From: an uncultured Alphaproteobacteria bacterium | GTDB taxonomy: Bacteria; Pseudomonadota; Alphaproteobacteria; Methylaequorales; Methylaequoraceae | Assembly (NCBI GenBank): GCA_902550225.1 | Contig: CACCYL010000002.1 | Span: forward strand, 84,089 to 148,088 | Direction of reading: 5' to 3' | DNA: 64,000 bases | Shown: positions 1-64,000 of the stretch, piece by piece | Layout of the letters: every line of letters starts with the position of its first letter | Position numbering within the stretch: the stretch's first letter is position 1 | Position numbers and translations under genes: made by a program | Notes under the pieces: model-generated | What the model saw: only the letters and a program-made list of their open reading frames with translations | Databases searched by the model: none | What the model was told of the DNA's origin: nothing

Positions 1-1
1 T

Positions 2-571
2 ACTTACAGTGGAATTAGACAACTGAATAGGAATCCACTGTTATTTAACGAAATTAATGCTGACGGTTTAAAAACTGGACACACATCCTTAGGTGGCTAT
101 GGTCTAGTTGCATCTGTTTTAAAAAATAATCGAAGGTTAATTCTTATATTAAATGGTTTGAAAAGAAATAAAGATAGAAGTGAGGAGTCAGAAAGATTAG
201 TAAAAGTGGGTTTCAATCAATATAAAGTTATCGATCTTTATGACAAAAATCAAACAATTACAAATCTTCAGGTTTGGGGTGGGGGGAAAAAAAATGTCGA
301 TGTGTATTCAAAAGAGAGTGTAAACCTTACTGTGCCCAATAGAATTAAGAATGATTTAGTATTTACAATTAAACATTATAAACCATTACTCGCACCTATA
401 AAAAAAGATCAAAAAGTTGCTGATTTATTTGTAAAAAATAAAAACGCAGAGATTATAAAAAAATTCGAACTTTTTTCGAAAAATGAAATTAAAAAAATGT
501 CTTTTTTTTCTAAAGTTTATAATAACTTAAAATTTTTGTTACTTGGCGACAGTATATTTAAAACAAAATGA
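2..571 (+). CDS. D-alanyl-D-alanine carboxypeptidase (serine-type PBP5/6-like), C-terminal part; the 5' end lies upstream of the window
   Basis: The frame stays open from base 2. It contains the KTG motif (LKTGHTSLGGYG), typical of class A low-MW PBPs, followed by a PBP5-type C-terminal beta-sandwich region. Confidence 0.7.
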   Translation, partial: TYSGIRQLNRNPLLFNEINADGLKTGHTSLGGYGLVASVLKNNRRLILILNGLKRNKDRSEESERLVKVGFNQYKVIDLYDKNQTITNLQVWGGGKKNVDVYSKESVNLTVPNRIKNDLVFTIKHYKPLLAPIKKDQKVADLFVKNKNAEIIKKFELFSKNEIKKMSFFSKVYNNLKFLLLGDSIFKTK

Positions 572-1206
572 AGAAATTTATAACTTTTGAGGGTGGGGAA
601 GGAACCGGAAAATCAACCCAAGCTAAATTGTTATCAAAATCATTATCATCAATAAATGAAAATAATTTGCTCACAAGAGAGCCGGGTGGCACCAAAGTAT
701 CTGATAAGATAAGAAGAATTTTAGTAGAGGACATAAATAATAATATTTCCTCTGATGTTGAATTACTTTTAATTTATGCATCTAGACATCAGCATTTAAA
801 AGAAAAAATAATCCCATCTTTAAAAGAAAAAACAGTAATCTGTGACAGGTATATTCATTCAACAATATCGTATCAATTTGATATGAAAAATTTCTCGAAA
901 AAATTAGATTTTTTTCACCAAAATTTTGCTTTTAATTTGATGCCTGACCTAACTATACTCTTAGACTTAGCACCAGATGTTGGTTTAAAAAGAAGTCTAA
1001 AGATTAAAAATAAAGAAATTAGGTTTGAAAACAAAGATAAAATTTATCATGAAAAAATTAGAAAAAATTTTTTAAAATTAAGTAAAAAATACAAAAATAT
1101 GTATAAAATTGATGCATCTTTATCTAAAAAGGTCATCCATAAAAAAATAATTGATCACTTAAATAAATTATTATTTTTCAAACGTAAACTTCCTTGCGTA
1201 ATTTAA
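568..1206 (+). CDS. tmk: thymidylate kinase
   Basis: P-loop FEGGEGTGKSTQ and the DRY motif (CDRYIHS). It is followed by holB, the conserved tmk-holB-metG-tatD order. Confidence 0.9.
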   Translation: MKKFITFEGGEGTGKSTQAKLLSKSLSSINENNLLTREPGGTKVSDKIRRILVEDINNNISSDVELLLIYASRHQHLKEKIIPSLKEKTVICDRYIHSTISYQFDMKNFSKKLDFFHQNFAFNLMPDLTILLDLAPDVGLKRSLKIKNKEIRFENKDKIYHEKIRKNFLKLSKKYKNMYKIDASLSKKVIHKKIIDHLNKLLFFKRKLPCVI

Positions 1207-2093
1207 TTATGATACACCCAAGTAAAATTATTGGACACAACGAGCAATTAAAGATTTTAAATGAAAGCTATCATGAAAAATTTCCACATGCTTGGATTTT
1301 TAATGGAATTAAAGGAATAGGGAAGTATTCAACTGCAGTAAGTTTCATAAGATCAGTTTGTAAAATAGAAAGAGGTTACACTCAAAATCTTTTTGAAATA
1401 AATTCTGAAGAAAATCCTGTGTTGGTAGACGATATTAGATTACTTATAAATCAAATAAACTTGACCAATGCAAATGAAAATCAAAATTGTTTTATAATTA
1501 TTGATAATGCTAACAGCTTAAATTTCAATTCATACAATGCGATGTTAAAAACAATAGAGGATCCACCCTCGAATACTATCATAATAATTATTTCTCATGA
1601 AATTAAAAGAATCCCAAAAACGATATCATCTAGGTGTATTAAACTTGATTTTAAGCCTTTAAGTAAAAAAGATATGTTTGAATTTTGCAAATATAATCAA
1701 ATTGAGTGCAAGCATTTTGACCTAGAAAAAAACTACTTTTTGACAAATGGAAGTATCGAAAGACTTTTTTTTTTTATAAGTGAGGAAGGTAAAATTATTC
1801 AGGAATATTTTGATAAGTTAAATAAAAATAAAAGTTTCAAGATGTCTGAATTTGAGTTGTTTTATGACCTTATAGGTAATAATTATGATAAATCGTTTTC
1901 TTCGATAATGAATCATATATTTTTTATCCAAAAAAGGAGGTTTCTCAAATATTATAAAAATAAAACTTATATAAAAAAAATTTTAATATTTTTTTCGAAT
2001 ATTAGAATTCTTTATACTCAAAATTTAAATATTGATAAAAAAAAGGAATTATACTACTTACTTTCAGAATATATCAAAACAAATGAATATTAA
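1194..2093 (+). CDS. holB: DNA polymerase III subunit delta'
   Basis: AAA+ clamp-loader-like N-terminus (GIKGIGKYSTAVSF) and its conserved position between tmk and metG. Confidence 0.75.
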   Translation: MRNLIMIHPSKIIGHNEQLKILNESYHEKFPHAWIFNGIKGIGKYSTAVSFIRSVCKIERGYTQNLFEINSEENPVLVDDIRLLINQINLTNANENQNCFIIIDNANSLNFNSYNAMLKTIEDPPSNTIIIIISHEIKRIPKTISSRCIKLDFKPLSKKDMFEFCKYNQIECKHFDLEKNYFLTNGSIERLFFFISEEGKIIQEYFDKLNKNKSFKMSEFELFYDLIGNNYDKSFSSIMNHIFFIQKRRFLKYYKNKTYIKKILIFFSNIRILYTQNLNIDKKKELYYLLSEYIKTNEY

Positions 2094-3612
2094 AAAAACT
2101 TATATTACAACACCGATTTTCTATGTTAATGATCTCCCACATATTGGACACGCATATACTAGTATCATATGTGATACTGTTGCAAGATTTAACAAATTAG
2201 ACGGCAAAGAAATACTTTTTACAACTGGTACAGACGAACATGGAATGAAAGTTGAAAAAGCAGCTAAAAAAAAAGGTGAACAACCTCAAGATTTTGTGGA
2301 TAAAGTTTCTCAAAATTTTAAAGACCTTTCTCAAACTCTCGGAATAATAAATACTGATTTTATTAGAACCACAGAAAAAAGACATAAAAGTTCAGCTATT
2401 TATTTTTGGAACGAACTCTTAAAAAACAACCAAATATATAAAAGCAAATATAGTGGTTGGTATTCGGTTAAGGACGAATCTTATTATCAAGATAAAGAGT
2501 TGATAAAAAAAGGTAACGTCTATACAACACAAGACGGAAGTCAAGTGGACTGGATTGAGGAGGAAAGCTTTTTTTTCAAGTTATCAGAATGGCAGGAAAA
2601 ATTATTAAATTTTTATGAAGAAAATCCAGATTTTGTAATGCCTAAATCCAGAATGAATGAAGTTAAAAGCTTCGTAAAAAGCGGATTAAAAGATTTATCG
2701 ATCTCAAGAACAAGCTTTGACTGGGGAATAAAAGTTCCTGAATCGGAACATATCATGTACGTTTGGATTGATGCACTAACTAATTATTTGACTTCAATTG
2801 GTTATCCAAATATCACAGATGAAAAAATGGAGTATTGGGAAAATTGCATTCATATAATTGGAAAAGACATATTAAAATTTCATGCAATTTATTGGCCCGC
2901 TATGTTAATGGCAATAAACCATACATTGCCTAAAACTATATTTGCACATGGGTGGTGGACAAATGAAGGAAAAAAAATATCAAAGTCTTCGGGAAACACA
3001 ATTGATCCAAATCAAATGATTGAAAAATTTGGTTTGGATCAACTAAGATATTTTCTTTTAAGAGAAGTTCCATTGGGAAACGATGGTGATTTTTCTCAAT
3101 CTTCTTTAATCAATAGAATAAATTCAGATCTATCAAATAATCTAGGAAACTTAATTCAGAGAGTTGTTAAATTTATTAACAAGAATTTTAACAACTCTGT
3201 TCCAAATTCATTAAGAGAAGAAGCAGACAAAATAAAACTTATATGTCAAGGTTATGAAATGATAATAACAGTAAAAAAAAAAATGAAGGAATTTCAGATA
3301 AGCAAATGTCTTGAAGATATCTTCTTCTACATAGATGAATTAAATAAATATATGGATGAAAGTCAGCCTTGGAATAGTTTTAAAATAGATCCAAAAAAAG
3401 CAGGCAAAGATCTTTCAATTCTTATAGAATGCTTTAGGGTGATTGGAATTGTACTTCAGCCATTTATTCCAAATGCTTCAAAAAAGATTTTAGACATTTT
3501 AAATATTAATAATGAGTCAAGAGGGTTCAATAATCTCAATTCTAAAAATATACTTATGAGCAACCATGTATTGAATAAACCCTCACCAATATTTCCAAGA
3601 TATGAAAAATAA
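2083..3612 (+). CDS. metG: methionine--tRNA ligase
   Basis: HIGH motif (PHIGHAYT) and KMSKS motif (KISKSSGN). The likely start is the ATG at 2083 (MNIKKTYITT), which overlaps the end of holB. Confidence 0.92.
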   Translation: MNIKKTYITTPIFYVNDLPHIGHAYTSIICDTVARFNKLDGKEILFTTGTDEHGMKVEKAAKKKGEQPQDFVDKVSQNFKDLSQTLGIINTDFIRTTEKRHKSSAIYFWNELLKNNQIYKSKYSGWYSVKDESYYQDKELIKKGNVYTTQDGSQVDWIEEESFFFKLSEWQEKLLNFYEENPDFVMPKSRMNEVKSFVKSGLKDLSISRTSFDWGIKVPESEHIMYVWIDALTNYLTSIGYPNITDEKMEYWENCIHIIGKDILKFHAIYWPAMLMAINHTLPKTIFAHGWWTNEGKKISKSSGNTIDPNQMIEKFGLDQLRYFLLREVPLGNDGDFSQSSLINRINSDLSNNLGNLIQRVVKFINKNFNNSVPNSLREEADKIKLICQGYEMIITVKKKMKEFQISKCLEDIFFYIDELNKYMDESQPWNSFKIDPKKAGKDLSILIECFRVIGIVLQPFIPNASKKILDILNINNESRGFNNLNSKNILMSNHVLNKPSPIFPRYEK

Positions 3613-4408
3613 AATAGTCGATTCACACTGTCATTTAAATTTTGACGATTTTAAAGATGATCTTGATAATGTGATTACAAATGCGAAAGATAAAGATGTA
3701 GATTACATGTTAAGTATATCAATTAATTTAGAAAAGTTTGAGGAGATTTACAATTTAACTCAAAAATATAAAAATATTTGGTGTACTACTGGAGTTCATC
3801 CAAATAATGTTCCAAAGAAGTTAGATATTAAAAATATTATAAAACTCAAATCACAATTGTTGAAAAATTTACTGAAAAAGAAAGTTGTGGGTATTGGTGA
3901 AACCGGACTCGATTATTATAGAAGTTTAGAAAACAAGCAAAATCAAATAGATTTTTTTGAAACACACATGCAAGTCTCTGGAGAAACAAACTCTCCAACT
4001 GTAATTCATACTAGAAATGCAGATGAAGATACAATTTTCTTTTTAGATCAATTTGTAAAGAAATATAATTCTAAAGGCCTAATACATTGTTTTTCATCTG
4101 GAAAATCTCTTGCTAATTGTGCTTTAGATAACGGTTTTTACATATCATTTTCTGGGGTTATTACCTATGATAAGGCTGATGAAATTAGAAAAATTGTTAA
4201 GTATGTCCCCTTAAATAAAATTCTTGTAGAAACAGATTCACCATACCTTGCTCCTGTACCTAAAAGAGGCAAAAGAAATGAGCCTGCATTCACGAAATAT
4301 ACATTAGAGCAAATAGCAAAAATTAAGAAAATTGATATTGAGGAGGTCGCAAACGAAACTACAAAGAATTTTTTTAATTTATTTTCAAAGGCCAAAGATG
4401 CAACTTAA
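3602..4408 (+). CDS. tatD: TatD family metal-dependent DNase/hydrolase
   Basis: N-terminal DSHCHL motif and conserved His/Asp/Glu metal ligands, directly downstream of metG. Confidence 0.88.
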   Translation: MKNKIVDSHCHLNFDDFKDDLDNVITNAKDKDVDYMLSISINLEKFEEIYNLTQKYKNIWCTTGVHPNNVPKKLDIKNIIKLKSQLLKNLLKKKVVGIGETGLDYYRSLENKQNQIDFFETHMQVSGETNSPTVIHTRNADEDTIFFLDQFVKKYNSKGLIHCFSSGKSLANCALDNGFYISFSGVITYDKADEIRKIVKYVPLNKILVETDSPYLAPVPKRGKRNEPAFTKYTLEQIAKIKKIDIEEVANETTKNFFNLFSKAKDAT

Positions 4409-5174
4409 AATAACTGTTTTGGGTTGTGGAAGTTCTTCTGGTGTACCAGCAATTGGAAACAATTGGGGTGATTGTAACCCAGAGAATCCCAAGAACAGAA
4501 GACTAAGATCGTCGATTTTAATTGAATCTCCTAGCGTTTCAATATTAGTTGATGCTACTCCAGATTTGAGACAACAACTTTTGAATGCAAATGTTAAAAA
4601 TTTGGACGCAGTCTTAATTACTCATTGTCACGCAGACCATATCAATGGCATTGATGACTTTAGATTTTTAAACGTCTTAATGAAAAAGGATTTAAATTTG
4701 TATGCTACCAAAGAAAATATAGACGAAATTAGAAGAAGATTTGCATATGTTTTTGATAAACTATCTCCCAAGGCCAAAGGTTTTTACTATAAACCTTGTT
4801 TAATTCCAAATGAAATAAATGGATTATTTAAAGTTAAAAATTTAGATATTTTGAGTTTTCAGCAAGATCATGGCTTTGGATTATCAACGGGATTTAGGAT
4901 AAACAATTTTGCTTATTGTTCAGACGTTTTTGATATAAGTCCAGAGATTTTAAAAAAACTCGAAAATTTGGATTTATGGATTGTAGATTGTTTAAGATTT
5001 GAACCTCATAAATCTCATGCACATTACGATAAAGTTATGAAATGGATAGAAATTATTAAACCAAAAAAAACTATTCTAACTCACATGAACTACGAAGTTG
5101 ATTACGACCATATCAACTCGCTTTGTCCTGATAATTGTCAAGCTGCATACGATGGACTAAGGTTAATTGTCTAA
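4398..5174 (+). CDS. MBL-fold metallo-hydrolase, PhnP/PqqB-like
   Basis: HCHADH motif. The Gly-rich N-terminus (LGCGSSSGVP...RRLRSSILIES) is shared by PqqB/PhnP-type MBL proteins. The start is taken at the ATG at 4398 (MQLKITVLG). Confidence 0.75.
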   Translation: MQLKITVLGCGSSSGVPAIGNNWGDCNPENPKNRRLRSSILIESPSVSILVDATPDLRQQLLNANVKNLDAVLITHCHADHINGIDDFRFLNVLMKKDLNLYATKENIDEIRRRFAYVFDKLSPKAKGFYYKPCLIPNEINGLFKVKNLDILSFQQDHGFGLSTGFRINNFAYCSDVFDISPEILKKLENLDLWIVDCLRFEPHKSHAHYDKVMKWIEIIKPKKTILTHMNYEVDYDHINSLCPDNCQAAYDGLRLIV

Positions 5175-6061
5175 TTATTTAAAATTATTTTTTCAAGTTT
5201 TAATATCTCCCCAAGGAAAGAGGTAACTGCTTTTATTCTTTGTAAGTTGTATAAATTTTCATGAACTACTAACCAATACTCTCTCTTTATATTCACGAGA
5301 TTTGGTAGCACAGGAACCAAATCCTGATGATTTCTTGCTATAAAAGAATGCAAAAGTCCTAGCCCAACCCCTTTTTTAACAGCATGTAATTGAGAACGAA
5401 GGCTATTACTAGAAAATATCACATTAAGTTTGTTGTTAATTTCTTTAAGATAATTTAATTCAGGAAACTCTATTAATTCGTCAACATAGCTAACGAAATT
5501 ATGACTATTTAAATCTTTTATACTTTTGATACTATTAAAATCTTTCTTATAATTTTTAGAACCATATAGTTTTACGAAATAATCACACAATTTCCAAGAT
5601 AAGAGTCTTCCTTTATTAGGTCGGGACAAAGATATAAGTACATCAGCCTCGTGGTTAGATAAACTTCGTGATTTTGTGTCCGCAAGAAGTTCGATTTCAA
5701 TTTCTGGGAATCTTTCGTAGAAAAGATTTAAATTTTTACTTATTATTTCAACACCCAGTCCTTCTCCAACACTTAATCTTACTTTTCCTCTGATTTTGGG
5801 ATTTGATTTTAAAAAATTATCGTTTATTTCAAATACTTCATTTTCAATCTTTTCAACATATCTTAATAACTCAACTCCTTTTTCTGTTAAAATATATCCT
5901 TTAGGAGATTTATTGAATAGATCAGATTCAATGTTTTTTTCCAGTCTTGCAATTCTCCTTGCAATTGTGGTTGGTTCAACTTTTAATTTTTTCGACGCTA
6001 GCTTTAACTTTGAACATCTAGAAAGTGCAAGAAAAGAGCTTAAATCGTTCCAATTAAACAT
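5171..6061 (-). CDS. LysR-family transcriptional regulator
   Basis: N-terminal HTH (PTTIARRIARLE) plus a LysR substrate-binding domain. It is divergent from mmsA. Confidence 0.85.
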   Translation of the reverse strand: MFNWNDLSSFLALSRCSKLKLASKKLKVEPTTIARRIARLEKNIESDLFNKSPKGYILTEKGVELLRYVEKIENEVFEINDNFLKSNPKIRGKVRLSVGEGLGVEIISKNLNLFYERFPEIEIELLADTKSRSLSNHEADVLISLSRPNKGRLLSWKLCDYFVKLYGSKNYKKDFNSIKSIKDLNSHNFVSYVDELIEFPELNYLKEINNKLNVIFSSNSLRSQLHAVKKGVGLGLLHSFIARNHQDLVPVLPNLVNIKREYWLVVHENLYNLQRIKAVTSFLGEILKLEKIILNN

Positions 6062-6164
6062 GAGGAAATAATATATTCAAATCAATGTTTTTAAAATGCT
6101 TTTTTGCATTTTTATAATTCAAAAATTAAAATTGAAATGCAAATAGGTTAATGTACAATAATAT

Positions 6165-7673
6165 ATGATGGTAGAAAATTTAGGACATATAGTCAACGGA
6201 AAATCAATTCATGATTATGGCACTCCCATTGAAGTTTTTGATCCTTCGAATGGTAAGGTCATTTCAACTATTTCGAATGCTTCTGATAAAACAATTGAAA
6301 ACACATTGAACAACTCAACTGAAGCGTTCAATGAATGGAAAACTTTTTCAATTGCTAAACGCTCCTCCATTTTATTTGAATACAAAATCTTGCTAGAAAA
6401 AAATATACAAAAACTTGCGGAAATAATAAGTAAGGATTTAGGTAAAGTTCACGATGATGCAGTGGGCGAGATTAGAAGAGGTATTGAAAATGTAGAGTAT
6501 GCCTGCGGCATAGGAGAAATTTTAAAGGGAGAGTTTAACAAAAATATTAGTACTTCTGTAGACTCATGGAGTGAATTTTCCCCATTGGGACCCGTTTTAG
6601 GTATTACGCCATTCAACTTTCCTGCAATGGTTCCTCTTTGGATGTTTCCACTTGCGATTGCTGCTGGAAACTCTTTTATTTTAAAACCATCAGAAAAAGA
6701 TCCACTTGGTTCTATGTTTATAGTTGAGCTTTTTAATCAAACTAAAGCTCCTCGTGGACTCTTAAATTTATTAAACGGAGATAAGAGTGTAGTAAATAAG
6801 TTAATAAAAGATGACAGAATAAAAGCTGTAAGTTTTGTAGGTTCAACACCTGTTGCTAAAAATATATATGAAACCTCTGCAATTTCAGGTAAAAGATGTC
6901 AAGCTCTTGGTGGTGCTAAGAATCATGCTTTGATTTTACCTGATGCTGATATAGATTATACAACAGATCAATTGATATCTGCTGCTTACGGTTCGTCAGG
7001 TCAGCGTTGTATGGCTTTATCTGTTGCCGTAGTTTTTTCAGATATAAAGGATGAATTTATTCAAGATCTTGAAAGAAAAGTGCAGAAATTAAAATTTGGA
7101 CTAGACGATCTTCATTCTAATAGTTTTGGCCCATTAGTTTCAAAAGAGCATTTAGAATCGGTTAAAAATTATATAGACATGTCTGAAGGGGAGGGAGCCA
7201 GAGTTTTAGTTGATGGGAGAGATCTTCTCAAAAGAAATAATTCTAATGATGGTTATTTTCTTGGTCCTACTATTATTGACAATGTATCCTCTGATATGAA
7301 ATCATACCAGAATGAAATATTTGGTCCAGTTCTTCAAGTTATGGAAGTAAATAAGTTATCAGATGCAATTAAACTTATTAATAATAACAGATTTGGAAAT
7401 GGATGTTGTATTTTTACAAGAAATGGAGAACAAGCAAGGACATTTTCTGAAAATGTAGAAATTGGTATGGTAGGTGTAAATATTCCACTGCCAGTTCCGA
7501 CTTCATTTCATAGTTTTGGAGGGTGGAAGAATTCTCTATTTGGTGATCTAAATATATATGGTCCAGATGGTGTTAGATTTTACACTCAAAGAAAAACAAT
7601 TACTCAAAGATGGCCATCTTCTGGATCGTCTAAAGGAGTAGATTTATCAATGCCTAATAATTTAAAACAATAA
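6165..7673 (+). CDS. mmsA: methylmalonate-semialdehyde dehydrogenase (CoA-acylating)
   Basis: ALDH superfamily with the catalytic Cys (GQRCMA) and the Glu region. The FNFPAMVPLWMFP...ILKPSEKDP block is typical of MmsA. There is a divergent LysR regulator. Confidence 0.85.
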   Translation: MMVENLGHIVNGKSIHDYGTPIEVFDPSNGKVISTISNASDKTIENTLNNSTEAFNEWKTFSIAKRSSILFEYKILLEKNIQKLAEIISKDLGKVHDDAVGEIRRGIENVEYACGIGEILKGEFNKNISTSVDSWSEFSPLGPVLGITPFNFPAMVPLWMFPLAIAAGNSFILKPSEKDPLGSMFIVELFNQTKAPRGLLNLLNGDKSVVNKLIKDDRIKAVSFVGSTPVAKNIYETSAISGKRCQALGGAKNHALILPDADIDYTTDQLISAAYGSSGQRCMALSVAVVFSDIKDEFIQDLERKVQKLKFGLDDLHSNSFGPLVSKEHLESVKNYIDMSEGEGARVLVDGRDLLKRNNSNDGYFLGPTIIDNVSSDMKSYQNEIFGPVLQVMEVNKLSDAIKLINNNRFGNGCCIFTRNGEQARTFSENVEIGMVGVNIPLPVPTSFHSFGGWKNSLFGDLNIYGPDGVRFYTQRKTITQRWPSSGSSKGVDLSMPNNLKQ

Positions 7674-7684
7674 AAGGAGTAAAA

Positions 7685-8566
7685 ATGAAAAAGTTATTGA
7701 TGATACTTGCGATATTTTCGCTAAATTTTTTAGATAAAACTGCCCACGCTGATGGTCACGTTGAGAAAGTCTGGGAAACAGAAAAAATTTTCGAATTGCC
7801 AGAGTCTGTAATTTATGATGCAACGAATGATGTTCTCTATGTTTCAAATATTACAGACCATCCATTCAAAAAAGATGGTACTGGATACATTTCTAAAATG
7901 GGCCTCGATGGAACTATCATTAAGAAAAAATGGATTGATAAGCTTAATGCTCCTAAAGGGCTTACAATTAGTAAAGACAAATTATATATCGCTGACGTTG
8001 ACGAATTAGTAGAAGTAGACATCGCTACTGCTAAGGTTACAAACAAATATAAAGGTTACGGTTCGGTATGTATGAATGACGTAACTCACGATAAGTATGG
8101 TAATGTTTATGTGGGTGATACATATAATGACACTATATATAGGTTGAATCAATTCGGACAACTTCCTGCATGGTTTTATAGTCCTGGATTAGCGCCTAAT
8201 GGAATTCACATTGATGATGAAGAGGGTAATCTAATTGTTGGAAGCTGGGGAGCAGTTATGGAAGGCTGGGGAACTCCAGAGCTGAAAGGAAGCCTGAAAA
8301 GTATTAATATTCACACCAAGGAAATAAAGAATCTTGGTAAGAAACCTATTGGTAATTTAGACGGTATAGAGCCAGATGGTAAAGGCTCATACTTTGTTAC
8401 TGATTGGACCGGTGCAAAGCTTTATAACATTAACAAAAAGGGAAAATTTAAAGTAATAGCTGAAGTTGGTAAAGGTGCTGCTGATCATGAGGTTATTTTA
8501 GATAAGAATCTTATTATTATTCCAGTAATGGCTGAAGGAAAGGTTGTTGCCCTAAAAGTTAAATAA
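7685..8566 (+). CDS. secreted beta-propeller protein (SGL/NHL-like), function unknown
   Basis: Signal peptide MKKLLMILAIFSLNFLDKTAHA, followed by a repeated blade-like organisation. Confidence 0.5.
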   Translation: MKKLLMILAIFSLNFLDKTAHADGHVEKVWETEKIFELPESVIYDATNDVLYVSNITDHPFKKDGTGYISKMGLDGTIIKKKWIDKLNAPKGLTISKDKLYIADVDELVEVDIATAKVTNKYKGYGSVCMNDVTHDKYGNVYVGDTYNDTIYRLNQFGQLPAWFYSPGLAPNGIHIDDEEGNLIVGSWGAVMEGWGTPELKGSLKSINIHTKEIKNLGKKPIGNLDGIEPDGKGSYFVTDWTGAKLYNINKKGKFKVIAEVGKGAADHEVILDKNLIIIPVMAEGKVVALKVK

Positions 8567-8570
8567 GAAA

Positions 8571-9947
8571 ATGTCATCACAAAAACTAGGAATATTTAAT
8601 AGCTTATCAAAACCATTTGTTAAACTAGTTGAAAAATATTATCCAGATGCATTTATTTTTGTAATTGTTTTATCTGTGTTAACATTTGTTTTAGCACTTG
8701 TTAGCACAGATTCAACTCCCACTGAAGTTTTAGAAGCGTGGGGTAACGGTCTGCCAAAACTGTTTACTTTTACTGCTCAAATAACAATTATAATGATAAC
8801 AGCGCATGCTCTAGCGCATACCAAGCCCGTTGAAAATATTTTATCGAAAATAGGCTCTTATCCTAATTCGCAAATAAAAGCTTATGCCCTAGTTACGTTT
8901 ATTTCGGGCTTAGCAAGTTTATTTGCCTGGTCATTTGGATTAATTGTTGGTGGTATTATTTCAAAATTTGTGGCAATTGGATGCACAAAAAAAAGAATAA
9001 GGATTCATTATCCTCTTTTAGTTGCATCTGCTTATTCTGGTTATGTGATTTGGCATATGGGATATTCTTCTTCTGCAGCATTATTTGTATCCTCTAGTGG
9101 ACACTCTTTAGAGGAACAAATAGGAATTCTCCCTGTTACAGAAACAATATTTACTAATTTTAATATAACGTTAGCAATAATAACTCTTGCGATTATAACA
9201 ATCATAAATCCTTTAATGAGACCTACGAATAAAACAGAGATTAAAGAGATAGATCCAAATGTTTTTCGATTTAGTAAAAGTAATGACGATGAAAAAAATC
9301 TAAACCCAAACAATAGAACATTTGCACAAGTAGTTGAAAATAATAGATTAATTAGTCTGTTTGTAGGTTTTGTCTTGTTGTTTTTCATTTTTTATATTTT
9401 CCATCAAAAAGGATTTTCCTTAGATTTAAACCTGGTCAGTTGGACATTTTTAGGGCTGGGACTTATTTTATCTAGTTCGCCAATTCATTATGTGAAATTA
9501 GTAAATAATGCTGCAATAACAGTTGGACCAATTATTCTTCAATATCCGTTTTATGCTGGAATAATGGGCATGATGGCTGATACTGGTCTGATAAATGTAG
9601 TAGCAGCAAAAATTTCTCAAATTTCATCTGCTGAAACTTTAGGTTTTTATTCCTTTTTATCAGGTGGCCTGGTAAATATGTTTATTCCTTCCGGTGGAGG
9701 GCAGTGGGCAGTTCAAGGACCAGTAATGATAGAAGCTGCAAGAAACTTGAATGTGGAGCCATATGTCGTTGTTCTTGGTGTAGCTTATGGAGATCAATGG
9801 ACTAATATGATACAACCTTTTTGGACAATACCTCTTCTCGCAATAGCTGGTCTCCACATGAGACAAATTATGGGTTATACATTTGTAATATTTTTAATTA
9901 CCGGGTTTTTGTACGGAGGGGGTATGCTTTATCTAGGATCTGGATAG
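8571..9947 (+). CDS. atoE: short-chain fatty acid transporter (AtoE family)
   Basis: Polytopic membrane protein with an AtoE-like N-terminus (YYPDAFIFVIVLSVLTFVLAL...EAWGNG). Confidence 0.7.
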   Translation: MSSQKLGIFNSLSKPFVKLVEKYYPDAFIFVIVLSVLTFVLALVSTDSTPTEVLEAWGNGLPKLFTFTAQITIIMITAHALAHTKPVENILSKIGSYPNSQIKAYALVTFISGLASLFAWSFGLIVGGIISKFVAIGCTKKRIRIHYPLLVASAYSGYVIWHMGYSSSAALFVSSSGHSLEEQIGILPVTETIFTNFNITLAIITLAIITIINPLMRPTNKTEIKEIDPNVFRFSKSNDDEKNLNPNNRTFAQVVENNRLISLFVGFVLLFFIFYIFHQKGFSLDLNLVSWTFLGLGLILSSSPIHYVKLVNNAAITVGPIILQYPFYAGIMGMMADTGLINVVAAKISQISSAETLGFYSFLSGGLVNMFIPSGGGQWAVQGPVMIEAARNLNVEPYVVVLGVAYGDQWTNMIQPFWTIPLLAIAGLHMRQIMGYTFVIFLITGFLYGGGMLYLGSG

Positions 9948-10222
9948 CTATAATCTGAAAAAAAAATAAGTACGCAATAAACTAAATTCTGACAAGTTTC
10001 TAAATAAAGATATTCTTTCAGTCGTATAATATATATTATGTTAAATTATTAGTTTAAAAAATTTCACAGTTAATTGTCGTTTATTTAATTAATTTTTAGT
10101 CAGTAAAAAGTTTGGTTTACCAACATTGATTATTATAATCATAACTTTTGATGTAAAACTTTTTCTATTTGATAATTAGTGTATCTTATAATTTTTAAAA
10201 TTAATTGGATTTTAATAAAACT

Positions 10223-12061
10223 CTAAACTAGATTTTCTTTCGTCAACTTTAACTTACTGTATATAAATAAACTCCATAACAAAAGCCGAAAGTCTCCTCC
10301 TCTTTCATGATTAGCAATTATTTTCCGCAACTCTTGAAAATTAAAATTTCCGAAATTTAATGCTCTGTCATCAAAATTTAAATTTTTTAACCACTTAATA
10401 AGTGGTATGCCAAAACCTTTTTTTTGTCTAAATAATATTTTTTTAGGCAATTTTTTAGCATATGTTAGCTTTAGTAGATCTTTATTTATTTTAAATTTAC
10501 TTGGTAAATTAATCGCAAAATCTACTACCTCATTATCTAAGAAAGGTGCTCTTATTTCAAGGCTATTTAACATTGATGCTCTATCAGTTTTAACCAGGAT
10601 ATTTTCACTTAAATAAAAGTTGTTATAAAATTCACTAGTTTTTTCAATTAGATTTTTACATTTAGATTCATTCCACAATTTTACAGCGTCTTCGTAAATT
10701 TCTTCATTTGTGTATTTGCAATCAAACAGATGATTTATTTCTTTAATATATCCTGGAGCTAACCATAAAGGATTCCACAATGATTGTCCTGACCCTAACC
10801 CTCCTAAGCTTCTTTTTATTTTAAAGTCAATTCCCATATTAATATCCGATACAGGCAAGAGATCAGCAATTTTTTTAAATTTATTTAAAGTTTTATTTGA
10901 AAAAAAGTTTTCGAAAATTTGTGCATATTTTAATGCTCTGAATGTATCATAACCACCAAATAATTCGTCAGCTCCATCTCCACTTAGAGTAACTTTTACA
11001 TATTTAGAGGTAAATTTTGACAAATAATAGGTTGGTAATAGTGAAGGATCAAGAATTGGTTCATTAATTTTGTCAAAAATTTTGTCAATGTTTTTTAATA
11101 AATCATTAATACCAAAATTCTTGGTGTAATGTTGAGTATTTAAAAATTGACTGACTATTGATGCGTATTCTTTTTCATCGAATGTAATTTCTGAAAATCC
11201 AATATTGAATGTTTTTATTTTTGAATTTATTTTAATAGCTTCATATGTGATTATACTTGAGTCAATTCCACCACTTAAAAAGACCCCAACTGGAACATCT
11301 GAAATCATTGTTCTTTTCAGAGACCTAGAAAAGACCTCTGAAAATTCTTCCAATATTTCTTCCTTTTTTTTAAATTGTTTATTTTCTTTAATTCTAAATT
11401 TCCAGTAATTTGATGAGACAATTTTCTTTTTATTTATGTCAAATTCAAGATAAGAGCCGTGTTTTAGTTTAAATATATTTTTGTAAATAGTTTCAGTTCC
11501 TGGAATAAAACCGTAAGCTAAGGATTTTGCAACTGCTAGCTTATTTACATCATTTTTTACATAAAAAAATAGAGGCTTTATTTCAGATGAAAAAAAAAAA
11601 TTATTATTTTTAAATACGAAAAATAAGGGTTTTTGCCCAAACCTGTCTCTGGCAAGAAATAATTTACCTTTTTTCTTATCATAAATAGCTAAAGCAAACA
11701 TACCATTAATTTTTCTAAATAGTTTCTCTCTCCATTCACTAAAACCATTTAATAAAACTTCAGTATCAGAGTTATTGGTTTTAAACCTATATGATTTTGC
11801 CAGCAACTGTTTTTTTAATTCATTTGAGTTATAAATTTCTCCATTGAATGTTATACAAAAGTTTCCACAAACAGAAGTCATTGGTTGTTTGCCGTATTTT
11901 AGATCAATTATTGCAAGCCTTGAATGAGATATAAATATTTTATTTTTTGGACAAAAGAAATAATTATAATCATCAGGTCCCCTATGATTTAAATATTTAG
12001 AACTTTTAACTAGCAAACTTTTATTAGGATTCTCTCCATAAAAACCAAATATACCACACAT
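10223..12061 (-). CDS. asnB: asparagine synthase (glutamine-hydrolysing)-like amidotransferase
   Basis: Begins with MCGIFG (Ntn Cys2) and has the PP-loop SGGIDSS. Its position in the glycan locus suggests a WbpS-like sugar amidotransferase role. Confidence 0.85.
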   Translation of the reverse strand: MCGIFGFYGENPNKSLLVKSSKYLNHRGPDDYNYFFCPKNKIFISHSRLAIIDLKYGKQPMTSVCGNFCITFNGEIYNSNELKKQLLAKSYRFKTNNSDTEVLLNGFSEWREKLFRKINGMFALAIYDKKKGKLFLARDRFGQKPLFFVFKNNNFFFSSEIKPLFFYVKNDVNKLAVAKSLAYGFIPGTETIYKNIFKLKHGSYLEFDINKKKIVSSNYWKFRIKENKQFKKKEEILEEFSEVFSRSLKRTMISDVPVGVFLSGGIDSSIITYEAIKINSKIKTFNIGFSEITFDEKEYASIVSQFLNTQHYTKNFGINDLLKNIDKIFDKINEPILDPSLLPTYYLSKFTSKYVKVTLSGDGADELFGGYDTFRALKYAQIFENFFSNKTLNKFKKIADLLPVSDINMGIDFKIKRSLGGLGSGQSLWNPLWLAPGYIKEINHLFDCKYTNEEIYEDAVKLWNESKCKNLIEKTSEFYNNFYLSENILVKTDRASMLNSLEIRAPFLDNEVVDFAINLPSKFKINKDLLKLTYAKKLPKKILFRQKKGFGIPLIKWLKNLNFDDRALNFGNFNFQELRKIIANHERGGDFRLLLWSLFIYSKLKLTKENLV

Positions 12062-12063
12062 AT

Positions 12064-13005
12064 CTAATCAATTGACTTTATTTTATAAGACTTCTTGCTC
12101 TGACTTTCATGATAAGTTCTGGATAGAATTTCTGAAATTATACCAAAAAACAGAGACATAATAGAAGTAATGAAAAAAAAGATTATTAAAATAGGAAGTG
12201 GAGTTAGAATAAAAGAAACCCCGTCAACATACTTCAATTTAAGTGTATATATCAATGTTAGACAAGAAAAAAAAAAAAAAATGAGGCCTACTCCCCCAAA
12301 AAAATAAATAGGCTTATTAATAAATCTTCTAAAAAAAACTAATAATATAACATCAAGTAAAACTTTAAAAATTCTACTCATCCCATATTTTGACTTTCCA
12401 AATCTTCTTGCAAAGTGATTAACTTTTACTTCGCCAATTTTTGCTCCCTCAAGTTTTGCATAAAATGGAATAAGTCTATGCATTTCTCCATAAAGTTTTA
12501 TATTTTTAATTATATCTCTTTTATACGCTTTTAATGTACAACCATAATCATGAAGTTTTAAATTCAAAATAAAAGATAATAATTTGTTAGCTATTTTACT
12601 GAAAAACACTCTAAAAAAACCGTCATTTCTTTTGTATCGCCAACCTGAGACAACATCCAAACCACCATTTTTAATCATATCTAAAAGTTTAGGAATGTCT
12701 GACGGGTCATTTTGTCCGTCAGCATCCATCATAACAATTATTTCACCTTTACAATTATCAATTCCAGCCATGATTGCAGCCGTTTGTCCTAAATTTCTGA
12801 CTAAACTAATAATTTTAAAATTTTTCTGATTAAGTTTTTTTATTATATTTAATGATTTATCAGTACTTCCATCATTCACAAAAATAAATTCAAACTTACT
12901 ATCGATAGATTTTGTACTTTTTATCAACTTTTTAATCAAAATTGCTAGACTATCTTCTTCATTAAAAAGAGGTATAATTATTGAAACTAAATTTGAATTT
13001 GCCAT
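12064..13005 (-). CDS. glycosyltransferase family 2 (polyprenyl-phosphate sugar transferase, GtrB/ArnC-like)
   Basis: The DGSTD and DADGQ motifs and a C-terminal pair of TM helices. It contains the T15 tract. Confidence 0.85.
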   Translation of the reverse strand: MANSNLVSIIIPLFNEEDSLAILIKKLIKSTKSIDSKFEFIFVNDGSTDKSLNIIKKLNQKNFKIISLVRNLGQTAAIMAGIDNCKGEIIVMMDADGQNDPSDIPKLLDMIKNGGLDVVSGWRYKRNDGFFRVFFSKIANKLLSFILNLKLHDYGCTLKAYKRDIIKNIKLYGEMHRLIPFYAKLEGAKIGEVKVNHFARRFGKSKYGMSRIFKVLLDVILLVFFRRFINKPIYFFGGVGLIFFFFSCLTLIYTLKLKYVDGVSFILTPLPILIIFFFITSIMSLFFGIISEILSRTYHESQSKKSYKIKSID

Positions 13006-13018
13006 TTTTAAAAGTTAG

Positions 13019-14491
13019 GTGTTTTTGATATTATATACAAAACCTCCAATGTTAATAAGTCTAATAAAAAATAAAGTTTTCTGGTTTGTAATATTAACAA
13101 TTAAGTTTATTTTTTTATTTTTATTTGGTGTCCAGGAAATGCCTGATTCGAGTGCCTATATAGAACTTGCCGAAGAAATTGAAAATAATATAAACTCAAT
13201 TTTTGATTTTCAAAATAATTCAAGAATGATTGGATACTCATTCGTTATCTATATTATAAAATTAGTTTTTGATAAATACTGGATTGTTTCAATTGGTTTT
13301 TTTCAAATATTTTTTTCTTTTTTTACATTACTATTTATTTTTGAAACACTTAAAAAGCTAAAAATTTCGACTGTTTCGATTAAAGTACTGATTATTCTGT
13401 TTTCATTCTCAACGATTAACAAACTAGAGTTACTAATTCTAACAGATAGTATTTATGGAAACTTATTGGTTTTAATTTTTTGTAACTTTTTAAGAATTTA
13501 TGTAACAAATAATAATCTTCAAATCATAAAAAACTCTTTAATGATTAGTTTACTTCTTGTAATTTGTTTTTTGATTAAAGATACTACTCTTGTTTTCCTC
13601 CCTTTGTTATTAGTATTCTTTACAATAATAATTGTAAAACTTTTTTTAAAAGAGATTACTTTTAAAAACTTTGTAATTAACTTTATGATTATTTTTCTTC
13701 CTATTTTAAGTATCTCAGAGACTATAAAATTTCAAAATTTAAAAAAAGAAAATTACAGATATATAACATTAGGTGGATCTACAATTTATCTGTACGCTAC
13801 AGTTAAACCATTTCTTGATAGGAATTTAAAAAACTTTAATAACAATAATGAAATTGACATTACTTATAAAAAATTTGTAACAAATAATGAGTTTTCAAAT
13901 ATATATAACATGATTTCAGAGCTTAAAAGTAAAGGTTTTTCAGATGTTGAAATATTAAAATATTCAAAAGAAAAATATTTTGAAATTATTCAGAATCCAA
14001 AAAATCTGATGACTATTATTATTGGAAATTTAAAACCAACTTTTGTTTGGGGAGTGTTTCAACCATTTTTAAGTTTAAGTCAACTATATTCAATAAAGAT
14101 AAGTGATAATTCATATTGGAGAACAAGACTAATTTTAAAAAAAATTTTGAGCGAAAAAACTCTTAACTTTGATCTAATTCTGTTTGTTTTATGCTTGTTT
14201 GAAATTTTAGTTGCTTCTTCAATGTTTATTTTATTTTTATTTACCGGTATGACGAATTTAAGAAAAATATTATCAATCAAAAAGAAAAAAAAGCAGAATT
14301 TCTCTTTTATAATTTTAATATCAATAATTTTCTATTTGTTGTTTTGTTTCCTTCATTTAATTGTTCATATTGAGCCAAGATATTTGGTAGGTACCAATTT
14401 TTTGTTTATTCTATCAATAATTTTAAATTTTGAAAAAGACATATCAGTATTTTATGATAAAATTAACAATTTTACAAAAAAAGTTCTATGA
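13019..14491 (+). CDS. polytopic membrane protein of the glycan locus (possible GT-C-type glycosyltransferase or polymerase)
   Basis: About 12 predicted TM helices and no soluble motifs. It overlaps the downstream methyltransferase gene by 4 nt. Confidence 0.5.
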   Translation: MFLILYTKPPMLISLIKNKVFWFVILTIKFIFLFLFGVQEMPDSSAYIELAEEIENNINSIFDFQNNSRMIGYSFVIYIIKLVFDKYWIVSIGFFQIFFSFFTLLFIFETLKKLKISTVSIKVLIILFSFSTINKLELLILTDSIYGNLLVLIFCNFLRIYVTNNNLQIIKNSLMISLLLVICFLIKDTTLVFLPLLLVFFTIIIVKLFLKEITFKNFVINFMIIFLPILSISETIKFQNLKKENYRYITLGGSTIYLYATVKPFLDRNLKNFNNNNEIDITYKKFVTNNEFSNIYNMISELKSKGFSDVEILKYSKEKYFEIIQNPKNLMTIIIGNLKPTFVWGVFQPFLSLSQLYSIKISDNSYWRTRLILKKILSEKTLNFDLILFVLCLFEILVASSMFILFLFTGMTNLRKILSIKKKKKQNFSFIILISIIFYLLFCFLHLIVHIEPRYLVGTNFLFILSIILNFEKDISVFYDKINNFTKKVL

Positions 14492-15213
14492 AAAAATCTC
14501 ATTTTTATTATGAATCAAGTATAGAAAAATACTTTTGGTGGTTTACAGTAAGAAGATTTTTCTTCTCAAGGGAAATAATAAAATTAATTGACAAAAAAAA
14601 AAGAATTTTAGACATTGGAAGTAGTAGTGGAACTAATCTTAGAATGTTAGAAGAAATTGGTTATCACAATTATACTGGTTTAGATCCAAATGATGTAGCA
14701 ATAAACCAATGCAAAAAAAAAGGTTTTACTAAGATTATTAAAGGCAATGCCTGCAACTTACCATTTAAAAGTAATAGTATTGATCTAGTAATTGCATCAG
14801 ATGTCTTAGAGCATATTGAAAATGATAAACTTGCATTATCTGAAATTTATAGAGTTATGAAAAAAAATTCTTATGCTATTATTACTGTTCCAGCCTTTAA
14901 TTTTCTATGGAGTTTACACGACGAAAATTCAATGCATAAAAGAAGATATATAAAAAAATCATTAAAAAATTTAATAAACCATAAAAGTTTTGTAATAAAA
15001 AAAATTTATTATTTTAATTTTTTGTTATTTATACCGATTTATTTTGCCAGAATTATATTTAAACTTTTAAAACTTAATATTAAAAATGAAAATAAGGTAA
15101 ATAGTAAATACTTAAATGTTTTATTAAAAATTATTTTTAAATTTGATGTTCTAATAGCTGAAAAAATAAATCCACCTTTTGGAGTCTCGATTTTCGCTTT
15201 GATTAAAAAATAA
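14488..15213 (+). CDS. class I SAM-dependent methyltransferase
   Basis: Motif I LDIGSSSGTN and the post-I acidic residue, with a C-terminal hydrophobic tail. Confidence 0.75.
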   Translation: MKKSHFYYESSIEKYFWWFTVRRFFFSREIIKLIDKKKRILDIGSSSGTNLRMLEEIGYHNYTGLDPNDVAINQCKKKGFTKIIKGNACNLPFKSNSIDLVIASDVLEHIENDKLALSEIYRVMKKNSYAIITVPAFNFLWSLHDENSMHKRRYIKKSLKNLINHKSFVIKKIYYFNFLLFIPIYFARIIFKLLKLNIKNENKVNSKYLNVLLKIIFKFDVLIAEKINPPFGVSIFALIKK

Positions 15214-15345
15214 AAAGTATCTTATTAAAATTAAATTTTTCAAGAAATAAACAACTAAATTTCAATATAATAAAAAGATAAACATAATGTTCATATTTGC
15301 GTAAAAGAAATAAAAAAGTTTACATTATGAAAGAAGTTAATCCTT

Positions 15346-16185
15346 TTATTGTCTATTGTAAAATAAACTTATTGCATGTTCTTTTATTAAATCTAAATCA
15401 ACAGCTGAACTACTAGCAATAAAGGCTCCATTCTTAAAATTTTTTTTCCCATATAAAAATTCACATATATCGTTATTTTCAAAACCTATAAGGTTAGCAT
15501 TAGCAGTTTGAAGTATTGAATGTCCTGCTGCAATATCCCATTCCATTGTTTTGCCAAACCTAATATATAGATTAGCTTTTGAATCAGCTATCATACAAAA
15601 TTTTAAAGAAGAACCTTTTTTAATTAAATCATTCTCGTAATTAATTTTAGATAAAAAATCCTCTGTCTTTTTATCTAAATGTGATCTGCTGCAAACAATT
15701 GATAATTCAGGTGATTTCGATGAATTAATTATTTGAATCTCATTTTTGATTGATCTGAATGAATTATATCCATTTGAATAATATTGTGTTTGTAGAACAG
15801 GTATATCAATAACGCCGATTTGTGGACGGTTTTGTTGAATAAGTGCAATATTTACTGTAAATTCGCCGTTCTTATTTAAAAACTCTTTGGTACCATCTAA
15901 AGGGTCGATTAATATAAATTCATCAAAATCTGCACCATCAGGAATTTGAGACTCTTCAGAAACCCTCGTGATTGATCTTAATTCTTTTTGAAGTATTTCA
16001 ATTATTATTCTATTGGACTCAATATCCGCTTTTGTTAAAGGTGTGTTGTCCTTTTTAATTTTCTTAGATAATTCATCGCATTCATATATTTCTAAAATTT
16101 TAGTAGCAGCTTTGCTAGAGGCAAATCTAAATATTTCTGTTATTTCTGCAAAGTTATGTTTCTTTATTTTATTTTTTTTTGACAT
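15346..16185 (-). CDS. cysQ: 3'(2'),5'-bisphosphate nucleotidase / inositol monophosphatase family
   Basis: IMPase motifs (IDPLDGTKEF, WDIAAG). Confidence 0.8.
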   Translation of the reverse strand: MSKKNKIKKHNFAEITEIFRFASSKAATKILEIYECDELSKKIKKDNTPLTKADIESNRIIIEILQKELRSITRVSEESQIPDGADFDEFILIDPLDGTKEFLNKNGEFTVNIALIQQNRPQIGVIDIPVLQTQYYSNGYNSFRSIKNEIQIINSSKSPELSIVCSRSHLDKKTEDFLSKINYENDLIKKGSSLKFCMIADSKANLYIRFGKTMEWDIAAGHSILQTANANLIGFENNDICEFLYGKKNFKNGAFIASSSAVDLDLIKEHAISLFYNRQ

Positions 16186-17159
16186 TATATAACTTTTATT
16201 AAAGTCCTACCTCTTATTTGCCCCTTTAATATTTGATTAGATATGTCATGTAAATCATTAAAACTCTTACTAACTTTAATTTCTTTTAAAATTCTTTTGT
16301 CCAAGTATTTTTCTAAAAATTTCCACGCATTTACTCTTTTTGTGTAACTAGCATAAACACAATCAATTCCAGATAAAGTTATATTTCTTAATATAAAGGG
16401 ATAAACAGTCGTATTTAATGTTGCACTCTTCGCTAAACCTGTACTAACAACAATTCCATCATACATTGTTTCAGCTAGTATAGTAGATAGGATTTCTCCA
16501 CCAACAGTATCTATAGCCCCTTGCCACTTTTGTTTTGATAAAGGATTTTTTGAATAATTAAAACTATCTCTTTTAATGATACTTGTAGCACCCAATTTCG
16601 TTAAGAATTTTTCATCTTTATTTGTTAAAGCAACAACTTTATAATTTAAATTAGACAATAAATTTACTGCAATACAACCAACACCTCCTGATGCACCCGT
16701 TACTAAAATATTATTAGTTGAAGGTTTTTTTATTTTTTTTATTAATTCTTGAACGCACAATGCAGCGGTGTACCCTGCTGCGCCAATAATCATAGCTTCT
16801 TGAAGCGAAAAATTATTTGGTAAATGAATTAACCAATCACTTTTGACTTGTGCATATTCTGAGAACCCGCCAAAATGTTTTTCTCCAATACCCCATCCAT
16901 TACATAAAACTTTATCTCCCTTTTTGAATTTTTTTGAGCTTGATTTCACAACTACACCTGAGAAATCTGCTCCTGGTATCATCGGAAATCGTTTAACGAT
17001 TGGAGCTTTATTAAGAATTGCCAAACCATCTTTATAATTAAAACTTGTGTAATGAATTTTAATTAATACGTTTCCTTCCATTAATTCAGAAAAGTTCATA
17101 TTTGTTATTTTACAAGTTTTATCTTCATAAATTACAAATGCTTTAAATGTATTTTTCAT
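16185..17159 (-). CDS. MDR-family NADPH:quinone / acryloyl-CoA reductase (YhdH/AcuI-like)
   Basis: Medium-chain dehydrogenase/reductase fold with a GASGGVG nucleotide motif and a YhdH-like N-terminus. It is adjacent to cysQ with no gap. Confidence 0.75.
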   Translation of the reverse strand: MKNTFKAFVIYEDKTCKITNMNFSELMEGNVLIKIHYTSFNYKDGLAILNKAPIVKRFPMIPGADFSGVVVKSSSKKFKKGDKVLCNGWGIGEKHFGGFSEYAQVKSDWLIHLPNNFSLQEAMIIGAAGYTAALCVQELIKKIKKPSTNNILVTGASGGVGCIAVNLLSNLNYKVVALTNKDEKFLTKLGATSIIKRDSFNYSKNPLSKQKWQGAIDTVGGEILSTILAETMYDGIVVSTGLAKSATLNTTVYPFILRNITLSGIDCVYASYTKRVNAWKFLEKYLDKRILKEIKVSKSFNDLHDISNQILKGQIRGRTLIKVI

Positions 17160-17242
17160 GTTATAAATATTGATTTTTAATGAGATTTAATTATTTTTGA
17201 AATTAGATTAACAAATATTTTAAAAAACACCATTTATAATGT

Positions 17243-17416
17243 ATGTCAAGACGAACATATGAAAAAGATGCAGATTTTGTTGAAGTTGCAGACGATTTAG
17301 AAAATTTAGTTGCTGACAAAAGAATAAGTTGGAGAGCATCAGCAACGAAAGCAAGAAGAAGACAAAGAAGGTATAAAAATAGACTTACTTATGAAATCTT
17401 AAAAATATCTAGGTAA
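17243..17416 (+). CDS. small basic protein (57 aa), unknown function
   Basis: I translated this by hand from an intergenic gap: MSRRTYEKDADFVEVADDLENLVADKRISWRASATKARRRQRRYKNRLTYEILKISR. It falls below the ORF-track size threshold. Confidence 0.35.
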   Translation: MSRRTYEKDADFVEVADDLENLVADKRISWRASATKARRRQRRYKNRLTYEILKISR

Positions 17417-17432
17417 GATTCTTGTCGTTAAG

Positions 17433-18008
17433 TTAAACTGGTAAACCCTTGTAACACTGACCTTCGAAATGGAATGTTTCCTTTGGTTTTAAAGAAAATG
17501 ATTCAAGAGTCTTCAAGGATAGCCTCCCTTTTTTGTTATATAACGGAACATTTTTTGTATTGGCTTCAAGTTTACTTATAGCATTAAAAAATTTCGGATC
17601 ATTAAAACTGTAAAATGATCTTTTTGTTTCACCTGTAATTTTGTTGATTCTATATGATTCTAAATAATAAGCTTGAGAGACAAATGTATTAATAGTTATT
17701 GTATCTTTAACTGTTTTATATTCATCTAGCAGTATTCCTTGATGATTGAACCAGGAATTTCTTAACCTATATTCATTTTCACTATTAGATAAGCTGTATT
17801 GATTTACTTCAATAAAATCTTTACAACCAAGGTTTTTACAAATTTGCTGATTGTCAATCTTATCATTTTCAACAAATCCAATTTCATTTATCTCTTTTTT
17901 GATAAGGCTAGGATCAAATTCACATGTAAGTTTTAAAACGTTCTTAGGATTTGTGTATGCATTGCTTGATGCGAACAAACAGTATAAAAGGATGAGAAGC
18001 TTTTTCAT
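17433..18008 (-). CDS. secreted hypothetical protein
   Basis: Signal peptide MKKLLILLYCLFASSNA. Confidence 0.5.
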   Translation of the reverse strand: MKKLLILLYCLFASSNAYTNPKNVLKLTCEFDPSLIKKEINEIGFVENDKIDNQQICKNLGCKDFIEVNQYSLSNSENEYRLRNSWFNHQGILLDEYKTVKDTITINTFVSQAYYLESYRINKITGETKRSFYSFNDPKFFNAISKLEANTKNVPLYNKKGRLSLKTLESFSLKPKETFHFEGQCYKGLPV

Positions 18009-18456
18009 ACAATTTGTAAAATAGGCGTATAAAGGTTGTTTACATTATCTGCAATTAGCAAAAGTTGTGAGCTATAATCAGCTGTAAACTTTTCTTTTAT
18101 TTCAGGAAATTTTTTTAAAAAGAACCATAAGGTAAAAAAACATGACCAAAATATAATTAAAAATCGTCTGACAATTTTTGGTTTAACTTCAATTTTCATG
18201 GGACTTAATTACTCAGTTAGATGTTATATACATTATTTATGACTGATTATAAATAATTCAATAATTTCTTATGAGTTTTATTAAATTACTCTGTTTGAAA
18301 TAGAAACATAGTTGAAATCTTCTAAGTTTTGTAATATTTTTTGTTTAAAAATGAGTTATATTTTTATATCTGTTTTGATTTAAAAAATATAAGGTTTTAG
18401 AGTTTAGTAGTGAACATTAATTGAAAGCGCTATTATCTAAATCAAACTCGGATGAA

Positions 18457-18495
18457 GGAGAGATGGCAGAGTGGTCGAATGCACCGGTCTTGAAA
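18457..18495 (+). pseudogene. tRNA-Ser 5' half-copy (acceptor and D arm through the anticodon loop), remnant of the original target gene
   Basis: 37 of 39 positions are identical to the 5' half of the intact tRNA-Ser at 20751, and identity stops exactly at the anticodon loop. About 150 bp of upstream flank is also homologous. Confidence 0.75.
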
Positions 18496-18627
18496 GACAA
18501 CAGAGTCACTCCGAACACCCTTATTTGCTTGAGTTTTAAATAAAAATATAGTCGACAACATAGTCGACAACATATATTATCAAATATTCTGTACTAACCT
18601 TACACAGATTATTTAACTAATAGTATT

Positions 18628-19188
18628 TTGACTCGAACTTACATGGAAAACTCGCTCAAAAACATTATTAGAAACTATCAAAATTCTTTTAAAAGGAAAG
18701 TCTACACAAATGAAAATAACGATGTCGACTTATTAATGAACGTTTTTGGTATAACTCCCGATTTAAAGCGAGAAAATCGACAATATTGGGGACGAGAACT
18801 GGGAATGTGCTGGCAACTTTTAGTCATAGAATTATTCAGGAACACAAGAGATGATTTTGGTGCTGCCATAAAAATCGGTTCAGACGAACCCTGTGACCTA
18901 ACTGCCGGAACCTATGCGATTGACACAAAATATAGAATAGGGTCAGGAGACTCTGGTACGTTGAAAAAATTTAAATCTTACGGTCCTAAATTAAAAGAAA
19001 TGGGTTACTCACCAATATTTTTAATAGTTAGAGAAGATAACTTACCTGCGGCGATTACTGCTTGTCGAGTTGGTGGTTGGAGGGTATTAACCGGGAAAGA
19101 TACTTTTAAATTTATCAGAGAATTTACCAATTTTGATCTGGAGCAGTTTCTGCTCGACAATCGTGAAAATTTCAACGTTGAACGTTAA
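18628..19188 (+). CDS. type II restriction endonuclease candidate (PD-(D/E)xK fold)
   Basis: PCD-x9-DTK motif. The gene is convergent with the methyltransferase and overlaps it by 4 nt tail to tail. GC content is elevated. Confidence 0.55.
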   Translation: MTRTYMENSLKNIIRNYQNSFKRKVYTNENNDVDLLMNVFGITPDLKRENRQYWGRELGMCWQLLVIELFRNTRDDFGAAIKIGSDEPCDLTAGTYAIDTKYRIGSGDSGTLKKFKSYGPKLKEMGYSPIFLIVREDNLPAAITACRVGGWRVLTGKDTFKFIREFTNFDLEQFLLDNRENFNVER

Positions 19189-20078
19189 AAAAGAGAATAA
19201 TTGAGTCTTTCCCTGATTATCTCTACATACTTCTTTTCAATCTCAATTCCAAGATATCCTCTACCTAAATGTTTCGCAGCGAGCAGAGTTGTTCCAGAAC
19301 CAGCAAAAGGATCTATTACCACATTTTGAGTTCCTTCTGGAACAAGTATGCTTACTAATTTTTCCATTAATGATAGAGGTTTTACAGTACAATGCACATT
19401 GAACTCTTCCTTTTTGTCTCTTTGAATATTCTCTAAAATATTTGACTGAAATCCTCCATTCTTTAAAGTTGTATTGAAAACTCCAACTCCGTACTTCATT
19501 AATGTTTGTGAATAATTTTGTTCTAAAGGTTTTTGAACCAAGACAATGCCCTCCCATTCATTCCGAAAACAACTATGCCAACCCTGCCACCGATAATGTT
19601 CCTGGTAACCTTTACGTTTTAACTGAGATGCAGCGTTGTAACCCTTTGGGATGCCACTCGAACGTCGATACACAAGTATATCGCGAGCATAAAAACCTGC
19701 CTTTTCGAGGGCAACTTGGACATGCGCCAGTGTCCGGGTACTGTTAAATACAGCAACGGGACTTCCCGGTTTCAAGATTCTATAAAGTTCTTCTGACCAT
19801 TTCAGACACCACTCCTCATAATCAAGTATGTTTGACCGATTTTTATCATACCATCGCTTATTCCTTACCCCACCAGCAAGACCACTTCCGTAAGGTATGT
19901 TTTTCACTAATGTGTTACTTTTTTTGGACCTACTAATCCTTCGTTCAACTTCCTCAGTATCCCAATTTTTTCCGATAAATTCATAGTTATATGGAGGATC
20001 AGTGATACAAGCAGACACCGTATCAGGTTCAAATTGCTTCATGATCTTGATGCAATCTCCATTAAATATCTTATCCAA
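19185..20078 (-). CDS. DNA methyltransferase, beta-class N6A/N4C (DPPY ... FAGSGTT)
   Basis: Motif IV DPPY is N-terminal and motif I DPFAGSGTT is C-terminal. This is the ParB-less beta-class arrangement, as in M.RsrI and M.PvuII. GC content is markedly higher than in the surroundings. Confidence 0.85.
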   Translation of the reverse strand: MDKIFNGDCIKIMKQFEPDTVSACITDPPYNYEFIGKNWDTEEVERRISRSKKSNTLVKNIPYGSGLAGGVRNKRWYDKNRSNILDYEEWCLKWSEELYRILKPGSPVAVFNSTRTLAHVQVALEKAGFYARDILVYRRSSGIPKGYNAASQLKRKGYQEHYRWQGWHSCFRNEWEGIVLVQKPLEQNYSQTLMKYGVGVFNTTLKNGGFQSNILENIQRDKKEEFNVHCTVKPLSLMEKLVSILVPEGTQNVVIDPFAGSGTTLLAAKHLGRGYLGIEIEKKYVEIIRERLNYSLF

Positions 20079-20283
20079 ACCTAATCCTATGTATTTTTAA
20101 ATTAATTTGCTTGAACATATTTTTTCCTTCAACAGAATTGTAAACCCAATTTTAAACCAGATCTCTAAAATACAATTACCAAAATTTTATGAAAAAGTAT
20201 CCTACTTTCCATTTTTTAAAAATTGTAATCTCAAATAATCAAACTCACCATTTTTTTTTCTAAAACTTTTTAGAATTAACTTT

Positions 20284-20640
20284 TCAGTTCATTGAAGTCT
20301 TCAATTTTTTTGAAATTACACATAACCCCTTTGACTTATGAATAATTTTATAACTATCAAATCTTTTTAAACTCTTCTTGTATTTGTCTAATGTCATCCA
20401 GACCAATTTTGGAGTATACTGATTACCTGTAGGAGATTTTAAATTGGAACTATTAAGATAATCACTGATCTCAACTGATGACTTTCCCTCATCACTTAGG
20501 TACTTTATAAGTTTCAATCTATTTTCCCTTTTTGAATTTAAATTAAATATAGATAATTTTTGGGTTTCGATAACAACTCTGAATTTAATGAAAAGGGTGT
20601 TTAAACGCACCCTACCCCCCTTTTTCCTAATCACATTCAA
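20284..20640 (-). pseudogene. remnant of a large serine recombinase (recombinase domain only)
   Basis: YLSDEGKSSVEISDYLN...KSPTGNQYTPKLVWMTLDKYKK matches the HTH/recombinase-domain signature (G.S...IA..LN..G..TP.G..W....V..IL.N..Y). The N-terminal catalytic resolvase domain is missing and a G6 tract lies at the 5' end. Confidence 0.5.
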
Positions 20641-20750
20641 AATAGAATCATAGGTTGAAATCTAGGAAGATTTGTAATAGTTTCTTGATTTAAAATCTGT
20701 GATATTTTATGTCTTTTTTTTGATGTAAAATATGTGATTTTAGGGTCAAC

Positions 20751-20840
20751 GGAGAGTTGGCAGAGTGGTCGAATGCATCGGTCTTGAAAACCGACAAGGA
20801 TGCAAGTCCTTCTAGGGTTCGAATCCCTAACTCTCCGCCA
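20751..20840 (+). tRNA. tRNA-Ser (anticodon UGA)
   Basis: Cloverleaf folded by hand: acceptor GGAGAGT/ACTCTCC, anticodon stem TCGGT/ACCGA with loop CTTGAAA, a long variable arm, T arm TAGGG-TTCGAAT-CCCTA, discriminator G and an encoded CCA. Confidence 0.9.
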
Positions 20841-21172
20841 TTTTAGAGGTCATTAGTCGACAATATAGTCGACAACATTAAAAACCCTGTCCTCTGTAAC
20901 GCAGACTCACATTGACTTATAGAAGTTTTATTAGTTGAATAAACTAGTCTTGAAAACCGGCAAAGATGCAAGTCTTTCCAGGGTTCGAATCCCTGACTCT
21001 CCGCCACTTTTGGGGTCATTAGTCGACAACATAGTCGACAACACTAAAAACTCTATCCTCTGAAAGACAGACTCACATTGATTTGTAGAAAATATATTAG
21101 TTGAATAATCTGGTCTTGAAAACCGGCAAGGATGCAAGTCCTTCCAGGGTTCGAATCCCTGTCTCTCCGCCA
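20781..21172 (+). repeat. 166-bp tandem repeat (about 2.4 units). Each unit begins at the tRNA-Ser anticodon loop and contains the tRNA 3' half plus a GTCATTAGTCGACAAYATAGTCGACAACA spacer
   Basis: The period is exactly 166 bp (20781, 20947, 21113). The tRNA 3' halves recur at 20947-21006 and 21113-21172. Confidence 0.85.
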
Positions 21173-21343
21173 CTAACTCTAACCCTATTATTTCTGTGCT
21201 TCTACGGGCTTTAAATTGGCTTTTATACCTAATCATTATACCAAAACTAGATACCCCACCCCCATATATTTTTACCCGGGGGAGGAAAAATACCCCGGCT
21301 TGTTTTGATTGTTATAGTGTCTTAATAATTTTAAATTCAATAT

Positions 21344-21736
21344 TCATATTTTAAACAGTAAATCCCAACCAGTAATAAGCACCATTAAGTTTAAAAATGC
21401 TATTATAGCGGGGGCGATGTAGCCCTCAGCAGATGTCTTTACACCGTCAACAGTACCCCAATAACTATTTATAGTTTGAAAGCAAACAACTGCCCCGATA
21501 CATGCTTGCACAAAACCATAGACAAACAGTAACCAAGCGCCTTCGATAGAAGTTAGTAAAGCAATAGACAAGGTGACTGCAAAGCCGGCAGCAAAAGTGC
21601 CAACAAGTCTTGTCATAATTGCGCTACCTTCACCAAAGCCATATTTCTCAATGTACTTGCGTGTTTGGAAAATACATTGATAAGCATAAATCAAATTTCC
21701 AAATATTATTAATGCTATGAGTACAAAAATTAGCAT
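21344..21736 (-). CDS. small integral membrane protein, unknown function
   Basis: Four predicted TM segments and no recognisable motifs. Confidence 0.5.
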   Translation of the reverse strand: MLIFVLIALIIFGNLIYAYQCIFQTRKYIEKYGFGEGSAIMTRLVGTFAAGFAVTLSIALLTSIEGAWLLFVYGFVQACIGAVVCFQTINSYWGTVDGVKTSAEGYIAPAIIAFLNLMVLITGWDLLFKI

Positions 21737-22098
21737 TTCAGTAAACCTCTATAATCCTCTCAAACGGGAAACAAATTATCAATCATTTACGTATACTATT
21801 CAAAATGTAATTGAAAAAGTGTTATTTTAATAAATAATCTAACAAATTATTTTCCCAATAGAATCACTACTCTCTGGAACCTTAATTTAGAAACTTTTCC
21901 CCTAAAAAGTATGGCCTGATGGGTTAGGAAAAATATGCTAGTTTTAAATTATAAAATATTATTTGAATTTGAAACTATCATATTTTTTCACTAGTCTGAT
22001 TAACATAGAAAAAGAAAAGTTTGAATTTATAAAGTAAGAATTACTAGATAAAATTAATAATTTTTCAAAATAATCAGATTTGACCTCTGGAAGATTAT

Positions 22099-23703
22099 AT
22101 GAATTTAGAAAATCTAGACTGGTATATTATATTTGGATACTTAGTTTGTTTAATTCTTTTATCTGTTTATTTATCAAAAGATCAAAAAAACTTGAAAGAT
22201 TATTTTGTTGCATCAAGAAAACAAAAATCAAAAAAATTGGCTATTTCTATTCTAGCTACTCAATGTTCAACAAATAGTATCCTAGGTGCTCCTGCTTTTG
22301 TTGCTTTTTCTGTTGGTGGTGGCTTGGGTTGGTTGAAGTATGAATTGGCAGTGCCATTATCAATGATTGCAATCATGATTTTTATTTATCCAATTTTCTA
22401 TAAATTAAAGATAATTTCAATATACGAGTACCTTGAAAAAAGGTTTGATCTCAAAACGAGATTATTAATGAGTTCATTATTTCTTTTTGTAAGAGTTTTT
22501 GCAACTGGAGTAATTGTTTACAGTGTATCAATAGTTATTGAATTAATAACAGGTTTAAGTTTTGTATATTCCGTTCTCATACTTGGTCTTATAACAATCG
22601 TCTATGATGTTTTAGGAGGGATAAAAGCAATTATTTACAGCGATATTATTCAAATGATAATTTTGACTGTTGTACTAATCTTTATTCTTTTTTATTTAAC
22701 AAGTATTTTTGGTGGTTTTAGATCAATGTTTAATTATTTCCCAGATCAAAGAAATGTAAATTTAAATTTCTTTGAGCATGGACTTGGTGATGGAAAAGAA
22801 TTTGCTTTTTGGCCAATGTTAATTGGAGGTTTTTTTTTGTATATGTCTTATTATGGTTGTGATCAAAGTCAAATGCAAAAAGCACTATGTGCTAAAAATC
22901 AAAATGAGGGACAAAAAGTATTTTTTTTAAATGGTATTTTCAGATTTCCTCTTGTATTGCTGTACTGTTTAATTGGTGTAGGAATAGGTTCTTATTCCCA
23001 AATTAATGCTGATTTTATCTCAAGTCTTCCAAAACAAGATGGGATACCTAACTTTAATTTGGCTGTCCCTATTTTTCTAATAAATAATTTACCAATCGGA
23101 ATTGTGGGACTGACGCTAGTAGCTTTGTTTTCTGCTGCTATGTCATCGCTAGATTCAGTGTTAAATAGCTTGTCTGCAGTAACAATGGAAGATTTTGTTC
23201 AAAGAATTAAAACTTTTAGATATCTTTCAGAAAAAAATAACCTTTTCATATCAAGAGTAATAACCTTATTTTGGGGTTCATTAGCAATTATTTTGGCTTT
23301 TTATGTTGAAGACATTTCTAGCAATGTTCTTATTGCAATCAATAAAATAGGTTCTTTGATTAATGGACCAATTATTGGTGTATTTACATTAGGTATTTTA
23401 ACAAAAAAAATTAATGGTAATAGTGCTTGTATAGGAATAATTTGTGGATTTTTATTTAACCTATACTGTTGGGTTTATTTAGTTAACGTATCTTGGCTTT
23501 GGTGGAATGCAATTGGTTTTGTTGTTACTTTAAAAATTGCAATAGTGCACGACTTTTTTTTCTCCAACTTTCAAGCAAATGAAACTTTTGTTTGGTCATT
23601 AAAATCCTTCAAAAAATTGTACTTTAATAACACATGGAAAACTCGATATATTATTTTGTTTATTTGGTTTATTTTAATATTCTTTTTAATTTATTTCTTC
23701 TAG
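22099..23703 (+). CDS. sodium:solute symporter (SSS family)
   Basis: 13-TM architecture and SSS signature regions (AAMSSLDS, GPIIG). Confidence 0.8.
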   Translation: MNLENLDWYIIFGYLVCLILLSVYLSKDQKNLKDYFVASRKQKSKKLAISILATQCSTNSILGAPAFVAFSVGGGLGWLKYELAVPLSMIAIMIFIYPIFYKLKIISIYEYLEKRFDLKTRLLMSSLFLFVRVFATGVIVYSVSIVIELITGLSFVYSVLILGLITIVYDVLGGIKAIIYSDIIQMIILTVVLIFILFYLTSIFGGFRSMFNYFPDQRNVNLNFFEHGLGDGKEFAFWPMLIGGFFLYMSYYGCDQSQMQKALCAKNQNEGQKVFFLNGIFRFPLVLLYCLIGVGIGSYSQINADFISSLPKQDGIPNFNLAVPIFLINNLPIGIVGLTLVALFSAAMSSLDSVLNSLSAVTMEDFVQRIKTFRYLSEKNNLFISRVITLFWGSLAIILAFYVEDISSNVLIAINKIGSLINGPIIGVFTLGILTKKINGNSACIGIICGFLFNLYCWVYLVNVSWLWWNAIGFVVTLKIAIVHDFFFSNFQANETFVWSLKSFKKLYFNNTWKTRYIILFIWFILIFFLIYFF

Positions 23704-23951
23704 TGGTTTTTAACGGATTTATATAACATTTGGGTTAAAGATATTTCTTATCTCTTTCTCTCCTTCTCTATCTGAAATCCCTGAATTCTCATATCTTGAG
23801 CTTCTTTATTTAATAATTTTCCCTCCGAGATTACTCCCCTTAATTTTCAACTAAAAGATTAACCAAATGTGAATAACACCCTCAGAGTTGATTAAGAAAA
23901 AAATAATAATAAGGGTATAATTTTATTAACTTTTTATTTAAGGAGTAAACA

Positions 23952-24029
23952 ATGGCTTGGACAAAACCAATGATTTCTGAAATCTCTGTTGGTCTTGAAA
24001 TCAATTCTTACGCTTGCGCTGAGAAGTAA
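23952..24029 (+). CDS. PqqA-like 25-aa peptide (MAWTKPMISEISVGLEINSYACAEK), copy 1
   Basis: AAGGAG RBS 6 nt upstream. The peptide aligns to alphaproteobacterial PqqA (W..P.[IV]SEI.VG[ML]E[VI].SY..AE), including the E-x3-Y crosslink pair. It is followed by an intrinsic terminator. Confidence 0.6.
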   Translation: MAWTKPMISEISVGLEINSYACAEK

Positions 24030-24058
24030 TTTCGATCTATAAAGATGAAATTTTAAAA

Positions 24059-24087
24059 GCCTGGCTAAGAAGTCAGGTTTTTTTTTT
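24059..24087 (+). terminator. rho-independent terminator after PqqA-like copy 1
   Basis: Stem CCTGGCT/AGTCAGG (7 bp with one G-U wobble), loop AAGA, then T9. Confidence 0.75.
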
Positions 24088-24290
24088 CTTAAATTAAACC
24101 TTTCCTTACCCTTTTATCTTTAAGCCTTGTCTTTTTGCCCTCTAGAGCTGATTTCATATCTACGTATGCCCTATAATAACTATTTATTGTTATCTTTATG
24201 ATTTCTATATATACCTAAAATGATAAATAGTTTTTTATAATAAATTTCTTATTTAATTTACTCTTATTTTTGCAAATCAAACACTAAATT

Positions 24291-26102
24291 ATGTCAAAAA
24301 ATATTAGGAATGTAGCTATTATTGCTCATGTAGACCACGGCAAAACCACATTAATTGATTCAATACTTAAGCAAATTGGAATGTTTAGATCCAATGAAGA
24401 GATTGGGGAAAGAATAATGGATAGTGGCGATTTAGAAAAAGAACGTGGTATTACGATTTTGGCAAAGCCTACATCAATTAAGTGGAATGGAGTAAAAATA
24501 AATATAATAGATACACCAGGACATGCAGATTTTGGTGGAGAGGTTGAAAGGATTTTATGTATGGCTGATGGAGTAATTTTATTAACAGATGCCTCAGAAG
24601 GACCAATGCCTCAAACAAAGTTTGTTTTAGGTAAAGCATTATCGCAGGGTTTAAAGCCAATTGTAATCATTAATAAAGTTGATAAAAAAGATAGTCGTGC
24701 AGATGTCGTTTTAGACGAAGTGTTTGATCTTTTTGTTACTCTAAATGCAAATGAGGATCAGCTTGATTTTCCAATACTATACGCCTCTGGAAAAAATGGT
24801 TGGTGTGTGAATGATCTCAAAGATAAAAAAGAAAATTTGCACCCTCTTCTCAATTTAATAATAGAGCATGTGCCTCCTCCAAAAATTAATTCAGAAACAT
24901 CTTTTTCATTTCTAGCAACCCTTCTCTCTTACGATACTTATGTTGGTAGATGTTTAATAGGAAAAGTTGAAAGTGGGAATGCCGAAGTTAATAAAATTGT
25001 TAAGGCAATAAATCTAAATCAAAAACTTGTAGAAAAAGGCAAATTAACAAAATTATTTTCTTTTGAGGGAAATAAAAGAATTCCTGTTAATGAAATTGTT
25101 GCAGGTGATATAGCTTGTATTGCTGGTTTAACTAATGCTTCAGTTTCAGATACAATTTGTGATAATTTAGTCTCTAAACCCATAAAATCGTCTCCGATAG
25201 ATCCCCCAACTATGTCAATAACCATTACTGTTAATAACTCACCTTTTGCTGGGCAGGAGGGCAAAAAAGTGACTTCTAATAATATTAGAGAAAGGCTTTT
25301 GGCAGAAGCTGAAACAAATGTGGCAATTACTTTTAGTGAAAATGAAAATAAAGATGCTTTTGAAATTGGCGGTAGAGGCGAACTACAATTGGGAGTTTTG
25401 ATCGAAACTATGCGAAGAGAAGGTTTTGAATTATCAGTTTCTAGACCAAAAGTATTATTTAAAACAGAAAAAAATATCAAATTAGAACCAGTTGAAGAGG
25501 TTGTAATTGATGTTGATGAAAGTTTTTCAAGCACAGTGATTAGCTCAATGAATAATAGAAAATCAGAAATGATCGATATGAAAACTTCCTCAGCAAAGAC
25601 TCGTATTATCTTTAAGTCACCTTCAAGGGGACTAATAGGTTATCAAAGTCAATTCTTAACAGAAACAAAAGGAACAGGTATTCTGAATAGAATATTTCAT
25701 GCTTATGAACCATTTAAAGGAGAGTTTAAAGAAAAAAGAAATGGTTCCTTAATATCAACTGAGACAGGTCAAGCAGTTGCATATGCAATCTTTAATCTGC
25801 AAGATAGAGGAGTAATGTACATCAAACCGCAAACCAAAGTATACACTGGAATGGTAGTTGGTGAGCATAATAAAGAAAATGATCTTGAAATTAATGTTTT
25901 AAAAGGAAAACAACTTACTAATGTTAGAGCATCAGGTTCAGATAAAGCTGTTACTTTGGTACCACCAGTTAAGATGACATTAGAGCAGATGATTTCTTTT
26001 ATAAGAGATGATGAATTACTTGAGGTAACACCTATGAACCTAAGACTTAGAAAAAAATATCTTGATTCCAATGAAAGAAAGCGTGAAAAAAAATTAAATT
26101 AA
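24291..26102 (+). CDS. typA: translational GTPase TypA/BipA
   Basis: AHVDHGKTT G1 motif, DTPGH G3 motif and NKVD G4 motif, with EF-G-like domain organisation. Confidence 0.92.
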   Translation: MSKNIRNVAIIAHVDHGKTTLIDSILKQIGMFRSNEEIGERIMDSGDLEKERGITILAKPTSIKWNGVKINIIDTPGHADFGGEVERILCMADGVILLTDASEGPMPQTKFVLGKALSQGLKPIVIINKVDKKDSRADVVLDEVFDLFVTLNANEDQLDFPILYASGKNGWCVNDLKDKKENLHPLLNLIIEHVPPPKINSETSFSFLATLLSYDTYVGRCLIGKVESGNAEVNKIVKAINLNQKLVEKGKLTKLFSFEGNKRIPVNEIVAGDIACIAGLTNASVSDTICDNLVSKPIKSSPIDPPTMSITITVNNSPFAGQEGKKVTSNNIRERLLAEAETNVAITFSENENKDAFEIGGRGELQLGVLIETMRREGFELSVSRPKVLFKTEKNIKLEPVEEVVIDVDESFSSTVISSMNNRKSEMIDMKTSSAKTRIIFKSPSRGLIGYQSQFLTETKGTGILNRIFHAYEPFKGEFKEKRNGSLISTETGQAVAYAIFNLQDRGVMYIKPQTKVYTGMVVGEHNKENDLEINVLKGKQLTNVRASGSDKAVTLVPPVKMTLEQMISFIRDDELLEVTPMNLRLRKKYLDSNERKREKKLN

Positions 26103-26322
26103 TAAATATTTTACCAAAATAGCATAACCATCTCTATGTCATAAATAATAAAACTAAGTGGTTGTTCAGTAAAACCTATACTTTTTCCTATTACTCTGCC
26201 TGTATAAGAAAGCTTCGGATTCTTGGCTCCTTTGGATCAAAATTTGGTAGTCTTTACTTCTAATTTTATCCAAAAAAAATATCGACTTAGTATAGTTTAA
26301 TGCATCGATTTGCTCTGATTTT

Positions 26323-27357
26323 TTACACACGCCAAACTGTAACACCACCTTGTCTATCCAATCCAGCAAGTGCTTTATCATCTTGACGCCAATATAATTT
26401 TGAAACAGAATCACTTACACTAGTTTCACTTAATCCACTTTCTTCATTTTCAGATTTTAAGTCCCAAAGTACTACAACACCATCCCTTGATCCTGAAGCT
26501 AAATTCATACCACGATTTGAAAAAGCTAGTGATGTAATTGGTTTAGTGTGAAGTTTTAACGATAAAGGAGATGTACCCTCAGGCCCATTGCCTTTGAAAC
26601 TCCAAACTGTTACCTCTTCACTTCCCCCTGTGGCCAAGTAGCTTCCAGTTTCGTCAAAAGACAAAGCTGAGGGTTTTAGTGGATATCCAGACATCATTGA
26701 ATCTTGCTCTGTTGATCTGCGCCAAAAATGAATTGTATTATCTTGGCTTCCACATACGACTATGTCGCTGTTTGGGCTTAATACCATTGAAACTAAAGAC
26801 CCTTTCCATTCTAATTTCTGCTTTATTTTTCCTGAAATACCATCAAAAAAGGAAACACGCCCATAGCATGTTGTAGCTAGTTCTTTTTCGATGGACCAAG
26901 CTAAATTACTTACAGTACTATTATGACTGTCAGATTGCCACATTTCATTACCCTCTTTGGTGTATACATAAATGGTTCGAGAGCAAGAAAACGCCAGCAT
27001 TTCTCCATCTTGTGACCACGATAAATTTTCTATCCAACCATCACCCAAATCAATGACTTTTTCCTTTTTTTTTTGTTGAGCATTCCAAATAATAACCTTT
27101 CCATCCTGACCTCCTGTTGCGAACCTATCAATTAATGGATGGATTGCTGTTGAAAGAATACCACCTTCATGAACTTGTCCTTGAGACCATTTCATTTTAC
27201 CAGATGTACCATCAAAGACATATATCCCTCCAGCAGCATCACAAATTATGAGAGCCTCACCATTAAAGTTCCAACCCCCAGAAATAGCGTAATCATTTAC
27301 ATAGGCTTTCCAACCACTTCTGAGAATCTTTTGGGGTTGTGTTTCCATTATACTCAT
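26323..27357 (-). CDS. WD40-repeat beta-propeller protein
   Basis: Seven WD-like blades ending in W/D dipeptides (WNAQ, WRRS, WDLK, WRV). There is a 4-nt ATGA overlap with the upstream COG0523 gene. Confidence 0.75.
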   Translation of the reverse strand: MSIMETQPQKILRSGWKAYVNDYAISGGWNFNGEALIICDAAGGIYVFDGTSGKMKWSQGQVHEGGILSTAIHPLIDRFATGGQDGKVIIWNAQQKKKEKVIDLGDGWIENLSWSQDGEMLAFSCSRTIYVYTKEGNEMWQSDSHNSTVSNLAWSIEKELATTCYGRVSFFDGISGKIKQKLEWKGSLVSMVLSPNSDIVVCGSQDNTIHFWRRSTEQDSMMSGYPLKPSALSFDETGSYLATGGSEEVTVWSFKGNGPEGTSPLSLKLHTKPITSLAFSNRGMNLASGSRDGVVVLWDLKSENEESGLSETSVSDSVSKLYWRQDDKALAGLDRQGGVTVWRV

Positions 27358-28706
27358 ACAAGACAGTCCTCAAAATCCCTTCGCATTTCCTTTTCATCAA
27401 GGTTGCGTCCAATAAATACAAGCTGATTTCGTCGAGGTAAACTTCCCCAAGGGCGATCAGGTTTTCCACTAAAAATCATATGAACACCTTGAAAAACGAA
27501 TCTATTTGACTCTCCAGCAATACTTAGAAAACCTTTCATACGAAAAATATCTACTCCTTTGTCTCTAAGAAGTTTAGAAATCCAAGCTTGTAGTTTTTGT
27601 TCATCCAAATCACCGTCTTTTTCAATTGAAAAAGAACCAACTTCGTCATCATGTTCATGTTGTGCTACCCATGTTCTTTCTACTTCGACTGCAACTTCAT
27701 CGTTATTATTTACTTCAATTAACTTCATATTGAATTCTTCTGCTGTATGTTGAGCAAAAAGACCTAATTTTGTATCTTTCTCAATTTCAATATAAAATTC
27801 TTTTGGACCAGACGACTCAAGGTTTAAGTTGACATGTTTTCCTTTAGGAATTATTTCTTCTGGTTTGATTGATTTGGCGTCTTCAGCGTAAAGGCGAACG
27901 CAGCGCTCAGCAGAATTTCTCAAACTTACATCATCTGCATTCTGATCAGGCACAACAACAAGAGACATAGAAGGGTCAGGACCCTCAGACATAATGATTT
28001 TATATTTACCACATTTAGTTGGATAAATTCCCGTCCATTCAAATGGATATTCTGGTTCTAGAAAAGTAGGACGGCGTGTAAGAGCCTGGTCTAAATTAAA
28101 GGCACTTTTATCAAGGACAGAGTTAATTGGAACATTGGCCATTTCACTCCTAATGAATTTTGCCATTTTATTCATTTCCCGAAGACGGGCTTCTAAATTA
28201 TCAAGTTCTGAGTCTTTGACAAGATCTGTTTTGTTAAGAACAATAACGTCTGCAAATGCAATTTGTTCCGTACTTTCGTTACTTCTTCCAAGTTGTTGAT
28301 TTATATGAAATGTATCAACAAGAGTTATAATTCCATCAAGAGAAAACTCTGAACTTATCTCATCATCCATAAAAAAAGTTTGAGCCACTGGACCTGGATC
28401 TGCAAGACCAGTAGTCTCTACAACAACGTAATCAAATTTATCACGCCTTTTCATGAGGTTCCCAAGTACTCTAATTAAATCACCACGAACTGTACAACAA
28501 ATACAACCATTGGCCATCTCAAAGATTTCTTCCTCTGCATTTATTACAAGAGCTTGGTCAATACCAACCTCTCCAAATTCATTTTCAATCACAGCTATTC
28601 GTTTTCCGTGTTGCTCGCTTAAGATACGATTTAGTAAAGTGGTTTTACCTGAACCAAGAAAGCCAGTTAGAATGGTTACAGGAACCTTTTTAGATGAACT
28701 ATCCAT
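27354..28706 (-). CDS. COG0523 (CobW/ZigA/YjiA) metallochaperone GTPase, long form with an extended linker
   Basis: P-loop GFLGSGKTT, the family-defining metal-binding CxCC (GCICCT), and a CobW_C-like C-terminus. There is a Zur box upstream of the operon. Confidence 0.85.
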   Translation of the reverse strand: MDSSSKKVPVTILTGFLGSGKTTLLNRILSEQHGKRIAVIENEFGEVGIDQALVINAEEEIFEMANGCICCTVRGDLIRVLGNLMKRRDKFDYVVVETTGLADPGPVAQTFFMDDEISSEFSLDGIITLVDTFHINQQLGRSNESTEQIAFADVIVLNKTDLVKDSELDNLEARLREMNKMAKFIRSEMANVPINSVLDKSAFNLDQALTRRPTFLEPEYPFEWTGIYPTKCGKYKIIMSEGPDPSMSLVVVPDQNADDVSLRNSAERCVRLYAEDAKSIKPEEIIPKGKHVNLNLESSGPKEFYIEIEKDTKLGLFAQHTAEEFNMKLIEVNNNDEVAVEVERTWVAQHEHDDEVGSFSIEKDGDLDEQKLQAWISKLLRDKGVDIFRMKGFLSIAGESNRFVFQGVHMIFSGKPDRPWGSLPRRNQLVFIGRNLDEKEMRRDFEDCLV

Positions 28707-28887
28707 TTTCTTCTCCATTTAAAATTGTCATTCTTTTTCCTAGATCTCTGCGAAGTTTTGTAATTGCATATGGTTTCATATTTTTCCACTTTTTGCATTC
28801 CTCACGTGTTCTGCCACAACCAATACACCATGAATTTTTCCCTATAAATTTGCATATGTCAATACATGGACTTTTATTACGTTTCAT
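28699..28887 (-). CDS. DUF1289-family small Cys-rich protein (YdhL-like)
   Basis: SPCIDIC-x7-CIGCGRT-x-EE-x2-W matches the DUF1289 pattern. It is the first gene of the Zur-box operon. Confidence 0.65.
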   Translation of the reverse strand: MKRNKSPCIDICKFIGKNSWCIGCGRTREECKKWKNMKPYAITKLRRDLGKRMTILNGEENG

Positions 28888-28918
28888 ATGTAAAGTTCTA
28901 AATTTTATTTTTTATTAT

Positions 28919-28939
28919 TGTAATGTTATAACATAACAC
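28919..28939. promoter_or_regulatory. candidate Zur box (TGTAATGTTATAACATAACAC) in the divergent intergenic region
   Basis: Perfect palindrome TGTTATAACA within GTAATGTTATAACATAAC. Compare the proteobacterial Zur consensus GAAATGTTATAWTATAACATTTC. Confidence 0.55.
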
Positions 28940-28998
28940 TTTATAGTATAGTTTTATTAAATAAAAAAACATTATGTATTCAAAAACTTTATGTAAAC

Positions 28999-29355
28999 AT
29001 GGATTTAATTATTGAAAATCTTTTAGGCCAAGCAGGCGGAAATTTCAAAGGACTTATATTTGGTTTTGTTCACGTTGCGATAATGATTGTAGGTTATTAC
29101 ACTGGTTTTAGCATAAATAAATTTTTAAAGATTCTTTCCAATGGCTATGTTGCTGGGATCTTTGGCGTAGTTTTGTCTCATATCATTGCAGACATAATTG
29201 CTTGCTATTTAGATCCAGACCTTAGAAAAATGATTTTTGGAGTAGTTATTGGTGGTATAATTCCTCTTTTTTTCATACCAATATTAGAAAGATTTGTTGT
29301 AAAAAGTAAACAAAGTTTTTTAGATGAAACAAAAAAAGAGTTAAATAGATCCTGA
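28999..29355 (+). CDS. small membrane protein (3-4 TM), unknown function, downstream of a Zur box
   Basis: Hydrophobic segments, with Gly-rich GVVIGGIIP. Confidence 0.5.
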   Translation: MDLIIENLLGQAGGNFKGLIFGFVHVAIMIVGYYTGFSINKFLKILSNGYVAGIFGVVLSHIIADIIACYLDPDLRKMIFGVVIGGIIPLFFIPILERFVVKSKQSFLDETKKELNRS

Positions 29356-29484
29356 CTAAAGATCTATTATTAAAAAATTTTTTGTTGTTCTTTTCCTTGT
29401 CATTCCTCCAATATTTAGAAGCCACTGACTCTGACTATTTTGAGGCTTGATTTGATAATTTTTTACCAAAATAAATTTATTATT

Positions 29485-29506
29485 GAAATGTTATATTATA
29501 ACACTT
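29485..29506. promoter_or_regulatory. candidate Zur box (GAAATGTTATATTATAACACTT)
   Basis: It matches the Zur consensus GAAATGTTATAATATAACATTTC at 19 of 22 positions, and lies about 50 nt upstream of the second COG0523 gene. Confidence 0.65.
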
Positions 29507-29555
29507 AATATAAAATCCTTACTTTGATTTAGTTAAATTTTGTGGAGAATTTATA

Positions 29556-30770
29556 ATGAAAGTTTTAGATAAAAAACTTCCAGTCACATTATTGTCTGGA
29601 TTTCTTGGTGCTGGAAAAACAACCCTTTTAAATCACATTCTTAATAATCGACAAGGTCTAAAGGTTGCAGTTATTGTGAACGATATGAGTGAAGTAAATA
29701 TTGATGCAAATCTTGTTGAGCGTGGAGGTGGTAACTTATCTCAAACTGAAGAGAAACTTGTAGAAATGAGCAATGGATGTATTTGCTGTACTTTACGTGA
29801 AGATCTTTTAATTCAAGTTAGAGAGTTAGCAAATGAAAATAAATTTGATTACCTTCTTATAGAAAGTACTGGTATCTCTGAACCTTTGCCAGTAGCAACT
29901 ACTTTTGACTTTCGTGATGAGGATGGAGCTAGTTTATCTGACGTAGCAAAACTTGATACAATGGTGACTGTTGTGGATGCTGCAAATCTTATAAAAAATT
30001 ACAGCTCTACTGATTTTTTAAAAGATAAAGGAGAAAGTCTAGAAGATGATGAACGAACACTTGTTGATCTTCTTGTCGAACAGATTGAGTTTGCCAATGT
30101 TATTCTATTGAATAAAATTGATTTAATATCCTCTGAAGAATTAAAAACTGTTAATGCAATTATAAGTGGACTTAACACTGAGGCAAAGGTCTTTGAATGC
30201 TCTCATTCGACCGTGAATCTCAAAGAAGTTGTTGGTACTGGATTGTTTGATCTTAAAAAAGCTTACACTCATCCGTTATGGGCAAAAGAACTTTATAATT
30301 TTAAAGATCATCTTCCTGAAACAGAAGAGTATGGTATCACAAGTTTCGTATATTTAGCCCGCGAACCATTTGATCCATCAAAAATCTATAATTTCTTCAA
30401 TCAAGAATGGCCTGGTGTAATGAGATCAAAAGGCTTTTTTTGGATTTCGAGTCGACCTGAATTTATTGGTGAGGTTTCTCAGGCTGGTGCGTTTGTTCGT
30501 CATCAGGGAATTGGAAGATGGTGGACAACTGTACCGAAAGATCGTTGGCCAGAAGGACCTAATTTTGATGCTTTGATCGATAAATATTGGAATAAAGATT
30601 ATGGTGACCGTCGACAAGAAATAGTTTTTATAGGTTTAAAGTCTGAAATGAGTGAAAAGAACATTCGAGAGAGGCTAGACGCTTGTCTGATTAAGAACTA
30701 TCTTGATGATCCTAGTGCATATCATAAAGCTCTAGATCCCTTTCCAGCATGGTTTAAAAAAGTAGCTTAA
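29556..30770 (+). CDS. COG0523 (CobW/YjiA/ZigA) metallochaperone GTPase, standard length
   Basis: P-loop GFLGAGKTT, CxCC motif GCICCT and a CobW_C domain. Confidence 0.88.
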
Positions 30771-30967
30771 ATGATTGAAAGCCCTTTATTTACTCTATCT
30801 CTTGAGCATAAAGAGCATCCAAAATCTTTAATTTTTTTAGTTATACTTATTTATTGCCTAGGATCTTATATCATCTCATTTTACCGTCCACCTTTACATC
30901 ACTTTATAAAATTATATGATTAAGAGATGTATTTGATATTTAGTTTTTTTTTTTATTTTCTTCAGAT

Positions 30968-31513
30968 TTGTTTTCAAAAGAAGTAAATGTGTACGATATT
31001 ATTTCAAAAAACTCTAATTTATCTACTTTCAAAGATTATCTCGATAAAACAGGACTTGATAAAGTTTTACAAAAAAAAATTCCATATAATTGGACAATTT
31101 ATGCTCCATCAAATAATGCTTTTGAAAATACTCCAAAAGAACTGGAGAAATCAGTTTTAAAAGATACTTATTATTCAAAGAGGCTGTTCACCGACCATAT
31201 CTTAACAAAAGAAATTTTGGCTTCAGATGTAACAGATCAAATAACCACTGAACTAACAGTGAGTAATAAACCCATTAAATTATATAGAAGTGAAAATCTA
31301 TTTGTTAAAGATGTAGTTATAGTGAAGGAAGATATAATAGCAGAAAACGGAGTTGTACATATAATTGATTGTATAATGTTTATTCAACCAAGTTCACAAG
31401 ATAGTAGGTTAAGTTCAAGTCAACAAGATTCATTTCCAATAACTTCCTGTTGTATGCAAACTGAGAGTGAAATTTCATTATGGAAACAAAATACGAAAAA
31501 AATAGTTTATTGA
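30968..31513 (+). CDS. fasciclin (FAS1) domain protein
   Basis: FAS1 H1/H2 motifs (TIYAPSNNAF ... NGVVHIIDCIM). The ORF as given starts with TTG and shows no signal peptide, so the start is uncertain. Confidence 0.65.
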   Translation: MFSKEVNVYDIISKNSNLSTFKDYLDKTGLDKVLQKKIPYNWTIYAPSNNAFENTPKELEKSVLKDTYYSKRLFTDHILTKEILASDVTDQITTELTVSNKPIKLYRSENLFVKDVVIVKEDIIAENGVVHIIDCIMFIQPSSQDSRLSSSQQDSFPITSCCMQTESEISLWKQNTKKIVY

Positions 31514-31534
31514 CCTTAATTTTAAAATAAAATT

Positions 31535-31894
31535 ATGCATAATTTTTTTTTCTTTTTATTTATCCTCATGTTCTTTCACAGCAAAGCTGATTCGCTTTAT
31601 GACCCACTAGAAAAGTATCTTGGAAAGATTGAAGGTAATAGCACTATACACGACTCACTGGGAAGTTATAAAGGAAGAGTTGAAAGCAATGGAGGCATAT
31701 ATAATTCTTTGGGAAAATACTTAGGAAAAATTGAAACTAATGGGCATTCTTATGATTCACGTGGTGGATATATGGGAAGGATAGACGGTTATGGTAATAT
31801 ATACGATTCATCAGGGAAGTTTAGAGCCAAGTTAGAAAGAAATGGAATTTTTTATGATTCCCTTGGAAGATATTTAGGTAAAATAATTAAGTAA
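31535..31894 (+). CDS. secreted protein made of six tandem ~17-aa repeats (x-YDSLGKYLGKIEtNG)
   Basis: Signal peptide MHNFFFFLFILMFFHSKA, then 6 imperfect repeats. Confidence 0.55.
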   Translation: MHNFFFFLFILMFFHSKADSLYDPLEKYLGKIEGNSTIHDSLGSYKGRVESNGGIYNSLGKYLGKIETNGHSYDSRGGYMGRIDGYGNIYDSSGKFRAKLERNGIFYDSLGRYLGKIIK

Positions 31895-31904
31895 TAAGAT
31901 ATAT

Positions 31905-33053
31905 TTAGGTAATTTTTTTTAAAAATTCTCTTATGTTTTTATCGATAAAAGCTACATCTTCTTGAGATGTTAACGTAGTTGACATTCCTCCAGCTAAATG
32001 ACCATGTTTTGTTTTTATAACTTTGAGTTCAGCGTTCGGCATTCCTTTAACCTCAGGAATATTGTTACGTGCAGGAAAAGATAAATCAGTTGAACTTGGC
32101 ATAACTAGAGCTGGACAATTTATATTTGCAAGAGCTTTTTTTGTGTTGTTGTTGAATTTTTTATGTTTTCCAATATCTCCCATTTGCCAAGTATTCAACA
32201 TACCTAATAAATCATTTGCATCAATACTTCCAAAAAAACTATCCATAAAATTTAAGTATGACTCAGTATCTTCAAATCCATCAAACAAATTGAGATGTAA
32301 CCCCTCTTCATATCCTTCTTTATCAAATAAAGTTGATGTATAATTTCTAGAAAAAGCCTTTAAACCTTTTTTAGGAGGTGAACTATAATCACCGTTATTA
32401 TAATTAACATCAGATTGTAAAGCTAACTTACATCCCTCCAAAGTTATCCAATTCTGTGTTGTAGTTTTTGCAGTTCCACACAAGGGAATTATACCACCGG
32501 TTTTTTCTCCATGTAATGCACCCCAGTGAAAAGCCTGCTGAGCGCCCATAGAAAACCCCAAATACATAAGTGGGTTAGTAATGCCGAAGTACTCTGATAT
32601 AAGTTTATCTTGTGCATTGATATTGTCGTAATATGTAACAGAGGGAAATCTTGGACCATCTTGAAGGGGGCTAGTATTACTCGGAGAGGACGAATAACCA
32701 CTGCAAAATAAGTTTGGTGTTATAATGCAATATTTAAGTGGATTTAGCGCTCTATTAATTCCATATGCCATCTGATTAAATTTGTGGCTTCCTGCAAAAC
32801 AAGTAGCAAATATAATTGCGTTACTCTTTGATTGATTTAATTCACCATTAACGTTAACTAACAAAAAGGCATTGTTTAAAGTTTCTCCACTTTGAAGCTT
32901 AAAGTTCTCCAATGGAAATTTGAATGTATTACTGCTCCAAGGTAACTTTTTTTCATCTTCGGATATGTTTACTTTTGGAAAAAAATTGATAATTGGTACT
33001 GATGCCAGAGCAATTGTTTTTATTGAATATTCAATAAATTTTCTTCTATTCAT
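31905..33053 (-). CDS. Tat-exported alpha/beta-hydrolase (esterase/lipase-like)
   Basis: Twin-arginine motif NRRKFIE at the N-terminus and a nucleophile elbow GFSMG. Confidence 0.7.
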   Translation of the reverse strand: MNRRKFIEYSIKTIALASVPIINFFPKVNISEDEKKLPWSSNTFKFPLENFKLQSGETLNNAFLLVNVNGELNQSKSNAIIFATCFAGSHKFNQMAYGINRALNPLKYCIITPNLFCSGYSSSPSNTSPLQDGPRFPSVTYYDNINAQDKLISEYFGITNPLMYLGFSMGAQQAFHWGALHGEKTGGIIPLCGTAKTTTQNWITLEGCKLALQSDVNYNNGDYSSPPKKGLKAFSRNYTSTLFDKEGYEEGLHLNLFDGFEDTESYLNFMDSFFGSIDANDLLGMLNTWQMGDIGKHKKFNNNTKKALANINCPALVMPSSTDLSFPARNNIPEVKGMPNAELKVIKTKHGHLAGGMSTTLTSQEDVAFIDKNIREFLKKIT

Positions 33054-33430
33054 CTATAATCTATAAACATTTAATATTTTATTATACTAATGCCTCAAAT
33101 ACTCTCAACATAATATGTTATTTTCATTGAGTACGAATAAAAGATGAATAATTTACTGGTTTAAAAAAAAAAAGAATATAATGATATCAATGACTTAAAA
33201 AAAATAGTTTGACAAATGCATCTCAATTTAATATTCTGTAAAAATATATTCATTCGAGTTTTAGATTTTTTTGACATAGAATCAATACATCTCCTCACTG
33301 TTTCTTCATTATGAAGTTTTTACAATCACTTCATACTTGTTTAATTATATTCACCGATAGAGTTGTTTAAGGTGAAATAACAAGTTACGATCACCAATCT
33401 AGTTTAGATAAATTTAAAGGGATTTAATAG

Positions 33431-34267
33431 ATGAAAGATACATTTATGCGAAGTTGTGAACATTGGAGTGAATCAAGTCGCAATGAAATGCAGAATTTTT
33501 ATACTCTTGCCTCTGTCGATTATAAACATCTAGCAGAGAAATTTAACTGGAAAGAATGGCTTGAAGCACATCAGGCTAATATTGGCAAGCGTGGACTAAA
33601 ACTTCTAGATATTGCTTGTGGATCAGGTAAATTTCCTTCAGCACTAATTCAAAATGCTAATTTGTCAAACGCAAAAATATTACCAGTGGAATATTCACTA
33701 CTAGATCCGTCTTCATTTTCAATTGCAGAAGCACGCAAGGTTATTCAGTCACCATTTAAAACTAGTTCAGAATTTGAAACTACTTTACAGGAATTTTCTT
33801 GTGAGCGAGAAACTTATGACATTATCTGGGCAACGCACGCTCTTTACGCAATTCCAAAAAACGAACTTAAAAAGGCTTTAAAACGTTTTATTTTTGGAAT
33901 GGCTAGATCGGGTTTTATTGCTCATGCAAGTGAAAAATCTCATTACCTTCGATTTTACAGACATTATTTAAATGGTTTCAAAGGTGGTTCTGGAGAACCG
34001 TATTCAAGTGCTGAACAAATTTTACAAATACTAAAAGAGATTGATATTCCTCATAAAGTTAAGAAAATTACATACGAAAATGGTGTTTCAGAGACAGCAT
34101 CTTTGCAAGTTGAAGGATATCTGCAACGTTGTGTTTTTGATGATACAATTGACCTTGAGAAAATGCTCAAAAATTCGGTTACTGGACCTTATCTAGACAA
34201 TTGTATCAAAGATGGACAATGGTGTTTTAAGCAAGAAGTAATGATGATTTTTCTATCGAAAGATTAA
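33431..34267 (+). CDS. class I SAM-dependent methyltransferase
   Basis: Motif I LDIACGSGKF. Confidence 0.7.
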   Translation: MKDTFMRSCEHWSESSRNEMQNFYTLASVDYKHLAEKFNWKEWLEAHQANIGKRGLKLLDIACGSGKFPSALIQNANLSNAKILPVEYSLLDPSSFSIAEARKVIQSPFKTSSEFETTLQEFSCERETYDIIWATHALYAIPKNELKKALKRFIFGMARSGFIAHASEKSHYLRFYRHYLNGFKGGSGEPYSSAEQILQILKEIDIPHKVKKITYENGVSETASLQVEGYLQRCVFDDTIDLEKMLKNSVTGPYLDNCIKDGQWCFKQEVMMIFLSKD

Positions 34268-34332
34268 TTTTTATGACTAAGAGTAATTTTTCTAGATGTC
34301 GAATGTGAGAAAGCAATCATAATTTTTAATAC

Positions 34333-35559
34333 ATGTTTATAAAACGAATTTTACTCGCTACCACACCAGAACTTAGTTTAGGTTTATTTTTAATTTTTAG
34401 CTCGAGCGTTGGTCAAACTTTCTTTATTTCTCTTTTCTCTGGAGAAATAAGAAATGCGTTTAATCTCTCTCATGGAATGTTTGGAATACTTTATTCCGTT
34501 GCAACACTAACAAGTGCTACACTTTTTTTTTGGTTAGGAAAAATCACAGACCAATTTAATTTGACTGTTCTTGGATTAATAACTCTAGGAATATTAAGCG
34601 GATTTTCATTTCTTTTATCAAGTGCTGAAACACTTCTCATACTTTTCTTGTCTTTATTAGGTCTTCGCTTGTTTGGTCAAAGTATGATTAGTCATATAGC
34701 AGTAACCGCAATGGCCCGCTGGTTTTCAAAGAAAAGAGGAAGAGCTTTAAGTGTTGCACTAATAGGACACCCTATTGGAGAGGCACTATTACCCTCTCTA
34801 ATTACTTTCTTTTTATTTCAGTACACATGGCGAGAAATCTGGGTTGGAATAGGTACGTGTATAATAATTATTTTTTTACCTTTAGTTTACTGGCTTGGAA
34901 GACACATTAAATTTAATAAGCATAATAGTAAACAAAAAAAATCAAAAGAAAATTTGATTGTTTCTTGGAATCGATCACAAGTCTTAAAAGATTTAAGATT
35001 TTACCAGGTTCTTCCTGGATTACTTGCTTCTCCCTTCATAGTGACTGGAGTTTTTTTTCATCAGATTCACTTGATTGAAACTAAATCTTGGTCGATTACA
35101 CTTTTAGCATCCTCCTACCCTTTTTTTGCTTTAAGTGTGATTGGGGTAACTTTTGGGGCTGGCTGGATAATCGATAGATTCGGCACAGTGCATTTATTGC
35201 GTTTTTTTTTGTTACCGCTTGCATTTGGTTTGCTCTTAATAGTAGCTACAGACAAAGCATTTGCTATTCCTATATTTATGATCTTAATGGGAGCATCTGC
35301 TGGATCAGCAACTATTATCATAAGTACTCTGTGGGTTGAACTTTATGGAATTAATTATCTTGGTTCAATCAGATCTATGTTTTTTTCTATGGTTGTGCTT
35401 GCTACTTCAATCTCTCCAGCACTTATAGGGTTATTATTAGACACAGGTGTAACATTGGAAATCCAATTTATTATATTTACAATTTATATCTTTATTTGCT
35501 CAATTATTTTTGCAATATTAACACCTAATCTTTTAATTGCTCGATCCCCTCCTTCATAG
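34333..35559 (+). CDS. MFS transporter
   Basis: 12 TM helices arranged as two 6-TM halves with a central loop. Confidence 0.75.
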   Translation: MFIKRILLATTPELSLGLFLIFSSSVGQTFFISLFSGEIRNAFNLSHGMFGILYSVATLTSATLFFWLGKITDQFNLTVLGLITLGILSGFSFLLSSAETLLILFLSLLGLRLFGQSMISHIAVTAMARWFSKKRGRALSVALIGHPIGEALLPSLITFFLFQYTWREIWVGIGTCIIIIFLPLVYWLGRHIKFNKHNSKQKKSKENLIVSWNRSQVLKDLRFYQVLPGLLASPFIVTGVFFHQIHLIETKSWSITLLASSYPFFALSVIGVTFGAGWIIDRFGTVHLLRFFLLPLAFGLLLIVATDKAFAIPIFMILMGASAGSATIIISTLWVELYGINYLGSIRSMFFSMVVLATSISPALIGLLLDTGVTLEIQFIIFTIYIFICSIIFAILTPNLLIARSPPS

Positions 35560-35591
35560 AGCTTTTTAGGATTTAGAAGCTCGAACTGATG

Positions 35592-36989
35592 TTATTTTCT
35601 TAATAGTTTAAAAACAAAAAAAGTAAGAACTCCAGATATTATACCTGGAGCTACCTCGTAAATATAAGTATTTAGTTCGTAATGTCTCCATACCATTAAT
35701 GTTATCAAGGGTATAATCATCATCATTAATGATGAAAATTCAGAAACTTTTTGTTTTAGTGAGTTAACTATTAATAAAGGAGAAAAGCAACAAGCTAATG
35801 TTGACCATGACATTAAGACAAGGTTGAAGACGTTTTTATTATCATTTATTGCAATTGTAACAACAAAGACTGTGATAATTAAAGTTGCTAATTTATTTAT
35901 TAAATAATTGTTATTTTTATTCAATGAAAGATCGTTTGTAATTGAAGCGGTACAAGCAAGTATTTGAGAATCTGCTGTTGACATTGTGGCAGCAAAAATA
36001 CCAGCTAAGATTACTCCAACAAAAAATTCAGGTAATAAACTTTGTGCCAAAGTTGGTAAGGCTAATTCTGGGTCCAAATTGTTGGTTTCTGGGATTAGTA
36101 GTCTTGCTACAAAAGCCGCTAAAATGGAAAATAAATAGAATAAAGTATACCAAGTGTAATAATATATTCTTGTTTTTGGTATGTTTTTAGTACTATCAAT
36201 TGTCATAAATCTTACCATAACATGAGGTTGACCTATCACACCCACACCTGAGAAAAACCAACCGATAATGAACATGTATGGAGCTAATAAAAATTCTGAA
36301 AAATTTGTTGATGGAAACCATTTCATATAATCTGGAGATATTTTGTGTAATTCATCTATGAAGATAGAAACCCCACCTACTTCTTTAATTCCAAAAAAAA
36401 CCATTAAAAACATGGCAACTATCATTACAAAAGATTGAGCGGCATCCGTCCAAATAGAAGCTCTTATTCCTCCTGAAAAACAATAAAGTAATACAATAAC
36501 TCCACCGATGATGGCACCTAGTCTATAATCTAAACCAAATATAACATGCATCGACTTACTTCCAGCATTAAGCTGAGCTGCTGCATATGTAGATAAAAAA
36601 ATAAGAATGATTAATCCACCAAACAATTGTACATATTTATAATTTTTGCCATGCCATTGGCTTACCAAATTAGCAAAACTTACAACCTTTAATTCCTGTG
36701 ATTTCTTCCTTAAATTTTTATGTACAAAAAGAGATGAAATAAAATCGCCAAAAATCAATCCAAACATTAGCCAGACAGATTGCAAACCATAAACATATGT
36801 AAACCCAATCTGACCAATAAACATGTATCCACTATTTGATGTTGCGATGGCTGATATAGCTGCCAACCATGGCTTAACTTCTTGATTTGCAAGGAGATAG
36901 TCTAGAGACGTATTTTTTTTCTTAAGAACTGACAAAGATCCTATCAACGTAAATAAGAAAAGAAATAAACAAAAACTAAAAAATATCAT
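35592..36989 (-). CDS. sodium:solute symporter (SSS family)
   Basis: SSS-type N-terminus (DYLLANQEVKPWLAAISAIATSNSGYMFIGQ). Confidence 0.75.
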   Translation of the reverse strand: MIFFSFCLFLFLFTLIGSLSVLKKKNTSLDYLLANQEVKPWLAAISAIATSNSGYMFIGQIGFTYVYGLQSVWLMFGLIFGDFISSLFVHKNLRKKSQELKVVSFANLVSQWHGKNYKYVQLFGGLIILIFLSTYAAAQLNAGSKSMHVIFGLDYRLGAIIGGVIVLLYCFSGGIRASIWTDAAQSFVMIVAMFLMVFFGIKEVGGVSIFIDELHKISPDYMKWFPSTNFSEFLLAPYMFIIGWFFSGVGVIGQPHVMVRFMTIDSTKNIPKTRIYYYTWYTLFYLFSILAAFVARLLIPETNNLDPELALPTLAQSLLPEFFVGVILAGIFAATMSTADSQILACTASITNDLSLNKNNNYLINKLATLIITVFVVTIAINDNKNVFNLVLMSWSTLACCFSPLLIVNSLKQKVSEFSSLMMMIIPLITLMVWRHYELNTYIYEVAPGIISGVLTFFVFKLLRK

Positions 36990-36996
36990 GAAGATA

Positions 36997-37926
36997 TTAT
37001 TTTTTTAGAGAGCAGATTTTTGAAGTCTTCTTTACTACTAATCGATTTACTGGAAGATTAAACTCACTAAAACCATCAACTGAAGTCTTATCAAAGTAAT
37101 CTGAAAGTTCTGATACTAAAATCTCATAATGCTTGGACGATAGAACTAGTGAAGCGTAGAAAAAACCTGAAACTTCTTTAGCTAACACTTCTGGAGTTTG
37201 TTTAAAAGAAAGCACATGAGGGGTAATATTTATTTCACAGTCATAAAATATTTTTTTAACGAGTTTATCTAAAGTTTTTAAAGATCTAACCCTTGGATCA
37301 CCTAATTCTAACAATCCATAATTAGGAAATATTTTTTGAACAAATTTATATATTATGTTGTGGATTTCTAAATATCCAGTTGCAGAATGTAAATCTCCAT
37401 CAACAATTGCTGAGAAAATACCCTGATTTTTAAGTATCCTTTTAATGGTTTTTAACACTGGAACTAAAGGATCCATTAAAGTTAAAGCCCAATGACAAAA
37501 TATAACGTCTTTTGAGGCATCTTTGATAAAGTTTAATTTTTGAGCCTTTGCGTTATAAAAATCTACATCTTGATCATAAAGTCTGGTCCGTGCGAGTTTA
37601 AGTTCGTTATCATTCATATCCACTCCGGAAAGTTTGACGTTAAATGGAAAACGTTTATTACAATACTCTAAAAGAACCCCACTTCCGCATGCCAAATCAA
37701 GAATATCGATGTGAGAATTTGTATCGATAGTATCAATTAGTAATTCATAACTATTCTTTCCATTTAAATCACAACAACTGGTTGCAATCTTTTCTGTAAA
37801 ACCTGCATGTCGATTGTGGATAGTATGAAGATGATCTAGTAAATCTTGACTATTTGGGTTTTCACCTGAATCGATTTTATTCATCCATGAAGAGTTAAAG
37901 TTTTTATAATTATTTTTGAAGAGCAT
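36997..37926 (-). CDS. class I SAM-dependent methyltransferase
   Basis: Motif I LDLACGSGVLL. Confidence 0.7.
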   Translation of the reverse strand: MLFKNNYKNFNSSWMNKIDSGENPNSQDLLDHLHTIHNRHAGFTEKIATSCCDLNGKNSYELLIDTIDTNSHIDILDLACGSGVLLEYCNKRFPFNVKLSGVDMNDNELKLARTRLYDQDVDFYNAKAQKLNFIKDASKDVIFCHWALTLMDPLVPVLKTIKRILKNQGIFSAIVDGDLHSATGYLEIHNIIYKFVQKIFPNYGLLELGDPRVRSLKTLDKLVKKIFYDCEINITPHVLSFKQTPEVLAKEVSGFFYASLVLSSKHYEILVSELSDYFDKTSVDGFSEFNLPVNRLVVKKTSKICSLKK

Positions 37927-37938
37927 AAAATTTTTAGA

Positions 37939-38952
37939 CTAAACTTGATTATTTGCAGGCCAACAAATTGGGTTTAAATTACTTGAGACAATTTCACCTG
38001 GCTTAGTTTCAGGAATAAATTTTTTCCAATCTCCTGAGATCATAGTAGGATTATTTACAACACGCGCACCGTCTGCAAAATAGGTATTGGCTAAAACAAT
38101 TCGACTTTGGGTTGTTTTATTTTCAGAGGCAGTGTGGAAACTAAGATTATGATGAAAACTTACCTCACCTAATTCAAAAGGTTCTTCAACAATTGAAACT
38201 TTTTCCTTTTTAAAAATATCAATTATTTTTTTATCGTAACTAGTATCAAATTCGTTAAATTCAATATTTTCTACAAGTTTATAAATCTCTAATGGCTTTG
38301 CAAAAGTTAAAGGACCCATCTCAATCGGGATTGCTTGAGCAGGAATCCAGGCAGTTACCACATCATTTGTTTCTAATGGAAAATGATGATCATCATAATG
38401 CCAGGGTGTACGACCACAGCCTGATTCTTTAACTAAGGCGTTATCATGATAAAGACGAATTTTTTTTACTGAGAGTAATTCAGCACAAATCTTTGCAATA
38501 CGTGAACTTAAAACAAATTCTTTGATTACAGTATTTTTTAACCACATCATTTCAAGACTTAAAAAACGATCTTTTTTATTTTCGTTATAATTTTCAAATG
38601 TCTTTTTTAAAAGCGATAGGATTTCATGTCTTAAAAGTTGAATTGCAGCTGGTGTTAAAACGTTCTTTAACTTTATAAAACCGTTTTTTTGAAAATTTGA
38701 TATATCTTGTGTTGTTAGGTTGTAAGGTTTTGAGAGTTGCTGTTTTAAATCAATTTTTGATGCATCTTTTATATTTGGTGGTTCAGGCAGTTCTAACAGA
38801 ACCTCCTTGGTTTTAGAATTTGAGTTATCAGCTAGAGAAACATACCAATCCCACCAAGCCTGATTATCCTTATCCCATTGTTTATTCTCACCTGTGCTTG
38901 ATTCGCTGGATTTAAAATCAGTTTCTTTCTTTAAATTTATGTTTTCAGTCAT
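37939..38952 (-). CDS. phytanoyl-CoA dioxygenase (PhyH) family Fe(II)/2OG oxygenase
   Basis: HxD facial-triad motif (TPWHYDDHHF), a distal His and PhyH-like length. Confidence 0.7.
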   Translation of the reverse strand: MTENINLKKETDFKSSESSTGENKQWDKDNQAWWDWYVSLADNSNSKTKEVLLELPEPPNIKDASKIDLKQQLSKPYNLTTQDISNFQKNGFIKLKNVLTPAAIQLLRHEILSLLKKTFENYNENKKDRFLSLEMMWLKNTVIKEFVLSSRIAKICAELLSVKKIRLYHDNALVKESGCGRTPWHYDDHHFPLETNDVVTAWIPAQAIPIEMGPLTFAKPLEIYKLVENIEFNEFDTSYDKKIIDIFKKEKVSIVEEPFELGEVSFHHNLSFHTASENKTTQSRIVLANTYFADGARVVNNPTMISGDWKKFIPETKPGEIVSSNLNPICWPANNQV

Positions 38953-39390
38953 ATTTTAATATGTAATGAAAAGAAATCTTATTTGTATAAAATTTTAAAT
39001 AATTACTATAACTAAATCGCATTAAATAGTTTTATTAATTTATACATTGTTTCTTTTGAATTACCTTTATTTAAAATTCTTAAAACTTGCTTGCTGAATT
39101 TTTAATTTCAGACTTAAAACATTATGAATTTAAACTAAAAATAGCATAAAACATAGAACTTCTTCAAATTTTAACTATTTTTAAATATTATGGAAGTGCT
39201 TGAAAATCTAGCTTACGGTAGAGGCGTTCTATTAATAATCTTCTTCACTGGATTGATTATTTATCTAATTATAAAAAAAAATAAATAAATTCAATTGTTT
39301 ACCCGTGAATTCTAGCTATATAACTTAGATATTTTTCTTCAAAAATATTTCACCATTAATTCTAATTTAGTCTAATAAATCTTTAATATT

Positions 39391-40260
39391 TCATTTGGAA
39401 ATAGTATTAAATTCCCTTGCATAACTGCGAAGTTTATCAATCATCACATTTCGTTGTTTGTCCGACGAAATTGCTAACATTTTTATTAAAAGTATCTTGA
39501 AACGAGATATTGAAGCTTGAGAAAAATCTTCATAATTGGGATTTATAATTTCATGGCCTCTTATCAAGAGTTTGTTTAAATAAGCATTAAGCTCTGCTTC
39601 ATTTGTCTGAGATTTCATAAATCTTACGAATGCTTTTTGACGTAGTGTCCTGTTATGCAAACGAACCCTTGCGTCATTAAGTGTTTCATGCGAATGGGTT
39701 TCTAGAATTTCAATTTGAGCATTTGTTAGATCTCCAAAAAATCTTTTAAAATTTTTACTTAACTTATCAAAACGATCTTTATATCTTATTTCTCTTGGTT
39801 CCGAAAGTTTGATGATACGTTCTTGTTGACGCATCAACATTTGCTTTTTCATAAATTCGATAGCTTCATCATTATTGATGCGAGTGAGAAACCTTGATGC
39901 ATTTGGTGTTAAACCAACAATAGTATCTTCAATTAGAGTACGACCTTCATCAATAATTATAGTTATTTTGTTTGCATCATATTCTCCCATTTCTAATGTA
40001 TCTGCAATATTATCTAGGTAGGAAGCGTAACTTGGCATCATTGATGTTCTGTGCCAATTTATCATTTCTGAAACTTGCTGATTCATCAGTAATTTTTCTT
40101 CTTCATCCAAATCTAGAAAGTAATTAATCTCATCTTTAATGAATTTATCCGTAAATGAATAGATTAGTCGAGTACTTGAACAAGCCGTTACTAAAATGAT
40201 AAAAAATAACAATGATAAGGAATGATAAACCTGTTGTTTAGAAAAAATTGTCATTACCAT
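39391..40260 (-). CDS. lipoprotein, unknown function
   Basis: Lipobox LVTAC after a hydrophobic h-region. Confidence 0.5.
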   Translation of the reverse strand: MVMTIFSKQQVYHSLSLLFFIILVTACSSTRLIYSFTDKFIKDEINYFLDLDEEEKLLMNQQVSEMINWHRTSMMPSYASYLDNIADTLEMGEYDANKITIIIDEGRTLIEDTIVGLTPNASRFLTRINNDEAIEFMKKQMLMRQQERIIKLSEPREIRYKDRFDKLSKNFKRFFGDLTNAQIEILETHSHETLNDARVRLHNRTLRQKAFVRFMKSQTNEAELNAYLNKLLIRGHEIINPNYEDFSQASISRFKILLIKMLAISSDKQRNVMIDKLRSYAREFNTISK

Positions 40261-40355
40261 TTAATTTTATAGCTTGTTATAGTTGACGCAATTACGAAAA
40301 ACTTTGTGCTTTTTTTTATTCTATAAATAATTTAAATAAACCAACTCTATCGTAA

Positions 40356-40730
40356 CTAATCAAAACTAAGTGTGTTAAAATATTCATTTATGTCACCAGA
40401 ATAAAAAATGCAGTCTCCTACTTTTGAATTATTTAAATGAACGCCTATAAAGAGTTCTAAAGTTTTTCGTAAAATTTCTCTGGTAAATATATCACCCTCT
40501 ACATCAAGCTTTATAAACTTTTGAGTGATTTCATAAAGACCATTATTTTTATAATAATCGCTTTCTGAGTTTGACGATGCGTGTCTTATAACTTCATTAT
40601 TATTTAAAAACTCATATCCAAATACTTGGTATTTTCCCTCACAAATAAGATTCTTTCCAATTAAATTATCAAATGACATTACTTCAAAAGATAGAAATGA
40701 ATAAATAAATATTAGTAATAACTTTTTCAT
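40356..40730 (-). CDS. secreted hypothetical protein
   Basis: Signal peptide MKKLLLIFIYSFLSFEVMS. Confidence 0.45.
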   Translation of the reverse strand: MKKLLLIFIYSFLSFEVMSFDNLIGKNLICEGKYQVFGYEFLNNNEVIRHASSNSESDYYKNNGLYEITQKFIKLDVEGDIFTREILRKTLELFIGVHLNNSKVGDCIFYSGDINEYFNTLSFD

Positions 40731-40785
40731 TAATTTTATTTCATTGTAAATGTTTTCAAAGGAATTAATAACCGGATTAATTTAA

Positions 40786-41460
40786 TTACCTAATTCTGGA
40801 AAGGACAGTCCATATCATTCTCAAAGATATTAAATTTTTGAATACACCAACTACATAGGTAAAAGCTGCAGCTCGAAGAATAGAACGACATGAATCATGA
40901 TAAACTGCTGGAATTTTTTTTTTAATAATTGGCATAGCTTTATTAAAACTTGCATCTAATTCCACTTCAAGTGTAACAAGATGAATAACTACCCCAACAA
41001 ATAAGCTTAGTAGAATAAGTAAAATGCATACTTTAATAAGTGGAAGGTAACCTGTAGCAAATATTATTGGTAGTCCAATATAAATAACAGCAAATGCGAT
41101 TTTATTAATCCATAGAGTATTTTTAACAAGTTTTGTTCTTGTAATCAGTGGAGTGTAGTTTTCAGCGTGTTGAATTGCATGACCTATTTCATGACAAATA
41201 ATTGAAATAGATGTTAAACTTTTTTTTCTAAGTCTATCTTCTCTTACTTTGACTTTTCTCTGATCTAGATCATAGTGATCGCCTATTAAGGTTTTCTCCA
41301 AACAAACGTCTTTTAATTCCAATTCTTTAATTAGCTGATTCCCAAATTCAATGCCATTAAAGGGCATATTCGGTAAGATTTCATCATTCTTTTTAAAAAC
41401 ATAATTGATCCAAATAACCGGAAGAATTGATATTGATAAAAGAACAATTAGAAAAATCAT
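40786..41460 (-). CDS. membrane zinc metallopeptidase (YugP family)
   Basis: HEIGHAIQH (HExxH), an N-terminal TM helix and C-terminal TM helices. Confidence 0.75.
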   Translation of the reverse strand: MIFLIVLLSISILPVIWINYVFKKNDEILPNMPFNGIEFGNQLIKELELKDVCLEKTLIGDHYDLDQRKVKVREDRLRKKSLTSISIICHEIGHAIQHAENYTPLITRTKLVKNTLWINKIAFAVIYIGLPIIFATGYLPLIKVCILLILLSLFVGVVIHLVTLEVELDASFNKAMPIIKKKIPAVYHDSCRSILRAAAFTYVVGVFKNLISLRMIWTVLSRIR

Positions 41461-41731
41461 AATATTTATTTAATGTATAAATTAATATTAGCTAGATGTT
41501 TATAAATATAAATTATTTTTCTACGTAATTATCGTATGATTTTGTATTCAATGTGAATAAAAAATAACAGAAGATAATCTACATTTAAAATATTTATTAA
41601 TAATTGCTTACATAGTTTAGTAATAACATTTCTTTTCAAATACATTAACAAGATATGAATATTAGAATCAGTAAACGTTAATTTAGATTTAATATAATGA
41701 ACTTTAATATTAACTTTTTAAAGGATAAATA

Positions 41732-41809
41732 ATGGCTTGGACAAAACCTATGATTTCTGAAATCTCTGTAGGTCTTGAAATCAATTCTTACGCTTGCGCT
41801 GAGAAGTAG
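41732..41809 (+). CDS. PqqA-like 25-aa peptide, copy 2 (identical peptide)
   Basis: AAGGA RBS. The only differences from copy 1 are two synonymous substitutions (CCA/CCT, GTT/GTA) and a TAA/TAG stop. Confidence 0.6.
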   Translation: MAWTKPMISEISVGLEINSYACAEK

Positions 41810-41839
41810 TTTCAAACTATAGATTAATTTCTTTAAAAA

Positions 41840-41867
41840 GCCTGGCTAAGCAGTCAGGTTTTTTTTT
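41840..41867. terminator. rho-independent terminator after PqqA-like copy 2; probably bidirectional, since it also abuts the minus-strand gene at 41873
   Basis: Stem CCTGGCT/AGTCAGG, loop AAGC, then T10. Confidence 0.75.
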
Positions 41868-41872
41868 GTCTT

Positions 41873-42280
41873 TTAAAAATTGCAAATGAATTTAATTTTC
41901 TCGAAGTTTTCACTCATTAATTTCGGATGAATCCATTCTGAATCATCTGATTCAGTGTTTAAATTTTTTTTATATTCAAATGTTCTTCCTCTACCCATAT
42001 TAGTCTTGTAATCAATTATAGTAATAACTTTAAATCTTTTATTTTTACAATCATACTTAGTATAAAACTTTGTACTTAGTTTTTCTTTTTTTTGTGCGAT
42101 TTTGTAATCAAACATACTCCAGATGTAAATAATATCATCGATTTTTTTGATTGATTCCATTTCAAAATATTCTGTAAAAGTTTTATGCGCACGGAATACT
42201 TTCCATTTTCCGTAACAACAGGAAAACGAAAAAAAATAAAGAAATAAAAAAATAAATTTATTTTTAAGAAAAATTTGCAT
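41873..42280 (-). CDS. secreted hypothetical protein
   Basis: Signal peptide MQIFLKNKFIFLFLYFFSFSCCYG. Confidence 0.45.
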   Translation of the reverse strand: MQIFLKNKFIFLFLYFFSFSCCYGKWKVFRAHKTFTEYFEMESIKKIDDIIYIWSMFDYKIAQKKEKLSTKFYTKYDCKNKRFKVITIIDYKTNMGRGRTFEYKKNLNTESDDSEWIHPKLMSENFEKIKFICNF

Positions 42281-42377
42281 GATTCAATTATTATTTTTAA
42301 TTTCTATCCTATAAAATATAGGTTGTCTTTTTAAGACATATTAATATTACATTGATATGAGTCTGGTAATTAGATCC

Positions 42378-42998
42378 TCAAATAACATTATTGAAACTTA
42401 ATAATCGAAATTGTCCACCTTTGTGTTTATTATCCTTTTTGGAAACCATTTCAAGAACACTATAGCTTTGATATGTAACTTCCAATCCAATTGCAAATTC
42501 AGGTTTAATTTGTAAAGCATGAGATAATATTGCCCTTATTGTACCTGCGTGTGTTATGATCAAAATACTCTGCCCAGCTTTTACTTTTAATTTTTTGAGC
42601 CAAATCTCTACTCTTTTACTCTGTTCTAGAAAACTTTCTCCATTTGGCGGTGAAAATTCAGGAGAAATAAATGAAAAATTATGTTTGTCTTCATTTTTAT
42701 TTATAAGTTTCCAAATTTCAGAAATTTTTTTTCCTGACCAATCTCCGAAGCTTTGTTCAACCAGATTGTTTTCTGTAATGATTTTTGAATACTGTTTATA
42801 TCTTGATAAAGCTTCTGCTGTTTGAATTGTTCGTTTTAAAGGACTCACATACCAATCACAATTATCTGGTAAACAAGTTGCCAATTTTTTAATTTTATTA
42901 TTTTTTATAATTGCATCTGGATTATGTTCAGAAAAAAAACCCGTAATTTGTTTTACAGGTGCATGCCGTATTAAAAATAATTTCGACGGTTTAATCAA
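42378..42998 (-). CDS. cobC: alpha-ribazole phosphatase (histidine phosphatase family)
   Basis: RHG-type motif (LIRHAP) and a catalytic His (ITHAGT). It is operonic with cobS and cobT. Confidence 0.7.
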   Translation of the reverse strand: MIKPSKLFLIRHAPVKQITGFFSEHNPDAIIKNNKIKKLATCLPDNCDWYVSPLKRTIQTAEALSRYKQYSKIITENNLVEQSFGDWSGKKISEIWKLINKNEDKHNFSFISPEFSPPNGESFLEQSKRVEIWLKKLKVKAGQSILIITHAGTIRAILSHALQIKPEFAIGLEVTYQSYSVLEMVSKKDNKHKGGQFRLLSFNNVI

Positions 42999-43780
42999 TT
43001 TACAACCAGAATCATTATAATATTTCCAAATAAAAACATTATATCTGTTAAGAAAGCGATTGCTCCTAATATGTCTCCGTTAATACCTCCTATGGCCTTT
43101 TTCGATTTTTTTCCAATTAAAAGTATTGTTAAGGTCATTAAGATTATGCCGAATAATATTCCATAGATATCTAACACAAACAATGTAGGTAATATCCAAG
43201 TTAAAGTAGCTATAAATAAACACTTATTTGAAATTTTTCCAACTATACTCGCTGTTTTTGCAAACTCTGAATTATTGAATAAGTTTCTTGCTATCATAAT
43301 AGAGAGTTTGCCGGTAGCAAATCCAATGGAAAAAATAGCAACTAATGGATACCCTGACTCGAATAAAGCTAATATTATTCCTAGTTTAAGCAAAATACCT
43401 AATACTAATGACATTACTCCATAGGTTCCAAGGCGACTATCATGAATAATTTTATCAATATTTCTAGGAGAGCCTCCTGCACCGAGGCCGTCTGCAGTAT
43501 CCGCTAATCCATCTTCATGAAAAGCGCCAGTAAGGAGAACACTTAATGTGATAGCTATAACACAAGATAAATAAACAGGAAGTCCCACTTGAATTAGTAT
43601 ATCCCCTGCACCACCAGATAAAATTCCTACTAAAAAACCAACTGATGGAAAAGACCAACTAGCTCTTGTTAAATCTGGTGCTTTTTTTGAGAAATAGGAC
43701 CATTTTACCGGTATTCTAGTAAAGAACATAAGTGTTGCAAAAAAATCCATTACATATTTATTTTTAAGAAGTAAATGCAT
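42995..43780 (-). CDS. cobS: adenosylcobinamide-GDP ribazoletransferase (cobalamin synthase)
   Basis: CobS-family N-terminus (FFATLMFFTRIPV) and polytopic membrane topology. Confidence 0.8.
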   Translation of the reverse strand: MHLLLKNKYVMDFFATLMFFTRIPVKWSYFSKKAPDLTRASWSFPSVGFLVGILSGGAGDILIQVGLPVYLSCVIAITLSVLLTGAFHEDGLADTADGLGAGGSPRNIDKIIHDSRLGTYGVMSLVLGILLKLGIILALFESGYPLVAIFSIGFATGKLSIMIARNLFNNSEFAKTASIVGKISNKCLFIATLTWILPTLFVLDIYGILFGIILMTLTILLIGKKSKKAIGGINGDILGAIAFLTDIMFLFGNIIMILVVN

Positions 43781-43782
43781 AA

Positions 43783-44805
43783 TTAAATTTTTTTACTTAT
43801 CCCTGCTTCTGAAAACGTCGACATTTTGTTGTGAGTGGTCAAAGCTGCTCTTATTATCAAACTTGCTACTACTGCTCCGCTTCCCTCACCAAGTCTCATG
43901 TTTAAGTTAAGTATAGGCTTTTTTTTAAGATGAGAAATTACTCCTGAATGACCTGGTTCAGAAGATTGGTGAGAAATTAAACAATGATCCAATATATTCT
44001 TTTTAAAAAGAGTTAGAGTAGCAGCAGATACAGTTGTAATAAAACCATCCAATAAAACAGGTATACCTTTGACCCTTGCTGCGATTACTGATCCTGCAAT
44101 TGCTGCCATTTCTCTTCCACCAAATGCCTCAAAGATTTTACCAACAGTTTTAAAATTCTTACCATGTAACTTCAATCCACTCTTAATAATAGAAATTTTA
44201 TGTTTAAGTTTTTGTTTAGAAATGCCCGTACCTAAACCTGTCCATTTTTCAACAGATTCATTAAAAAGTGCGCATGAAATAGCAGTTGCTGCTGAGGTAT
44301 TAGATATACCCATTTCTCCCAATATTAACAAATCACAATCTTTTGAAACAGAATCAAATCCTAATTGCATTGCTTCAATTATCTCGCTTTGTTCCATTGC
44401 TTTTTCTTTTGAAAAATCCTTAGTAGGTGTTTCAAGCTTTATTGGAATAACTGATAATTTTACTTTAGCTAAATTACATAGTTGGTTAATTGCAGCTCCT
44501 CCATTTTTAAAGTTAGCAACCATTTGCTTTGTTACTTCTGCAGGATAAGCAGACACTTTTTTATTTGCTACACCATGATTAGCAGCATAAATGATGCATT
44601 GAAAACTATCCATTTTAGGTTTTTTTCTTTTTTGCCAACCAGCCATCCAAATAGCATAATCTTCTAATCGACCTAAACTCCCAATTGGTTTTGTAAGTTT
44701 ATTTTGATGTTTTCTAGCCAAATTAGCATAATATTCATGGAACGATTTAAGTGGGACTTTGCCATTATTATTTAGCAAAATTTTAATAATATTATCATTA
44801 GACAT
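43783..44805 (-). CDS. cobT: nicotinate-nucleotide--dimethylbenzimidazole phosphoribosyltransferase
   Basis: CobT signature (GEMGISNTSAATAI, GEGSGA). Confidence 0.85.
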   Translation of the reverse strand: MSNDNIIKILLNNNGKVPLKSFHEYYANLARKHQNKLTKPIGSLGRLEDYAIWMAGWQKRKKPKMDSFQCIIYAANHGVANKKVSAYPAEVTKQMVANFKNGGAAINQLCNLAKVKLSVIPIKLETPTKDFSKEKAMEQSEIIEAMQLGFDSVSKDCDLLILGEMGISNTSAATAISCALFNESVEKWTGLGTGISKQKLKHKISIIKSGLKLHGKNFKTVGKIFEAFGGREMAAIAGSVIAARVKGIPVLLDGFITTVSAATLTLFKKNILDHCLISHQSSEPGHSGVISHLKKKPILNLNMRLGEGSGAVVASLIIRAALTTHNKMSTFSEAGISKKI

Positions 44806-44975
44806 ATTTAAATATCAAATATACTCTTTAAAATTAAGCTATATTACTTTTGTAATTGATAGTCTAGTTTTTAATAAAAGCTGTAATAAATTAGTCCAAT
44901 ATTGGTATTCATAATTGAAAAGTATTAAAATTAACTTTTTAGTTTTTTAAATTAGTAAATATTAAAACCTTAATT

Positions 44976-46034
44976 TTGAGAGCAAAATTGCGAAGATTTT
45001 TATTTTATCCATTATTTATTATTTTTACTTATCTATTTTACGTTTATCCCTTTAGAACTCTTATTTCTATGATTACCGATGACGAAATCTTAAATTTCAA
45101 TTCGTTTGTTGTAAGTTTATTTTTTTCAGCGTTAATAATTTATAACTCAAAATTAAAAAATACTTTTTTATTTTCTAAATTGTTAATTTATGAAGGATTA
45201 GGAATTGGGTTCATAAGTTTTTGGATAGTTAATTTGGGATTATTTATTGACATTTTTAATATCATAGAATCTTACAACTTAGGTATAGTCTGCATTCTAA
45301 TTATATTGATTCTGACATTATTAAGTTTTTATAATGGTAGTAAAATTAACATTAAAAAATTAAATGTTTATTCTTCAAAATTAAAAAAACCTTTAAAATT
45401 AATTTTTCTCAGTGATATTCATTTAGGAACAAATACTATTGAGCACTTAGAGAAAATTAATAAAAAAATAATTAAGCTTGAATTTGATTTTATATTGGTG
45501 GGAGGAGATTTAATTGATTCGAGTTCATTTGAATTAAAAGATTTAAAGATTTTAAAAAATTTAAAAAAACCAATTTATTTTATAAGTGGTAATCATGAGT
45601 ATTACATCAAAAACTATCAAGAGAAACTAGGTAAGTTAAATGAATACAACATTAACTTTTTAGATAATAAATCAATAAAATATAAAAATATGAATATTAT
45701 TGGGGTTAGTGATAATCAAAGTACATTAAATCAAACTGAAACTGTTAATAAATTTTATAAGCCAAACTTATTTAATTTGGTAGTTGTGCATAAACCTACC
45801 TTATGGGAATTTATAAATAAACAGATAGATTTGACTTTATCAGGACATACACATAATGGACAAATAGTACCTTTTAACTTTTTAGTAAAACTGAGATTTA
45901 AAAATATTTATGGGTTATACGAAAAATTTCAGTCTAAACTTTATGTTTCGTGTGGCGTTGGTTGTTGGGGGCCAAGAATGAGGCTTGGAAGTACAAATGA
46001 AATTGTTTTACTATCAATTAGTAATCAAGCATAA
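44976..46034 (+). CDS. membrane-anchored metallophosphoesterase (calcineurin-like)
   Basis: LSDIHLG, GGDLID and GNHE motifs with an N-terminal TM region. The annotated start is TTG; an internal ATG start is possible. Confidence 0.7.
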   Translation: MRAKLRRFLFYPLFIIFTYLFYVYPFRTLISMITDDEILNFNSFVVSLFFSALIIYNSKLKNTFLFSKLLIYEGLGIGFISFWIVNLGLFIDIFNIIESYNLGIVCILIILILTLLSFYNGSKINIKKLNVYSSKLKKPLKLIFLSDIHLGTNTIEHLEKINKKIIKLEFDFILVGGDLIDSSSFELKDLKILKNLKKPIYFISGNHEYYIKNYQEKLGKLNEYNINFLDNKSIKYKNMNIIGVSDNQSTLNQTETVNKFYKPNLFNLVVVHKPTLWEFINKQIDLTLSGHTHNGQIVPFNFLVKLRFKNIYGLYEKFQSKLYVSCGVGCWGPRMRLGSTNEIVLLSISNQA

Positions 46035-46114
46035 CTAGATACCTTTCTATATTAAAACTTTGTCGACTAAATTTTAATAAATTAACTTTTTCTTATTTTT
46101 TAAAAGAAGACTAT

Positions 46115-46498
46115 TTAGTAAAAAATTAAGTCAGCTAAAAAAGCAAAGAAAAAACCTGTGATATAAACTACAAACGAAAAAGTCAATATAACGGAATTTG
46201 TTGACCTTAATTTCAAACATATTTTAGCTTCTGCTGGGTTTGTTGGACATGAAGCATTATTTCTTCTCCATGCCATATAACATGATAAAGCCAACATAAA
46301 ACCTGCTAATATAAAGACATATAATTTATATTTTGATAGAACAACAATCCACGGAAATATTGATACAATGCTAATTAAAGTTGTACCCAATCCAACAGTC
46401 ACAAGCAGAGCTGGTAAAGCACAACAAACTAGCGTACTTAAACTTGTAAATAAACTTAATATTGGTGCAAACAATTCTTTATAGAAATTATTTAACAT
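46115..46498 (-). CDS. MerT-like metal-transport inner membrane protein
   Basis: Three TM helices with a vicinal Cys pair in TM1 (LVCCALPALL) and a second Cys pair in the cytoplasmic loop (SCP...ICL), which is the MerT topology. Confidence 0.55.
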   Translation of the reverse strand: MLNNFYKELFAPILSLFTSLSTLVCCALPALLVTVGLGTTLISIVSIFPWIVVLSKYKLYVFILAGFMLALSCYMAWRRNNASCPTNPAEAKICLKLRSTNSVILTFSFVVYITGFFFAFLADLIFY

Positions 46499-46799
46499 TT
46501 TTTATTTCTCTGACGTCATAACCAGAATCCTTAATCATTTCAGTGATTTTTTCATAACTTAATTTTTGATTTTCTTTAAAATTAATAGTAATCAACATAT
46601 TTTGTAAATTTACTTTTATACCTGCAACTGATTTTTGTTTTGAAAATATTTTTTCAATTGAACGAGCACAAAAATCACACACAAGTCCATTAACGTATAC
46701 GTACAAAATATCACCATTGTATTGTTCATCCGATAGAATTTTACTGCTGTTAAACAATACAAATTGTAAAATAAACAAATAGATAATAATTTTTTTCAT
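46488..46799 (-). CDS. periplasmic heavy-metal-associated (HMA) domain protein, MerP/CopZ-like
   Basis: Signal peptide MKKIIIYLFILQFVLFNSS and the HMA motif GLVCDFC. The start is taken at the internal ATG at 46799. Confidence 0.6.
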   Translation of the reverse strand: MKKIIIYLFILQFVLFNSSKILSDEQYNGDILYVYVNGLVCDFCARSIEKIFSKQKSVAGIKVNLQNMLITINFKENQKLSYEKITEMIKDSGYDVREIKNVK

Positions 46800-46809
46800 T
46801 TTTGCTCCT

Positions 46810-47457
46810 CTAAAATCTTTTAATGAAGTTAAACATAAAGTCTTTGTAGTTATTAAGACCAAACTCTGCTAAATAATCTCCTTTAAAAACTCTCAACATT
46901 GGAGTAAATGTCAAGTTTTTACGACTTCCAGGCATATGATTGGCTTGAAGCATTATCCAAGTATGTAAATATCCATATTCAGCCAAATAAGGAGCCACTC
47001 CAATTCTAAATTGTTGTGAAAAAAATCTATCTATTGAAGATGCATAAGTAGCTTGATTCTGATAACTTGTAAAAAAACTTCTATCTTCCCAATCAAATAA
47101 AATGCCTGTGAAAAGGGATGGTTCAAATTTATTTTCAAAAGCTTCATAATTACTATTTGCTAAACCTATTCCGTTCTTTAAATAAAAATTTGTTTGCGAC
47201 TTAGGTTTATTTAGTCTTTTTATGAGATAATTTAATTGAAGTCCATGAAATTGCCATTCTTTTTCTCTCCAATATTCTGCTCTATAACCTATTGAATAAT
47301 CAATTGATGGACTATAATGCAAATGAAAACTATGTTTACTAAAATCATTTGCCTGCATTAATGTCCAGCCTCCAGGATATGAAATTGGTCTAGCATTAAT
47401 ATCTTTTATGACTATAAAAGTGCACAAAAGAACTATTTTGCATAAAAATATCTTCAT
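46810..47457 (-). CDS. secreted hypothetical protein, aromatic-rich (possible beta-barrel)
   Basis: Signal peptide MKIFLCKIVLLCTFIVIKDINA. Confidence 0.45.
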   Translation of the reverse strand: MKIFLCKIVLLCTFIVIKDINARPISYPGGWTLMQANDFSKHSFHLHYSPSIDYSIGYRAEYWREKEWQFHGLQLNYLIKRLNKPKSQTNFYLKNGIGLANSNYEAFENKFEPSLFTGILFDWEDRSFFTSYQNQATYASSIDRFFSQQFRIGVAPYLAEYGYLHTWIMLQANHMPGSRKNLTFTPMLRVFKGDYLAEFGLNNYKDFMFNFIKRF

Positions 47458-47520
47458 CTTTTCTCCTAATAATCAGAAATAAATTCAAGACAAACTTTGT
47501 CTCAAAACTTTGAAATAAAA

Positions 47521-47856
47521 TTAGGAAAAAAGTTTTGGCGGGGGTGGTCTTAGTAAAGGGTTTAGGGAATCAAATGTAAACGTTAAGTTATCAAAAAAAG
47601 AATTAGCGATTTGAGCATCTAAAATATAGTCAACTTGAAATGTATTTATTTGAGTATAATAACACTCACAATTAAAACATACGTCTTCAACATCATTTGA
47701 TTGAGAATGACATGATTTGTTAGAGTGAGCATTATTTGTTTCATTAAGTTGAGAATATTTTTTATCTAAACAATACGAAATAACTTTAGCTGAGATCGTC
47801 AAACTAGACAGACTAAATATTAAAACACTTAAAATAAAAAATTTTACGTGACTCAT
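47521..47856 (-). CDS. small secreted Cys/His-rich protein
   Basis: Signal peptide followed by CHSQSNDVEDVCFNCECYY and a PPPP tail. It is divergent from the Zur-box promoter. Confidence 0.45.
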   Translation of the reverse strand: MSHVKFFILSVLIFSLSSLTISAKVISYCLDKKYSQLNETNNAHSNKSCHSQSNDVEDVCFNCECYYTQINTFQVDYILDAQIANSFFDNLTFTFDSLNPLLRPPPPKLFS

Positions 47857-47909
47857 AATTACAAACTATTAAAAGTTTTAAAAAAATCAATGATTTTATT
47901 TGATTGGGG

Positions 47910-47941
47910 TTGACATAGAACAAAGTGTTATAATATAACAT
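47910..47941 (+). promoter_or_regulatory. sigma70-like promoter (TTGACA -35, TAATAT -10) overlapping a Zur box (GTGTTATAATATAACAT)
   Basis: TTGACA at 47910-47915, then a 15-nt spacer and TAATAT at 47931-47936, which lies inside the box. The palindrome TGTTATAATATAACA at 47927-47941 overlaps the -10 and sits 36 nt upstream of the TBDT start codon. Confidence 0.65.
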
Positions 47942-47976
47942 AAATTAATATCAACATCTTATTTAATGGAAAATCA

Positions 47977-49941
47977 ATGTATAAAATAGTTACCTTCGTC
48001 TTGACTGTATTACTTGTAGCTAATGTAAACGCTGAAAAGTTAGAATCTATATTTGTTGCACCTGATGTATTTATAACATCTAAAATTAAGCCGAGTACTG
48101 AATATGAAAGTGATAGGGGTAATATTTTATATGATTCTCATGAACTAGAAAAAAGCAGACAATACTCTATTGGTCAGATGCTCAAAGATTTACCAGGAAT
48201 TGCTTCACAAGGTCTTGGTAACGCTTCACGTCCAATAATCAGGGGTCTTGGTAATTCGCGAGTTAAAATTTTACAAAACAGTTCTTCACTCGGTGATGTT
48301 TCCGAATTTGGTGAGGATCATATTGTTGGATATGATCCATTATTAATTGATAAAATAGAAATTATTAAGGGGCCCGGTACGTTACTTTATGGAAACAATG
48401 GTTTTGCTGGAGTTGTAAATATTATAAACCCTTTAATTGCAGTAGATAAGCCTCTTTCTGACGAAAACGTCCAATTAGGTTTTGGATACAAGACCTCAGG
48501 TGGAGAGTTGGGAACAGCATTAAAACTTGGTAAATCTGTGGACAATTTTACTGTTAGAGGTTCTGGAAGTTTTGTAAGTGCAGGACCTTACGATTTAGCA
48601 AATGTTTCAACTAAGCAAGCAAATTCATCAAAGTTCATGACATCTGGTGGCGTTGGAATAACATACAATGATGGTCAGAACCATTTTGGAGTTTCTTTGG
48701 ACAAACTTGAAGCTGTATATCAAAATCCTGGTCCTGAAGGTGAAGAAAATATGACATCGCTTAATCCTACAAGAAATACAATAAATTTTGATTCTTCACT
48801 TGCATTAAATTATTTAATCTTTGAAAAGTTTAACCTAGAAGGCACTGTTTCTGAATATAATCATGCTGAAAGAACAGGCGATGGGAACAATCATAATATA
48901 ACATTTTTCAATGATATATATGAAATAAAAACATCACTGAATCACAAATCTCTATTCAATCAAAATGAAGAAGGATTAATAGGTTTTCATTTTATGAATA
49001 AAAATCAAGGTGCAACAGGAGCTGAGGAAGGTCATTTAACTCCAACGAAGACCAATAGTTTTGCTTTATTTGCTCTCGAAAAATTAAAATTTGATTTATT
49101 TGATTTAGATCTTGGTGGTCGAATTGAATCTGTAAATTTGAAAACAACACAGCATGAGCAAGGTTTTTTCCCTGCTGCATTTTCTTCCACTGTCAAAAGA
49201 GAAATCATTCCAAACAATAGTGTATTTTTAGGTTTTGATTTTACACAAAGAGCACCGAATGCTGTCGAACTATTCGCAGACGGTCCTCACCACGCTCTTG
49301 AAAATGTTGAGACAGGTAACGTGAACTTAGAAAAAGAGAGTTCTTACAATGTATCACTTGGATATAATTATGATGAAAATCTAAATAAATTAAAAATTGA
49401 AGCTTATTATAACTACATTAATGATTTTATTGCTGCAGATAGAAACGGTAATACTCAAAACGTTGAAGGTGAAGATTTTAATGTTGTTATTCACGATCAA
49501 TATAATGCATTATTTACTGGAGTAGAATTAACTGGTCAGTATGGCATAACGAAATTGGATGATTTTGATTTCCTTGCTAATTTTGTAGGGGAATTTTTGA
49601 AGGGTTACAGAACATCCAATGACAAGGCTATAACTAGAATTCCACAATCAAAAGTAAATGTTGGTTTACAACTCATTAATGAGGAATGGGATACTAATCT
49701 TAAATATTATCATTATTTTGATAAAGAATTCACAGGTCCCTTTTATACAAGAACAGGTGGTCACTCAAGATTAGATTTTGATCTCACAAAAGATTTCATG
49801 TACTCAGATTTATCTGGCCATGCAATGTTTAGTGTAACCAATCTTCTGAATACAGTTGGTCGTGATCATCTTGAGGCAAAAAAGGGCCAAGTTCAATTAC
49901 CCGGTAGGAGTTTTAATTTTAATTTAAAGCTATTCTATTAA
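47977..49941 (+). CDS. TonB-dependent outer-membrane receptor, candidate zinc (ZnuD-like) transporter
   Basis: Signal peptide, plug region, and a 22-strand barrel ending in aromatic residues (LKLFY). A Zur box lies in its promoter. Confidence 0.8.
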   Translation: MYKIVTFVLTVLLVANVNAEKLESIFVAPDVFITSKIKPSTEYESDRGNILYDSHELEKSRQYSIGQMLKDLPGIASQGLGNASRPIIRGLGNSRVKILQNSSSLGDVSEFGEDHIVGYDPLLIDKIEIIKGPGTLLYGNNGFAGVVNIINPLIAVDKPLSDENVQLGFGYKTSGGELGTALKLGKSVDNFTVRGSGSFVSAGPYDLANVSTKQANSSKFMTSGGVGITYNDGQNHFGVSLDKLEAVYQNPGPEGEENMTSLNPTRNTINFDSSLALNYLIFEKFNLEGTVSEYNHAERTGDGNNHNITFFNDIYEIKTSLNHKSLFNQNEEGLIGFHFMNKNQGATGAEEGHLTPTKTNSFALFALEKLKFDLFDLDLGGRIESVNLKTTQHEQGFFPAAFSSTVKREIIPNNSVFLGFDFTQRAPNAVELFADGPHHALENVETGNVNLEKESSYNVSLGYNYDENLNKLKIEAYYNYINDFIAADRNGNTQNVEGEDFNVVIHDQYNALFTGVELTGQYGITKLDDFDFLANFVGEFLKGYRTSNDKAITRIPQSKVNVGLQLINEEWDTNLKYYHYFDKEFTGPFYTRTGGHSRLDFDLTKDFMYSDLSGHAMFSVTNLLNTVGRDHLEAKKGQVQLPGRSFNFNLKLFY

Positions 49942-49947
49942 TAAAAT

Positions 49948-50313
49948 ATGTTTAAGTATTACTCTTCATACACATTGTTATGGATAGGCCTAACACATCT
50001 GTTGTGCTGTGGTTTGCCTTTGACGTTATCATTTGTTTCATTATCTTCAAATGCATTATTTTTGGACTCACTCCTTTTAAACTCTGAATTATTAGAAGCT
50101 GCTGAACCATATCTCTTTGCAATTACGACGCTTATATTTTTATTAATAATTTCTTTTGAGATCTACAATAAAAAAATAAAGTGCCAAGATGATGAATGTG
50201 ATACTGAAAAAGAATGCAGTACGACCACTAAAAAAATTAAGACCAATCTTATTCTCGCAAGTATTCTTTATACTCTCAATAGTTCAATCTTTTTATCAGA
50301 AGTTATCCTCTGA
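49948..50313 (+). CDS. second MerT-like small membrane protein
   Basis: TM1 with LLCCGLPL and a loop bearing KCQDDECDTEKEC, the same architecture as the protein at 46115. Confidence 0.5.
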   Translation: MFKYYSSYTLLWIGLTHLLCCGLPLTLSFVSLSSNALFLDSLLLNSELLEAAEPYLFAITTLIFLLIISFEIYNKKIKCQDDECDTEKECSTTTKKIKTNLILASILYTLNSSIFLSEVIL

Positions 50314-50316
50314 TTT

Positions 50317-50958
50317 ATGATTTTAAATTGTGAAAATATGAAATCCTTAATGGACTTCAAACATAATAACCATCAATTAGCAATTTTGAATCGTCAAACT
50401 CCCGAGAATTCCAATGTTTTCTTTAGTGAATTAAACATAACTTCTTTTTCAACTTCAGGTTATGTTTCATTAGAGAATAGTTTAAATGACATTAGCAAGC
50501 TTACAGAAGAAAAACTTCCATCAAAAATTAGGAAAAACTTATTTTTTGAAAAATGGTTAAATGATATGAGTGAAATTTGTAAAATGTTTTGTTTATTTCA
50601 AGAAAAAGATAAAATAAGTTTTTGGTTGGGATCCGAGAGAGGTTGTAAACGTTTTCATGTTGATATGGTCCCTTATAGATGTTTAATAACCTATTCCGGA
50701 CAAGGTACAGAATTACTACCTGATAATGCAGCAGACAGGAATGCTTTTATTAGTGGAAAACCAAATGAAAATATAATTAAAGACAGATCAGCGATAAGAT
50801 ATTTAAATAAATGGGATGTTGCAATTTTTCGTGGTGGAAAACATGGAATTTTACATCGAACTCCAGAGTCAGCACTAAATGATAGATCTTCAATTTTAAT
50901 GAGGCTTGATGATTCTTCTTTTTTAGAGCAAATAGAAAAAATAAACAATGTTAATTAA
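50317..50958 (+). CDS. hypothetical cytoplasmic protein (possibly DUF1826-like)
   Basis: No clear motif. The start codon lies 4 nt after the stop of the upstream ORF. Confidence 0.45.
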   Translation: MILNCENMKSLMDFKHNNHQLAILNRQTPENSNVFFSELNITSFSTSGYVSLENSLNDISKLTEEKLPSKIRKNLFFEKWLNDMSEICKMFCLFQEKDKISFWLGSERGCKRFHVDMVPYRCLITYSGQGTELLPDNAADRNAFISGKPNENIIKDRSAIRYLNKWDVAIFRGGKHGILHRTPESALNDRSSILMRLDDSSFLEQIEKINNVN

Positions 50959-51025
50959 ATATTTGTTAAAAGTTCCTAGTTAAATAAAGTAAATAGTTTT
51001 ACAACGAATGTTTAAAACTGAGGAT

Positions 51026-51691
51026 CTATTTCTTTGAATTATCAATAAATTTATTAGCTTTGAACATTCCTTTTTTTATTGATCCGTCTTGTAAAGTTAG
51101 CGTTCCATAACCGTCAAACAAGTTTTTTTTAAAGCTGCCAGTGTATTTATCTCCATTCGAATAAGTTATTGTCCCCTCACCGGATCTCATACCATCTACA
51201 AATTGTCCAACATAAATTGATCCATCGGAAAATGTAAGGGTTCCTTTACCGTGAGGAAGGTCGTCTACGAAATCTCCTGTATAATTCTCTCCGTCTGAAA
51301 AAGTTGAAGAACCTTTTCCATGGTAATAACCATTTTTAAACCCTCCTTCATATTTATCGCCATTTGCAAATGTAAAGGTTCCTTGACCATTTTGTAATCC
51401 ATCTTTAAACTCGCCAATATATACATTTCCGTTAATAAATAAGTATGATCCTTTTCCATTATACTTGTTATCTTTGATTTCTCCGACATATTTTTCACCA
51501 TTTTGGTGAAAGATTGTTCCATAACAATGTCTTACAAAGTTTCCATCACAAGCAGGAAGAGCAGAAATCTTTGATGAAAGAAAAAGAAGTGGTGAAATTA
51601 ATAGAATATATTTTTTTTTTAACATTTTATAAAGATAATCATTCAAAATTAATTTGCCATATCTAGTAAGTAATTCATTAAAGTTGATCAA
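51026..51691 (-). CDS. secreted MORN-repeat protein
   Basis: Signal peptide, then 7 or more MORN repeats (YxGxxxxGxxxGxGxxxxxxGxx). Confidence 0.7.
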   Translation of the reverse strand: MINFNELLTRYGKLILNDYLYKMLKKKYILLISPLLFLSSKISALPACDGNFVRHCYGTIFHQNGEKYVGEIKDNKYNGKGSYLFINGNVYIGEFKDGLQNGQGTFTFANGDKYEGGFKNGYYHGKGSSTFSDGENYTGDFVDDLPHGKGTLTFSDGSIYVGQFVDGMRSGEGTITYSNGDKYTGSFKKNLFDGYGTLTLQDGSIKKGMFKANKFIDNSKK

Positions 51692-52731
51692 CGATTTTCA
51701 TATTTGAAATTTTCTAAGCTTTGATATTGATAGTTCCCAGATAACATGTTCCAATATTCTTTATAAAATTTTTCATTAAAATCTCTTAAATTTTTAAAAT
51801 CAACATGAATTTCAGGTGTATTAGTATTTATTTCAATTCCCCATAAAGATTTATCATCATAAGGCAAAAATCCATATCTAAGATCACCAATTAAAAATTT
51901 ATTTAATGGATGAATGTATATAAAATCATTTGAAAAAAAAGAGAATCTCCGAATATCCTCTCTTTGTATTGAATTTGACTTTAACTCTGGGAAAACTGAT
52001 TCTTTATCAATAGCATTTAATATAGCTCCCGATTTAAATTTTGGTTCATCAAAAAAAGGTGCATATACAGCGTCAACGTAATATTTGTTGTTTGTTCTAT
52101 AAACACTTCTCCAAAGAATTATATTTCCAATTGTTGGTTTAACAATTAACCTTTCTATTTTGTGCCCTCTTCTCTCAGATATTTCCAAAATAAAATCTTT
52201 TACTTGTAGGTGTTTTTGATAACAGAGGAAAATATAAAAAAAACTAAACAAAATGCTTGATCTTATTAAAAATTTTGATTTTTTGAGTAATGAAAAAATT
52301 AAAAAAAATACTATTGTAAAAGTAAATATAGGATCTACAATCGAAATTAGATTCAAAGACACTCTAGATTGATCAAGAGGCCAAAAAAGAGATGTACCGT
52401 AACTTGTTAGAGAATCAAGTAAACCATGACTCAAAAATCCAATAGAAGTAAACAAATATACAAATCGTAATGACATTCTTAACTTGTAAAAACAAATAAA
52501 AATTATAAAGGAAACAAATATACTTCCAATTGGAGCAAAAAATAAAGAATGTGTAAAATGTCTATGGTATTCAATAAAAAGAAGTTGGTCATTTTCGGAT
52601 CTTATAAAAATATCTAAATCTGGCGCTAATCCTCCAATTGCACCGCACAAAGAAGCTTTTCGAATATCTTTTTTATTAGAAAAAAGTGAAGAAAAAGTTG
52701 CTCCAATCAAACCTTGAGTACATGGATCCAT
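51688..52731 (-). CDS. membrane-bound metal-dependent hydrolase (YdjM/DUF457 family) with a C-terminal extension
   Basis: MDPCTQGLIGA...APDLD...HRHFTHS motifs. Confidence 0.6.
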   Translation of the reverse strand: MDPCTQGLIGATFSSLFSNKKDIRKASLCGAIGGLAPDLDIFIRSENDQLLFIEYHRHFTHSLFFAPIGSIFVSFIIFICFYKLRMSLRFVYLFTSIGFLSHGLLDSLTSYGTSLFWPLDQSRVSLNLISIVDPIFTFTIVFFLIFSLLKKSKFLIRSSILFSFFYIFLCYQKHLQVKDFILEISERRGHKIERLIVKPTIGNIILWRSVYRTNNKYYVDAVYAPFFDEPKFKSGAILNAIDKESVFPELKSNSIQREDIRRFSFFSNDFIYIHPLNKFLIGDLRYGFLPYDDKSLWGIEINTNTPEIHVDFKNLRDFNEKFYKEYWNMLSGNYQYQSLENFKYENR

Positions 52732-52737
52732 AAATTT

Positions 52738-54588
52738 TTACTCTGATTTGCTAGCTGCGCATTCTAATTTTTGGCTCTCTAGTATTATTTTTTGTTGTCC
52801 GTCTATTGTATTGTAAATGCAGTATGTGTTATTTCCAGATTTATATGATTTTATCAACCCCATGCCCATTGGACCCGAAAATGTTTTTTCATCTGTTATT
52901 TTCATTTTACTTGAATCATCTTTTTTAAAGTGAAGAAAACAATAAGTGATAATTCCTGATAAGGTAAGATAGTAAATAGTTGGTATTAAAGTAATCCTTA
53001 AAACATTACCCTCCCTTCCAAATAAACCAACTGTAGCTGAAGCTGCTACAACATTATGAATAGCTATCATATTTCCAGCTGCTGCCCCAACACTTTGTGC
53101 AGCGACCATCAATACCCCTGAAATGTCCAAAAGATTTGCAGTTTCATATTGAAATTGACTAAGCATCAGGTTACTAACAGTATTAGAGCCAGCTAGAAAT
53201 GCTCCAATAGCACCAACGGTTGGTGCAAATATAGGATATATTTGTCCCATCAGATTCGATACACCTTGAGCCATAGAAATTGGCATACTAGCAATATCAT
53301 TATAATTAACACCAGAATTAATCATTATTCTTACCAGCGGAACTGTAAATATCAAAACAAAGCCTGCACTTAAAATAGTTTTTGAAGAATCGATTATTGA
53401 AGAACTAATTTCCTTAGAAGTCATTCTATGTAGAAAAAAAGTGATAAAACAGATAAAAATTAAAATTCCTCCAGGAAGATATAGTAATTGAAAACTTGCA
53501 CTTATATTTTCTTCATTAAAAATATTTTCAAACTTAATATTTACAGATTGTAGGAATTTTTTTAACGGTTCAAATGTTCTTGAAAATACAAGTAGTAGAG
53601 CGAGTAATAAATAAGGAAGCCACGCCATAAAACTTCCTATATTTCTTTTATTTTCTATAACTTCTTTATTTAGAGGGTTACAAATCCAGTTTAATGGCCA
53701 ATTTTTTGAAGGTTGAAAGTCCCATTCATCTTTTGGAATAAGAAATTTTCTTTTTGTAGCAATTGTTACTATAAATAATCCAGTTAATCCTCCTATTATA
53801 GATGGAAATTCTGGGCCAAGAAAGATACCTGTTAATAAATATGGTATTGTGAAGCTCAATGATGCAAAGATTGCAAAAGGAAATATTGATAAACCTTCAA
53901 ACCAAGATTTTTTTTTTCCAAAAAATCTCGTCATTATGACTACTAGTAAAATTGGCATAAGTAGTCCACAAATTGAGTGAATTATTGCAACTTTAATAAC
54001 TATAGAATCAAAGAATGAATTCCATTCCAATCCATTTTCCAATAACTTGTTTGAAATGCTTATTTTGTCTAGTCCACCCTGAACACCAACCAATAAAGGC
54101 GTTCCTACTGCTCCAAAAGAAACAGGTGTGGATTGTATCATCATACCAAAAACTACTGCAGCAATTGGAGGAAATCCAACAGCAACCATCAATGGTGCAG
54201 CTACTGCAGCAGGAGTACCAAAACCTGATGCTCCTTCAATAAAACATCCAAACAACCACGCGATTATTATAACTTGAACTCTTCTATCTTTACTTATGCC
54301 AGAAAATCCAGATCTGATAGTGTTTATTGCACCTGAATATTTTAGTGTGTTTAATAACAAAATAGCCCCAAAAATAATCCATAAAATACTTATACTTATA
54401 ATTAGACCCTGAAGAGTTGAGGCTAAAATTCTGGCTTCACTCATTCCCCAAATAAAATAAGAAATAATGCTGGTAAATATAAAAACTAGGGGCATTGCAA
54501 TTTTAGCTGCAATTCTAAAAACAATCAAAAGAATTCCAGCTAAAAAGATTGGAGAAAAAGCTAAAATGGGGAAAAAAATCTCTTTCAT
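52738..54588 (-). CDS. L-lactate/glycolate permease (LctP family)
   Basis: LctP signature [25 protein letters not shown] and its repeat in the second half. Confidence 0.8.
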
Positions 54589-54722
54589 TTCGTCAAAATT
54601 TAAAAAATTTATTTTTAATAAAAACCATTGTTGATAATATAACTTTTTAAATAATTTAATAATAAATTATTATAAAATTCATATGTTCTTTATTTATTTC
54701 TTATAATTACCACATAATTCTT

Positions 54723-55136
54723 ATGATCAAAAAATTATCAACCTTTGTCTTAGTGATTTTTATAGTTTCATGCTCAACGAATAAACTTTCGTATGAATAT
54801 TTCTCCGAATGTGAAGAATTACATAACACATTTTCAACAATTTCAAAATGTGGACTAAATAAAGTTAATGAATCCTGCATAAACGAAAACGATTGTAATT
54901 TATCAAAAGACAGATTTGTTAATATTATTGAACAATTAAACCTAATGGTAACAAAAAAGCAAATTTCAGAGGATGAAGCCTTTTTTAGATACTTAAACAT
55001 CATCAATAGTTTTGAAAATGATAAACAAAAAATGTTAAATCAAATGAAATCTTTTAGAAACGATTACAATTATATTGGCCTAGGCAACCCATTAAATTTA
55101 AATTGTAATGTAAGGTTTTTAAATGTCTGTATGTGA
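54723..55136 (+). CDS. lipoprotein, unknown function
   Basis: Lipobox IVSCS. Confidence 0.5.
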   Translation: MIKKLSTFVLVIFIVSCSTNKLSYEYFSECEELHNTFSTISKCGLNKVNESCINENDCNLSKDRFVNIIEQLNLMVTKKQISEDEAFFRYLNIINSFENDKQKMLNQMKSFRNDYNYIGLGNPLNLNCNVRFLNVCM

Positions 55137-56632
55137 GTAAAACAATGGCTTATGTAAAACTTAAAAATCTTTTTGAAGAACAAAGTCTACTAAATGATAT
55201 TAATGGTATCTTAAATTGGGATATGGCCACATATATGCCTCAAAATTCAAGAAATCAGCGTGTTAGACAAATACAAAAAATTCTTGATTACAAAAAAAGC
55301 ATTTTTGACCAAATTAAAAAAAATGAATTATTTAAAAAGATCAATGATTCCAGCCTGAGTCCGGAAGATAAATTAAACCTTAATTTAATGAGAGATAAGT
55401 TTGAATACTTTGATATCGTTCCATATGAATATATAAAAAAAAAAACTTCACTTGCAATTTTATGTGAAGGGGAATGGAGAAAAGCTAAAATAAAATCAAA
55501 TTTCAATTTAGTTAAAAAATCATTTAAAAAGCTTGTTGATGTTATAAAGATTGAGTCTGAAATACTATCTCAAAAAAAGGATAAAACAAAATATGATTGT
55601 TTATTATCTAAATACGACAGATCATTGACCTCTTCACGCGTTACAAAAATTTTTTCTAGGATAGAATTGTTTTTTAAAAAGAATATCCCGTTAATATTAG
55701 AAAAACAAAGAAGCTATAAATCAATTTCTTTTACCGAAAATCTCTCAGAATCAGAACAATTTGAACTATCAAAAGGTTTTATGAAAAAACTTGGCTTTGA
55801 TTTTTCTCGAGGTAGGATTGACAAAAGTTCACATCCTTTTTGCGGTGGGAGTTCTGAAGATATTAGAATTACTACAAGATATAATGATTCAGACTCATTC
55901 TCATGCTTTGATGCTCTAATGCACGAGACAGGTCACGCTATTTATGAACAAGGACTACCTAAAAAATGGTTGCATCAGCCATTAGGTTCATCTGGAGGAA
56001 TGTCGCTACATGAAAGCCAATCACTTTTTATTGAAATGCAAATTATTAAATCACTTCAAGTAAGTCATTTAATCGAAAAAATAATCAAGAATAATTTTGG
56101 GAAGAAAAATCCTACTTGGAATCAAGAAAATATTTATAGAAACAGAAAGCAGGTAAAAAAGAACTACATAAGAGTAGATGCAGACGAAGTCCATTATCCT
56201 CTTCATATAATGCATAGGTTCAAAATTGAAAAAAAGATTATTGAAGAAGACTTTGATGTAATGTTTCTTCCGGAACTGTGGAATCAAGAGTTTTATAATA
56301 TTTTCAATATAAAAGTTGATAGTGACCAAAACGGTTGTTTGCAGGATATTCATTGGTTTGGTGGAGATTTTGGTTATTTTCCTACTTATAGTATTGGGGC
56401 ATTTATTGCAGCTCAGATTTTTGATTCTATAAAAAAACAGAATCCTAAATTAGAAATCGATTTAAAAAATGGAAATTTTTTACCCATAATCAATTGGTTG
56501 AAAAAAAATATTCATAGCCACGGTAATTATTATAAAATTGACGAACTTTTATTAAATGTGACAGGTGAAAAGCTGAATTTAAAATACTTCGAAAAACACA
56601 TTACAGACAGATATTTAAAAGAAAAAAAATAA
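55133..56632 (+). CDS. carboxypeptidase Taq (M32) family metallopeptidase
   Basis: HETGHAIYEQG (HExxH) and the HESQS motif characteristic of M32. Confidence 0.85.
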   Translation: MSKTMAYVKLKNLFEEQSLLNDINGILNWDMATYMPQNSRNQRVRQIQKILDYKKSIFDQIKKNELFKKINDSSLSPEDKLNLNLMRDKFEYFDIVPYEYIKKKTSLAILCEGEWRKAKIKSNFNLVKKSFKKLVDVIKIESEILSQKKDKTKYDCLLSKYDRSLTSSRVTKIFSRIELFFKKNIPLILEKQRSYKSISFTENLSESEQFELSKGFMKKLGFDFSRGRIDKSSHPFCGGSSEDIRITTRYNDSDSFSCFDALMHETGHAIYEQGLPKKWLHQPLGSSGGMSLHESQSLFIEMQIIKSLQVSHLIEKIIKNNFGKKNPTWNQENIYRNRKQVKKNYIRVDADEVHYPLHIMHRFKIEKKIIEEDFDVMFLPELWNQEFYNIFNIKVDSDQNGCLQDIHWFGGDFGYFPTYSIGAFIAAQIFDSIKKQNPKLEIDLKNGNFLPIINWLKKNIHSHGNYYKIDELLLNVTGEKLNLKYFEKHITDRYLKEKK

Positions 56633-56708
56633 CGAAAATTCTCCATTGTAATTTAAGAAATTGAAAAATAATTTTGTTTTTTAATTAAATAGTGTAAGCT
56701 AATCTTAT

Positions 56709-58844
56709 GTGGAGATTTATATGGATGATTATTCCATAAAAAAACATTTTGGTGGTTGCCCTCACGACTGCCCCGATACGTGCGCAATGATTTATGAAGT
56801 TGCGGGCAACAAACTTCTTAGCGTTAGAGGAAACCCTGATCACCCTATGACTGACGGCGTACTTTGTGTCAAGCTCAAAGACTACGAAAAAAGACACTAC
56901 CATCCTGATCGTTTATTATATCCTCATAAACGTGTTGGAAAAAAGGGAAAGAAAGAATTTGAAAGAATTTCTTGGGATGAAGCACTAGAAACAATAACCT
57001 TAAAATGGAAGTCTCTAATTAATGAATATGGGCCTGAATCAATCATTCCGTATAGTTATTTGGGAAATCAAGGTTTAGTTCATGGTTTAAATGGAGGTGA
57101 TTCTTTCTTTAATGCTCTTGGCGCGACTGTTTGTGAGAGAACTTTTTGTGGGGAAGGTTCATGTACAGCTTGGTTAACCACGATAGGCCCAACAGCTGGC
57201 TTAGATCCGGAAAGTTACATCCACAGTAAATACATTGTTATTTGGGCTTGTAACAGTGTAAGTACCAATCTTCATCATTGGACAATCATTCAAGAAGCTA
57301 AAAAAAGAGGAGCCAAAGTTGTAGTAATTGATTCATATAAATCTAGAACTGCTAAACAAGCTGATTGGCATATCGAACCTATCCCTGGTTCAGACGGAGC
57401 TTTGGCAGTAGCCATGATAAATCATATTATTTATAACGATCTAACAGATATGGATTACATAAATAATCACACTAATGGATTTGAAGAGTTAAAAGAGCAT
57501 GTTAAAGATAAAGATCCTAAATGGGCGTCTAAAATAACTGGAATTAGTGAAGAAGAAATTAAAAAATTGGCTCAAGAAATTGCTACAGTTCAACCAGTTG
57601 GAATAAGAATTGGAGTTGCACTTGAGAGACATTATGGAGGTGGGCAGACGATTAGAGCTGTTACCTGCATACCTGCATTAACTGGTGCATGGAAACATGT
57701 TGGTGGAGGAATCACTCAATTTCCAGTTTGGGAACATCCGTACAAATTTGATGTTATATGCAGACCGGATTTGATACCTGAAGGTACAAGAGTTGTAAAC
57801 GCTCTTCAGATTGGAAGAGCCTTACTAGGGGAAAATATAGATAAGGACAAACCAATTATGTCCATGATGTGCTGGAACGCTAATCCTGTTACTCAAGCAG
57901 CCGAAACAGAGAAAATAATTAAAGGTTTAAAGAGAGAAGATTTATTCTTAGTTTCTGCTGAACATTTTATTTCTGACACAGCATCTTACGCAGATATTCT
58001 TCTACCCGCCACAATGGGTGCAGAACATGAAGATATGATATTATCTTGGGGTCACTTATACCTAACATACAATGAGAAATGTGTTGATGCTCCAGGAGAA
58101 GCTTTACCAAATTATGAAATATTCAGGAGGTTAGCAAAAAAGATGGATTTAAAGCAAGATCAATTCAGTTGGAGTGATGAAAAATGTTTAGAAAACTATG
58201 TAGATTGGTCAGCACCAGCATGTGAGGGAATTACTCTTGAAAAATTGAAGGAAAAAGGGTTTGCAAGATTAAATGTTGGTTGCAAAGATACACGAGCACC
58301 CCACAAAGATGGTAAGTTCCCTACAGAATCAGGTAAATGTGAGTTTATTCTAAAAGATGTGAAAAATTTTGTTGCCGGTCCGTTCAGACAAATGTACGAG
58401 GATTATCAACCAGGTCAAGACCTCCCTCCTCTTCCGGATTATGTTCCTCAACTTGAGTCAAAACAAACTAACCCGCAACTTGCCAAAAAATATCCTTTAA
58501 ACGTAATAACTCCAAAAAGTCATGCGTTTTTAAATTCGTGTTATGCAAACATGACGGATAAGCAGAGGGTTCAAGGAGACCAATTTGTTCTTATAAGCGA
58601 AATTGATTCAAAACAAAGAAATATTAAAGATGGTGATAATGTCAAAGTATTTAATGACAGAGGTTCCTATAAAGGTGTTGCTAAAATAACATCTGATGTT
58701 TCGTCAGGTATTGTCGTTTCAACGCTCGGATATTGGAGACAACTCAACGATGGAACAGTTAACAGTATAAGCTCAGCTAATTTAGCAGATATGGGAAATG
58801 CTCCAACTTTCTCAGATAATCTAGTTGAAGTAATAAAAATATAA
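56709..58844 (+). CDS. molybdopterin (bis-MGD) oxidoreductase, cytoplasmic, substrate unknown
   Basis: N-terminal Fe-S Cys cluster (CPHDCPDTC ... C) and MopB-family length and domains. No Tat signal. Confidence 0.75.
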   Translation: MEIYMDDYSIKKHFGGCPHDCPDTCAMIYEVAGNKLLSVRGNPDHPMTDGVLCVKLKDYEKRHYHPDRLLYPHKRVGKKGKKEFERISWDEALETITLKWKSLINEYGPESIIPYSYLGNQGLVHGLNGGDSFFNALGATVCERTFCGEGSCTAWLTTIGPTAGLDPESYIHSKYIVIWACNSVSTNLHHWTIIQEAKKRGAKVVVIDSYKSRTAKQADWHIEPIPGSDGALAVAMINHIIYNDLTDMDYINNHTNGFEELKEHVKDKDPKWASKITGISEEEIKKLAQEIATVQPVGIRIGVALERHYGGGQTIRAVTCIPALTGAWKHVGGGITQFPVWEHPYKFDVICRPDLIPEGTRVVNALQIGRALLGENIDKDKPIMSMMCWNANPVTQAAETEKIIKGLKREDLFLVSAEHFISDTASYADILLPATMGAEHEDMILSWGHLYLTYNEKCVDAPGEALPNYEIFRRLAKKMDLKQDQFSWSDEKCLENYVDWSAPACEGITLEKLKEKGFARLNVGCKDTRAPHKDGKFPTESGKCEFILKDVKNFVAGPFRQMYEDYQPGQDLPPLPDYVPQLESKQTNPQLAKKYPLNVITPKSHAFLNSCYANMTDKQRVQGDQFVLISEIDSKQRNIKDGDNVKVFNDRGSYKGVAKITSDVSSGIVVSTLGYWRQLNDGTVNSISSANLADMGNAPTFSDNLVEVIKI

Positions 58845-58875
58845 AAAATTTATTTTCAAAATCTCATATTATTAA

Positions 58876-59127
58876 TTAATACTTTGCAAATCTCTTACGT
58901 TTGTTTTTTTGTTTCTTTAATTTCTCACCATAAAATTTACCCCATCCTTTTGGAGCTTTTTCATTGCATACCCAACTGGGTTTGTTTATGTTAGGACCTC
59001 TCACGCATTCAAATCTGGATAATAAATTTAAATAAACAGATTCGTTATTAGTTTTATAAATTTCATTTGACGCTATTTGGGACGATATAAAGCTGGTGGT
59101 AAAAATGATTATCAAAGTTTTTTTCAT
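58876..59127 (-). CDS. small secreted protein
   Basis: Signal peptide MKKTLIIIFTTSFISSQIAS and a basic C-terminus. Confidence 0.4.
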   Translation of the reverse strand: MKKTLIIIFTTSFISSQIASNEIYKTNNESVYLNLLSRFECVRGPNINKPSWVCNEKAPKGWGKFYGEKLKKQKNKRKRFAKY

Positions 59128-59278
59128 AATTCTCCTTATGTTTTAGCCTATTAAAAATTATTATTACATATTTGTAAAATTTATTTTAAAAACAGGCTTT
59201 ATTCATATAAATAATATCATTATTAAGGTTTTATATAAAAGAATTGAATAATGTATTTAAAATAATAAATTTAACCTT

Positions 59279-59593
59279 ATGGAAACTACAACTTACATTG
59301 CAATGAATAGATTTAAAATCGTCAGAGGCAAAGAGGACGTCTTTGAAAAAATCTGGAAAGAGAGAGATTCAAAACTAGGTGAAGTCAAAGGATTCATAAA
59401 TTTTAATTTAATAAAAGGAAAAGAAAACGATGAATTCACAATTTACGCTTCACACAGTACATGGTCATCTGAAATAGACTTTATCAATTGGACTAAATCA
59501 GAATCATTTCGAGAGGCCCACAAAAACGCCGGACAAAGTAAAGAAATATATATTGGGCACCCTGAGTTTGAAGGATTTAAAGTAGTTTTGTAA
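59279..59593 (+). CDS. ABM (antibiotic biosynthesis monooxygenase/Dabb) domain protein
   Basis: About 100 aa with a ferredoxin-like ABM fold pattern (IAMNRFKI..., FEG). Confidence 0.55.
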   Translation: METTTYIAMNRFKIVRGKEDVFEKIWKERDSKLGEVKGFINFNLIKGKENDEFTIYASHSTWSSEIDFINWTKSESFREAHKNAGQSKEIYIGHPEFEGFKVVL

Positions 59594-59630
59594 AGAGCGT
59601 TTACAATTGCAAACACTCATGTATTACAAA

Positions 59631-61790
<2,160 letters not shown>

Positions 61791-61965
61791 TTAAATTAGG
61801 TGGAAAGGTGCAAATAATTTTGTACCATCTCGAATCTCCACAAACTTTATATGTTAAAAAAAATAAAAATTTCAACAAATTTATACTATTAAATTAAGCT
61901 GAATTTAATATTAATAAATTTTTGATTTTTTCTTTGTTTTGCTAAAAACTAAATAAAAAATAAAA

Positions 61966-62718
61966 TCATTTTTTTGTTATAAAAGCTATGTCTGATATAT
62001 TTGTTTTTCCTTTAAAAATTTTAATATCTTTAATATTTTTAAATAAATACTCTTGATCACTATTTGATAAAATATTGGATTTAAACTTTTTCTTTTTCAT
62101 TATATTTTTAAGTAAATTATTCATAAACAATTCTTTACCTTTAGTATCGTTTAATGCTTCAAAATAGACTGGTGCGTTAAAATCCTCAATTACAAAAATG
62201 CCGTTAGAATCTAATTGTTGAAAGAAAAATTTTAAGCTTTTTATCATGTCACTCAATATATGAGAAGCGTCATCAATTATAATCTTAAAATTAATATTAT
62301 TAAATTTCGAAGAAAATCTGTTCATGTCTTTTTTATTGTTGATATCACAATTGAAAAAAGTAATTCTTTTAGATTTAAATTTAAAACGAAAGTTTTTGTC
62401 GATGCAATAAATAGTTGCATTTGGAAAATAATTTAAAAATGCTGCAGAAGAAGCCCCCTCCCATGTTCCGATTTCTAAAATATTCAATTTTTTATTTTTA
62501 TAATGTTTAAATTCTTTTTCATAAAATTTTGCAAAACCATGACCATGGATTTCATTAGACTCTTTTGAATAAGGATTAAGAACTTCTGTTCCTTTGTCGG
62601 TTCCAAAGTGATTGAATAGCTCGTTTAAAGATTTATTATTTACATTCTCAATATCCAAATTTATCTTATTTTTAAAATTAAAAACAAATCGTTTATAAAA
62701 TTTGGTAATTTCTTTCAT
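61966..62718 (-). CDS. class I SAM-dependent methyltransferase (CmcI/TylF-like)
   Basis: LEIGTWEGASSA motif I and a downstream acidic residue. Confidence 0.5.
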   Translation of the reverse strand: MKEITKFYKRFVFNFKNKINLDIENVNNKSLNELFNHFGTDKGTEVLNPYSKESNEIHGHGFAKFYEKEFKHYKNKKLNILEIGTWEGASSAAFLNYFPNATIYCIDKNFRFKFKSKRITFFNCDINNKKDMNRFSSKFNNINFKIIIDDASHILSDMIKSLKFFFQQLDSNGIFVIEDFNAPVYFEALNDTKGKELFMNNLLKNIMKKKKFKSNILSNSDQEYLFKNIKDIKIFKGKTNISDIAFITKK

Positions 62719-62803
62719 TTTTAACTTAAAGAAAACGAATGTATGTAATTAAAACAATATAACAAGTTAGCGTAACTTGTCGAAAAAGATAATAAAATTA
62801 TGT

Positions 62804-63469
62804 TCAACTAACATCATCTGGGTCAGAAATATTATTATTATCAATGATTGTATTATCTAAAGAAGTATTTTCGTTCAAGGGATTTCTATCTATTTTATTT
62901 GATTGATCTTCCATATCAGCTTCCATTTTATCTAAGTTTTTTTCATCTTCAGAAATAATAATATCATTTACGTTATCAACGTTTTTATAATCTGCAACAT
63001 TGGGTGGTCCGTAAAGTTCCTCTGTAGGTTGATTTATTTTATTATTTGCAAACTTAATAGCCTCCTCAGTTGACATGCCCTTAGATATTGCTTCGTCAAT
63101 GAGAATGGACATTTCATTAGACATCGAGCTTGCAAAGCTTAAATCGTAACCACTGTTTTCAGTACTTAATTTTTCAACTGAAGCATCAGTTGATATTTTT
63201 GAATTAATAATTTCAGACAAAGATTCAAATGTTTCTTTAATAGAATTTTCTGGAGTCAAACCGCTTTGGATAAGTGTATTAAATTTTGTTGATAAAGATG
63301 ATGTAACTTCATCAATGATATTTTCTTTAATTCCTAACTTTTCCATACAAACCGAGATATCTGTCAAAATATTATCAAAATTATCGTGAGAGACACCCTG
63401 ATCTGAATTCAGATTTTTTTCAGCAATGTTAAGAATCTCACTATGAATATGATCTGTAAATTTAGTCAT
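62804..63469 (-). CDS. highly acidic low-complexity protein, unknown function
   Basis: Long ORF with a D/E/N/S-rich composition and no motif. Confidence 0.4.
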   Translation of the reverse strand: MTKFTDHIHSEILNIAEKNLNSDQGVSHDNFDNILTDISVCMEKLGIKENIIDEVTSSLSTKFNTLIQSGLTPENSIKETFESLSEIINSKISTDASVEKLSTENSGYDLSFASSMSNEMSILIDEAISKGMSTEEAIKFANNKINQPTEELYGPPNVADYKNVDNVNDIIISEDEKNLDKMEADMEDQSNKIDRNPLNENTSLDNTIIDNNNISDPDDVS

Positions 63470-63525
63470 TATTTGTAAACTTAATTATTTTTGCAATACT
63501 TTAAACGGGGATACTCAAATTTTCA

Positions 63526-63900
63526 TTATACACCAAATATTTTTGCCTTTTCATATAGTCTATCCGTTTCTGAAATATAAACTCCTTTACTTATATATCC
63601 ACCGACATACAACTCCCTGATAGCCGTCATTTCTTCCTCTATAGCGACAAGAACGTCTACAAATTCGTTATCATCACTTACTTTAATATCTCTTTTATCA
63701 ATAATGTCGTCTAAATTTGGTTGTTTTCTTGCGACATCATTGTTTTTCTTAATTGCATTTTTCTTTGTAAGAATTGTAATTAATATAAAAATAGTAAGAA
63801 AAATCGCGCCAAAAATAATTATCAAATATTTGGTATCACCAATATATGGAATAAAATTATTAAATTTTTCTAGATTCAGTGTATTTATTATATTATCCAT
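63526..63900 (-). CDS. membrane-anchored protein with a C-terminal SHOCT-like domain
   Basis: One TM helix, then AIRELYVGGYISKGVYISETDRLYEK, which resembles the SHOCT motif. Confidence 0.4.
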   Translation of the reverse strand: MDNIINTLNLEKFNNFIPYIGDTKYLIIIFGAIFLTIFILITILTKKNAIKKNNDVARKQPNLDDIIDKRDIKVSDDNEFVDVLVAIEEEMTAIRELYVGGYISKGVYISETDRLYEKAKIFGV

Positions 63901-64000
63901 AAATAATCAATATATAGTGTTTACTTCGTTCTAATTATACATTATATTGTAATAATGGGTATCTTTAATATTTATAATAAAGCAAAATATCATATTAACA

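Follow-up and report, generated by a model that had tools for sequence, protein, structure and literature searches.

Two stand-alone pqqA minigenes in an uncultured marine alphaproteobacterium, probably satellites of a distant pqqBCDE-xoxF operon

PqqA is the ribosomally made precursor of PQQ. It is bound by PqqD, cross-linked by PqqE between Glu16 and Tyr20, and then converted to the cofactor, so that one PqqA molecule is consumed for each PQQ made. The position of its gene upstream of pqqB is typical, but it is not required of a PqqA, since extra stand-alone copies are known. Small precursor genes scattered in a streamlined marine genome, away from a single modifying-enzyme locus, are also found in Prochlorococcus, where the procA genes of the prochlorosins have hypervariable cores and yield many products. 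The closest described systems are those of methylotrophs (Methylophilaceae, Methylovorus sp. MP688, and Methylorubrum extorquens AM1 with two extra homologues), in which dispersed pqqA genes accompany a single pqqBCDE. Methylophilaceae possess 3-12 pqqA copies for a single pqqBCDE (PMC4109929). In M. extorquens AM1, the extra pqqA homologues explain the PQQ production of a pqqA knockout, and the pqqA copies of Methylovorus MP688 respond to different stimuli (PMC6520949). Methylotrophs with multi-copy pqqA rely on highly expressed PQQ methanol dehydrogenases.

The stretch of DNA analysed here, 64 kb in length and termed "the window" as a whole, harbors two such stand-alone pqqA genes. As in the methylotrophs, they are dispersed and would be served by a single pqqBCDE. 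The stand-alone copies ("satellites") number at least two in the window and about two per operon copy among the matches listed, with at least three locus types. The present case differs in its host, a streamlined marine alphaproteobacterium and not a betaproteobacterial or Methylobacterium methylotroph. It differs also in that one peptide serves for all copies, though PqqB proteins of the clade are only ~78% identical, and in that the satellites share a common, dedicated motif in their promoter region. The likeness to the prochlorosin procA genes is limited to the scattering. Here the peptide is invariant with a single product, and the logic would therefore be one of dosage or regulation and not of diversity. 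That several pqqA genes can accompany one pqqBCDE is not new among methylotrophs, but the lineage has not previously been described for pqqA paralogues. No mention of pqqA, PQQ, or xoxF in SAR11, HIMB59, or AEGEAN-169 was found in the literature, and the main comparative-genomics paper on the clade (AEGEAN-169/HIMB59) mentions neither PQQ nor quinoproteins nor alcohol dehydrogenase.

The first of the two genes (copy 1, Table 1) encodes a 25-residue peptide and is a genuine PQQ precursor peptide gene, a bona fide member of the PqqA family. A first-pass annotation, made from the sequence, had proposed a PqqA-like peptide with its own RBS and terminator, aligning almost residue for residue with PqqA, and had suggested scoring it with the PqqA models. 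Reading of the sequence, a hairpin scan, and both models bear this out. The peptide scores 36.7 bits with TIGR02107 (cutoff 20, E 2.6e-9) and 30.8 bits with PF08042 (curated cutoff 21.1, E 2.9e-7), and shows 58-67% identity by tblastn to annotated PqqA on alphaproteobacterial plasmids. The stretch Glu16-Ile-Asn-Ser-Tyr20 is retained, its Glu-x3-Tyr pair aligning across annotated PqqA proteins, and the 25 residues fall within the size of ~20-40 expected for a PqqA with such a pair. The peptide thus has the same 25-residue size as canonical PqqA, the same W-x-K-P leader, and the same E-x3-Y pair. In contrast to canonical pqqA, the gene is monocistronic, with its own promoter motif, a strong terminator, and no pqqB at its 3' side. 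The pqqB-pqqC-pqqD-pqqE series is absent directly downstream of both pqqA copies of the window. A second copy was overlooked in the first-pass annotation, which listed copy 1 alone: a tblastn search against the window reveals an identical peptide 17.8 kb away (copy 2).

Table 1. Coordinates of the two pqqA satellites of the window, of their transcription signals, and of the XoxF-PQQ system in relatives.
Feature	Position	Strand	Basis or remark
pqqA satellite copy 1, 25 aa, stop TAA	23952-24029	+	translates to MAWTKPMISEISVGLEINSYACAEK
Satellite-specific upstream motif, copy 1: CTCAGAGTTGATTAAG, overlapping the -35-like TTAAGA	23881-23896	+	exact match in window
Promoter-like site, copy 1: TTAAGA, 18 nt, TATAAT	23892-23921	+	sigma-70 consensus scan, 10/12 matches
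Leader motif ATTAAC-TTTTT, copy 1	23925-23935	+	conserved among satellites
RBS AAGGAG, copy 1	23940-23945	+	read from sequence; 6 nt ahead of ATG
Intrinsic terminator, copy 1: GCCTGGCT / AGTCAGGT stem (GC-stem hairpin) and T-run	24055-24090	+	
pqqA satellite copy 2, identical 25-aa peptide, stop TAG	41732-41809	+	tblastn, 100% over 25 aa
Diverged upstream motif, copy 2: ATCAGTAAACGTTAAT	41667-41682	+	sequence and alignment with copy 1
Candidate TATAAT, copy 2	41693-41698	+	read from sequence; upstream region spans 41667-41726
Leader ATTAAC-TTTTT, copy 2	41709-41719	+	
RBS AAAGGAT, copy 2	41720-41726	+	
Intrinsic terminator, copy 2	41835-41871	+	13-pair stem and T-run; 0.0 expected by chance
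Complete XoxF-PQQ system in relatives	L132 2893-14617; L142 4812-17330; L164 3125-14951		

Each copy is embedded in what resembles a complete small transcription unit. The coding regions of copies 1 and 2 differ by two synonymous changes plus the stop codon, and their alignment reveals near-identical terminators and diverged upstream regions. In the terminator region of copy 1, 0.2 terminator-like sites are expected by chance. Its promoter-like site is a sigma-70-like candidate, and a TAnAAT element at the position of its TATAAT recurs in related satellite copies. The anatomy of the 3' side is well conserved: across 73 unique listed satellites, a 10-bp stem is 95-100% paired and followed by T9, with compensatory changes at four pairs. 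Operon-linked pqqA copies of relatives (see below) display a different hairpin, in which compensatory changes are likewise seen, and their T-tract ahead of pqqB is weaker.

Upstream, ATTAA[CT] is found 22-31 nt before the ATG in 68 of 74 unique listed satellites, the corresponding figures being 8% for 45-mers drawn at random from the window and 6 of 31 for operon copies. A longer and stricter motif, CTCAG[ATG][AGT]TT[TGA][AG]TTAAG (CTCAG..TT..TTAAG), has 37 occurrences in the 2.39 Mb of DNA examined (the window and loci L002-L131), and in all 37 cases the ATG of a satellite pqqA follows 64-71 nt downstream. It precedes none of the 39 operon-linked pqqA genes and has no other sites in the 2.39 Mb, including at xoxF; since it lies at no other gene, nothing points to a regulon beyond the satellites. 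Its form at copy 1, CTCAGAGTTGATTAAG, may thus act as a promoter or a regulator site. No known RNA family of Rfam matches the satellite module.

The window provides the two precursor genes and none of the enzymes. Using reference proteins, tblastn detects no homologue of PqqB, PqqC, PqqD, or PqqE in the 64 kb, in agreement with the first-pass report that pqqC, pqqD, and pqqE are missing from it, and no pqqBCDE in the 10-kb flanks of related loci L002-L011. C1-pathway or PQQ-dependent genes were not found inside the window either. An MBL-fold hydrolase gene (4332-5174) had been noted as PqqB/PhnP-like in a conserved metG-tatD context. The neighbours are as described, but the relation to PqqB does not hold: the protein scores 27.7 bits against the TIGR02108 equivalog cutoff of 245 and best matches generic MBL-fold models (NF038231, 239 bits, under its cutoff of 360). 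Lying so far under the PqqB cutoff, it is judged unrelated to PQQ.

The surroundings of the two copies differ. Copy 1 is kept at the same position between the SSF symporter gene and typA in L002-L005 and L061. Upstream of this region, ARAGORN calls two tRNA-Ser(tga) genes ~250 nt apart (20751-20840 and 21085-21172), only the first of which passes the Rfam gathering threshold; the second could be an incomplete or decayed duplicate, for instance an integration-site remnant. A DNA N6/N4 methyltransferase gene (19185-20078) is located just upstream of this pair. Two minus-strand genes, for a Zn-peptidase and an adhesin-E-like protein, flank copy 2, which lies just upstream of cobC-cobS-cobT. It shares its flank subfamily with L027, L041, L071, and L094. 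The adhesin-E-like gene (41873-42280) and copy 2, both present in the window, are both absent from L009 and L011, where the Zn-peptidase gene abuts cobC with a gap of ~170 nt (L009 7315-7483, L011 7319-7492). Copy 2 and this gene may have been gained or lost together. The region that follows (42378-50958) comprises cobC-cobS-cobT (B12 lower-ligand attachment), a metallophosphoesterase gene, a TonB-dependent receptor gene (47977-49941) adjoined by three small genes, and DUF1826. Between the two satellites, two CobW-family GTPase genes are found (26323-30770), one of which seems to be translationally coupled to the gene of a WD40 beta-propeller (26323-27357). Such content is unusual for a SAR11-like streamlined genome, and gene order at these regions differs among the close relatives L007, L009, L011, and L163.

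The distribution of the satellites was followed in two ways. Using the SSF symporter beside copy 1 as a handle, ten loci were retrieved from uncultured marine Alphaproteobacteria (GORG SAGs and MAGs). Those with 95-99% SSF identity carry pqqA at the same place; MED657, with 77% SSF identity, has two pqqA copies in a rearranged context, both with the substitution M7I; and loci with 84-89% and 62-63% SSF identity have no pqqA beside SSF. Satellites are absent at the corresponding sites in relatives L006, L009, and L011 and are therefore dispensable and variably present. They are thus conserved but variably present genes in a rearrangement-prone neighbourhood.

Furthermore, a codon-degenerate DNA pattern for the peptide core matched at least 120 marine metagenome contigs. 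Among the matches listed, 113 complete copies are found, 39 linked to the operon and 74 standing alone, a satellite-to-operon ratio of ~2:1. Flank sequences split the satellites into several subfamilies, copies 1 and 2 of the window belonging to different ones. A third large subfamily, absent from the window, is found in the context of mfd/TRCF, PPIase, DUF2784, and COQ7 (L084 8717-8794 and 11 other contigs, among the matches listed). This housekeeping context implies at least three satellite loci in some genomes. The satellite is probably a self-contained minigene of ~210 nt, of which genomes would carry three or more.

The peptide is under strong purifying selection. The 74 listed satellites comprise 54 unique DNA sequences, nearly all of which encode one peptide, though the search pattern fixed the core residues and core conservation in this metagenome set is therefore partly ascertainment. 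At the six codons outside the pattern, 25 synonymous and no non-synonymous changes are observed among the matches listed. In the SSF-derived loci, which are unbiased by the pattern, M7I is the sole peptide change. In the same clade, PqqB displays a median identity of 78%, and an adjacent unknown protein 69%. The two classes part at codon 10 among the matches listed, with GAG in every operon copy (39/39) and GAA in every satellite (74/74), a fixed split that identifies old, separately evolving paralogue lineages; the peptide is identical in both classes despite it. A degenerate pqqA, one of three options offered in the first-pass annotation, is rejected on the 25:0 ratio of synonymous to non-synonymous changes at unconstrained codons.

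The enzymes missing from the window are found in its relatives. A pqqA gene encoding the identical peptide lies directly upstream of a complete pqqBCDE on 39 listed metagenome contigs, and the operon is also present in at least seven GORG SAGs (CABYVV, CACALT, CACKEP, CACACI, CACJYG, CACHGK, and CACMIJ) and in the MAG PARR01. All four enzymes exceed their NCBIfam equivalog cutoffs: PqqB with 381 bits (cutoff 245), PqqC with 345 (240), PqqD with 70 (46), and PqqE with 571 (381). Upstream of the operon are encoded a PQQ_ABC_bind protein, a TIGR03866 beta-propeller, an ABC ATPase, and a PedC permease, all above cutoff. Downstream, in convergent orientation, are found a MoxJ-like SBP (above cutoff), a cytochrome c, and a PQQ dehydrogenase of the methanol/ethanol family, 607-610 residues long. 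This dehydrogenase scores 664.5 bits with TIGR03075 (cutoff 480) and contains the sequence DEWDYDGVNE, that is, a D-Y-D (D-x-D) motif. D-x-D has been used as a lanthanide signature (PMC11996626). Family score and D-x-D together assign the enzyme to the XoxF type, and it is probably lanthanide-dependent. SoxYZ and pterin/H4MPT-type genes lie beyond the XoxF-PQQ module.

The pqqA gene of this operon is easily missed. It is already called PqqA in MAG contig PARR01000022.1, but SAG and long-read gene calls omit the 78-nt gene before pqqB (L142 9858-9932; L143-L146; L164 8144-8218), and automated annotation therefore under-reports both pqqA and its copy number. A congener links the two kinds of loci on one record: the 1,236,195-bp ENA contig myrmidon_3__contig_3625_pilon possesses a region syntenic to the window at 145-166 kb, with SSF 90%, p130 95%, and CobW 94-96% identical to those of the window, together with pqqA-pqqBCDE-xoxF at 1,146-1,166 kb, in which pqqA encodes the identical peptide. 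No satellite is seen within the 41 kb of it that were viewed. pqqBCDE is present in every genome-scale sample of the clade examined, and the genome from which the window derives very likely has it as well.

These observations are best accommodated, with good confidence on our part, by functional satellites: extra pqqA copies of a genome in which pqqBCDE and XoxF are encoded elsewhere, raising the supply of precursor or regulating it differently. The window carries two minigenes that form monocistronic units, a promoter region, an RBS, and a rho-independent terminator being present at each. PqqB, PqqC, PqqD, and PqqE would be encoded at another chromosomal site, in an operon headed by a third pqqA. 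Beside it would lie the gene of a XoxF-type dehydrogenase, along with those of a cytochrome c and a MoxJ-like protein and the ABC/beta-propeller accessory genes. The satellites would be expressed, and their peptide, identical to the operon-linked one, would be processed to PQQ by PqqD and PqqE. Given that one PqqA is spent per PQQ, extra independently transcribed copies most likely raise the supply or regulate it separately from the operon, a role in dosage or differential regulation that would keep an abundant quinoprotein loaded with cofactor. The first-pass annotation had considered that a complete pqq operon in the genome would make this an ordinary pqqA; by that measure, the ORF is very probably an ordinary extra copy. 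Its framing as an orphan is not supported, given the identical peptide heading complete pqqBCDE operons in the relatives (39 listed contigs, at least seven SAGs, and one MAG), nor is its expectation that the lineage would not synthesize PQQ, given that the clade carries pqqBCDE beside a XoxF-type PQQ dehydrogenase. Of its three options, the favoured one is a precursor whose modifying genes lie at other sites of the genome, whereas strong purifying selection speaks against a degenerate gene.

Other readings have been considered. The genome might lack pqqBCDE altogether, the minigenes then being relics or serving a use that depends on other cells. Such a true orphan would agree with the lack of pqqBCDE in the window and in the 10-kb flanks of L002-L011, as well as with the variable presence of satellites among relatives. 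It is nevertheless very unlikely: the operon is found in every genome-scale look at the clade, the ~2:1 ratio of satellites to operon copies among the matches listed fits their co-residence, and the two copies of the window are intact and differ at synonymous sites only. Relics, moreover, would not be expected to show the 25:0 ratio and the promoter and terminator conserved across dozens of species-level variants among the matches listed, and we know of no use of a PqqA peptide without PqqD and PqqE.

The satellite promoter motif that is missing from the operon copy, together with the conserved leader and 3'UTR, raises another question, as satellite-specific flanks could mean separate regulation or a function at the RNA level. 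The ~210-nt transcript might serve chiefly as a regulatory small RNA, or the peptide might have a regulatory role or act as a chaperone decoy that titrates, for instance, PqqD, in place of feeding PQQ synthesis. Conservation, however, is at the amino-acid level with synonymous sites varying freely, and hence bears the signature of a translated product; the flanking UTRs diverge into subfamilies while the ORF does not, no Rfam family is matched, and the satellite peptide is identical to the operon-linked substrate. Such a dual or repurposed function is thus highly improbable. Maturases of the PqqD-like and SPASM kinds are widespread, and dispersed RiPP precursor genes occupy similar stand-alone positions, so that the peptide could in principle be the precursor of a different RiPP, made by another radical-SAM/SPASM maturase, and not of PQQ. 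This appears extremely improbable for a peptide that matches at every residue the one encoded just ahead of pqqB, with no other radical-SAM, SPASM, or PqqD-like gene near the satellites in the window and the loci examined. Functional satellites of a remote operon remain the reading that we retain.

The host had been taken for a SAR11-type genome. Its window has a GC content of 30% and a gene set including cobT/S/C, two cobW, a TonB-dependent receptor, KatG, and a molybdopterin oxidoreductase. Such a set is not that of a canonical Pelagibacter/SAR11 genome, and relatives probably group with HIMB59. Among PqqB genotypes, the most abundant carries the annotation "alpha proteobacterium MED-G10", and L023, a metagenome operon contig with the exact peptide of the window, encodes a PqqD identical to P0514, from a MAG named "alpha proteobacterium" at NCBI. 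MED-G10 was reported to cluster with HIMB59, the former SAR11 subclade V (bioRxiv 10.1101/134635), and the HIMB59 family has 30.7% GC and genomes of 1.47 Mb (PMC10734472). The host, a streamlined marine bacterium estimated at ~1.2-1.5 Mb and 30% GC, fits these values. It is probably of the HIMB59/AEGEAN-169 type, an assignment made through the one link between MED-G10 and HIMB59, as the SAGs related to the window do not appear among the genomes tabulated in PMC10734472.

The outcome is in part deflationary, since there is probably neither an orphan RiPP nor a PQQ-less use of PqqA here, just additional pqqA copies. It nonetheless indicates that annotations of streamlined marine genomes understate both the capacity for PQQ and the number of pqqA copies. 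The retention of three or more identical minigenes by purifying selection in a genome of ~1.2-1.5 Mb suggests a significant demand for PQQ, in keeping with high expression of XoxF. The marine xoxF5 genes with the highest expression have been traced to MAGs of an unplaced "Clade X", formerly Rickettsiales (ISME J 2025, PMC11996626), and a Rickettsiales label is also found on MAGs in the present set of relatives. The complete XoxF-PQQ module of HIMB59/AEGEAN-169-type genomes may connect the two, and the xoxF5 expressers of "Clade X" may be this very group. A stronger version, rather unlikely as it stands, is that the satellites form a separately regulated family that uncouples precursor supply from the operon, with at least three locus types per genome and a promoter motif of their own, in a host that is the "Clade X" of the top xoxF5 transcripts in the warm surface ocean. 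If it were true, the minigenes would be markers of, and a partial explanation for, a major and so far unrecognised lanthanide- and methanol-oxidising guild in a group often counted with SAR11.

Follow-up and report, generated by a model that had tools for sequence, protein, structure and literature searches.

Introduction

In Caulobacter crescentus, gel-shift binding of purified Zur has been reported at zrpW-zrpX (AATGTTACTTTATAACACG) and znuK (GATGTTATATCATAACAAT) (PMC4176598). Zur sites have also been predicted before COG0523-5-WD40 operons of Bradyrhizobium, Nitrobacter, Rhodopseudomonas and Prochlorococcus; Bradyrhizobium bll7771-7768, Prochlorococcus PMM1031-1033 and Anabaena all1751 are given as WD40 examples of subgroup 5 (Haas et al. 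2009), and all1751 belongs to the Anabaena Zur regulon (PMC6103462). According to Haas et al. (2009), most eukaryotic COG0523 proteins fall in the same subgroup as these WD40-linked bacterial ones. The eukaryotic COG0523 chaperone ZNG1 loads zinc into METAP1; review literature names YjiA as its closest bacterial homologue and states that the N-terminal CPxLxP client-binding motif of ZNG1 is absent from bacterial homologues. Two COG0523 paralogs are reported in the Zur regulon of Agrobacterium and three each in those of Cupriavidus and Anabaena (PMC6103462), and Additional file 5 of Haas et al. (2009) holds many further Zur regulons with several COG0523 genes.

Here we describe a 64-kb stretch (the window) of a low-GC (30% GC) marine alphaproteobacterium. 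It carries a real Zur-type zinc-starvation regulon with two COG0523 GTPases, of a kind that is already well known; the first-pass annotation had called it "unusually elaborate," a description that is not supported, since two or three COG0523 paralogs per Zur regulon are common, as in the three genera named above. What is new is that the block of WD40, COG0523, DUF1289 and membrane-protein genes is a 3,352-bp cassette between 17-nt direct repeats.

Results

Three Zur-type boxes

The boxes share the inverted repeat ATGTTAT-N3-ATAACAT, and all three are intergenic:

28918..28939, no strand: box 1, TTGTAATGTTATAACATAACAC, in a divergent intergenic region; two overlapping Zur-type 17-mers
29485..29507, no strand: box 2, GAAATGTTATATTATAACACTTA; matrix score 24.6 bits
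47922..47944, no strand: box 3, AAAGTGTTATAATATAACATAAA; matrix score 21.6 bits

A weight matrix trained on published Zur sites only (Haas et al. 2009, Additional file 5) placed its top four sites in the window (24.6, 23.3, 21.6 and 19.1 bits) within these boxes. The next-best site elsewhere in the window reached 6.2 bits, leaving a gap of about 13 bits, and the maximum in 200 random Markov-1 windows scored with the same matrix had a mean of 10.3 bits (sd 2.5). The 17-mers of box 1 lie at 28918-28934 (23.3 bits) and 28923-28939 (19.1 bits) and include the 10-nt palindrome TGTTATAACA at 28924-28933. The annotated site is really these two overlapping 17-mers, with the 18-mer quoted for it starting at 28920 rather than 28919. 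Box 2, also found at the annotated site, departs from the 23-mer consensus at 2 positions (among the first 22, 21 agree, not the 19 first counted), a match seen in 0 of 100 shuffles; its last base is 48 nt from the ATG at 29556, and TTGAAA and TAATAT hexamers flank it (29483-29511). Box 3, already proposed at a TonB-dependent receptor gene, has as its core a perfect 15-nt palindrome, TGTTATAATATAACA (47926-47940), 37 nt 5′ of the receptor ORF. TTGACA occurs at 47910-47915, 10 nt upstream of box 3; a promoter scan there returned no site, and promoter hexamers around the boxes were not enriched (6 against 6.4 expected from shuffles).

A ZigA/YciC-type GTPase behind box 2

29556..30770, plus: ZigA/YciC-type COG0523 GTPase, 404 aa, with GCICC (Pfam, NCBIfam)

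This protein matches Pfam cobW (8.1e-56) and CobW_C (6.4e-21) and fits the NCBIfam ZigA model end to end at 585.2 bits, just below the NCBI cutoff of 600. We surveyed the best 80 of its 597 confirmed alphaproteobacterial matches (58-95% identity), counting as a box any site that reached 12 of 14 or more and lay no farther than 150 nt upstream. Among these 80 loci, most of them at 60-70% GC, 52 have a box 5′ of the orthologue, including 44 of the 66 with at least 55% GC; boxes number 4.34 per kb in this upstream stretch and 0.031 per kb elsewhere, a roughly 140-fold difference. A Zur homologue adjoins the orthologous GTPase in 17 of the 80, and one locus, whose GTPase is 78% identical, has the order zur-DUF1826, box, GTPase. 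In another the site is identical to the one given for "yciC" (RL3179) of Rhizobium leguminosarum among the Zur sites in Additional file 5 of Haas et al. (2009). The overlapping double 17-mer of box 1 recurs 5′ of the ZigA-like gene in Bradyrhizobium-labelled loci.

Close relatives point the same way. Box 2 is identical in loci L081-L086, L091 and L092; in the comparison with L081-L086 this is so despite a 100-nt indel in the flanks. At the position of box 1 relatives carry TTGAAATGTTATAATATAACAG; the sequence differs between the window and L081-L086, yet stays on consensus, while the remaining spacer, in its distal half, has diverged.

At 30% GC, AT-rich palindromes might arise by chance, and the short cores are indeed weak by themselves: TGTTATAACA occurs in 12% of shuffles, and GTTA-N5-TAAC is found 3 times against 1.8 expected, neither being significant. 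The longer Zur motif, unlike these cores, is significant. Its full-length matrix scores lie far beyond the random distribution, every box is intergenic and upstream of zinc-linked genes, and the box is conserved in genomes of 60-70% GC. The matrix scores and the orthologue survey thus refute a chance origin, to which we give practically no credence. The annotated claim of Zur-type operators before COG0523 genes, of the class described by Haas and colleagues, is borne out by these scores, by the close likeness of the boxes to the gel-shifted C. crescentus sites and by conservation across Alphaproteobacteria.

A WD40-linked GTPase operon at box 1

28699..28887, minus: DUF1289 small four-cysteine protein, 62 aa (Pfam PF06945, E = 3.8e-13)
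27354..28718, minus: COG0523 GTPase of a WD40-linked subfamily, 454-aa ORF (Pfam cobW and CobW_C)
26323..27357, minus: WD40 beta-propeller protein, 344 aa, without signal peptide (Pfam WD40/beta-propeller families)
28999..29355, plus: predicted 118-aa membrane protein reading away from box 1, of no recognised family

Box 1 does precede the GTPase operon, as annotated, but not the GTPase directly: on the minus strand the DUF1289 gene comes first, overlapping the GTPase ORF by 20 nt, and on the plus strand the box faces the 118-aa ORF. For this ORF Pfam gave sub-threshold hits only (20.4 bits against a required 23.8 for a phage holin family; MntP, E = 0.042) and NCBIfam no match. In L081-L086 and L090 the DUF1289 gene keeps its position, and the 118-aa ORF adjoins the ZigA-like gene there too.

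The 454-aa ORF matches cobW (3.5e-62) and CobW_C (2.2e-26), and its start is likely M5 at 28706, giving 450 aa. Both GTPases thus contain the cobW and CobW_C domains and the GCICC of the annotated CxCC motif, together with Walker A GxxGxGKTT, E(T/S)TG and NKxD. They form a COG0523 pair, as annotated, but are not recent paralogs: they belong to different subfamilies, and their 39% identity is confined to the G domain. The WD40-linked subfamily, distinct from the ZigA-like one and widespread, has a conserved beta-sandwich insert of about 130 aa; in the 454-aa ORF it covers residues ~222-352, begins EYPFEW and is followed by HEHD. The start of the WD40 gene overlaps the GTPase stop, and in 4 of 4 lineages examined a WD40 gene follows and overlaps the GTPase gene. 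A cyanobacterium, an acidobacterium and a genome of 5.9 Mb carry this pair. Over its full length the WD40 protein shares 33-34% identity with those after the same GTPase subfamily in the cyanobacterium and the acidobacterium. In other phyla the genes around the WD40-linked GTPase are zinc-related, encoding ZnuA, a TonB-dependent receptor, NicO, metallothionein and an SmtB-like regulator.

One of the GTPases might instead be CobW for cobalamin synthesis, since the window encodes CobT, CobS and a CobC-like phosphatase at 42378-44805 and relatives have these genes no more than 5-8 kb away from the module. With TIGR02475, the CobW model, the two proteins reach 203 and 152 bits, below its cutoff of 332, and both lack the His stretch that Haas et al. 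(2009) saw in every CobW protein they analysed. No cobN adjoins the GTPase genes, the whole window is free of cobalamin riboswitches, and a Zur-type box stands in front of both genes. The low scores and missing His stretch, cobN and riboswitch largely refute a CobW identity, which we regard as highly improbable.

A strain-variable cassette

26105..26121, no strand: left 17-nt direct repeat, AATATTTTACCAAAATA (repeat search and empty-site alignment)
29457..29473, no strand: right 17-nt direct repeat, AATTTTTTACCAAAATA (repeat search and empty-site alignment)

These repeats (family D6) bound the cassette, which holds the WD40, COG0523, DUF1289 and membrane-protein genes; its junction was set by alignment with the empty sites of L091 and L092. 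The cassette is missing from contigs encoding an identical ZigA-like protein, so that the second, WD40-linked GTPase is cassette-borne and lacking in sister strains with an identical first GTPase.

The receptor unit behind box 3

47977..49941, plus: TonB-dependent receptor, 654 aa (Pfam Plug and TonB_dep_Rec_b-barrel)
49948..50313, plus: 121-aa membrane ORF with N-terminal LLCCGLP (from translation)
50317..50958, plus: DUF1826 protein, 213 aa (Pfam PF08856, E = 3.2e-24)
47521..47856, minus: secreted ORF of 111 aa, rich in Cys and His, reading divergently from the receptor

The best named relative of the receptor is the zinc receptor ZnuD (NCBIfam, 217.7 bits), with a score far under the cutoff of 950. 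The 121-aa ORF has no Pfam or NCBIfam match and is weakly similar to a 127-aa ORF at 46115-46498 (E = 0.002). DUF1826 is divergent beside the ZigA-like orthologue in three of the surveyed loci (L003, L005 and L008), precedes a different COG0523 gene in L080, and is part of the yciC-DUF1826 Zur operons in Additional file 5 of Haas et al. (2009). The 111-aa ORF, which has no family match, is possibly under box 3 as well, judging from position.

Zinc genes and the identity of the regulator

The ORF scan covered all ORFs of at least 100 aa not inside a larger annotated gene. It found no znuABC in the 64-kb window and, together with tblastn, no Fur-family gene, zur included; a profile search gave no zur match placeable on a contig of this lineage. 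Zinc-independent paralogs (ribosomal protein, folE2, dksA2, pyrC2, cam) were absent from the window. The annotated "zinc-sparing" response is thus not supported; the gene content speaks rather for uptake and allocation of zinc.

The boxes could be real but serve another regulator and metal (Fur/Mur-type with iron or manganese; nickel or cobalt), which the GTPases would traffic. No zur is demonstrable in this lineage by window tblastn or profile search, NicO/HoxN-type transporters adjoin the WD40-linked GTPase in other phyla, and Haas et al. (2009) state HoxN co-localisation for subgroup 5 and that some COG0523 members serve cobalt (CobW) or iron (the nitrile hydratase activator). We nevertheless consider this unlikely. 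The boxes fit the Zur matrix and the proteobacterial Zur core GTTA-N5-TAAC, and zur genes adjoin orthologous boxed loci. ZnuA, metallothionein and an SmtB-like regulator adjoin the WD40-linked pair, and DUF1826 with a ZnuD-like receptor is typical of Zur regulons. The boxes also differ from the Fur-box type, GATAATGATAATCATTATC.

Discussion

Directly observed are the sites with their statistical strength and conservation, the families to which the proteins belong and the linkage of the genes in several phyla. Taken together, the three boxes are very probably operators of a Zur-type (Fur-family) zinc-responsive repressor controlling four or five units. We infer that Zur is the binder in this organism, that it responds to zinc, which way regulation runs and all that concerns clients. 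In zinc-replete cells, Zur loaded with zinc would occupy the ATGTTAT-N3-ATAACAT repeats, which overlap the promoter regions, and keep transcription off; under zinc shortage it would come off and the units would be switched on: DUF1289, WD40-linked COG0523 GTPase and WD40; the 118-aa membrane protein; the ZigA/YciC-type GTPase; the receptor, 121-aa membrane protein and DUF1826; and possibly, as a fifth, the divergent minus-strand genes from 47856. The receptor may carry zinc or a zinc complex through the outer membrane. By analogy, both GTPases would hold zinc at CxCC and pass it with GTP hydrolysis to priority client proteins. Since they are of different subfamilies, they probably serve different clients, and the WD40 propeller most likely works with the insert-bearing GTPase, as its partner or as its adaptor to clients.

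With the C. crescentus Zur regulon (Mazzon et al. 2014; zrpW-zrpX, znuK/L/M, znuGHI), also alphaproteobacterial, the locus shares the operator core, a membrane-protein gene before a COG0523 gene and TonB-dependent receptors under Zur, as predicted here. The window differs in having no ABC importer, and ZrpW has six transmembrane helices whereas the 118-aa ORF appears to have about three, as judged from sequence, with no detectable similarity between the two (tblastn, 80 loci).

The 404-aa protein compares best with COG0523 subfamily 1 (YciC/ZagA of Bacillus subtilis, ZigA of Acinetobacter baumannii): it fits the full-length ZigA model, and with the Zur-regulated members it shares CxCC, a Zur-type box in the promoter region and DUF1826 as a frequent neighbour; its alphaproteobacterial orthologues include loci with an upstream site that matches the yciC ones listed by Haas et al. 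(2009). Unlike those systems, it has no folE2, dksA2 or ribosomal paralogs nearby, scores 15 bits below the equivalog cutoff, and has DUF1826 in the receptor operon rather than beside the GTPase. As for the receptor, ZnuD of Neisseria is its best-scoring named family, at 218 bits against 950 and so outside the NCBI rule. Neisseria ZnuD sits behind a Zur-type box, and so does the receptor here.

The 454-aa GTPase is of the COG0523-5-WD40 type, its equivalence to bll7768 and PMM1033 coming from gene context, not sequence: the same overlapping GTPase-WD40 order lies behind a predicted Zur site (Haas et al. 2009). Unlike those operons, this one starts with DUF1289, lacks znuABC and sapB, and sits on a 3.35-kb strain-variable cassette. 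The available text of Haas et al. (2009) and of two COG0523 reviews contains no mention that we found of the beta-sandwich insert. With CobW both proteins share the COG0523 fold and Pfam domains, each below the CobW cutoff. The likeness to ZNG1 runs through YjiA, whose model fits the 454-aa protein best, and subgroup 5 only; unlike ZNG1, this locus shows no methionine aminopeptidase link.

Two COG0523 GTPases of different subfamilies

Between typA/bipA (24291-26102) and a fasciclin gene in the window, whose GC content is about 30%, there are five genes:

26323-27357, minus strand: WD40 protein, 344 aa; its start overlaps the stop of the neighbouring GTPase
27354-28718, minus strand: WD40-linked COG0523 GTPase, 454 aa (450 aa from M5, the start used in relatives)
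28699-28887, minus strand: DUF1289 protein, 62 aa
28999-29355, plus strand: membrane protein, 118 aa
29556-30770, plus strand: ZigA-like COG0523 GTPase, 404 aa

Both GTPases match Pfam cobW and CobW_C and carry GFLG(S/A)GKTT as Walker A, GCICC, E(T/S)TG and NK(T/I)D; the defining features of COG0523 (G3E GTPase) proteins, including a Glu-containing Walker B, NKxD and CxCC, are thus present in each. Their mutual identity is 39% and is confined to the G domain; they are therefore old paralogs of different subfamilies and not the product of a recent duplication. Against the NCBIfam ZigA equivalog model NF038288, the 404-aa protein scored 585.2 bits (cutoff 600) with the model covered from 1 to 390 of 390, and the 454-aa protein 200 bits over the G domain only. 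The closest model for the latter is YjiA (259 bits, cutoff 361), and it has about 130 additional residues between the G domain and CobW_C, predicted as a confidently modelled extra domain.

We also considered whether either protein could be CobW itself, and rejected this identity: the two proteins scored 203 and 152 bits on TIGR02475 (cutoff 332), neither has a His run, and the window contains neither cobN nor a B12 riboswitch. The window does carry genes for attaching the lower ligand of cobalamin at 42378-44805, namely cobT, cobS and one for a cobC-like phosphatase; their distance from the zinc module is 5-8 kb in relatives, so the gene order has been rearranged.

The insert-bearing GTPase is widespread. 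In an exhaustive search of cluster representatives, many proteins of about 440-490 aa aligned with it over their full length at 33-52% identity. Members recovered by profile search come from Chloroflexi, Cyanobacteria, Acidobacteria, Planctomycetes, Nitrospirota-type bacteria and a eukaryotic alga; they share 53-58% identity with the protein of the window, and PEYPFEW and HxHD are invariant. In the window, the GTPase and WD40 genes form one operon and overlap at the stop of the former, and the same pair recurs in loci L087, L088 and L089, an overlapping WD40 gene of about 350 aa following the GTPase in all three outside contexts examined. The WD40 proteins share 33-34% identity over their full length and have no signal peptide. 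Zinc-related neighbours in these contexts are ZnuA with a TonB-dependent receptor, NicO, and a metallothionein with an SmtB-like regulator. According to the COG0523 survey by Haas et al. 2009, bacterial members of subgroup 5 cluster with WD40, znuABC, HoxN and SapB genes, and Zur sites are predicted for this subgroup in Bradyrhizobium, Nitrobacter, Rhodopseudomonas, Prochlorococcus and several cyanobacteria. Judging from gene context and YjiA-side similarity, the 454-aa GTPase matches subgroup 5.

Of additional note, a reading frame of about 100 aa precedes and overlaps the GTPase-WD40 pair in L088 (4659-4982) and L089 (4718-5020), which belong to two other phyla. The two share T(E/Q)L.C.E.GCPPIETVIA and occupy the position that DUF1289 has in the window; Pfam assigned them to no family.

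Zur-type boxes in three promoter regions

The exact core GTTA-N5-TAAC occurs three times in the window, at the three putative Zur sites:

28918-28939: box 1, upstream of the DUF1289 and WD40-linked GTPase genes
29485-29507: box 2, upstream of the ZigA-like GTPase gene
47922-47944: box 3, upstream of a TonB-dependent receptor gene

All three are intergenic, in promoter regions, and agree with ATGTTATnnnATAACAT at 12-13 of 14 positions. Box 1, TTGTAATGTTATAACATAACAC, consists of two 17-mers overlapping with a shift of 5 nt, an arrangement also seen upstream of the orthologous gene in Bradyrhizobium-labelled loci; on the minus strand, the DUF1289 start is 30 nt away from the beginning of this 22-nt box. 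Box 2 has two mismatches to the 23-mer consensus, a match found in none of 100 shuffles, and the 23-nt site ends 48 nt short of the ZigA-like start. Box 3 contains a perfect 15-nt palindrome (47926-47940), 10 nt after TTGACA and 37 nt before the receptor gene; measured from the end of the whole 23-nt site, the receptor start is 32 nt away. The genes downstream of the boxes encode COG0523 proteins, a ZnuD-like receptor and a DUF1826 protein.

A weight matrix trained solely on the alpha- and gammaproteobacterial sites of Haas et al. 2009 (Additional file 5) placed its top four scores in the window, 24.6, 23.3, 21.6 and 19.1 bits, all at the three boxes, with the fifth at 6.2 bits. The best score per box (21.6-24.6 bits) compares with a training-set median of 20.4, and the maximum in random windows was 10.3 ± 2.5 bits (200 Markov-1 windows). 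The short cores alone were not significant, and promoter hexamers around the boxes were no commoner than in shuffles; the case therefore depends on the full-length motif.

Two smaller observations concern the surroundings of boxes 1 and 2. The 35 nt around box 1 (28911-28945) and box 2 (29476-29510) are direct repeats, 89% identical, which share flanks outside the operator (TTTATTATTG.AATGTTATA...ACACTT.ATA); this likeness suggests a promoter-operator unit that was duplicated or is tightly constrained. An inverted repeat, AATAGATC...GATCTATT, at 29344-29368 lies across the stop of the 118-aa reading frame, is followed by an A/T run and is kept in the close relatives L081-L086. It may act as a weak terminator between that reading frame and the promoter at box 2; the terminator scanner made no call at this repeat.

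Conservation of the boxes and linkage to zur

Scanning the 404-aa protein against one genome per species gave 597 confirmed relatives, the best 80 of which were kept; these are nearly all from Alphaproteobacteria, with 58-95% identity. A box matching at least 12 of 14 positions lies no more than 150 nt upstream of the ZigA-like orthologue in 52 of these best 80 loci, and in 44 of 66 loci with a GC content of at least 55%. Box density is 4.34 per kb in the upstream regions vs 0.031 per kb in the remainder of the 0.9 Mb, an enrichment of about 140-fold. L033 (Rhizobium laguerreae) has the very site that Haas and colleagues list for R. leguminosarum RL3179 "yciC." A Zur homologue adjoins the ZigA-like orthologue in 17 of the best 80 loci, and one of these, L003, which is the nearest relative beyond the genus, has the order zur-DUF1826, box, GTPase.

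In L081-L086, whose proteins are about 94% identical to those of the window, box 2 is unchanged despite a 100-nt indel in the spacer, while box 1 is swapped for another on-consensus form, TTGAAATGTTATAATATAACAG, and the spacer has diverged in its distal half. Predicted operators that stay on consensus amid a diverging spacer are the pattern expected under selection.

Pfam scans found neither zur nor znuABC in the 64-kb window, where Pfam scans and tblastn likewise found no Fur-family or Zur gene, and a zur profile search gave no match attributable to this lineage. Further zur-COG0523 linkage was seen in an unrelated organism (L097 and L098, 2636-4456), where zur is divergent from a COG0523 gene of about 401-405 aa.

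The receptor operon and its divergent neighbours

Behind box 3 stands an operon with the following order:

TonB-dependent receptor
49948-50313: membrane protein, 121 aa
DUF1826 protein

ZnuD is the best-scoring named relative of the receptor, at 217.7 bits to NCBIfam NF038289, far under the cutoff of 950. DUF1826 is regularly found in yciC operons in entries of the table of Haas and colleagues. Among our loci, it adjoins the ZigA-like orthologue in L003, L005 and L008; in L080 it precedes a different COG0523 gene.

The minus strand at 46115-47856, divergent from box 3, carries four short reading frames of metal-related appearance:

secreted Cys/His-rich protein, 111 aa
signal-peptide protein, 215 aa, whose C-terminal ...KRF resembles that of an outer-membrane barrel
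MerP-like secreted protein with an HMA domain and CDFC
membrane protein, 127 aa, with an N-terminal CC motif

The CC motif is common to the 121-aa and 127-aa proteins (E = 0.002). Jointly, these four reading frames and the 121-aa one could make up a set for Mer-like metal uptake controlled from box 3.

A strain-variable cassette

The loci L091 and L092 encode a 404-aa protein identical to that of the window, and in them the typA stop leads directly to box 2. Aligned with these loci, the window has 3,352 bp extra (about 26122-29473), comprising the WD40 gene, the 454-aa GTPase, DUF1289, box 1 and the 118-aa reading frame. This cassette is bounded by 17-nt direct repeats, AATATTTTACCAAAATA (26105-26121) and AATTTTTTACCAAAATA (29457-29473), and the empty site (L091 1540-1590, and L092), which reads ...ATATTTCATGAAAATAAATTTATT..., has one similar repeat copy. 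The cassette is present in L090, a 672-kb contig whose ZigA-like protein is also identical to that of the window, and lacking in L002, whose ZigA-like orthologue is 95% identical. Either insertion or repeat-mediated deletion may account for this distribution.

The host lineage is a very abundant, low-GC marine alphaproteobacterium in which otherwise near-identical strains differ in the cassette. Its presence or absence among strains is therefore a natural experiment that could be correlated, in metagenomes, with dissolved zinc. We can imagine, while considering it unlikely, that DUF1289, the insert-bearing COG0523 protein and the WD40 protein form a self-contained, laterally exchangeable zinc-allocation module, in which the beta-sandwich insert would dock the WD40 propeller as client adaptor or client, and whose presence in strains would track zinc scarcity in surface water. 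If this were true, it would open a testable route to the clients that bacterial COG0523 proteins under Zur control serve.

The zinc module of L083 has an integrase next to it, along with a type I restriction system, so the neighbourhood differs between strains. Elsewhere in the window, tRNA-Ser(TGA) was called twice, 250 nt apart (20751-20840 and 21085-21172), adjoining a DNA methylase gene (19185-20078); Rfam confirms the first call only, and the second overlaps a 101-aa reading frame.

Proposed regulation and comparison with known systems

The first-pass annotation had placed two COG0523 GTPases behind candidate Zur boxes, and Pfam, motifs, matrix scores and conservation all bear this out. 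Its regulon interpretation is sound at the core, the regulon being of a well-described type, and a Zur-type regulon is the best-supported reading of these sequences. We propose that a zinc-loaded Zur-type repressor would occupy the three predicted operators, and that under zinc scarcity the receptor and the two GTPases with their partners would be expressed. By analogy with ZigA, ZagA and ZNG1, the GTPases may serve as chaperones. The same annotation had called the response "unusually elaborate" and "zinc-sparing." The first description lacks support, since two to three COG0523 genes per Zur regulon are ordinary: PMC6103462 gives two for Agrobacterium, three for Cupriavidus and three for Anabaena. 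Nor is the second supported, as Pfam scans found no zinc-independent paralog in the window.

A Zur-type zinc-starvation regulon in an abundant marine alphaproteobacterium is relevant to the trace-metal ecology of the surface ocean, and was already expected from comparative genomics published in 2009. The by-products are more useful: the GTPase-WD40 pair, highly conserved across phyla and first noted 15 years ago; the strain-variable cassette; and DUF1289 with several small Cys-motif membrane or periplasmic proteins, which are drawn into the putative zinc regulon.

The experimental backing is from C. crescentus, a different member of the Alphaproteobacteria. There, purified Zur shifts promoters with AATGTTACTTTATAACACG (zrpW-zrpX, ZrpX being a COG0523 protein) and also a promoter with GATGTTATATCATAACAAT (znuK, a receptor), and the Zur operators overlap the -35 and -10 elements or sit between them (PMC4176598).

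Follow-up and report, generated by a model that had tools for sequence, protein, structure and literature searches.

A three-gene DUF1289–COG0523–WD40 operon behind a Zur-box-like site in an uncultured marine alphaproteobacterium

Three overlapping genes in a 64,000-nt stretch of DNA from an uncultured alphaproteobacterium (the whole stretch is referred to here as the window) form a genuine operon, encoding a small DUF1289 protein, a COG0523 GTPase of unusual length and a WD40 beta-propeller. We consider it likely that the operon is repressed by Zur and serves a streamlined marine alphaproteobacterium during zinc limitation, providing a GTPase metallochaperone together with a WD40 partner and a DUF1289 accessory. 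The pairing of the COG0523 and WD40 genes is near-obligate; it is not new here, having been known since the comparative genomics of 2009.

Gene anatomy and protein families

The operon lies on the minus strand and starts with a gene for a 62-aa DUF1289 protein (28699..28887), followed by genes for a 450-aa long-form COG0523 G3E GTPase (27354..28706) and a 344-aa WD40 beta-propeller (26323..27357). An alternative upstream ATG of the second gene is present at 28718. The ATG at 28706 matches the orthologues and the 450-aa database gene calls, and with this start the 8-nt overlap (ATGGATAG) between the DUF1289 stop and the COG0523 start holds, while the WD40 start and the COG0523 stop have an ATGA in common. 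The earlier note had described this arrangement and had considered start-site miscalls as a way in which it could be mistaken; alignments of orthologues back the overlapping starts. A search for internal promoters gave 16 promoter-like sites compared with 14.7 expected in shuffled sequence, none outstanding over chance, and the internal-promoter reading was therefore dropped. Taken as an operon, the three genes are strongly supported. Upstream and divergent from them is a gene for a 118-aa predicted membrane protein (28999..29355, plus strand), which belongs to no curated family (weak Pfam matches only: holin, E 7e-4; MntP, E 0.04). This gene is kept in divergent orientation in relatives, being 83% identical in L008 and with its start visible in L143 and L086. 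Two other readings of the locus were discarded: a defence system consisting of an NTPase and a WD40 protein, for which PADLOC returned a generic repeat match only, and a riboswitch, as Rfam models run over the whole window detected only one tRNA, elsewhere.

The assignment of the first protein to DUF1289 is firm (Pfam PF06945, E 3.8e-13, 49.5 bits against a cut-off of 27). It has four unvaried cysteines, spaced C8-x3-C12-x8-C21-x2-C24, and the SPCIDIC...WCIGCGRT motif is found in all DUF1289 copies that are linked to the COG0523–WD40 pair. The second protein has the domains of its family, with Pfam cobW at residues 13-189 (E 3.5e-62, 209.6 bits) and CobW_C at 361-453 (E 2.2e-26, 92 bits), and it also has the motifs: Walker A (GFLGSGKTT, 15-23), NGCICC (66-71), NKTD (158-161) and RMKG (389-392). 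NGCICC conforms to N(G/S)CxCC, defined as the high-affinity metal-binding motif between G2 and G3 (PMC11672702), and RMKG to the RxKG arginine finger, which has been described, along with linker gating, for other COG0523 proteins in a 2026 preprint (PMC13001444). All four motifs are unvaried across 20 orthologues representing at least 12 phyla, at a mean column identity of 85%; NGCICC and R389-M-K391-G392 are likewise unvaried in a set of 30 sequences. The protein scores below the cut-offs of the named subgroups: 200.4 bits, over the G-domain only, for ZigA (NCBIfam NF038288, cut-off 600), 202.9 bits for the CobW equivalog (TIGR02475, cut-off 332.1) and 260 bits for the YjiA-type equivalog (cut-off 361). 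An AlphaFold2 model of the GTPase, built on 30 homologues, reached a pLDDT of only 51, as the family (86% column identity) offers too little variation.

What makes this GTPase long is an insert of ~135 aa between its GTPase and CobW_C domains (27672..28076, minus strand), which had been noted before and which is without a match in the PDB; YjiA covers only residues 8-215 and 353-445. Searches against Pfam gave no match to the insert even at E 10. Its motifs are EPEYPFEWTG, GPDPxMSLVV and AQHTAEEF, followed by an unvaried AQHEHDDE at residues 348-355. Only 171 of 1.84 billion representative proteins match it, and the domain is also present in ZnuA, CDF, HlyD/CusB-type and TPR proteins; in the ZnuA, CDF and CusB/HlyD-type proteins, it is usually adjoined by His-rich tracts. 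The model predicts a beta-rich fold with one helix, with a pLDDT of 60-87 in the insert stretch only. Judged by the sequences in which it recurs, the insert is a mobile domain for which Pfam has no model, going beyond what was described by Haas et al. (2009). As proteins without a WD40 partner contain it too, it is not simply a WD40 docking module.

The third protein gives strong Pfam WD40 and beta-propeller matches. The seven blades initially ascribed to it have to be revised, as its AlphaFold2 model (pLDDT 90.2) contains 32 strands, that is, eight blades. The model superposes best on the eight-bladed NLE1/Rsa4, ODA16 and Tako8 (TM 0.79-0.87), and only at TM 0.61-0.69 on the seven-bladed WDR5, G-beta and RACK1. 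The orthologues are 58-61% identical across phyla and have a near-unvaried stretch, CGSQDNxxHFWRRSTxxDSMMSGYPxKPS...WxFxGxGPEGT. No signal peptide is evident in the protein. Two representative proteins (P0441 and P0484) combine COG0523 with WD40 sequence; as both seem to result from internal deletion or chimeric assembly, they were dropped as gene fusions and kept out of the interaction evidence.

The COG0523–WD40 pairing across genomes

The earlier note had regarded a WD40 partner for a bacterial metallochaperone as a pairing that was not described. This does not stand: in the main text of Haas et al. (2009, BMC Genomics 10:470, PMC2770081), WD40-repeat genes are already said to cluster with the prokaryotic genes of COG0523 subfamily 5. 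Operons with a Zur box are given in Additional files 3 and 5 of that paper: znuCBA-COG0523-5-WD40(-sapB) for Bradyrhizobium, Nitrobacter and Rhodopseudomonas, and (znuA-)COG0523-5-WD40 for Prochlorococcus, Nostoc (all1751) and Cyanothece. Most eukaryotic COG0523 proteins were also placed in subfamily 5 (PMC2770081). Searches of the literature found no functional study of the pair for all1750/all1751, bll7768, RPA0861, PMM1033/1034 or SYNW2482, and no report in the searchable literature on expression, metal binding or interactions in the WD40-linked COG0523 family.

Co-occurrence was checked from both sides, and the attempt to refute it failed. Starting from the WD40 gene, an insert-bearing COG0523 gene lies just upstream in 75 of 77 genome loci, which represent at least 12 phyla; in the 80 WD40-anchored genome loci, the COG0523 gene is adjoining in 59 and separated by one gene in 16. 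Starting from the insert, a WD40 gene is located downstream in 67 of 69 metagenome loci (66 adjoining, one with a gap), where stop and start codons usually overlap (projected spacing mostly -9 nt). These final counts are based on tblastn anchors; clustering of neighbourhoods by ORFs is affected by antisense shadow ORFs in high-GC loci, and a longest-ORF filter still missed the COG0523 gene in 30 loci. A functional link between the two genes is thus strongly supported.

The surroundings of the pair vary. Among the genome loci, zinc-type neighbours include ZnuA (14), a ZnuC-like ATPase (18), a Fur-family regulator (13) and a TonB-dependent receptor (13), and a ZigA-like paralogue is found within 8 kb of the pair in 17 of 80. 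In one locus (L096), a Fur gene and a divergent znuC precede znuA-COG0523-WD40, with the insert-bearing form of COG0523; this recovers the Prochlorococcus-type znuC<>znuA-COG0523-WD40 layout of Haas et al. In Accumulibacter, the layout is queD2-cam-pyrC2-like-DUF1826-COG0523-WD40. DUF1289 is linked to the pair in four of 80 genome loci and 12 of 80 metagenome loci, in some upstream and in others downstream of it, and is therefore a minority, lineage-restricted accessory of marine lineages. About half of the other lineages have an unrelated Cys protein of ~100 aa ('CLEEGC') in the DUF1289 position. No paper joining DUF1289 with COG0523 was found in the literature.

The operon in the window thus shares with those of Haas et al. 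(2009) a COG0523 gene directly followed by WD40 behind a Zur box, the alpha-proteobacterial Zur consensus and nearby zinc-uptake genes. It differs by lacking znuABC and by being led by DUF1289, where Haas et al. have an unnamed 'X' in a few cases, and by its host, an uncultured marine alphaproteobacterium; neither the insert domain nor the eight-bladed propeller nor the near-obligate pairing appears in that description. The architecture that the GTPase has in common with L096, together with the description by Haas et al., suggests that it belongs to subfamily 5.

Zur-type sites and proposed mechanism

A Zur-box-like palindrome (TGTTATGTTATAACA; core GTTATGTTATAAC) is located at 28924..28938, in the intergenic region that the operon has in common with the divergent membrane gene. 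It is upstream of both, at 37 nt from the DUF1289 ATG and at 61 nt from the membrane gene. It matches the consensus and is overlapped by a -35-like hexamer. As in the operons of Haas et al., a candidate Zur site (GTGTTATGTTATAACAT) precedes the first gene. The core found in the window agrees with the alpha/gamma-proteobacterial Zur consensus (Haas et al. 2009, Additional file 5; PMC2770081), and a Zur-type box occupies the same position in the relatives L143 and L008/L089. The core GTTATNNTATAAC occurs three times in the window compared with 0.11 expected, each time in an intergenic region and each time before zinc-type genes. The second copy, a perfect palindrome (TGTTATAATATAACA, 29489..29503) overlapped by a promoter-like site, is 53 nt upstream of a second COG0523 gene (29556..30770, plus strand), whose 404-aa ZigA-like product scores 585.2 bits with NF038288, slightly below the cut-off of 600. 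The third, also perfect (47926..47940), comes 37 nt before a TonB-dependent receptor gene (47977..49941); after this gene come a 121-aa ORF and DUF1826 (50317..50958). Perfect copies before the ZigA-like COG0523 gene and before the TonB receptor–DUF1826 genes lead us to predict a zinc-limitation regulon. We identified no gene for Zur itself in the window.

We propose the following course of events. When zinc is scarce, Zur would leave its promoter-overlapping operator and the three genes would be transcribed as one message, the translation of which is probably coupled, because stop and start codons overlap. The COG0523 protein would act as a GTP-dependent zinc metallochaperone of the WD40-linked type (subfamily 5 of Haas et al. 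2009), with CxCC as its high-affinity metal site and RxKG as its arginine finger. In place of a flexible or His-rich linker, it would have a folded domain of ~135 aa, most likely serving metal capture or hand-over. The eight-bladed WD40 protein may be a stoichiometric cytoplasmic partner, most likely an adaptor, either presenting clients or gating the chaperone's open/closed GTPase cycle, and the DUF1289 mini-protein with its four cysteines would be an accessory specific to certain lineages that perhaps donates or accepts metal.

Several known systems resemble parts of this scheme. ZNG1, the eukaryotic zinc chaperone of methionine aminopeptidase 1, is likewise a G3E GTPase with CxCC and CobW_C that responds to low zinc. 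ZNG1 recognizes its client via an N-terminal peptide. In the protein studied here, the P-loop strand of the G-domain begins at residue 8 of 450 and the N-terminal client-binding extension is absent, which sets it apart from ZNG1; in turn, ZNG1 is without the ~135-aa insert and no WD40 partner of it is known. In plant ZNG2, the linker has His-rich loops in the place where the insert domain is found here. ZigA, ZagA, YeiR and YjiA share the G-domain, CxCC and the RxKG-bearing C-terminal domain (YjiA aligns with the long form at E 3e-62), and Zur control is common among them; they differ in that their linkers are short or His-rich, a dedicated propeller partner is lacking, and the clients proposed for them are enzymes (HutH, MurD, FolE and SltB). 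AztD, the periplasmic zinc chaperone of the AztABCD transporter, is also a beta-propeller encoded in a zinc-homeostasis locus, often with CobW-family genes nearby. However, AztD is secreted, binds zinc and passes it to the solute-binding protein AztC, whereas the present protein, a canonical WD40-repeat propeller with no evident signal peptide, is paired with a cytoplasmic GTPase. CIAO1, a component of the cytosolic iron-sulfur assembly targeting complex that the WD40 profile also matches in sequence, offers an analogy only: it is a WD40 scaffold connecting a metallocofactor machine, with P-loop NTPases upstream, to clients. It is eukaryotic, serves another cofactor and has seven blades, and the relation is limited to the generic WD40 fold.

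Competing explanations and significance

Instead of an adaptor, the WD40 protein could be the client, its metal site or folding depending on the chaperone, comparable to nitrile hydratase and its COG0523 activator. The one-to-one, translationally coupled pairing does resemble dedicated activator–enzyme pairs, H63, H145, C202, D206, H210 and H270 are unvaried, a stretch of 60 residues is unusually conserved and some databases name the orthologues 'PQQ-binding-like beta-propeller'. We nevertheless regard this as rather unlikely, since no enzyme family or cofactor motif was detected in the protein, which matches generic WD40 and propeller models only, several of the conserved histidines are structural GH positions of WD repeats, and no WD40-repeat enzymes are known (PMC6689063). 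Another question is the identity of the metal. Some distant loci in other phyla have nickel- or cobalt-type neighbours instead, such as HupE/UreJ with DUF1636 (Binatia), CbiM (Vicinamibacterales) and CbiX with a FecCD/ABC transporter (CbiX near the Gemmatimonadetes locus), so zinc may not be the metal at every locus. In the relative L008, cobT and cobS are a few kb from the pair, and HoxN-type transporters near subfamily 5 were listed by Haas et al. (2009, PMC2770081). That the operon in the window would be a CobW-like cobalt or nickel module, feeding B12 or Ni/Co enzymes from behind boxes for another Fur-family regulator, is very improbable: its sites fit the Zur consensus and not other Fur-family boxes, they precede the ZigA-like gene and the TonB receptor–DUF1826 cluster, the commonest neighbours of the pair are ZnuA and Fur-family genes, the GTPase stays well below the CobW equivalog cut-off (about 203 bits against 332), cobN was not found near the pair and Rfam found no cobalamin riboswitch in the window.

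That the genes are merely incidental neighbours, functionally independent, or products of miscalled starts is effectively refuted. Promoter-like hexamers do lie inside the genes, in AT-rich DNA, but they are no more frequent than in shuffled sequence, and neither the orthologue-backed overlaps nor the recurrence of the pair in independent loci from many phyla would fit. The remaining explanation concerns origin alone and does not contest the function proposed here: a recently acquired foreign island, with gene overlaps carried over from the donor, which would account for the higher GC content. The latter had been pointed out earlier and holds for the WD40 gene (38.5%, second of 63 genes) and the COG0523 gene (36.4%, seventh) in a window of 29.9% GC; its use as a hint of foreign origin finds no support. 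GC3 is host-typical (0.249 and 0.215, compared with a window mean of 0.217, sd 0.047), so the excess resides in codon positions 1 and 2 and is a matter of amino-acid composition, not of foreign codon usage. That the module has spread laterally is suggested by the 58-74% identity of its proteins to counterparts in very distant phyla of high GC, and a relative that is 95% identical (L006) is without 27236-30732 of the window, the whole 3.5-kb module. Against this, codon usage is native, and the same layout, including the divergent membrane gene, is found in relatives of 74-88% identity; we consider a recent foreign origin improbable.

Returning to the zinc-limitation operon that we favor, we speculate, tentatively, that it represents a distinct two-component metallochaperone in which the GTPase cannot do without the dedicated eight-bladed propeller, which would choose clients or provide anchoring to a large assembly, for example the ribosome. 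Its linker would have become an uncatalogued mobile zinc-handling domain (FEW...GPDP...TxHxxxEF) that would be reused in periplasmic ZnuA, CDF exporters and CusB-type efflux adaptors, and DUF1289 and the ~100-aa 'CLEEGC' protein would be interchangeable metal donors at the operon head.

Beyond Haas et al. (2009), this analysis adds the mobile insert domain, DUF1289 as a minority accessory with a Cys protein as its alternative, and a 95%-identical relative without the module. Few clients are known for bacterial COG0523 chaperones, and a partner found with this subfamily in ~97% of loci, in many phyla, gives the most direct access to its function. Should the insert domain bind metal, it would connect four zinc-trafficking protein classes. 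Because the module is abundant in zinc-poor settings, namely in ocean metagenomes and marine picocyanobacteria, it bears on the rationing of zinc by oligotrophic plankton.

Architecture and predicted regulation of the operon

The DUF1289 gene (28699..28887; Pfam E 3.8e-13), the long-form COG0523 ORF (27354..28718; Pfam cobW at residues 13-189 and CobW_C at 361-453 in a 454-aa reading) and the WD40 gene (26323..27357; Pfam matches to WD40-type beta-propellers) lie on the minus strand and overlap tightly, as the earlier note had described. For COG0523, the start favoured by orthologue alignments and by gene calls in databases is the second ATG, at 28706, which yields a 450-aa protein. This ATG is preceded by GGAG and shares 8 nt with the DUF1289 stop (ATGGATAG); ATGA is shared by the stop of COG0523 and the start of WD40. 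As a promoter hexamer scan found internal promoter-like sites no more often than chance, and alignments and gene calls back 28706, the overlaps are very probably real and not start-site miscalls.

Upstream of the DUF1289 gene, 37 nt from its start, lies the palindrome GTGTTATGTTATAACAT. The palindrome's core, GTTATNNTATAAC, is present at three sites in the 64 kb against 0.11 expected from shuffles, and agrees with the Zur consensus that Haas et al. (2009, PMC2770081) gave for alpha- and gamma-proteobacteria. The other two copies are perfect palindromes (TGTTATAATATAACA). One of these (site 29489, within 29489-30770) precedes by 53 nt a second, divergently arranged COG0523 gene, which is ZigA-like (585 bits on the ZigA model, with a cut-off of 600). 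Downstream of the other, at a distance of 37 nt, begins a TonB-dependent receptor gene (47977..49941), after which come a family-less 121-aa ORF and DUF1826 (50317..50958), the whole region spanning 47926-50958; an HMA-domain ORF is found nearby (46488..46862). Promoter-like hexamers overlap each of the three boxes, and the box position is kept in relatives (GTTATATTATAAC in locus L143, GTTAAAATATAAC in L008 and L089). No riboswitch is present in the window, and no Zur gene was found within its 64 kb. Given the Zur-type boxes, the zinc-type genes behind them and the chance-level internal promoters, the three genes look like one putative Zur-controlled transcript in a small zinc-limitation regulon. 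The same Zur-box region serves a divergent 118-aa predicted membrane protein (28999-29355, plus strand) with no curated family. Its divergent position is conserved in relatives (the L008 copy is 83% identical), and it may act as a small transporter under zinc regulation.

The earlier note had also pointed to raised GC content. This holds for the WD40 and COG0523 genes, which rank 2nd and 7th among the 63 window genes (window GC, 29.9%), but not as a sign of foreign codon usage: at 0.249 and 0.215, their GC3 is in the normal range of the window (0.217 ± 0.047). It is thus codon positions 1 and 2 that hold the excess, mirroring conserved Gly/Ala/Asp/Trp-rich proteins. Elsewhere, in 18628-21736, a tRNA gene (20751-20837) is surrounded by short genes of unusually high GC3 (0.31-0.42, compared with a mean of 0.22 for the window), one of them encoding an N6/N4 DNA methylase (19185..20078); this stretch may be a small foreign islet. 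The nearest genome loci come from assemblies of single cells and metagenomes that carry the label Alphaproteobacteria or Rickettsiales (WD40 identity 97%, 83% and 74%), and marine contigs of 1.1-1.6 Mb hold identical or 94%-identical proteins; the host is a streamlined alphaproteobacterium, abundant in the sea.

Co-occurrence of the COG0523 and WD40 genes

The earlier note regarded a WD40 partner for a bacterial metallochaperone as undescribed, yet such clustering was published for prokaryotic COG0523 subfamily 5 by Haas et al. (2009, PMC2770081). These authors listed Zur-box operons of the type znuCBA-COG0523-5-WD40(-sapB) in Bradyrhizobium, Nitrobacter and Rhodopseudomonas, znuA-COG0523-5-WD40 in Prochlorococcus, and COG0523-5-WD40 in Nostoc (all1751) and Cyanothece. 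Zur regulation of all1751 has been reported in Anabaena. The window operon thus adds one more member, in a form that includes DUF1289, to a pairing on record since 2009. What goes beyond that account is a mobile insert domain, a variable first gene and the absence of the module from one close relative.

A WD40-anchored scan with one genome per species returned more than 564 loci, of which the best 80 were analysed. These span Binatia, Latescibacterota, Vicinamibacterales, Poribacteria, Gemmatimonadota, Dehalococcoidia, Spirochaetia, Pseudomonadales, SAR324, Planctomycetota and others. The insert-bearing COG0523 gene ends within a few nt of the WD40 start in 59 of the 80, typically with a 9-nt overlap, and in 16 a lone Pyr_redox_3 FAD-oxidoreductase gene separates the two. 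Upstream sequence was too short to judge in three, leaving two exceptions (one truncated gene and one 3.5-kb deletion). In the reverse direction, among 69 insert-anchored metagenome loci with at least 300 nt downstream, WD40 follows directly in 66 and with a gap in one; two have none. The pairing persists where insert identity is only 33-40%. The co-occurrence that the earlier note had set as its refuting test therefore held in both directions. The pair is near-obligate, and together with the overlapping genes this suggests translational coupling; a functional link between the two proteins is strongly supported.

The Pyr_redox_3 wedge (383 aa, e.g. L017:6514-7665) occurs in Binatia and some other lineages (loci L016, L017, L024, L025, L029, L033, L037, L045, L047, L052, L053, L055, L061, L065 and L078). 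A short COG0523 3′-end remnant persists just before the WD40 start in L016, L017 and L045, and HupE/UreJ and DUF1636 genes lie upstream in wedge loci.

The commonest neighbours of the pair are ZnuA, ZnuC-like ATPases, Fur-family regulators, TonB receptors and ZigA-like paralogues, the last within 8 kb in 17 of the 80 genome loci. Locus L096 has the Prochlorococcus-type layout (a Fur-family gene, divergent znuC, then znuA-COG0523-WD40, with a 449-aa, insert-bearing COG0523), and Accumulibacter regalis carries queD2-cam-pyrC2-like-DUF1826-COG0523-WD40, a classical zinc-paralogue cluster. A lipoprotein of ~190 aa without a Pfam family, with His/Asp/Glu-rich N- and C-terminal tails, sits beside a TonB-dependent receptor in 10 pair-bearing loci (L015, L018, L028, L046, L075 and others, e.g. 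L018:1040-1651), and possibly binds zinc in the periplasm.

Few loci have DUF1289 with the pair (4 of 80 from genomes, 12 of 80 from metagenomes), upstream in some and downstream in others. In other loci its slot is taken by an unrelated ~100-aa protein, absent from the window, whose gene precedes that of the GTPase by 1-30 nt in 36 of 73 genome loci. This protein has a CLEEGC motif (E[IL]xCLEEGCxPxETV; e.g. L010:5773-6066, L014:3591-3899, L084:4422-4730) and no match in a Pfam search. Finally, L006 (single-cell genome SAG AG-337-K15), 95% identical to and collinear with the window on both flanks, lacks 27236-30732 (3.5 kb). The gap covers the first ~40 WD40 codons, the long COG0523 gene, DUF1289, the 118-aa membrane gene and nearly all of the ZigA-like gene, and the flanks overlap by ~15 nt where they join. 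Either this strain has truly lost the stretch, or the assembly is at fault.

The insert domain and the WD40 propeller

The GTPase bears all sequence hallmarks of the COG0523 family (Walker A, NGCICC, NKTD and RxKG); recent work on ZigA and MigC showed that RxKG serves there as an intramolecular arginine finger (PMC13001444). Like its WD40 partner, the GTPase is unusually well conserved: its identity across phyla is 65-88%, and 20 sequences sampled from at least 12 phyla have a mean column identity of 85%. The ~135-residue insert (27672-28076; residues ~211-345) has no match in a PDB sequence search, because the YjiA alignment covers only 8-215 and 353-445, and none in Pfam even at E 10. Searched alone against the full library of 1.84 billion representative proteins, it matches only 171, mostly COG0523 proteins of 440-475 aa. 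Other metal-trafficking proteins also match significantly: a ZnuA protein, where it occupies the usual His-rich-loop position (P0461), a CDF transporter, C-terminal to ZT_dimer (P0491), and two HlyD/CusB-type membrane-fusion proteins, at the N-terminus (P0449, P0475). A TPR protein (P0471) carries it as well. By these matches, the insert is a mobile domain of ~130 aa without a Pfam model.

His-rich tracts usually flank the domain, and lie inside it in some COG0523 members. Positions invariant across architectures (F-E-W, G-P, H and E-F) give E223, H320 and E324 as candidate ligands in the window protein. This spread, the His-rich tracts and the invariant positions point to a metal-handling role and away from docking of WD40 alone. 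Three large type-IX-secreted proteins with PKD/Ig-like domains (P0412, 1723 aa; P0434, 1766 aa; P0510, 933 aa) contain 4-10 repeats matching residues 8-55 of the 154-aa insert query, hinting that this EPEYPFEW...GPDP part is an Ig-like beta unit.

The WD40 protein is 58-61% identical across phyla. Its seven blades, as first proposed, gave way to eight in an AlphaFold2 model (pLDDT 90.2) with 32 strands. Its best superpositions are with eight-bladed propellers, among them NLE1/Rsa4, ODA16 and Tako8 (TM 0.79-0.87); those with seven-bladed WDR5, G-beta and RACK1 attain no more than 0.61-0.69. A literature search found no functional study of this WD40 partner.

Proposed mechanism and rival explanations

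Under zinc limitation, Zur would leave its operator, and the GTPase would gain Zn(II) at CxCC with the insert domain assisting. The insert may stand in for the linker of other COG0523 proteins, which in ZigA gates zinc-stimulated hydrolysis (PMC13001444). The WD40 protein, presumably equimolar, would bind the GTPase and either present clients or control its open/closed cycle, with DUF1289 as a possible small four-Cys metal donor or acceptor in marine lineages.

Chance adjacency of the pair is excluded by the counts (59+16 of 80 and 66+1 of 69 loci). The same pairing could be read with the WD40 protein itself as the client of the chaperone; this is the main rival, though we consider it unlikely. 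A cobalt or nickel role draws on HupE/UreJ, DUF1636, CbiM and CbiX neighbours in some phyla, but fits the window poorly and seems very improbable. Recent transfer of the cluster from elsewhere is not supported, as codon usage gives it no backing, although the module has probably spread laterally between phyla. The most useful leads are the near-obligate WD40 partner and the shared insert domain.

Follow-up and report, generated by a model that had tools for sequence, protein, structure and literature searches.

A probable nucleotide-loop assembly operon, cobT-cobS-cobC, without a cobalamin riboswitch in TMED127, a lineage of streamlined marine methylotrophs

The cobT, cobS and cobC genes found in the 64-kb stretch of DNA analysed here (the window) form an ordinary, intact operon of known cobamide biochemistry. 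We place at roughly 0.85 the probability that this is a functional, riboswitch-free operon for nucleotide-loop (lower-ligand) assembly, carried by an uncultured, streamlined methylotroph of the marine alphaproteobacterial order TMED127. In the scheme that we propose, which draws on the established biochemistry of the three enzyme families and in which the substrates are inferred, CobT would form alpha-ribazole-5'-phosphate from dimethylbenzimidazole (DMB), with NaMN as the donor of the phosphoribosyl group. The membrane enzyme CobS would join this product with adenosylcobinamide-GDP into adenosylcobalamin-5'-phosphate, and the histidine phosphatase CobC would then remove the phosphate from the CobS product. 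The three genes are predicted to be co-transcribed and translationally coupled, and the cofactor that they finish would serve the adenosylcobalamin-dependent mutases of the ethylmalonyl-CoA (EMC) pathway, the predicted carbon assimilation route of TMED127.

Results

The initial annotation had described three contiguous genes on the minus strand, and these do make up one compact unit with open reading frames exactly at the coordinates of Table 1. By the coordinates of these frames, cobT and cobS are spaced by 2 nt, while cobS and cobC overlap by 4 nt (TTGA). In comparisons with seven orthologous loci, purifying selection is seen on each of the three genes, with dN/dS of 0.13-0.34 overall (0.13-0.22 for cobT, 0.13-0.31 for cobS and 0.19-0.34 for cobC). 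The 97-nt spacer 3' of cobC has no canonical terminator to mark where the transcript ends.

Table 1 Features of the cobT-cobS-cobC operon, with positions in the window.
Feature	Coordinates	Strand	Description
Leader / divergent intergenic region 5' of cobT	44806..44975	-	170 nt; riboswitch-free
cobT	43783..44805	-	340 aa; nicotinate-nucleotide--dimethylbenzimidazole phosphoribosyltransferase; PF02277, TIGR03160
cobS	42995..43780	-	261 aa; adenosylcobinamide-GDP ribazoletransferase (cobamide synthase); PF02654, TIGR00317
cobC-type histidine phosphatase	42378..42998	-	206 aa, TTG start; putative alpha-ribazole-5'-P / cobalamin-5'-P phosphatase; PF00300

In profile searches, CobT scored above the cut-off of the TIGR03160 equivalog (361.3 bits, cut-off 319.3), and it reached 369.6 bits against NF000996 (cut-off 306) and 362.5 bits against PF02277. 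Its nearest solved structures are those of Thermus thermophilus CobT (1wx1/1j33, E 1.6e-50), and its LGEGSG segment MRLGEGSGAVVA pairs with the LGEGTG segment LALGEGTGAVLA of 1wx1. The Glu of this LGEGxG segment we take to be the catalytic base, as in S. enterica CobT. The gene is present as a single copy in the window, with no tandem ArsAB-like pair, and from its sequence the protein is predicted to activate the lower-ligand base to alpha-ribazole-5'-phosphate.

CobS likewise scored above the TIGR00317 cut-off (119.9 bits, cut-off 110) and matched PF02654 with 136.7 bits (cut-off 23.2), with scores under the cut-offs of the narrower NF0012xx sub-models. The motif HEDGLADTADG is found at residues 88-98. 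Hydrophobic spans at approximately residues 47-89, 117-164, 187-226 and 233-261 (Kyte-Doolittle windows of at least 1.6) give the protein a polytopic membrane character, as described for CobS in PMC8092220.

The third protein matched His_Phos_1 (PF00300) with 99.6 bits. Its best NCBIfam match was TIGR03162 ribazole_cobC, which it covers from position 1 to 175 of the 176 model positions at 93.5 bits, under the cut-off of 162.9. Residues R11, H12, R56, E81 and H150 are invariant in five orthologues and align to the CobC structures 3hjg and 6nru, the catalytic motif being RHA where RHG is usual. Further, cobC lies directly 3' of cobS in every alphaproteobacterial locus that reaches past cobS (all but the truncated L002), and the 4-nt overlap of the two genes (TTGA/ATGA) is kept in TMED127 and SAR116 (as verified for the window and for L013, L014 and L010). 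Since the score falls under the TIGR03162 cut-off, the substrate assigned to this enzyme is putative. The same score, together with weaker matches of the protein to phosphoserine phosphatase and phosphoglycerate-mutase-like models, would speak for misassigned paralogues unrelated to cobamides, but such a misassignment is highly improbable given that CobT and CobS both exceed their equivalog cut-offs, that the top PDB matches of the third protein are the CobC entries 3hjg, 6nru and 6e4b, and that the three genes are syntenic, coupled and co-conserved. The gene identities of the initial annotation are accordingly retained, that of cobC by its best match, catalytic residues and coupling to cobS and without a score that passes the curated cut-off.

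The triad recurs well beyond the window. The same genes (338-340, 261 and 206-207 aa) occur in seven genomes with a CobT identity of 95-99 % (L003-L009), in addition to the ENA copies L001/L002, and also in two further TMED127 genomes (CobT 70 % and 67 %), a SAR116 SAG (64 %) and two other alphaproteobacterial MAGs (about 63 %). The triads of SAR116 (Puniceispirillales) and the other marine Alphaproteobacteria, with CobT at 62-64 %, are identical in gene order, lengths and coupling, but belong to a different taxonomic order and have other neighbours, namely formate-dehydrogenase-like genes, hut genes, or PEP carboxylase with an HpcH-family gene. The triad is kept as an isolated unit in unrelated neighbourhoods across TMED127 genera, SAR116 and other marine Alphaproteobacteria.

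For the surroundings, we covered the 64-kb window and, in 12 alphaproteobacterial loci related to it, the +-10 kb that flank cobT. Neither the window nor these loci carried corrin-ring genes or genes for B12-dependent enzymes, nor was there a cobU/cobP, adenosyltransferase, cbiB/cobD, bluB or corrinoid transporter gene, so that these regions offer CobS no evident supply of activated corrinoid. A cobU/cobP gene adjoined cobT in 0 of the 12 loci, whereas in a Clostridia locus it lies directly 3' of cobT. Two sets of neighbouring genes were considered as candidates and rejected. The divergent membrane metallophosphoesterase at 44976-46034 was discarded as a new cobamide-remodelling phosphodiesterase because the upstream neighbour is not the same in other TMED127 genomes; one has an SSF transporter at this place and another has UPF0114. 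The best matches of a nearby TonB-dependent receptor, two 'CobW' proteins and a DUF1826 protein are zinc-homeostasis proteins of the ZnuD, ZigA and YjiA type, for which reason this set was discarded as a system for the uptake of corrinoids or cobalt; BtuB models match the ZnuD-like receptor in the plug domain only.

The leader of the operon had been described as AT-rich and devoid of a B12 box, and this holds: its GC content is 15.9 %, compared with 29.9 % for the window, and it contains no GCCACTG or B12-box-like sequence. Searching with the Rfam cobalamin riboswitch models, as the initial annotation had advised, gave no match (RF00174 and clan) in the whole window at the Rfam gathering threshold, at E<=1 across the whole window or at E<=10 in positions 42000-46200, and no such riboswitch was found in 11 related loci. 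Outside the leader, the window contains GCCACTG as an exact match twice, as often as chance would predict, and the permissive Rfam search was empty there. The same model recovered the E. coli btuB riboswitch with 87 bits as a positive control, and the region upstream of E. coli cobU-cobS-cobT, used as a negative control, yielded no riboswitch by the same procedure. Because this operon shares the lack of an upstream cobalamin riboswitch under the same test, the missing element is unremarkable and can be regarded as normal for operons of this kind. A novel leader RNA was also considered and rejected, since the predicted fold is no better than that of shuffled sequences (z = -0.82) and the alignment showed no conservation of the leader across TMED127 genera. 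Promoter-like matches in the leader region are at chance level. Expression of the operon is probably constitutive or otherwise independent of a riboswitch.

The window is 98.3 % identical at the nucleotide level to MAG contig grub_3__contig_5718, whose MAG is classified by GTDB as o__TMED127; f__TMED127; g__GCA-2691245 (order "Methylaequorales"), and 97.4 % identical to MAG CM1_5m.P40, the TMED127 reference in PMC12542740. The latter MAG is labelled 'SAR11' in one older paper, and related SAGs carry the label 'uncultured Alphaproteobacteria'. The host had been taken for a SAR11-type organism, which does not agree with the placement of the 98.3 % identical MAG in o__TMED127 and outside Pelagibacterales. 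As the host is not SAR11, the argument that the operon is notable for belonging to a B12-independent lineage does not apply.

TMED127 are streamlined obligate marine methylotrophs of oligotrophic surface water, with genomes of about 1.2-1.5 Mb and a predicted EMC pathway. This pathway includes two B12 (adenosylcobalamin)-dependent mutases (PMC9925536), and genes for finishing B12 are therefore expected in such an organism and not paradoxical. Published work lists mcmA for one TMED127 genome; the evidence for B12-dependent enzymes thus comes from a publication on a TMED127 genome other than that of the window. The link between the operon and the EMC mutases in the window's own genome is one that we infer.

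Discussion

The closest well-characterised counterpart of the operon is cobU-cobS-cobT with an unlinked cobC in E. coli and Salmonella, which involves the same CobT, CobS and CobC families and the same predicted chemistry, the E. coli proteins having a tblastn identity of about 30-32 % to the triad. The two differ in that cobC resides inside the operon of the window, coupled to cobS, and in that the gene order is T-S-C and not U-S-T, with cobU present neither in the operon nor in the 64-kb window. With the 'Cbi salvager' class of Shelton et al. 2019 (PMC6461909), the host shares the presence of loop genes and the absence of ring genes in the sequence examined; membership in the class, however, is defined by genome-wide absence of ring genes together with the presence of cobU/cobP, cbiB/cobD and an adenosyltransferase, none of which are seen in the window and the +-10 kb loci.

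As to the origin of the corrinoid, we rate import, whether for salvage or for remodelling, as about as likely as de novo synthesis. In the case of de novo synthesis, which we hold plausible at somewhat less than even odds, the triad would be the terminal segment of a complete aerobic-type cobalamin pathway with its other genes elsewhere, and the organism would be a B12 producer. Predicted producers are more numerous than Cbi salvagers among the genomes of Shelton et al. (n=4209 and n=1734, respectively; PMC6461909), a model methylotroph with EMC-based metabolism needs no added B12, EMC methylotrophs are active B12 producers (PMC9925536), and the obligate B12 need of central carbon assimilation would favour self-sufficiency. 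The very small genomes of the lineage and the absence of ring genes from the window and fetched loci argue against this, and the TMED127 SAG AG-892-F10 bears on it in both directions: among the approximately 300 of its 1535 genes that are listed (PMC12542740 Table S5), aerobic cobaltochelatase-like cobS/cobT genes are present, but precorrin, cobyr and cobN genes are absent, and so are DMB, ribazole, cobinamide, adenosyltransferase, cobP/cobU and bluB genes, absences that carry little weight in so short a listing. Chelatase-like annotations are, moreover, also found in genomes that have no pathway (PMC6461909). A more tentative explanation is that incomplete corrinoids are imported, activated by a CobU/CobP-type enzyme and an adenosyltransferase encoded elsewhere, and finished by the operon, as in E. 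coli. Such cobinamide salvage is experimentally established and accounts for 15 % of bacterial genomes (PMC6461909), it would suit a streamlined genome in an oligotrophic setting, and a riboswitch-less nucleotide-loop operon resembles E. coli cobUST. Additionally, in the reef data set from which the 98.3 % identical MAG comes, nucleotide-loop module genes are far more frequent than ring modules among the oligotroph MAGs, with M00122 at 40.7 % and M00924/M00925 at about 7 %. Salvage is, on the other hand, less easily reconciled with alphaproteobacterial loci in which cobU/cobP is never adjacent, unlike the Clostridia locus and the E. coli operon, or with a neighbourhood that has a ZnuD-like receptor and no receptor of the BtuB type.

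Imported corrinoid could also be handled by the triad alone, CobT-CobS-CobC exchanging the adenine of cyanobacterial pseudocobalamin for DMB without CobU or CbiZ, or possibly making alpha-ribazole as an exchangeable building block. We consider this remodelling unlikely on present evidence, which is purely circumstantial. It is consistent with the self-contained triad in unrelated neighbourhoods, with the lack of CobU in every fetched alphaproteobacterial locus and with the oligotrophic surface waters of TMED127, but isolated cobT-cobS units are said to occur in de novo producers too, and neither the window nor the fetched loci have a source of DMB (bluB) or a corrinoid importer. Remodelling is reported in other organisms: the process described for Vibrio cholerae by Ma et al. 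2020 (as cited in PMC7733943) involves CobS, an enzyme family shared with the window, and acts on pseudocobalamin, and remodelling microalgae encode the same COBT, COBS and COBC families as a stand-alone set in which COBT is required (Helliwell et al. 2016; bioRxiv 10.64898/2026.08.07.738727). A habitat rich in cyanobacterial pseudocobalamin is common to these systems and the host of the window. The wider proposal, that TMED127 and SAR116-type lineages with the triad lack both the ring pathway and CobU and use the stand-alone CobT-CobS-CobC unit to put DMB in place of the lower ligand of pseudocobalamin from cyanobacteria, is decidedly improbable; if true, EMC-based assimilation in an abundant open-ocean methylotroph would depend on corrinoids from Prochlorococcus/Synechococcus and on external DMB or alpha-ribazole.

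Whichever source is used, the modest value of the operon lies in its host. The TMED127 lineage, or "Methylaequorales", is an only recently recognised and transcriptionally very active methanol oxidiser of oligotrophic surface oceans, and no discussion of its B12 acquisition was found in the literature searched that mentions it. With two adenosylcobalamin-dependent mutases in its predicted carbon route, the B12 economy of TMED127 could constrain marine methanol turnover, and it could link this turnover to cyanobacterial or thaumarchaeal corrinoid producers.

Identity and organisation of the operon

The best-supported reading of the three genes is an ordinary cobT-cobS-cobC operon for the activation and attachment of the lower ligand. 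Three contiguous minus-strand open reading frames (ORFs) lie exactly where the initial annotation had placed them, with CobT and CobS above their equivalog cut-offs, and in the ORF list of the window cobT and cobS are spaced by 2 nt while cobS and cobC overlap by 4 nt (TTGA). CobT aligns over its full length with the Thermus thermophilus enzyme (E 1.6e-50), with the LGEGSG segment retained, and CobS is polytopic and carries the HEDGLADTADG motif. The assignment of cobC holds with a reservation: the protein belongs to histidine-phosphatase branch 1, it is matched best in NCBIfam by the alpha-ribazole phosphatase model TIGR03162, over the model's whole length but at 93.5 bits against a cut-off of 162.9, its closest solved structures are CobC entries (3hjg, 6nru, 6e4b), and all its orthologues share the catalytic residues R11, H12, R56, E81 and H150. 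That the three genes are misassigned paralogues is thus very improbable.

Features of the window, with profile scores where available
Feature	Position	Strand	Length	Remarks
DNA methylase	19185-20078	-		
tRNA-Ser(TGA) 3' part, three tandem copies	20751-21172	+		166-nt period, 84-93 % identity
tRNA-Ser(tga), intact	20751-20840			ARAGORN
tRNA-Ser(tga), partial	20946-21006			between the two intact copies
tRNA-Ser(tga), intact	21085-21172			ARAGORN
WD40 beta-propeller protein	26323-27357	-		
YjiA/YeiR-like COG0523 GTPase	27354-28718	-		followed by WD40 gene
ZigA-like zinc chaperone	29556-30770	+		585 bits (cut-off 600); opposite COG0523/WD40 pair
Adhesin_E family (PF16747)	41873-42280	-		lipoprotein-like
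cobC-type histidine phosphatase	42378-42998	-	206 aa	TTG start; PF00300 99.6 bits
cobS	42995-43780	-	261 aa	PF02654 137 bits; TIGR00317 119.9 bits (cut-off 110)
cobT	43783-44805	-	340 aa	PF02277 362 bits; TIGR03160 equivalog 361 bits (cut-off 319)
Leader upstream of cobT	44806-44975		170 nt	15.9 % GC
HMA/CopZ-like protein	46488-46862	-		adjoins small membrane protein
ZnuD-like TonB-dependent receptor	47977-49941	+	654 aa	intact ORF
DUF1826	50317-50958	+		
Molybdopterin oxidoreductase	56709-58844	+	711 aa	near 3' end
Catalase-peroxidase, KatG-like	59631-61769	-	712 aa	near 3' end

The leader

The leader is AT-rich and devoid of any B12-box-like sequence, as had been described, and the reported lack of a cobalamin riboswitch was borne out by the Rfam cobalamin models, which gave no match at the gathering threshold, at E<=10 locally or at E<=1 across the window. 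Its fold is no better than that of shuffled sequence (z = -0.82), and no cobalamin riboswitch was found in 11 related loci. TMED127 genera do not share a conserved leader, and this speaks against a regulatory RNA that has gone unrecognised. As a control, the identical procedure recovered the riboswitch of the Escherichia coli K-12 btuB leader at 87 bits and found none in the cobU-cobS-cobT region, so that the E. coli operon and that of the window are alike in this respect. Salvage of cobinamide by E. coli has been demonstrated experimentally (PMC6461909), so for a nucleotide-loop operon it is normal to have no riboswitch.

Host lineage and cobalamin demand

The exact CobT protein occurs on the 1,184,557-bp ENA contig grub_3__contig_5718, which is 98.3 % identical to the window over 21 kb and belongs to a metagenome-assembled genome (MAG) of 29.7 % GC, 1531 genes and an estimated completeness of about 73-77 %, classified by GTDB as c__Alphaproteobacteria; o__TMED127; f__TMED127; g__GCA-2691245; s__sp902617375. 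The window shares 95.5-97.7 % identity with several GORG-Tropics single-cell genomes ('uncultured Alphaproteobacteria'), L007 among them being lower at 92.3 %, and 97.4 % with the MAG CM1_5m.P40. CM1_5m.P40 is the TMED127 reference in Glass et al. 2025, where the order, a deep-branching group of obligate methylotrophs that live in the surface ocean and have ~1.5-Mb genomes, was renamed 'Methylaequorales' (PMC12542740). The host thus lies outside Pelagibacterales, and the earlier assignment to a SAR11-type organism, explained by the loose label 'SAR11' that one older paper gave to CM1_5m.P40, is set aside.

The accompanying premise of a B12-independent lineage also fails, because entries of Table S5 in PMC12542740 list mcmA (methylmalonyl-CoA mutase) and mcmB/meaB for the TMED127 single-cell genome AG-892-F10, and genes completing cobalamin are therefore to be expected; aerobic-cobaltochelatase-like cobS/cobT are listed there as well. 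The product of CobT, CobS and CobC would supply adenosylcobalamin-dependent mutases. Cobamide metabolism of TMED127 is not discussed in the literature we found that mentions the lineage.

Conservation and neighbourhood

The three genes recur with like order and lengths (338-340, 261 and 206-207 aa) in the near-identical genomes L001-L009, and also in two further TMED127 genomes (1.24- and 1.46-Mb contigs; CobT identity 70 % and 67 %), a SAR116 single-cell genome (64 %) and two more marine alphaproteobacterial MAGs (~63 %). Pairwise dN/dS against seven orthologous loci was 0.13-0.22 for cobT, 0.13-0.31 for cobS and 0.19-0.34 for cobC; all three are therefore kept by selection. The cobS/cobC overlap (TTGA/ATGA) is conserved among relatives, which points to translational coupling. 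Within TMED127 a Zn-peptidase gene lies downstream, with an Adhesin_E gene interposed in the window, and the upstream neighbour varies (metallophosphoesterase in the window, SSF transporter in the 70 % relative, UPF0114 in the 67 % relative); outside TMED127 the neighbourhood is unrelated.

The Adhesin_E-family small genes differ in position around the operon between TMED127 genomes, with copies at 8708-9112 and 14482-14808 in the 67 % relative, and look like a mobile or fast-rearranging family. At the SAR116 locus, the operon directly follows formate-dehydrogenase-like genes (NuoF-like and a 918-aa molybdopterin subunit). In GCA_028409035 (~63 % CobT identity), serine-cycle-type genes for PEP carboxylase and an HpcH/HpaI-family, malyl-CoA-lyase-like protein (1846-5826) sit 4-8 kb upstream, a hint that this genome may also be that of a methylotroph.

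Other features of the window

Two clusters (26323-30770 and 46115-50958) could be mistaken for B12 genes but belong to metal homeostasis and are no corrinoid system. Both 'CobW' proteins were rejected as corrinoid genes, being COG0523 zinc-type chaperones, and the TonB-dependent receptor is ZnuD-like (218 bits), BtuB models matching its plug domain only. In the 70 % relative, rearrangement has brought the COG0523/WD40 genes to <10 kb from cobT. The receptor is called at 414 aa (5582-6826) on the nanopore-polished, 98.3 %-identical ENA copy L001, an indication that this MAG has a frameshift, an assembly error or a strain-level pseudogene. The tRNA-Ser repeats, with the DNA methylase gene and small unknown ORFs just upstream, may stem from tandem duplication of the tRNA gene or be serial-integration scars.

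Source of the corrinoid

Practically all window ORFs of at least 110 aa were scanned against Pfam and NCBIfam, and the results were combined with Pfam calls made beforehand over the central 21 kb; the window showed no cobU/cobP, cbiB/cobD, cobQ, adenosyltransferase, bluB, cbiZ, cbiR-like, btu or corrin-ring genes and no B12-dependent enzymes. E. coli CobU, searched in six frames at E<=10, matched solely a Clostridia locus, with nothing in the window or any alphaproteobacterial locus, and no further cobalamin genes were seen within 10 kb on either side of the operon in any related alphaproteobacterial locus.

The initial annotation had favoured salvage or remodelling over de novo synthesis. Synthesis of the corrinoid de novo, by genes elsewhere in the genome, is quite plausible at somewhat under even odds: producers outnumber salvagers among genomes with nucleotide-loop genes (PMC6461909), and culture-tested methylotrophs with the ethylmalonyl-CoA pathway are active B12 producers (PMC9925536). 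Classical cobinamide salvage, with cobU/cobP elsewhere in the genome, is a tentative option; 15 % of bacterial genomes fall into this class (PMC6461909), and it would suit a streamlined oligotroph. Remodelling of pseudocobalamin by the three genes alone is rather unlikely, even with a self-contained set lacking cobU at every alphaproteobacterial locus examined. In its favour, Vibrio cholerae is reported to remodel with CobS and without CbiZ (PMC7733943), and remodelling algae have just COBT, COBS and COBC, COBT being required in Chlamydomonas (bioRxiv 10.64898/2026.08.07.738727); the window has genes of the same three families.

The enzymes, the logic of the operon and the absence of a riboswitch were already known; what is new is TMED127 as their host.
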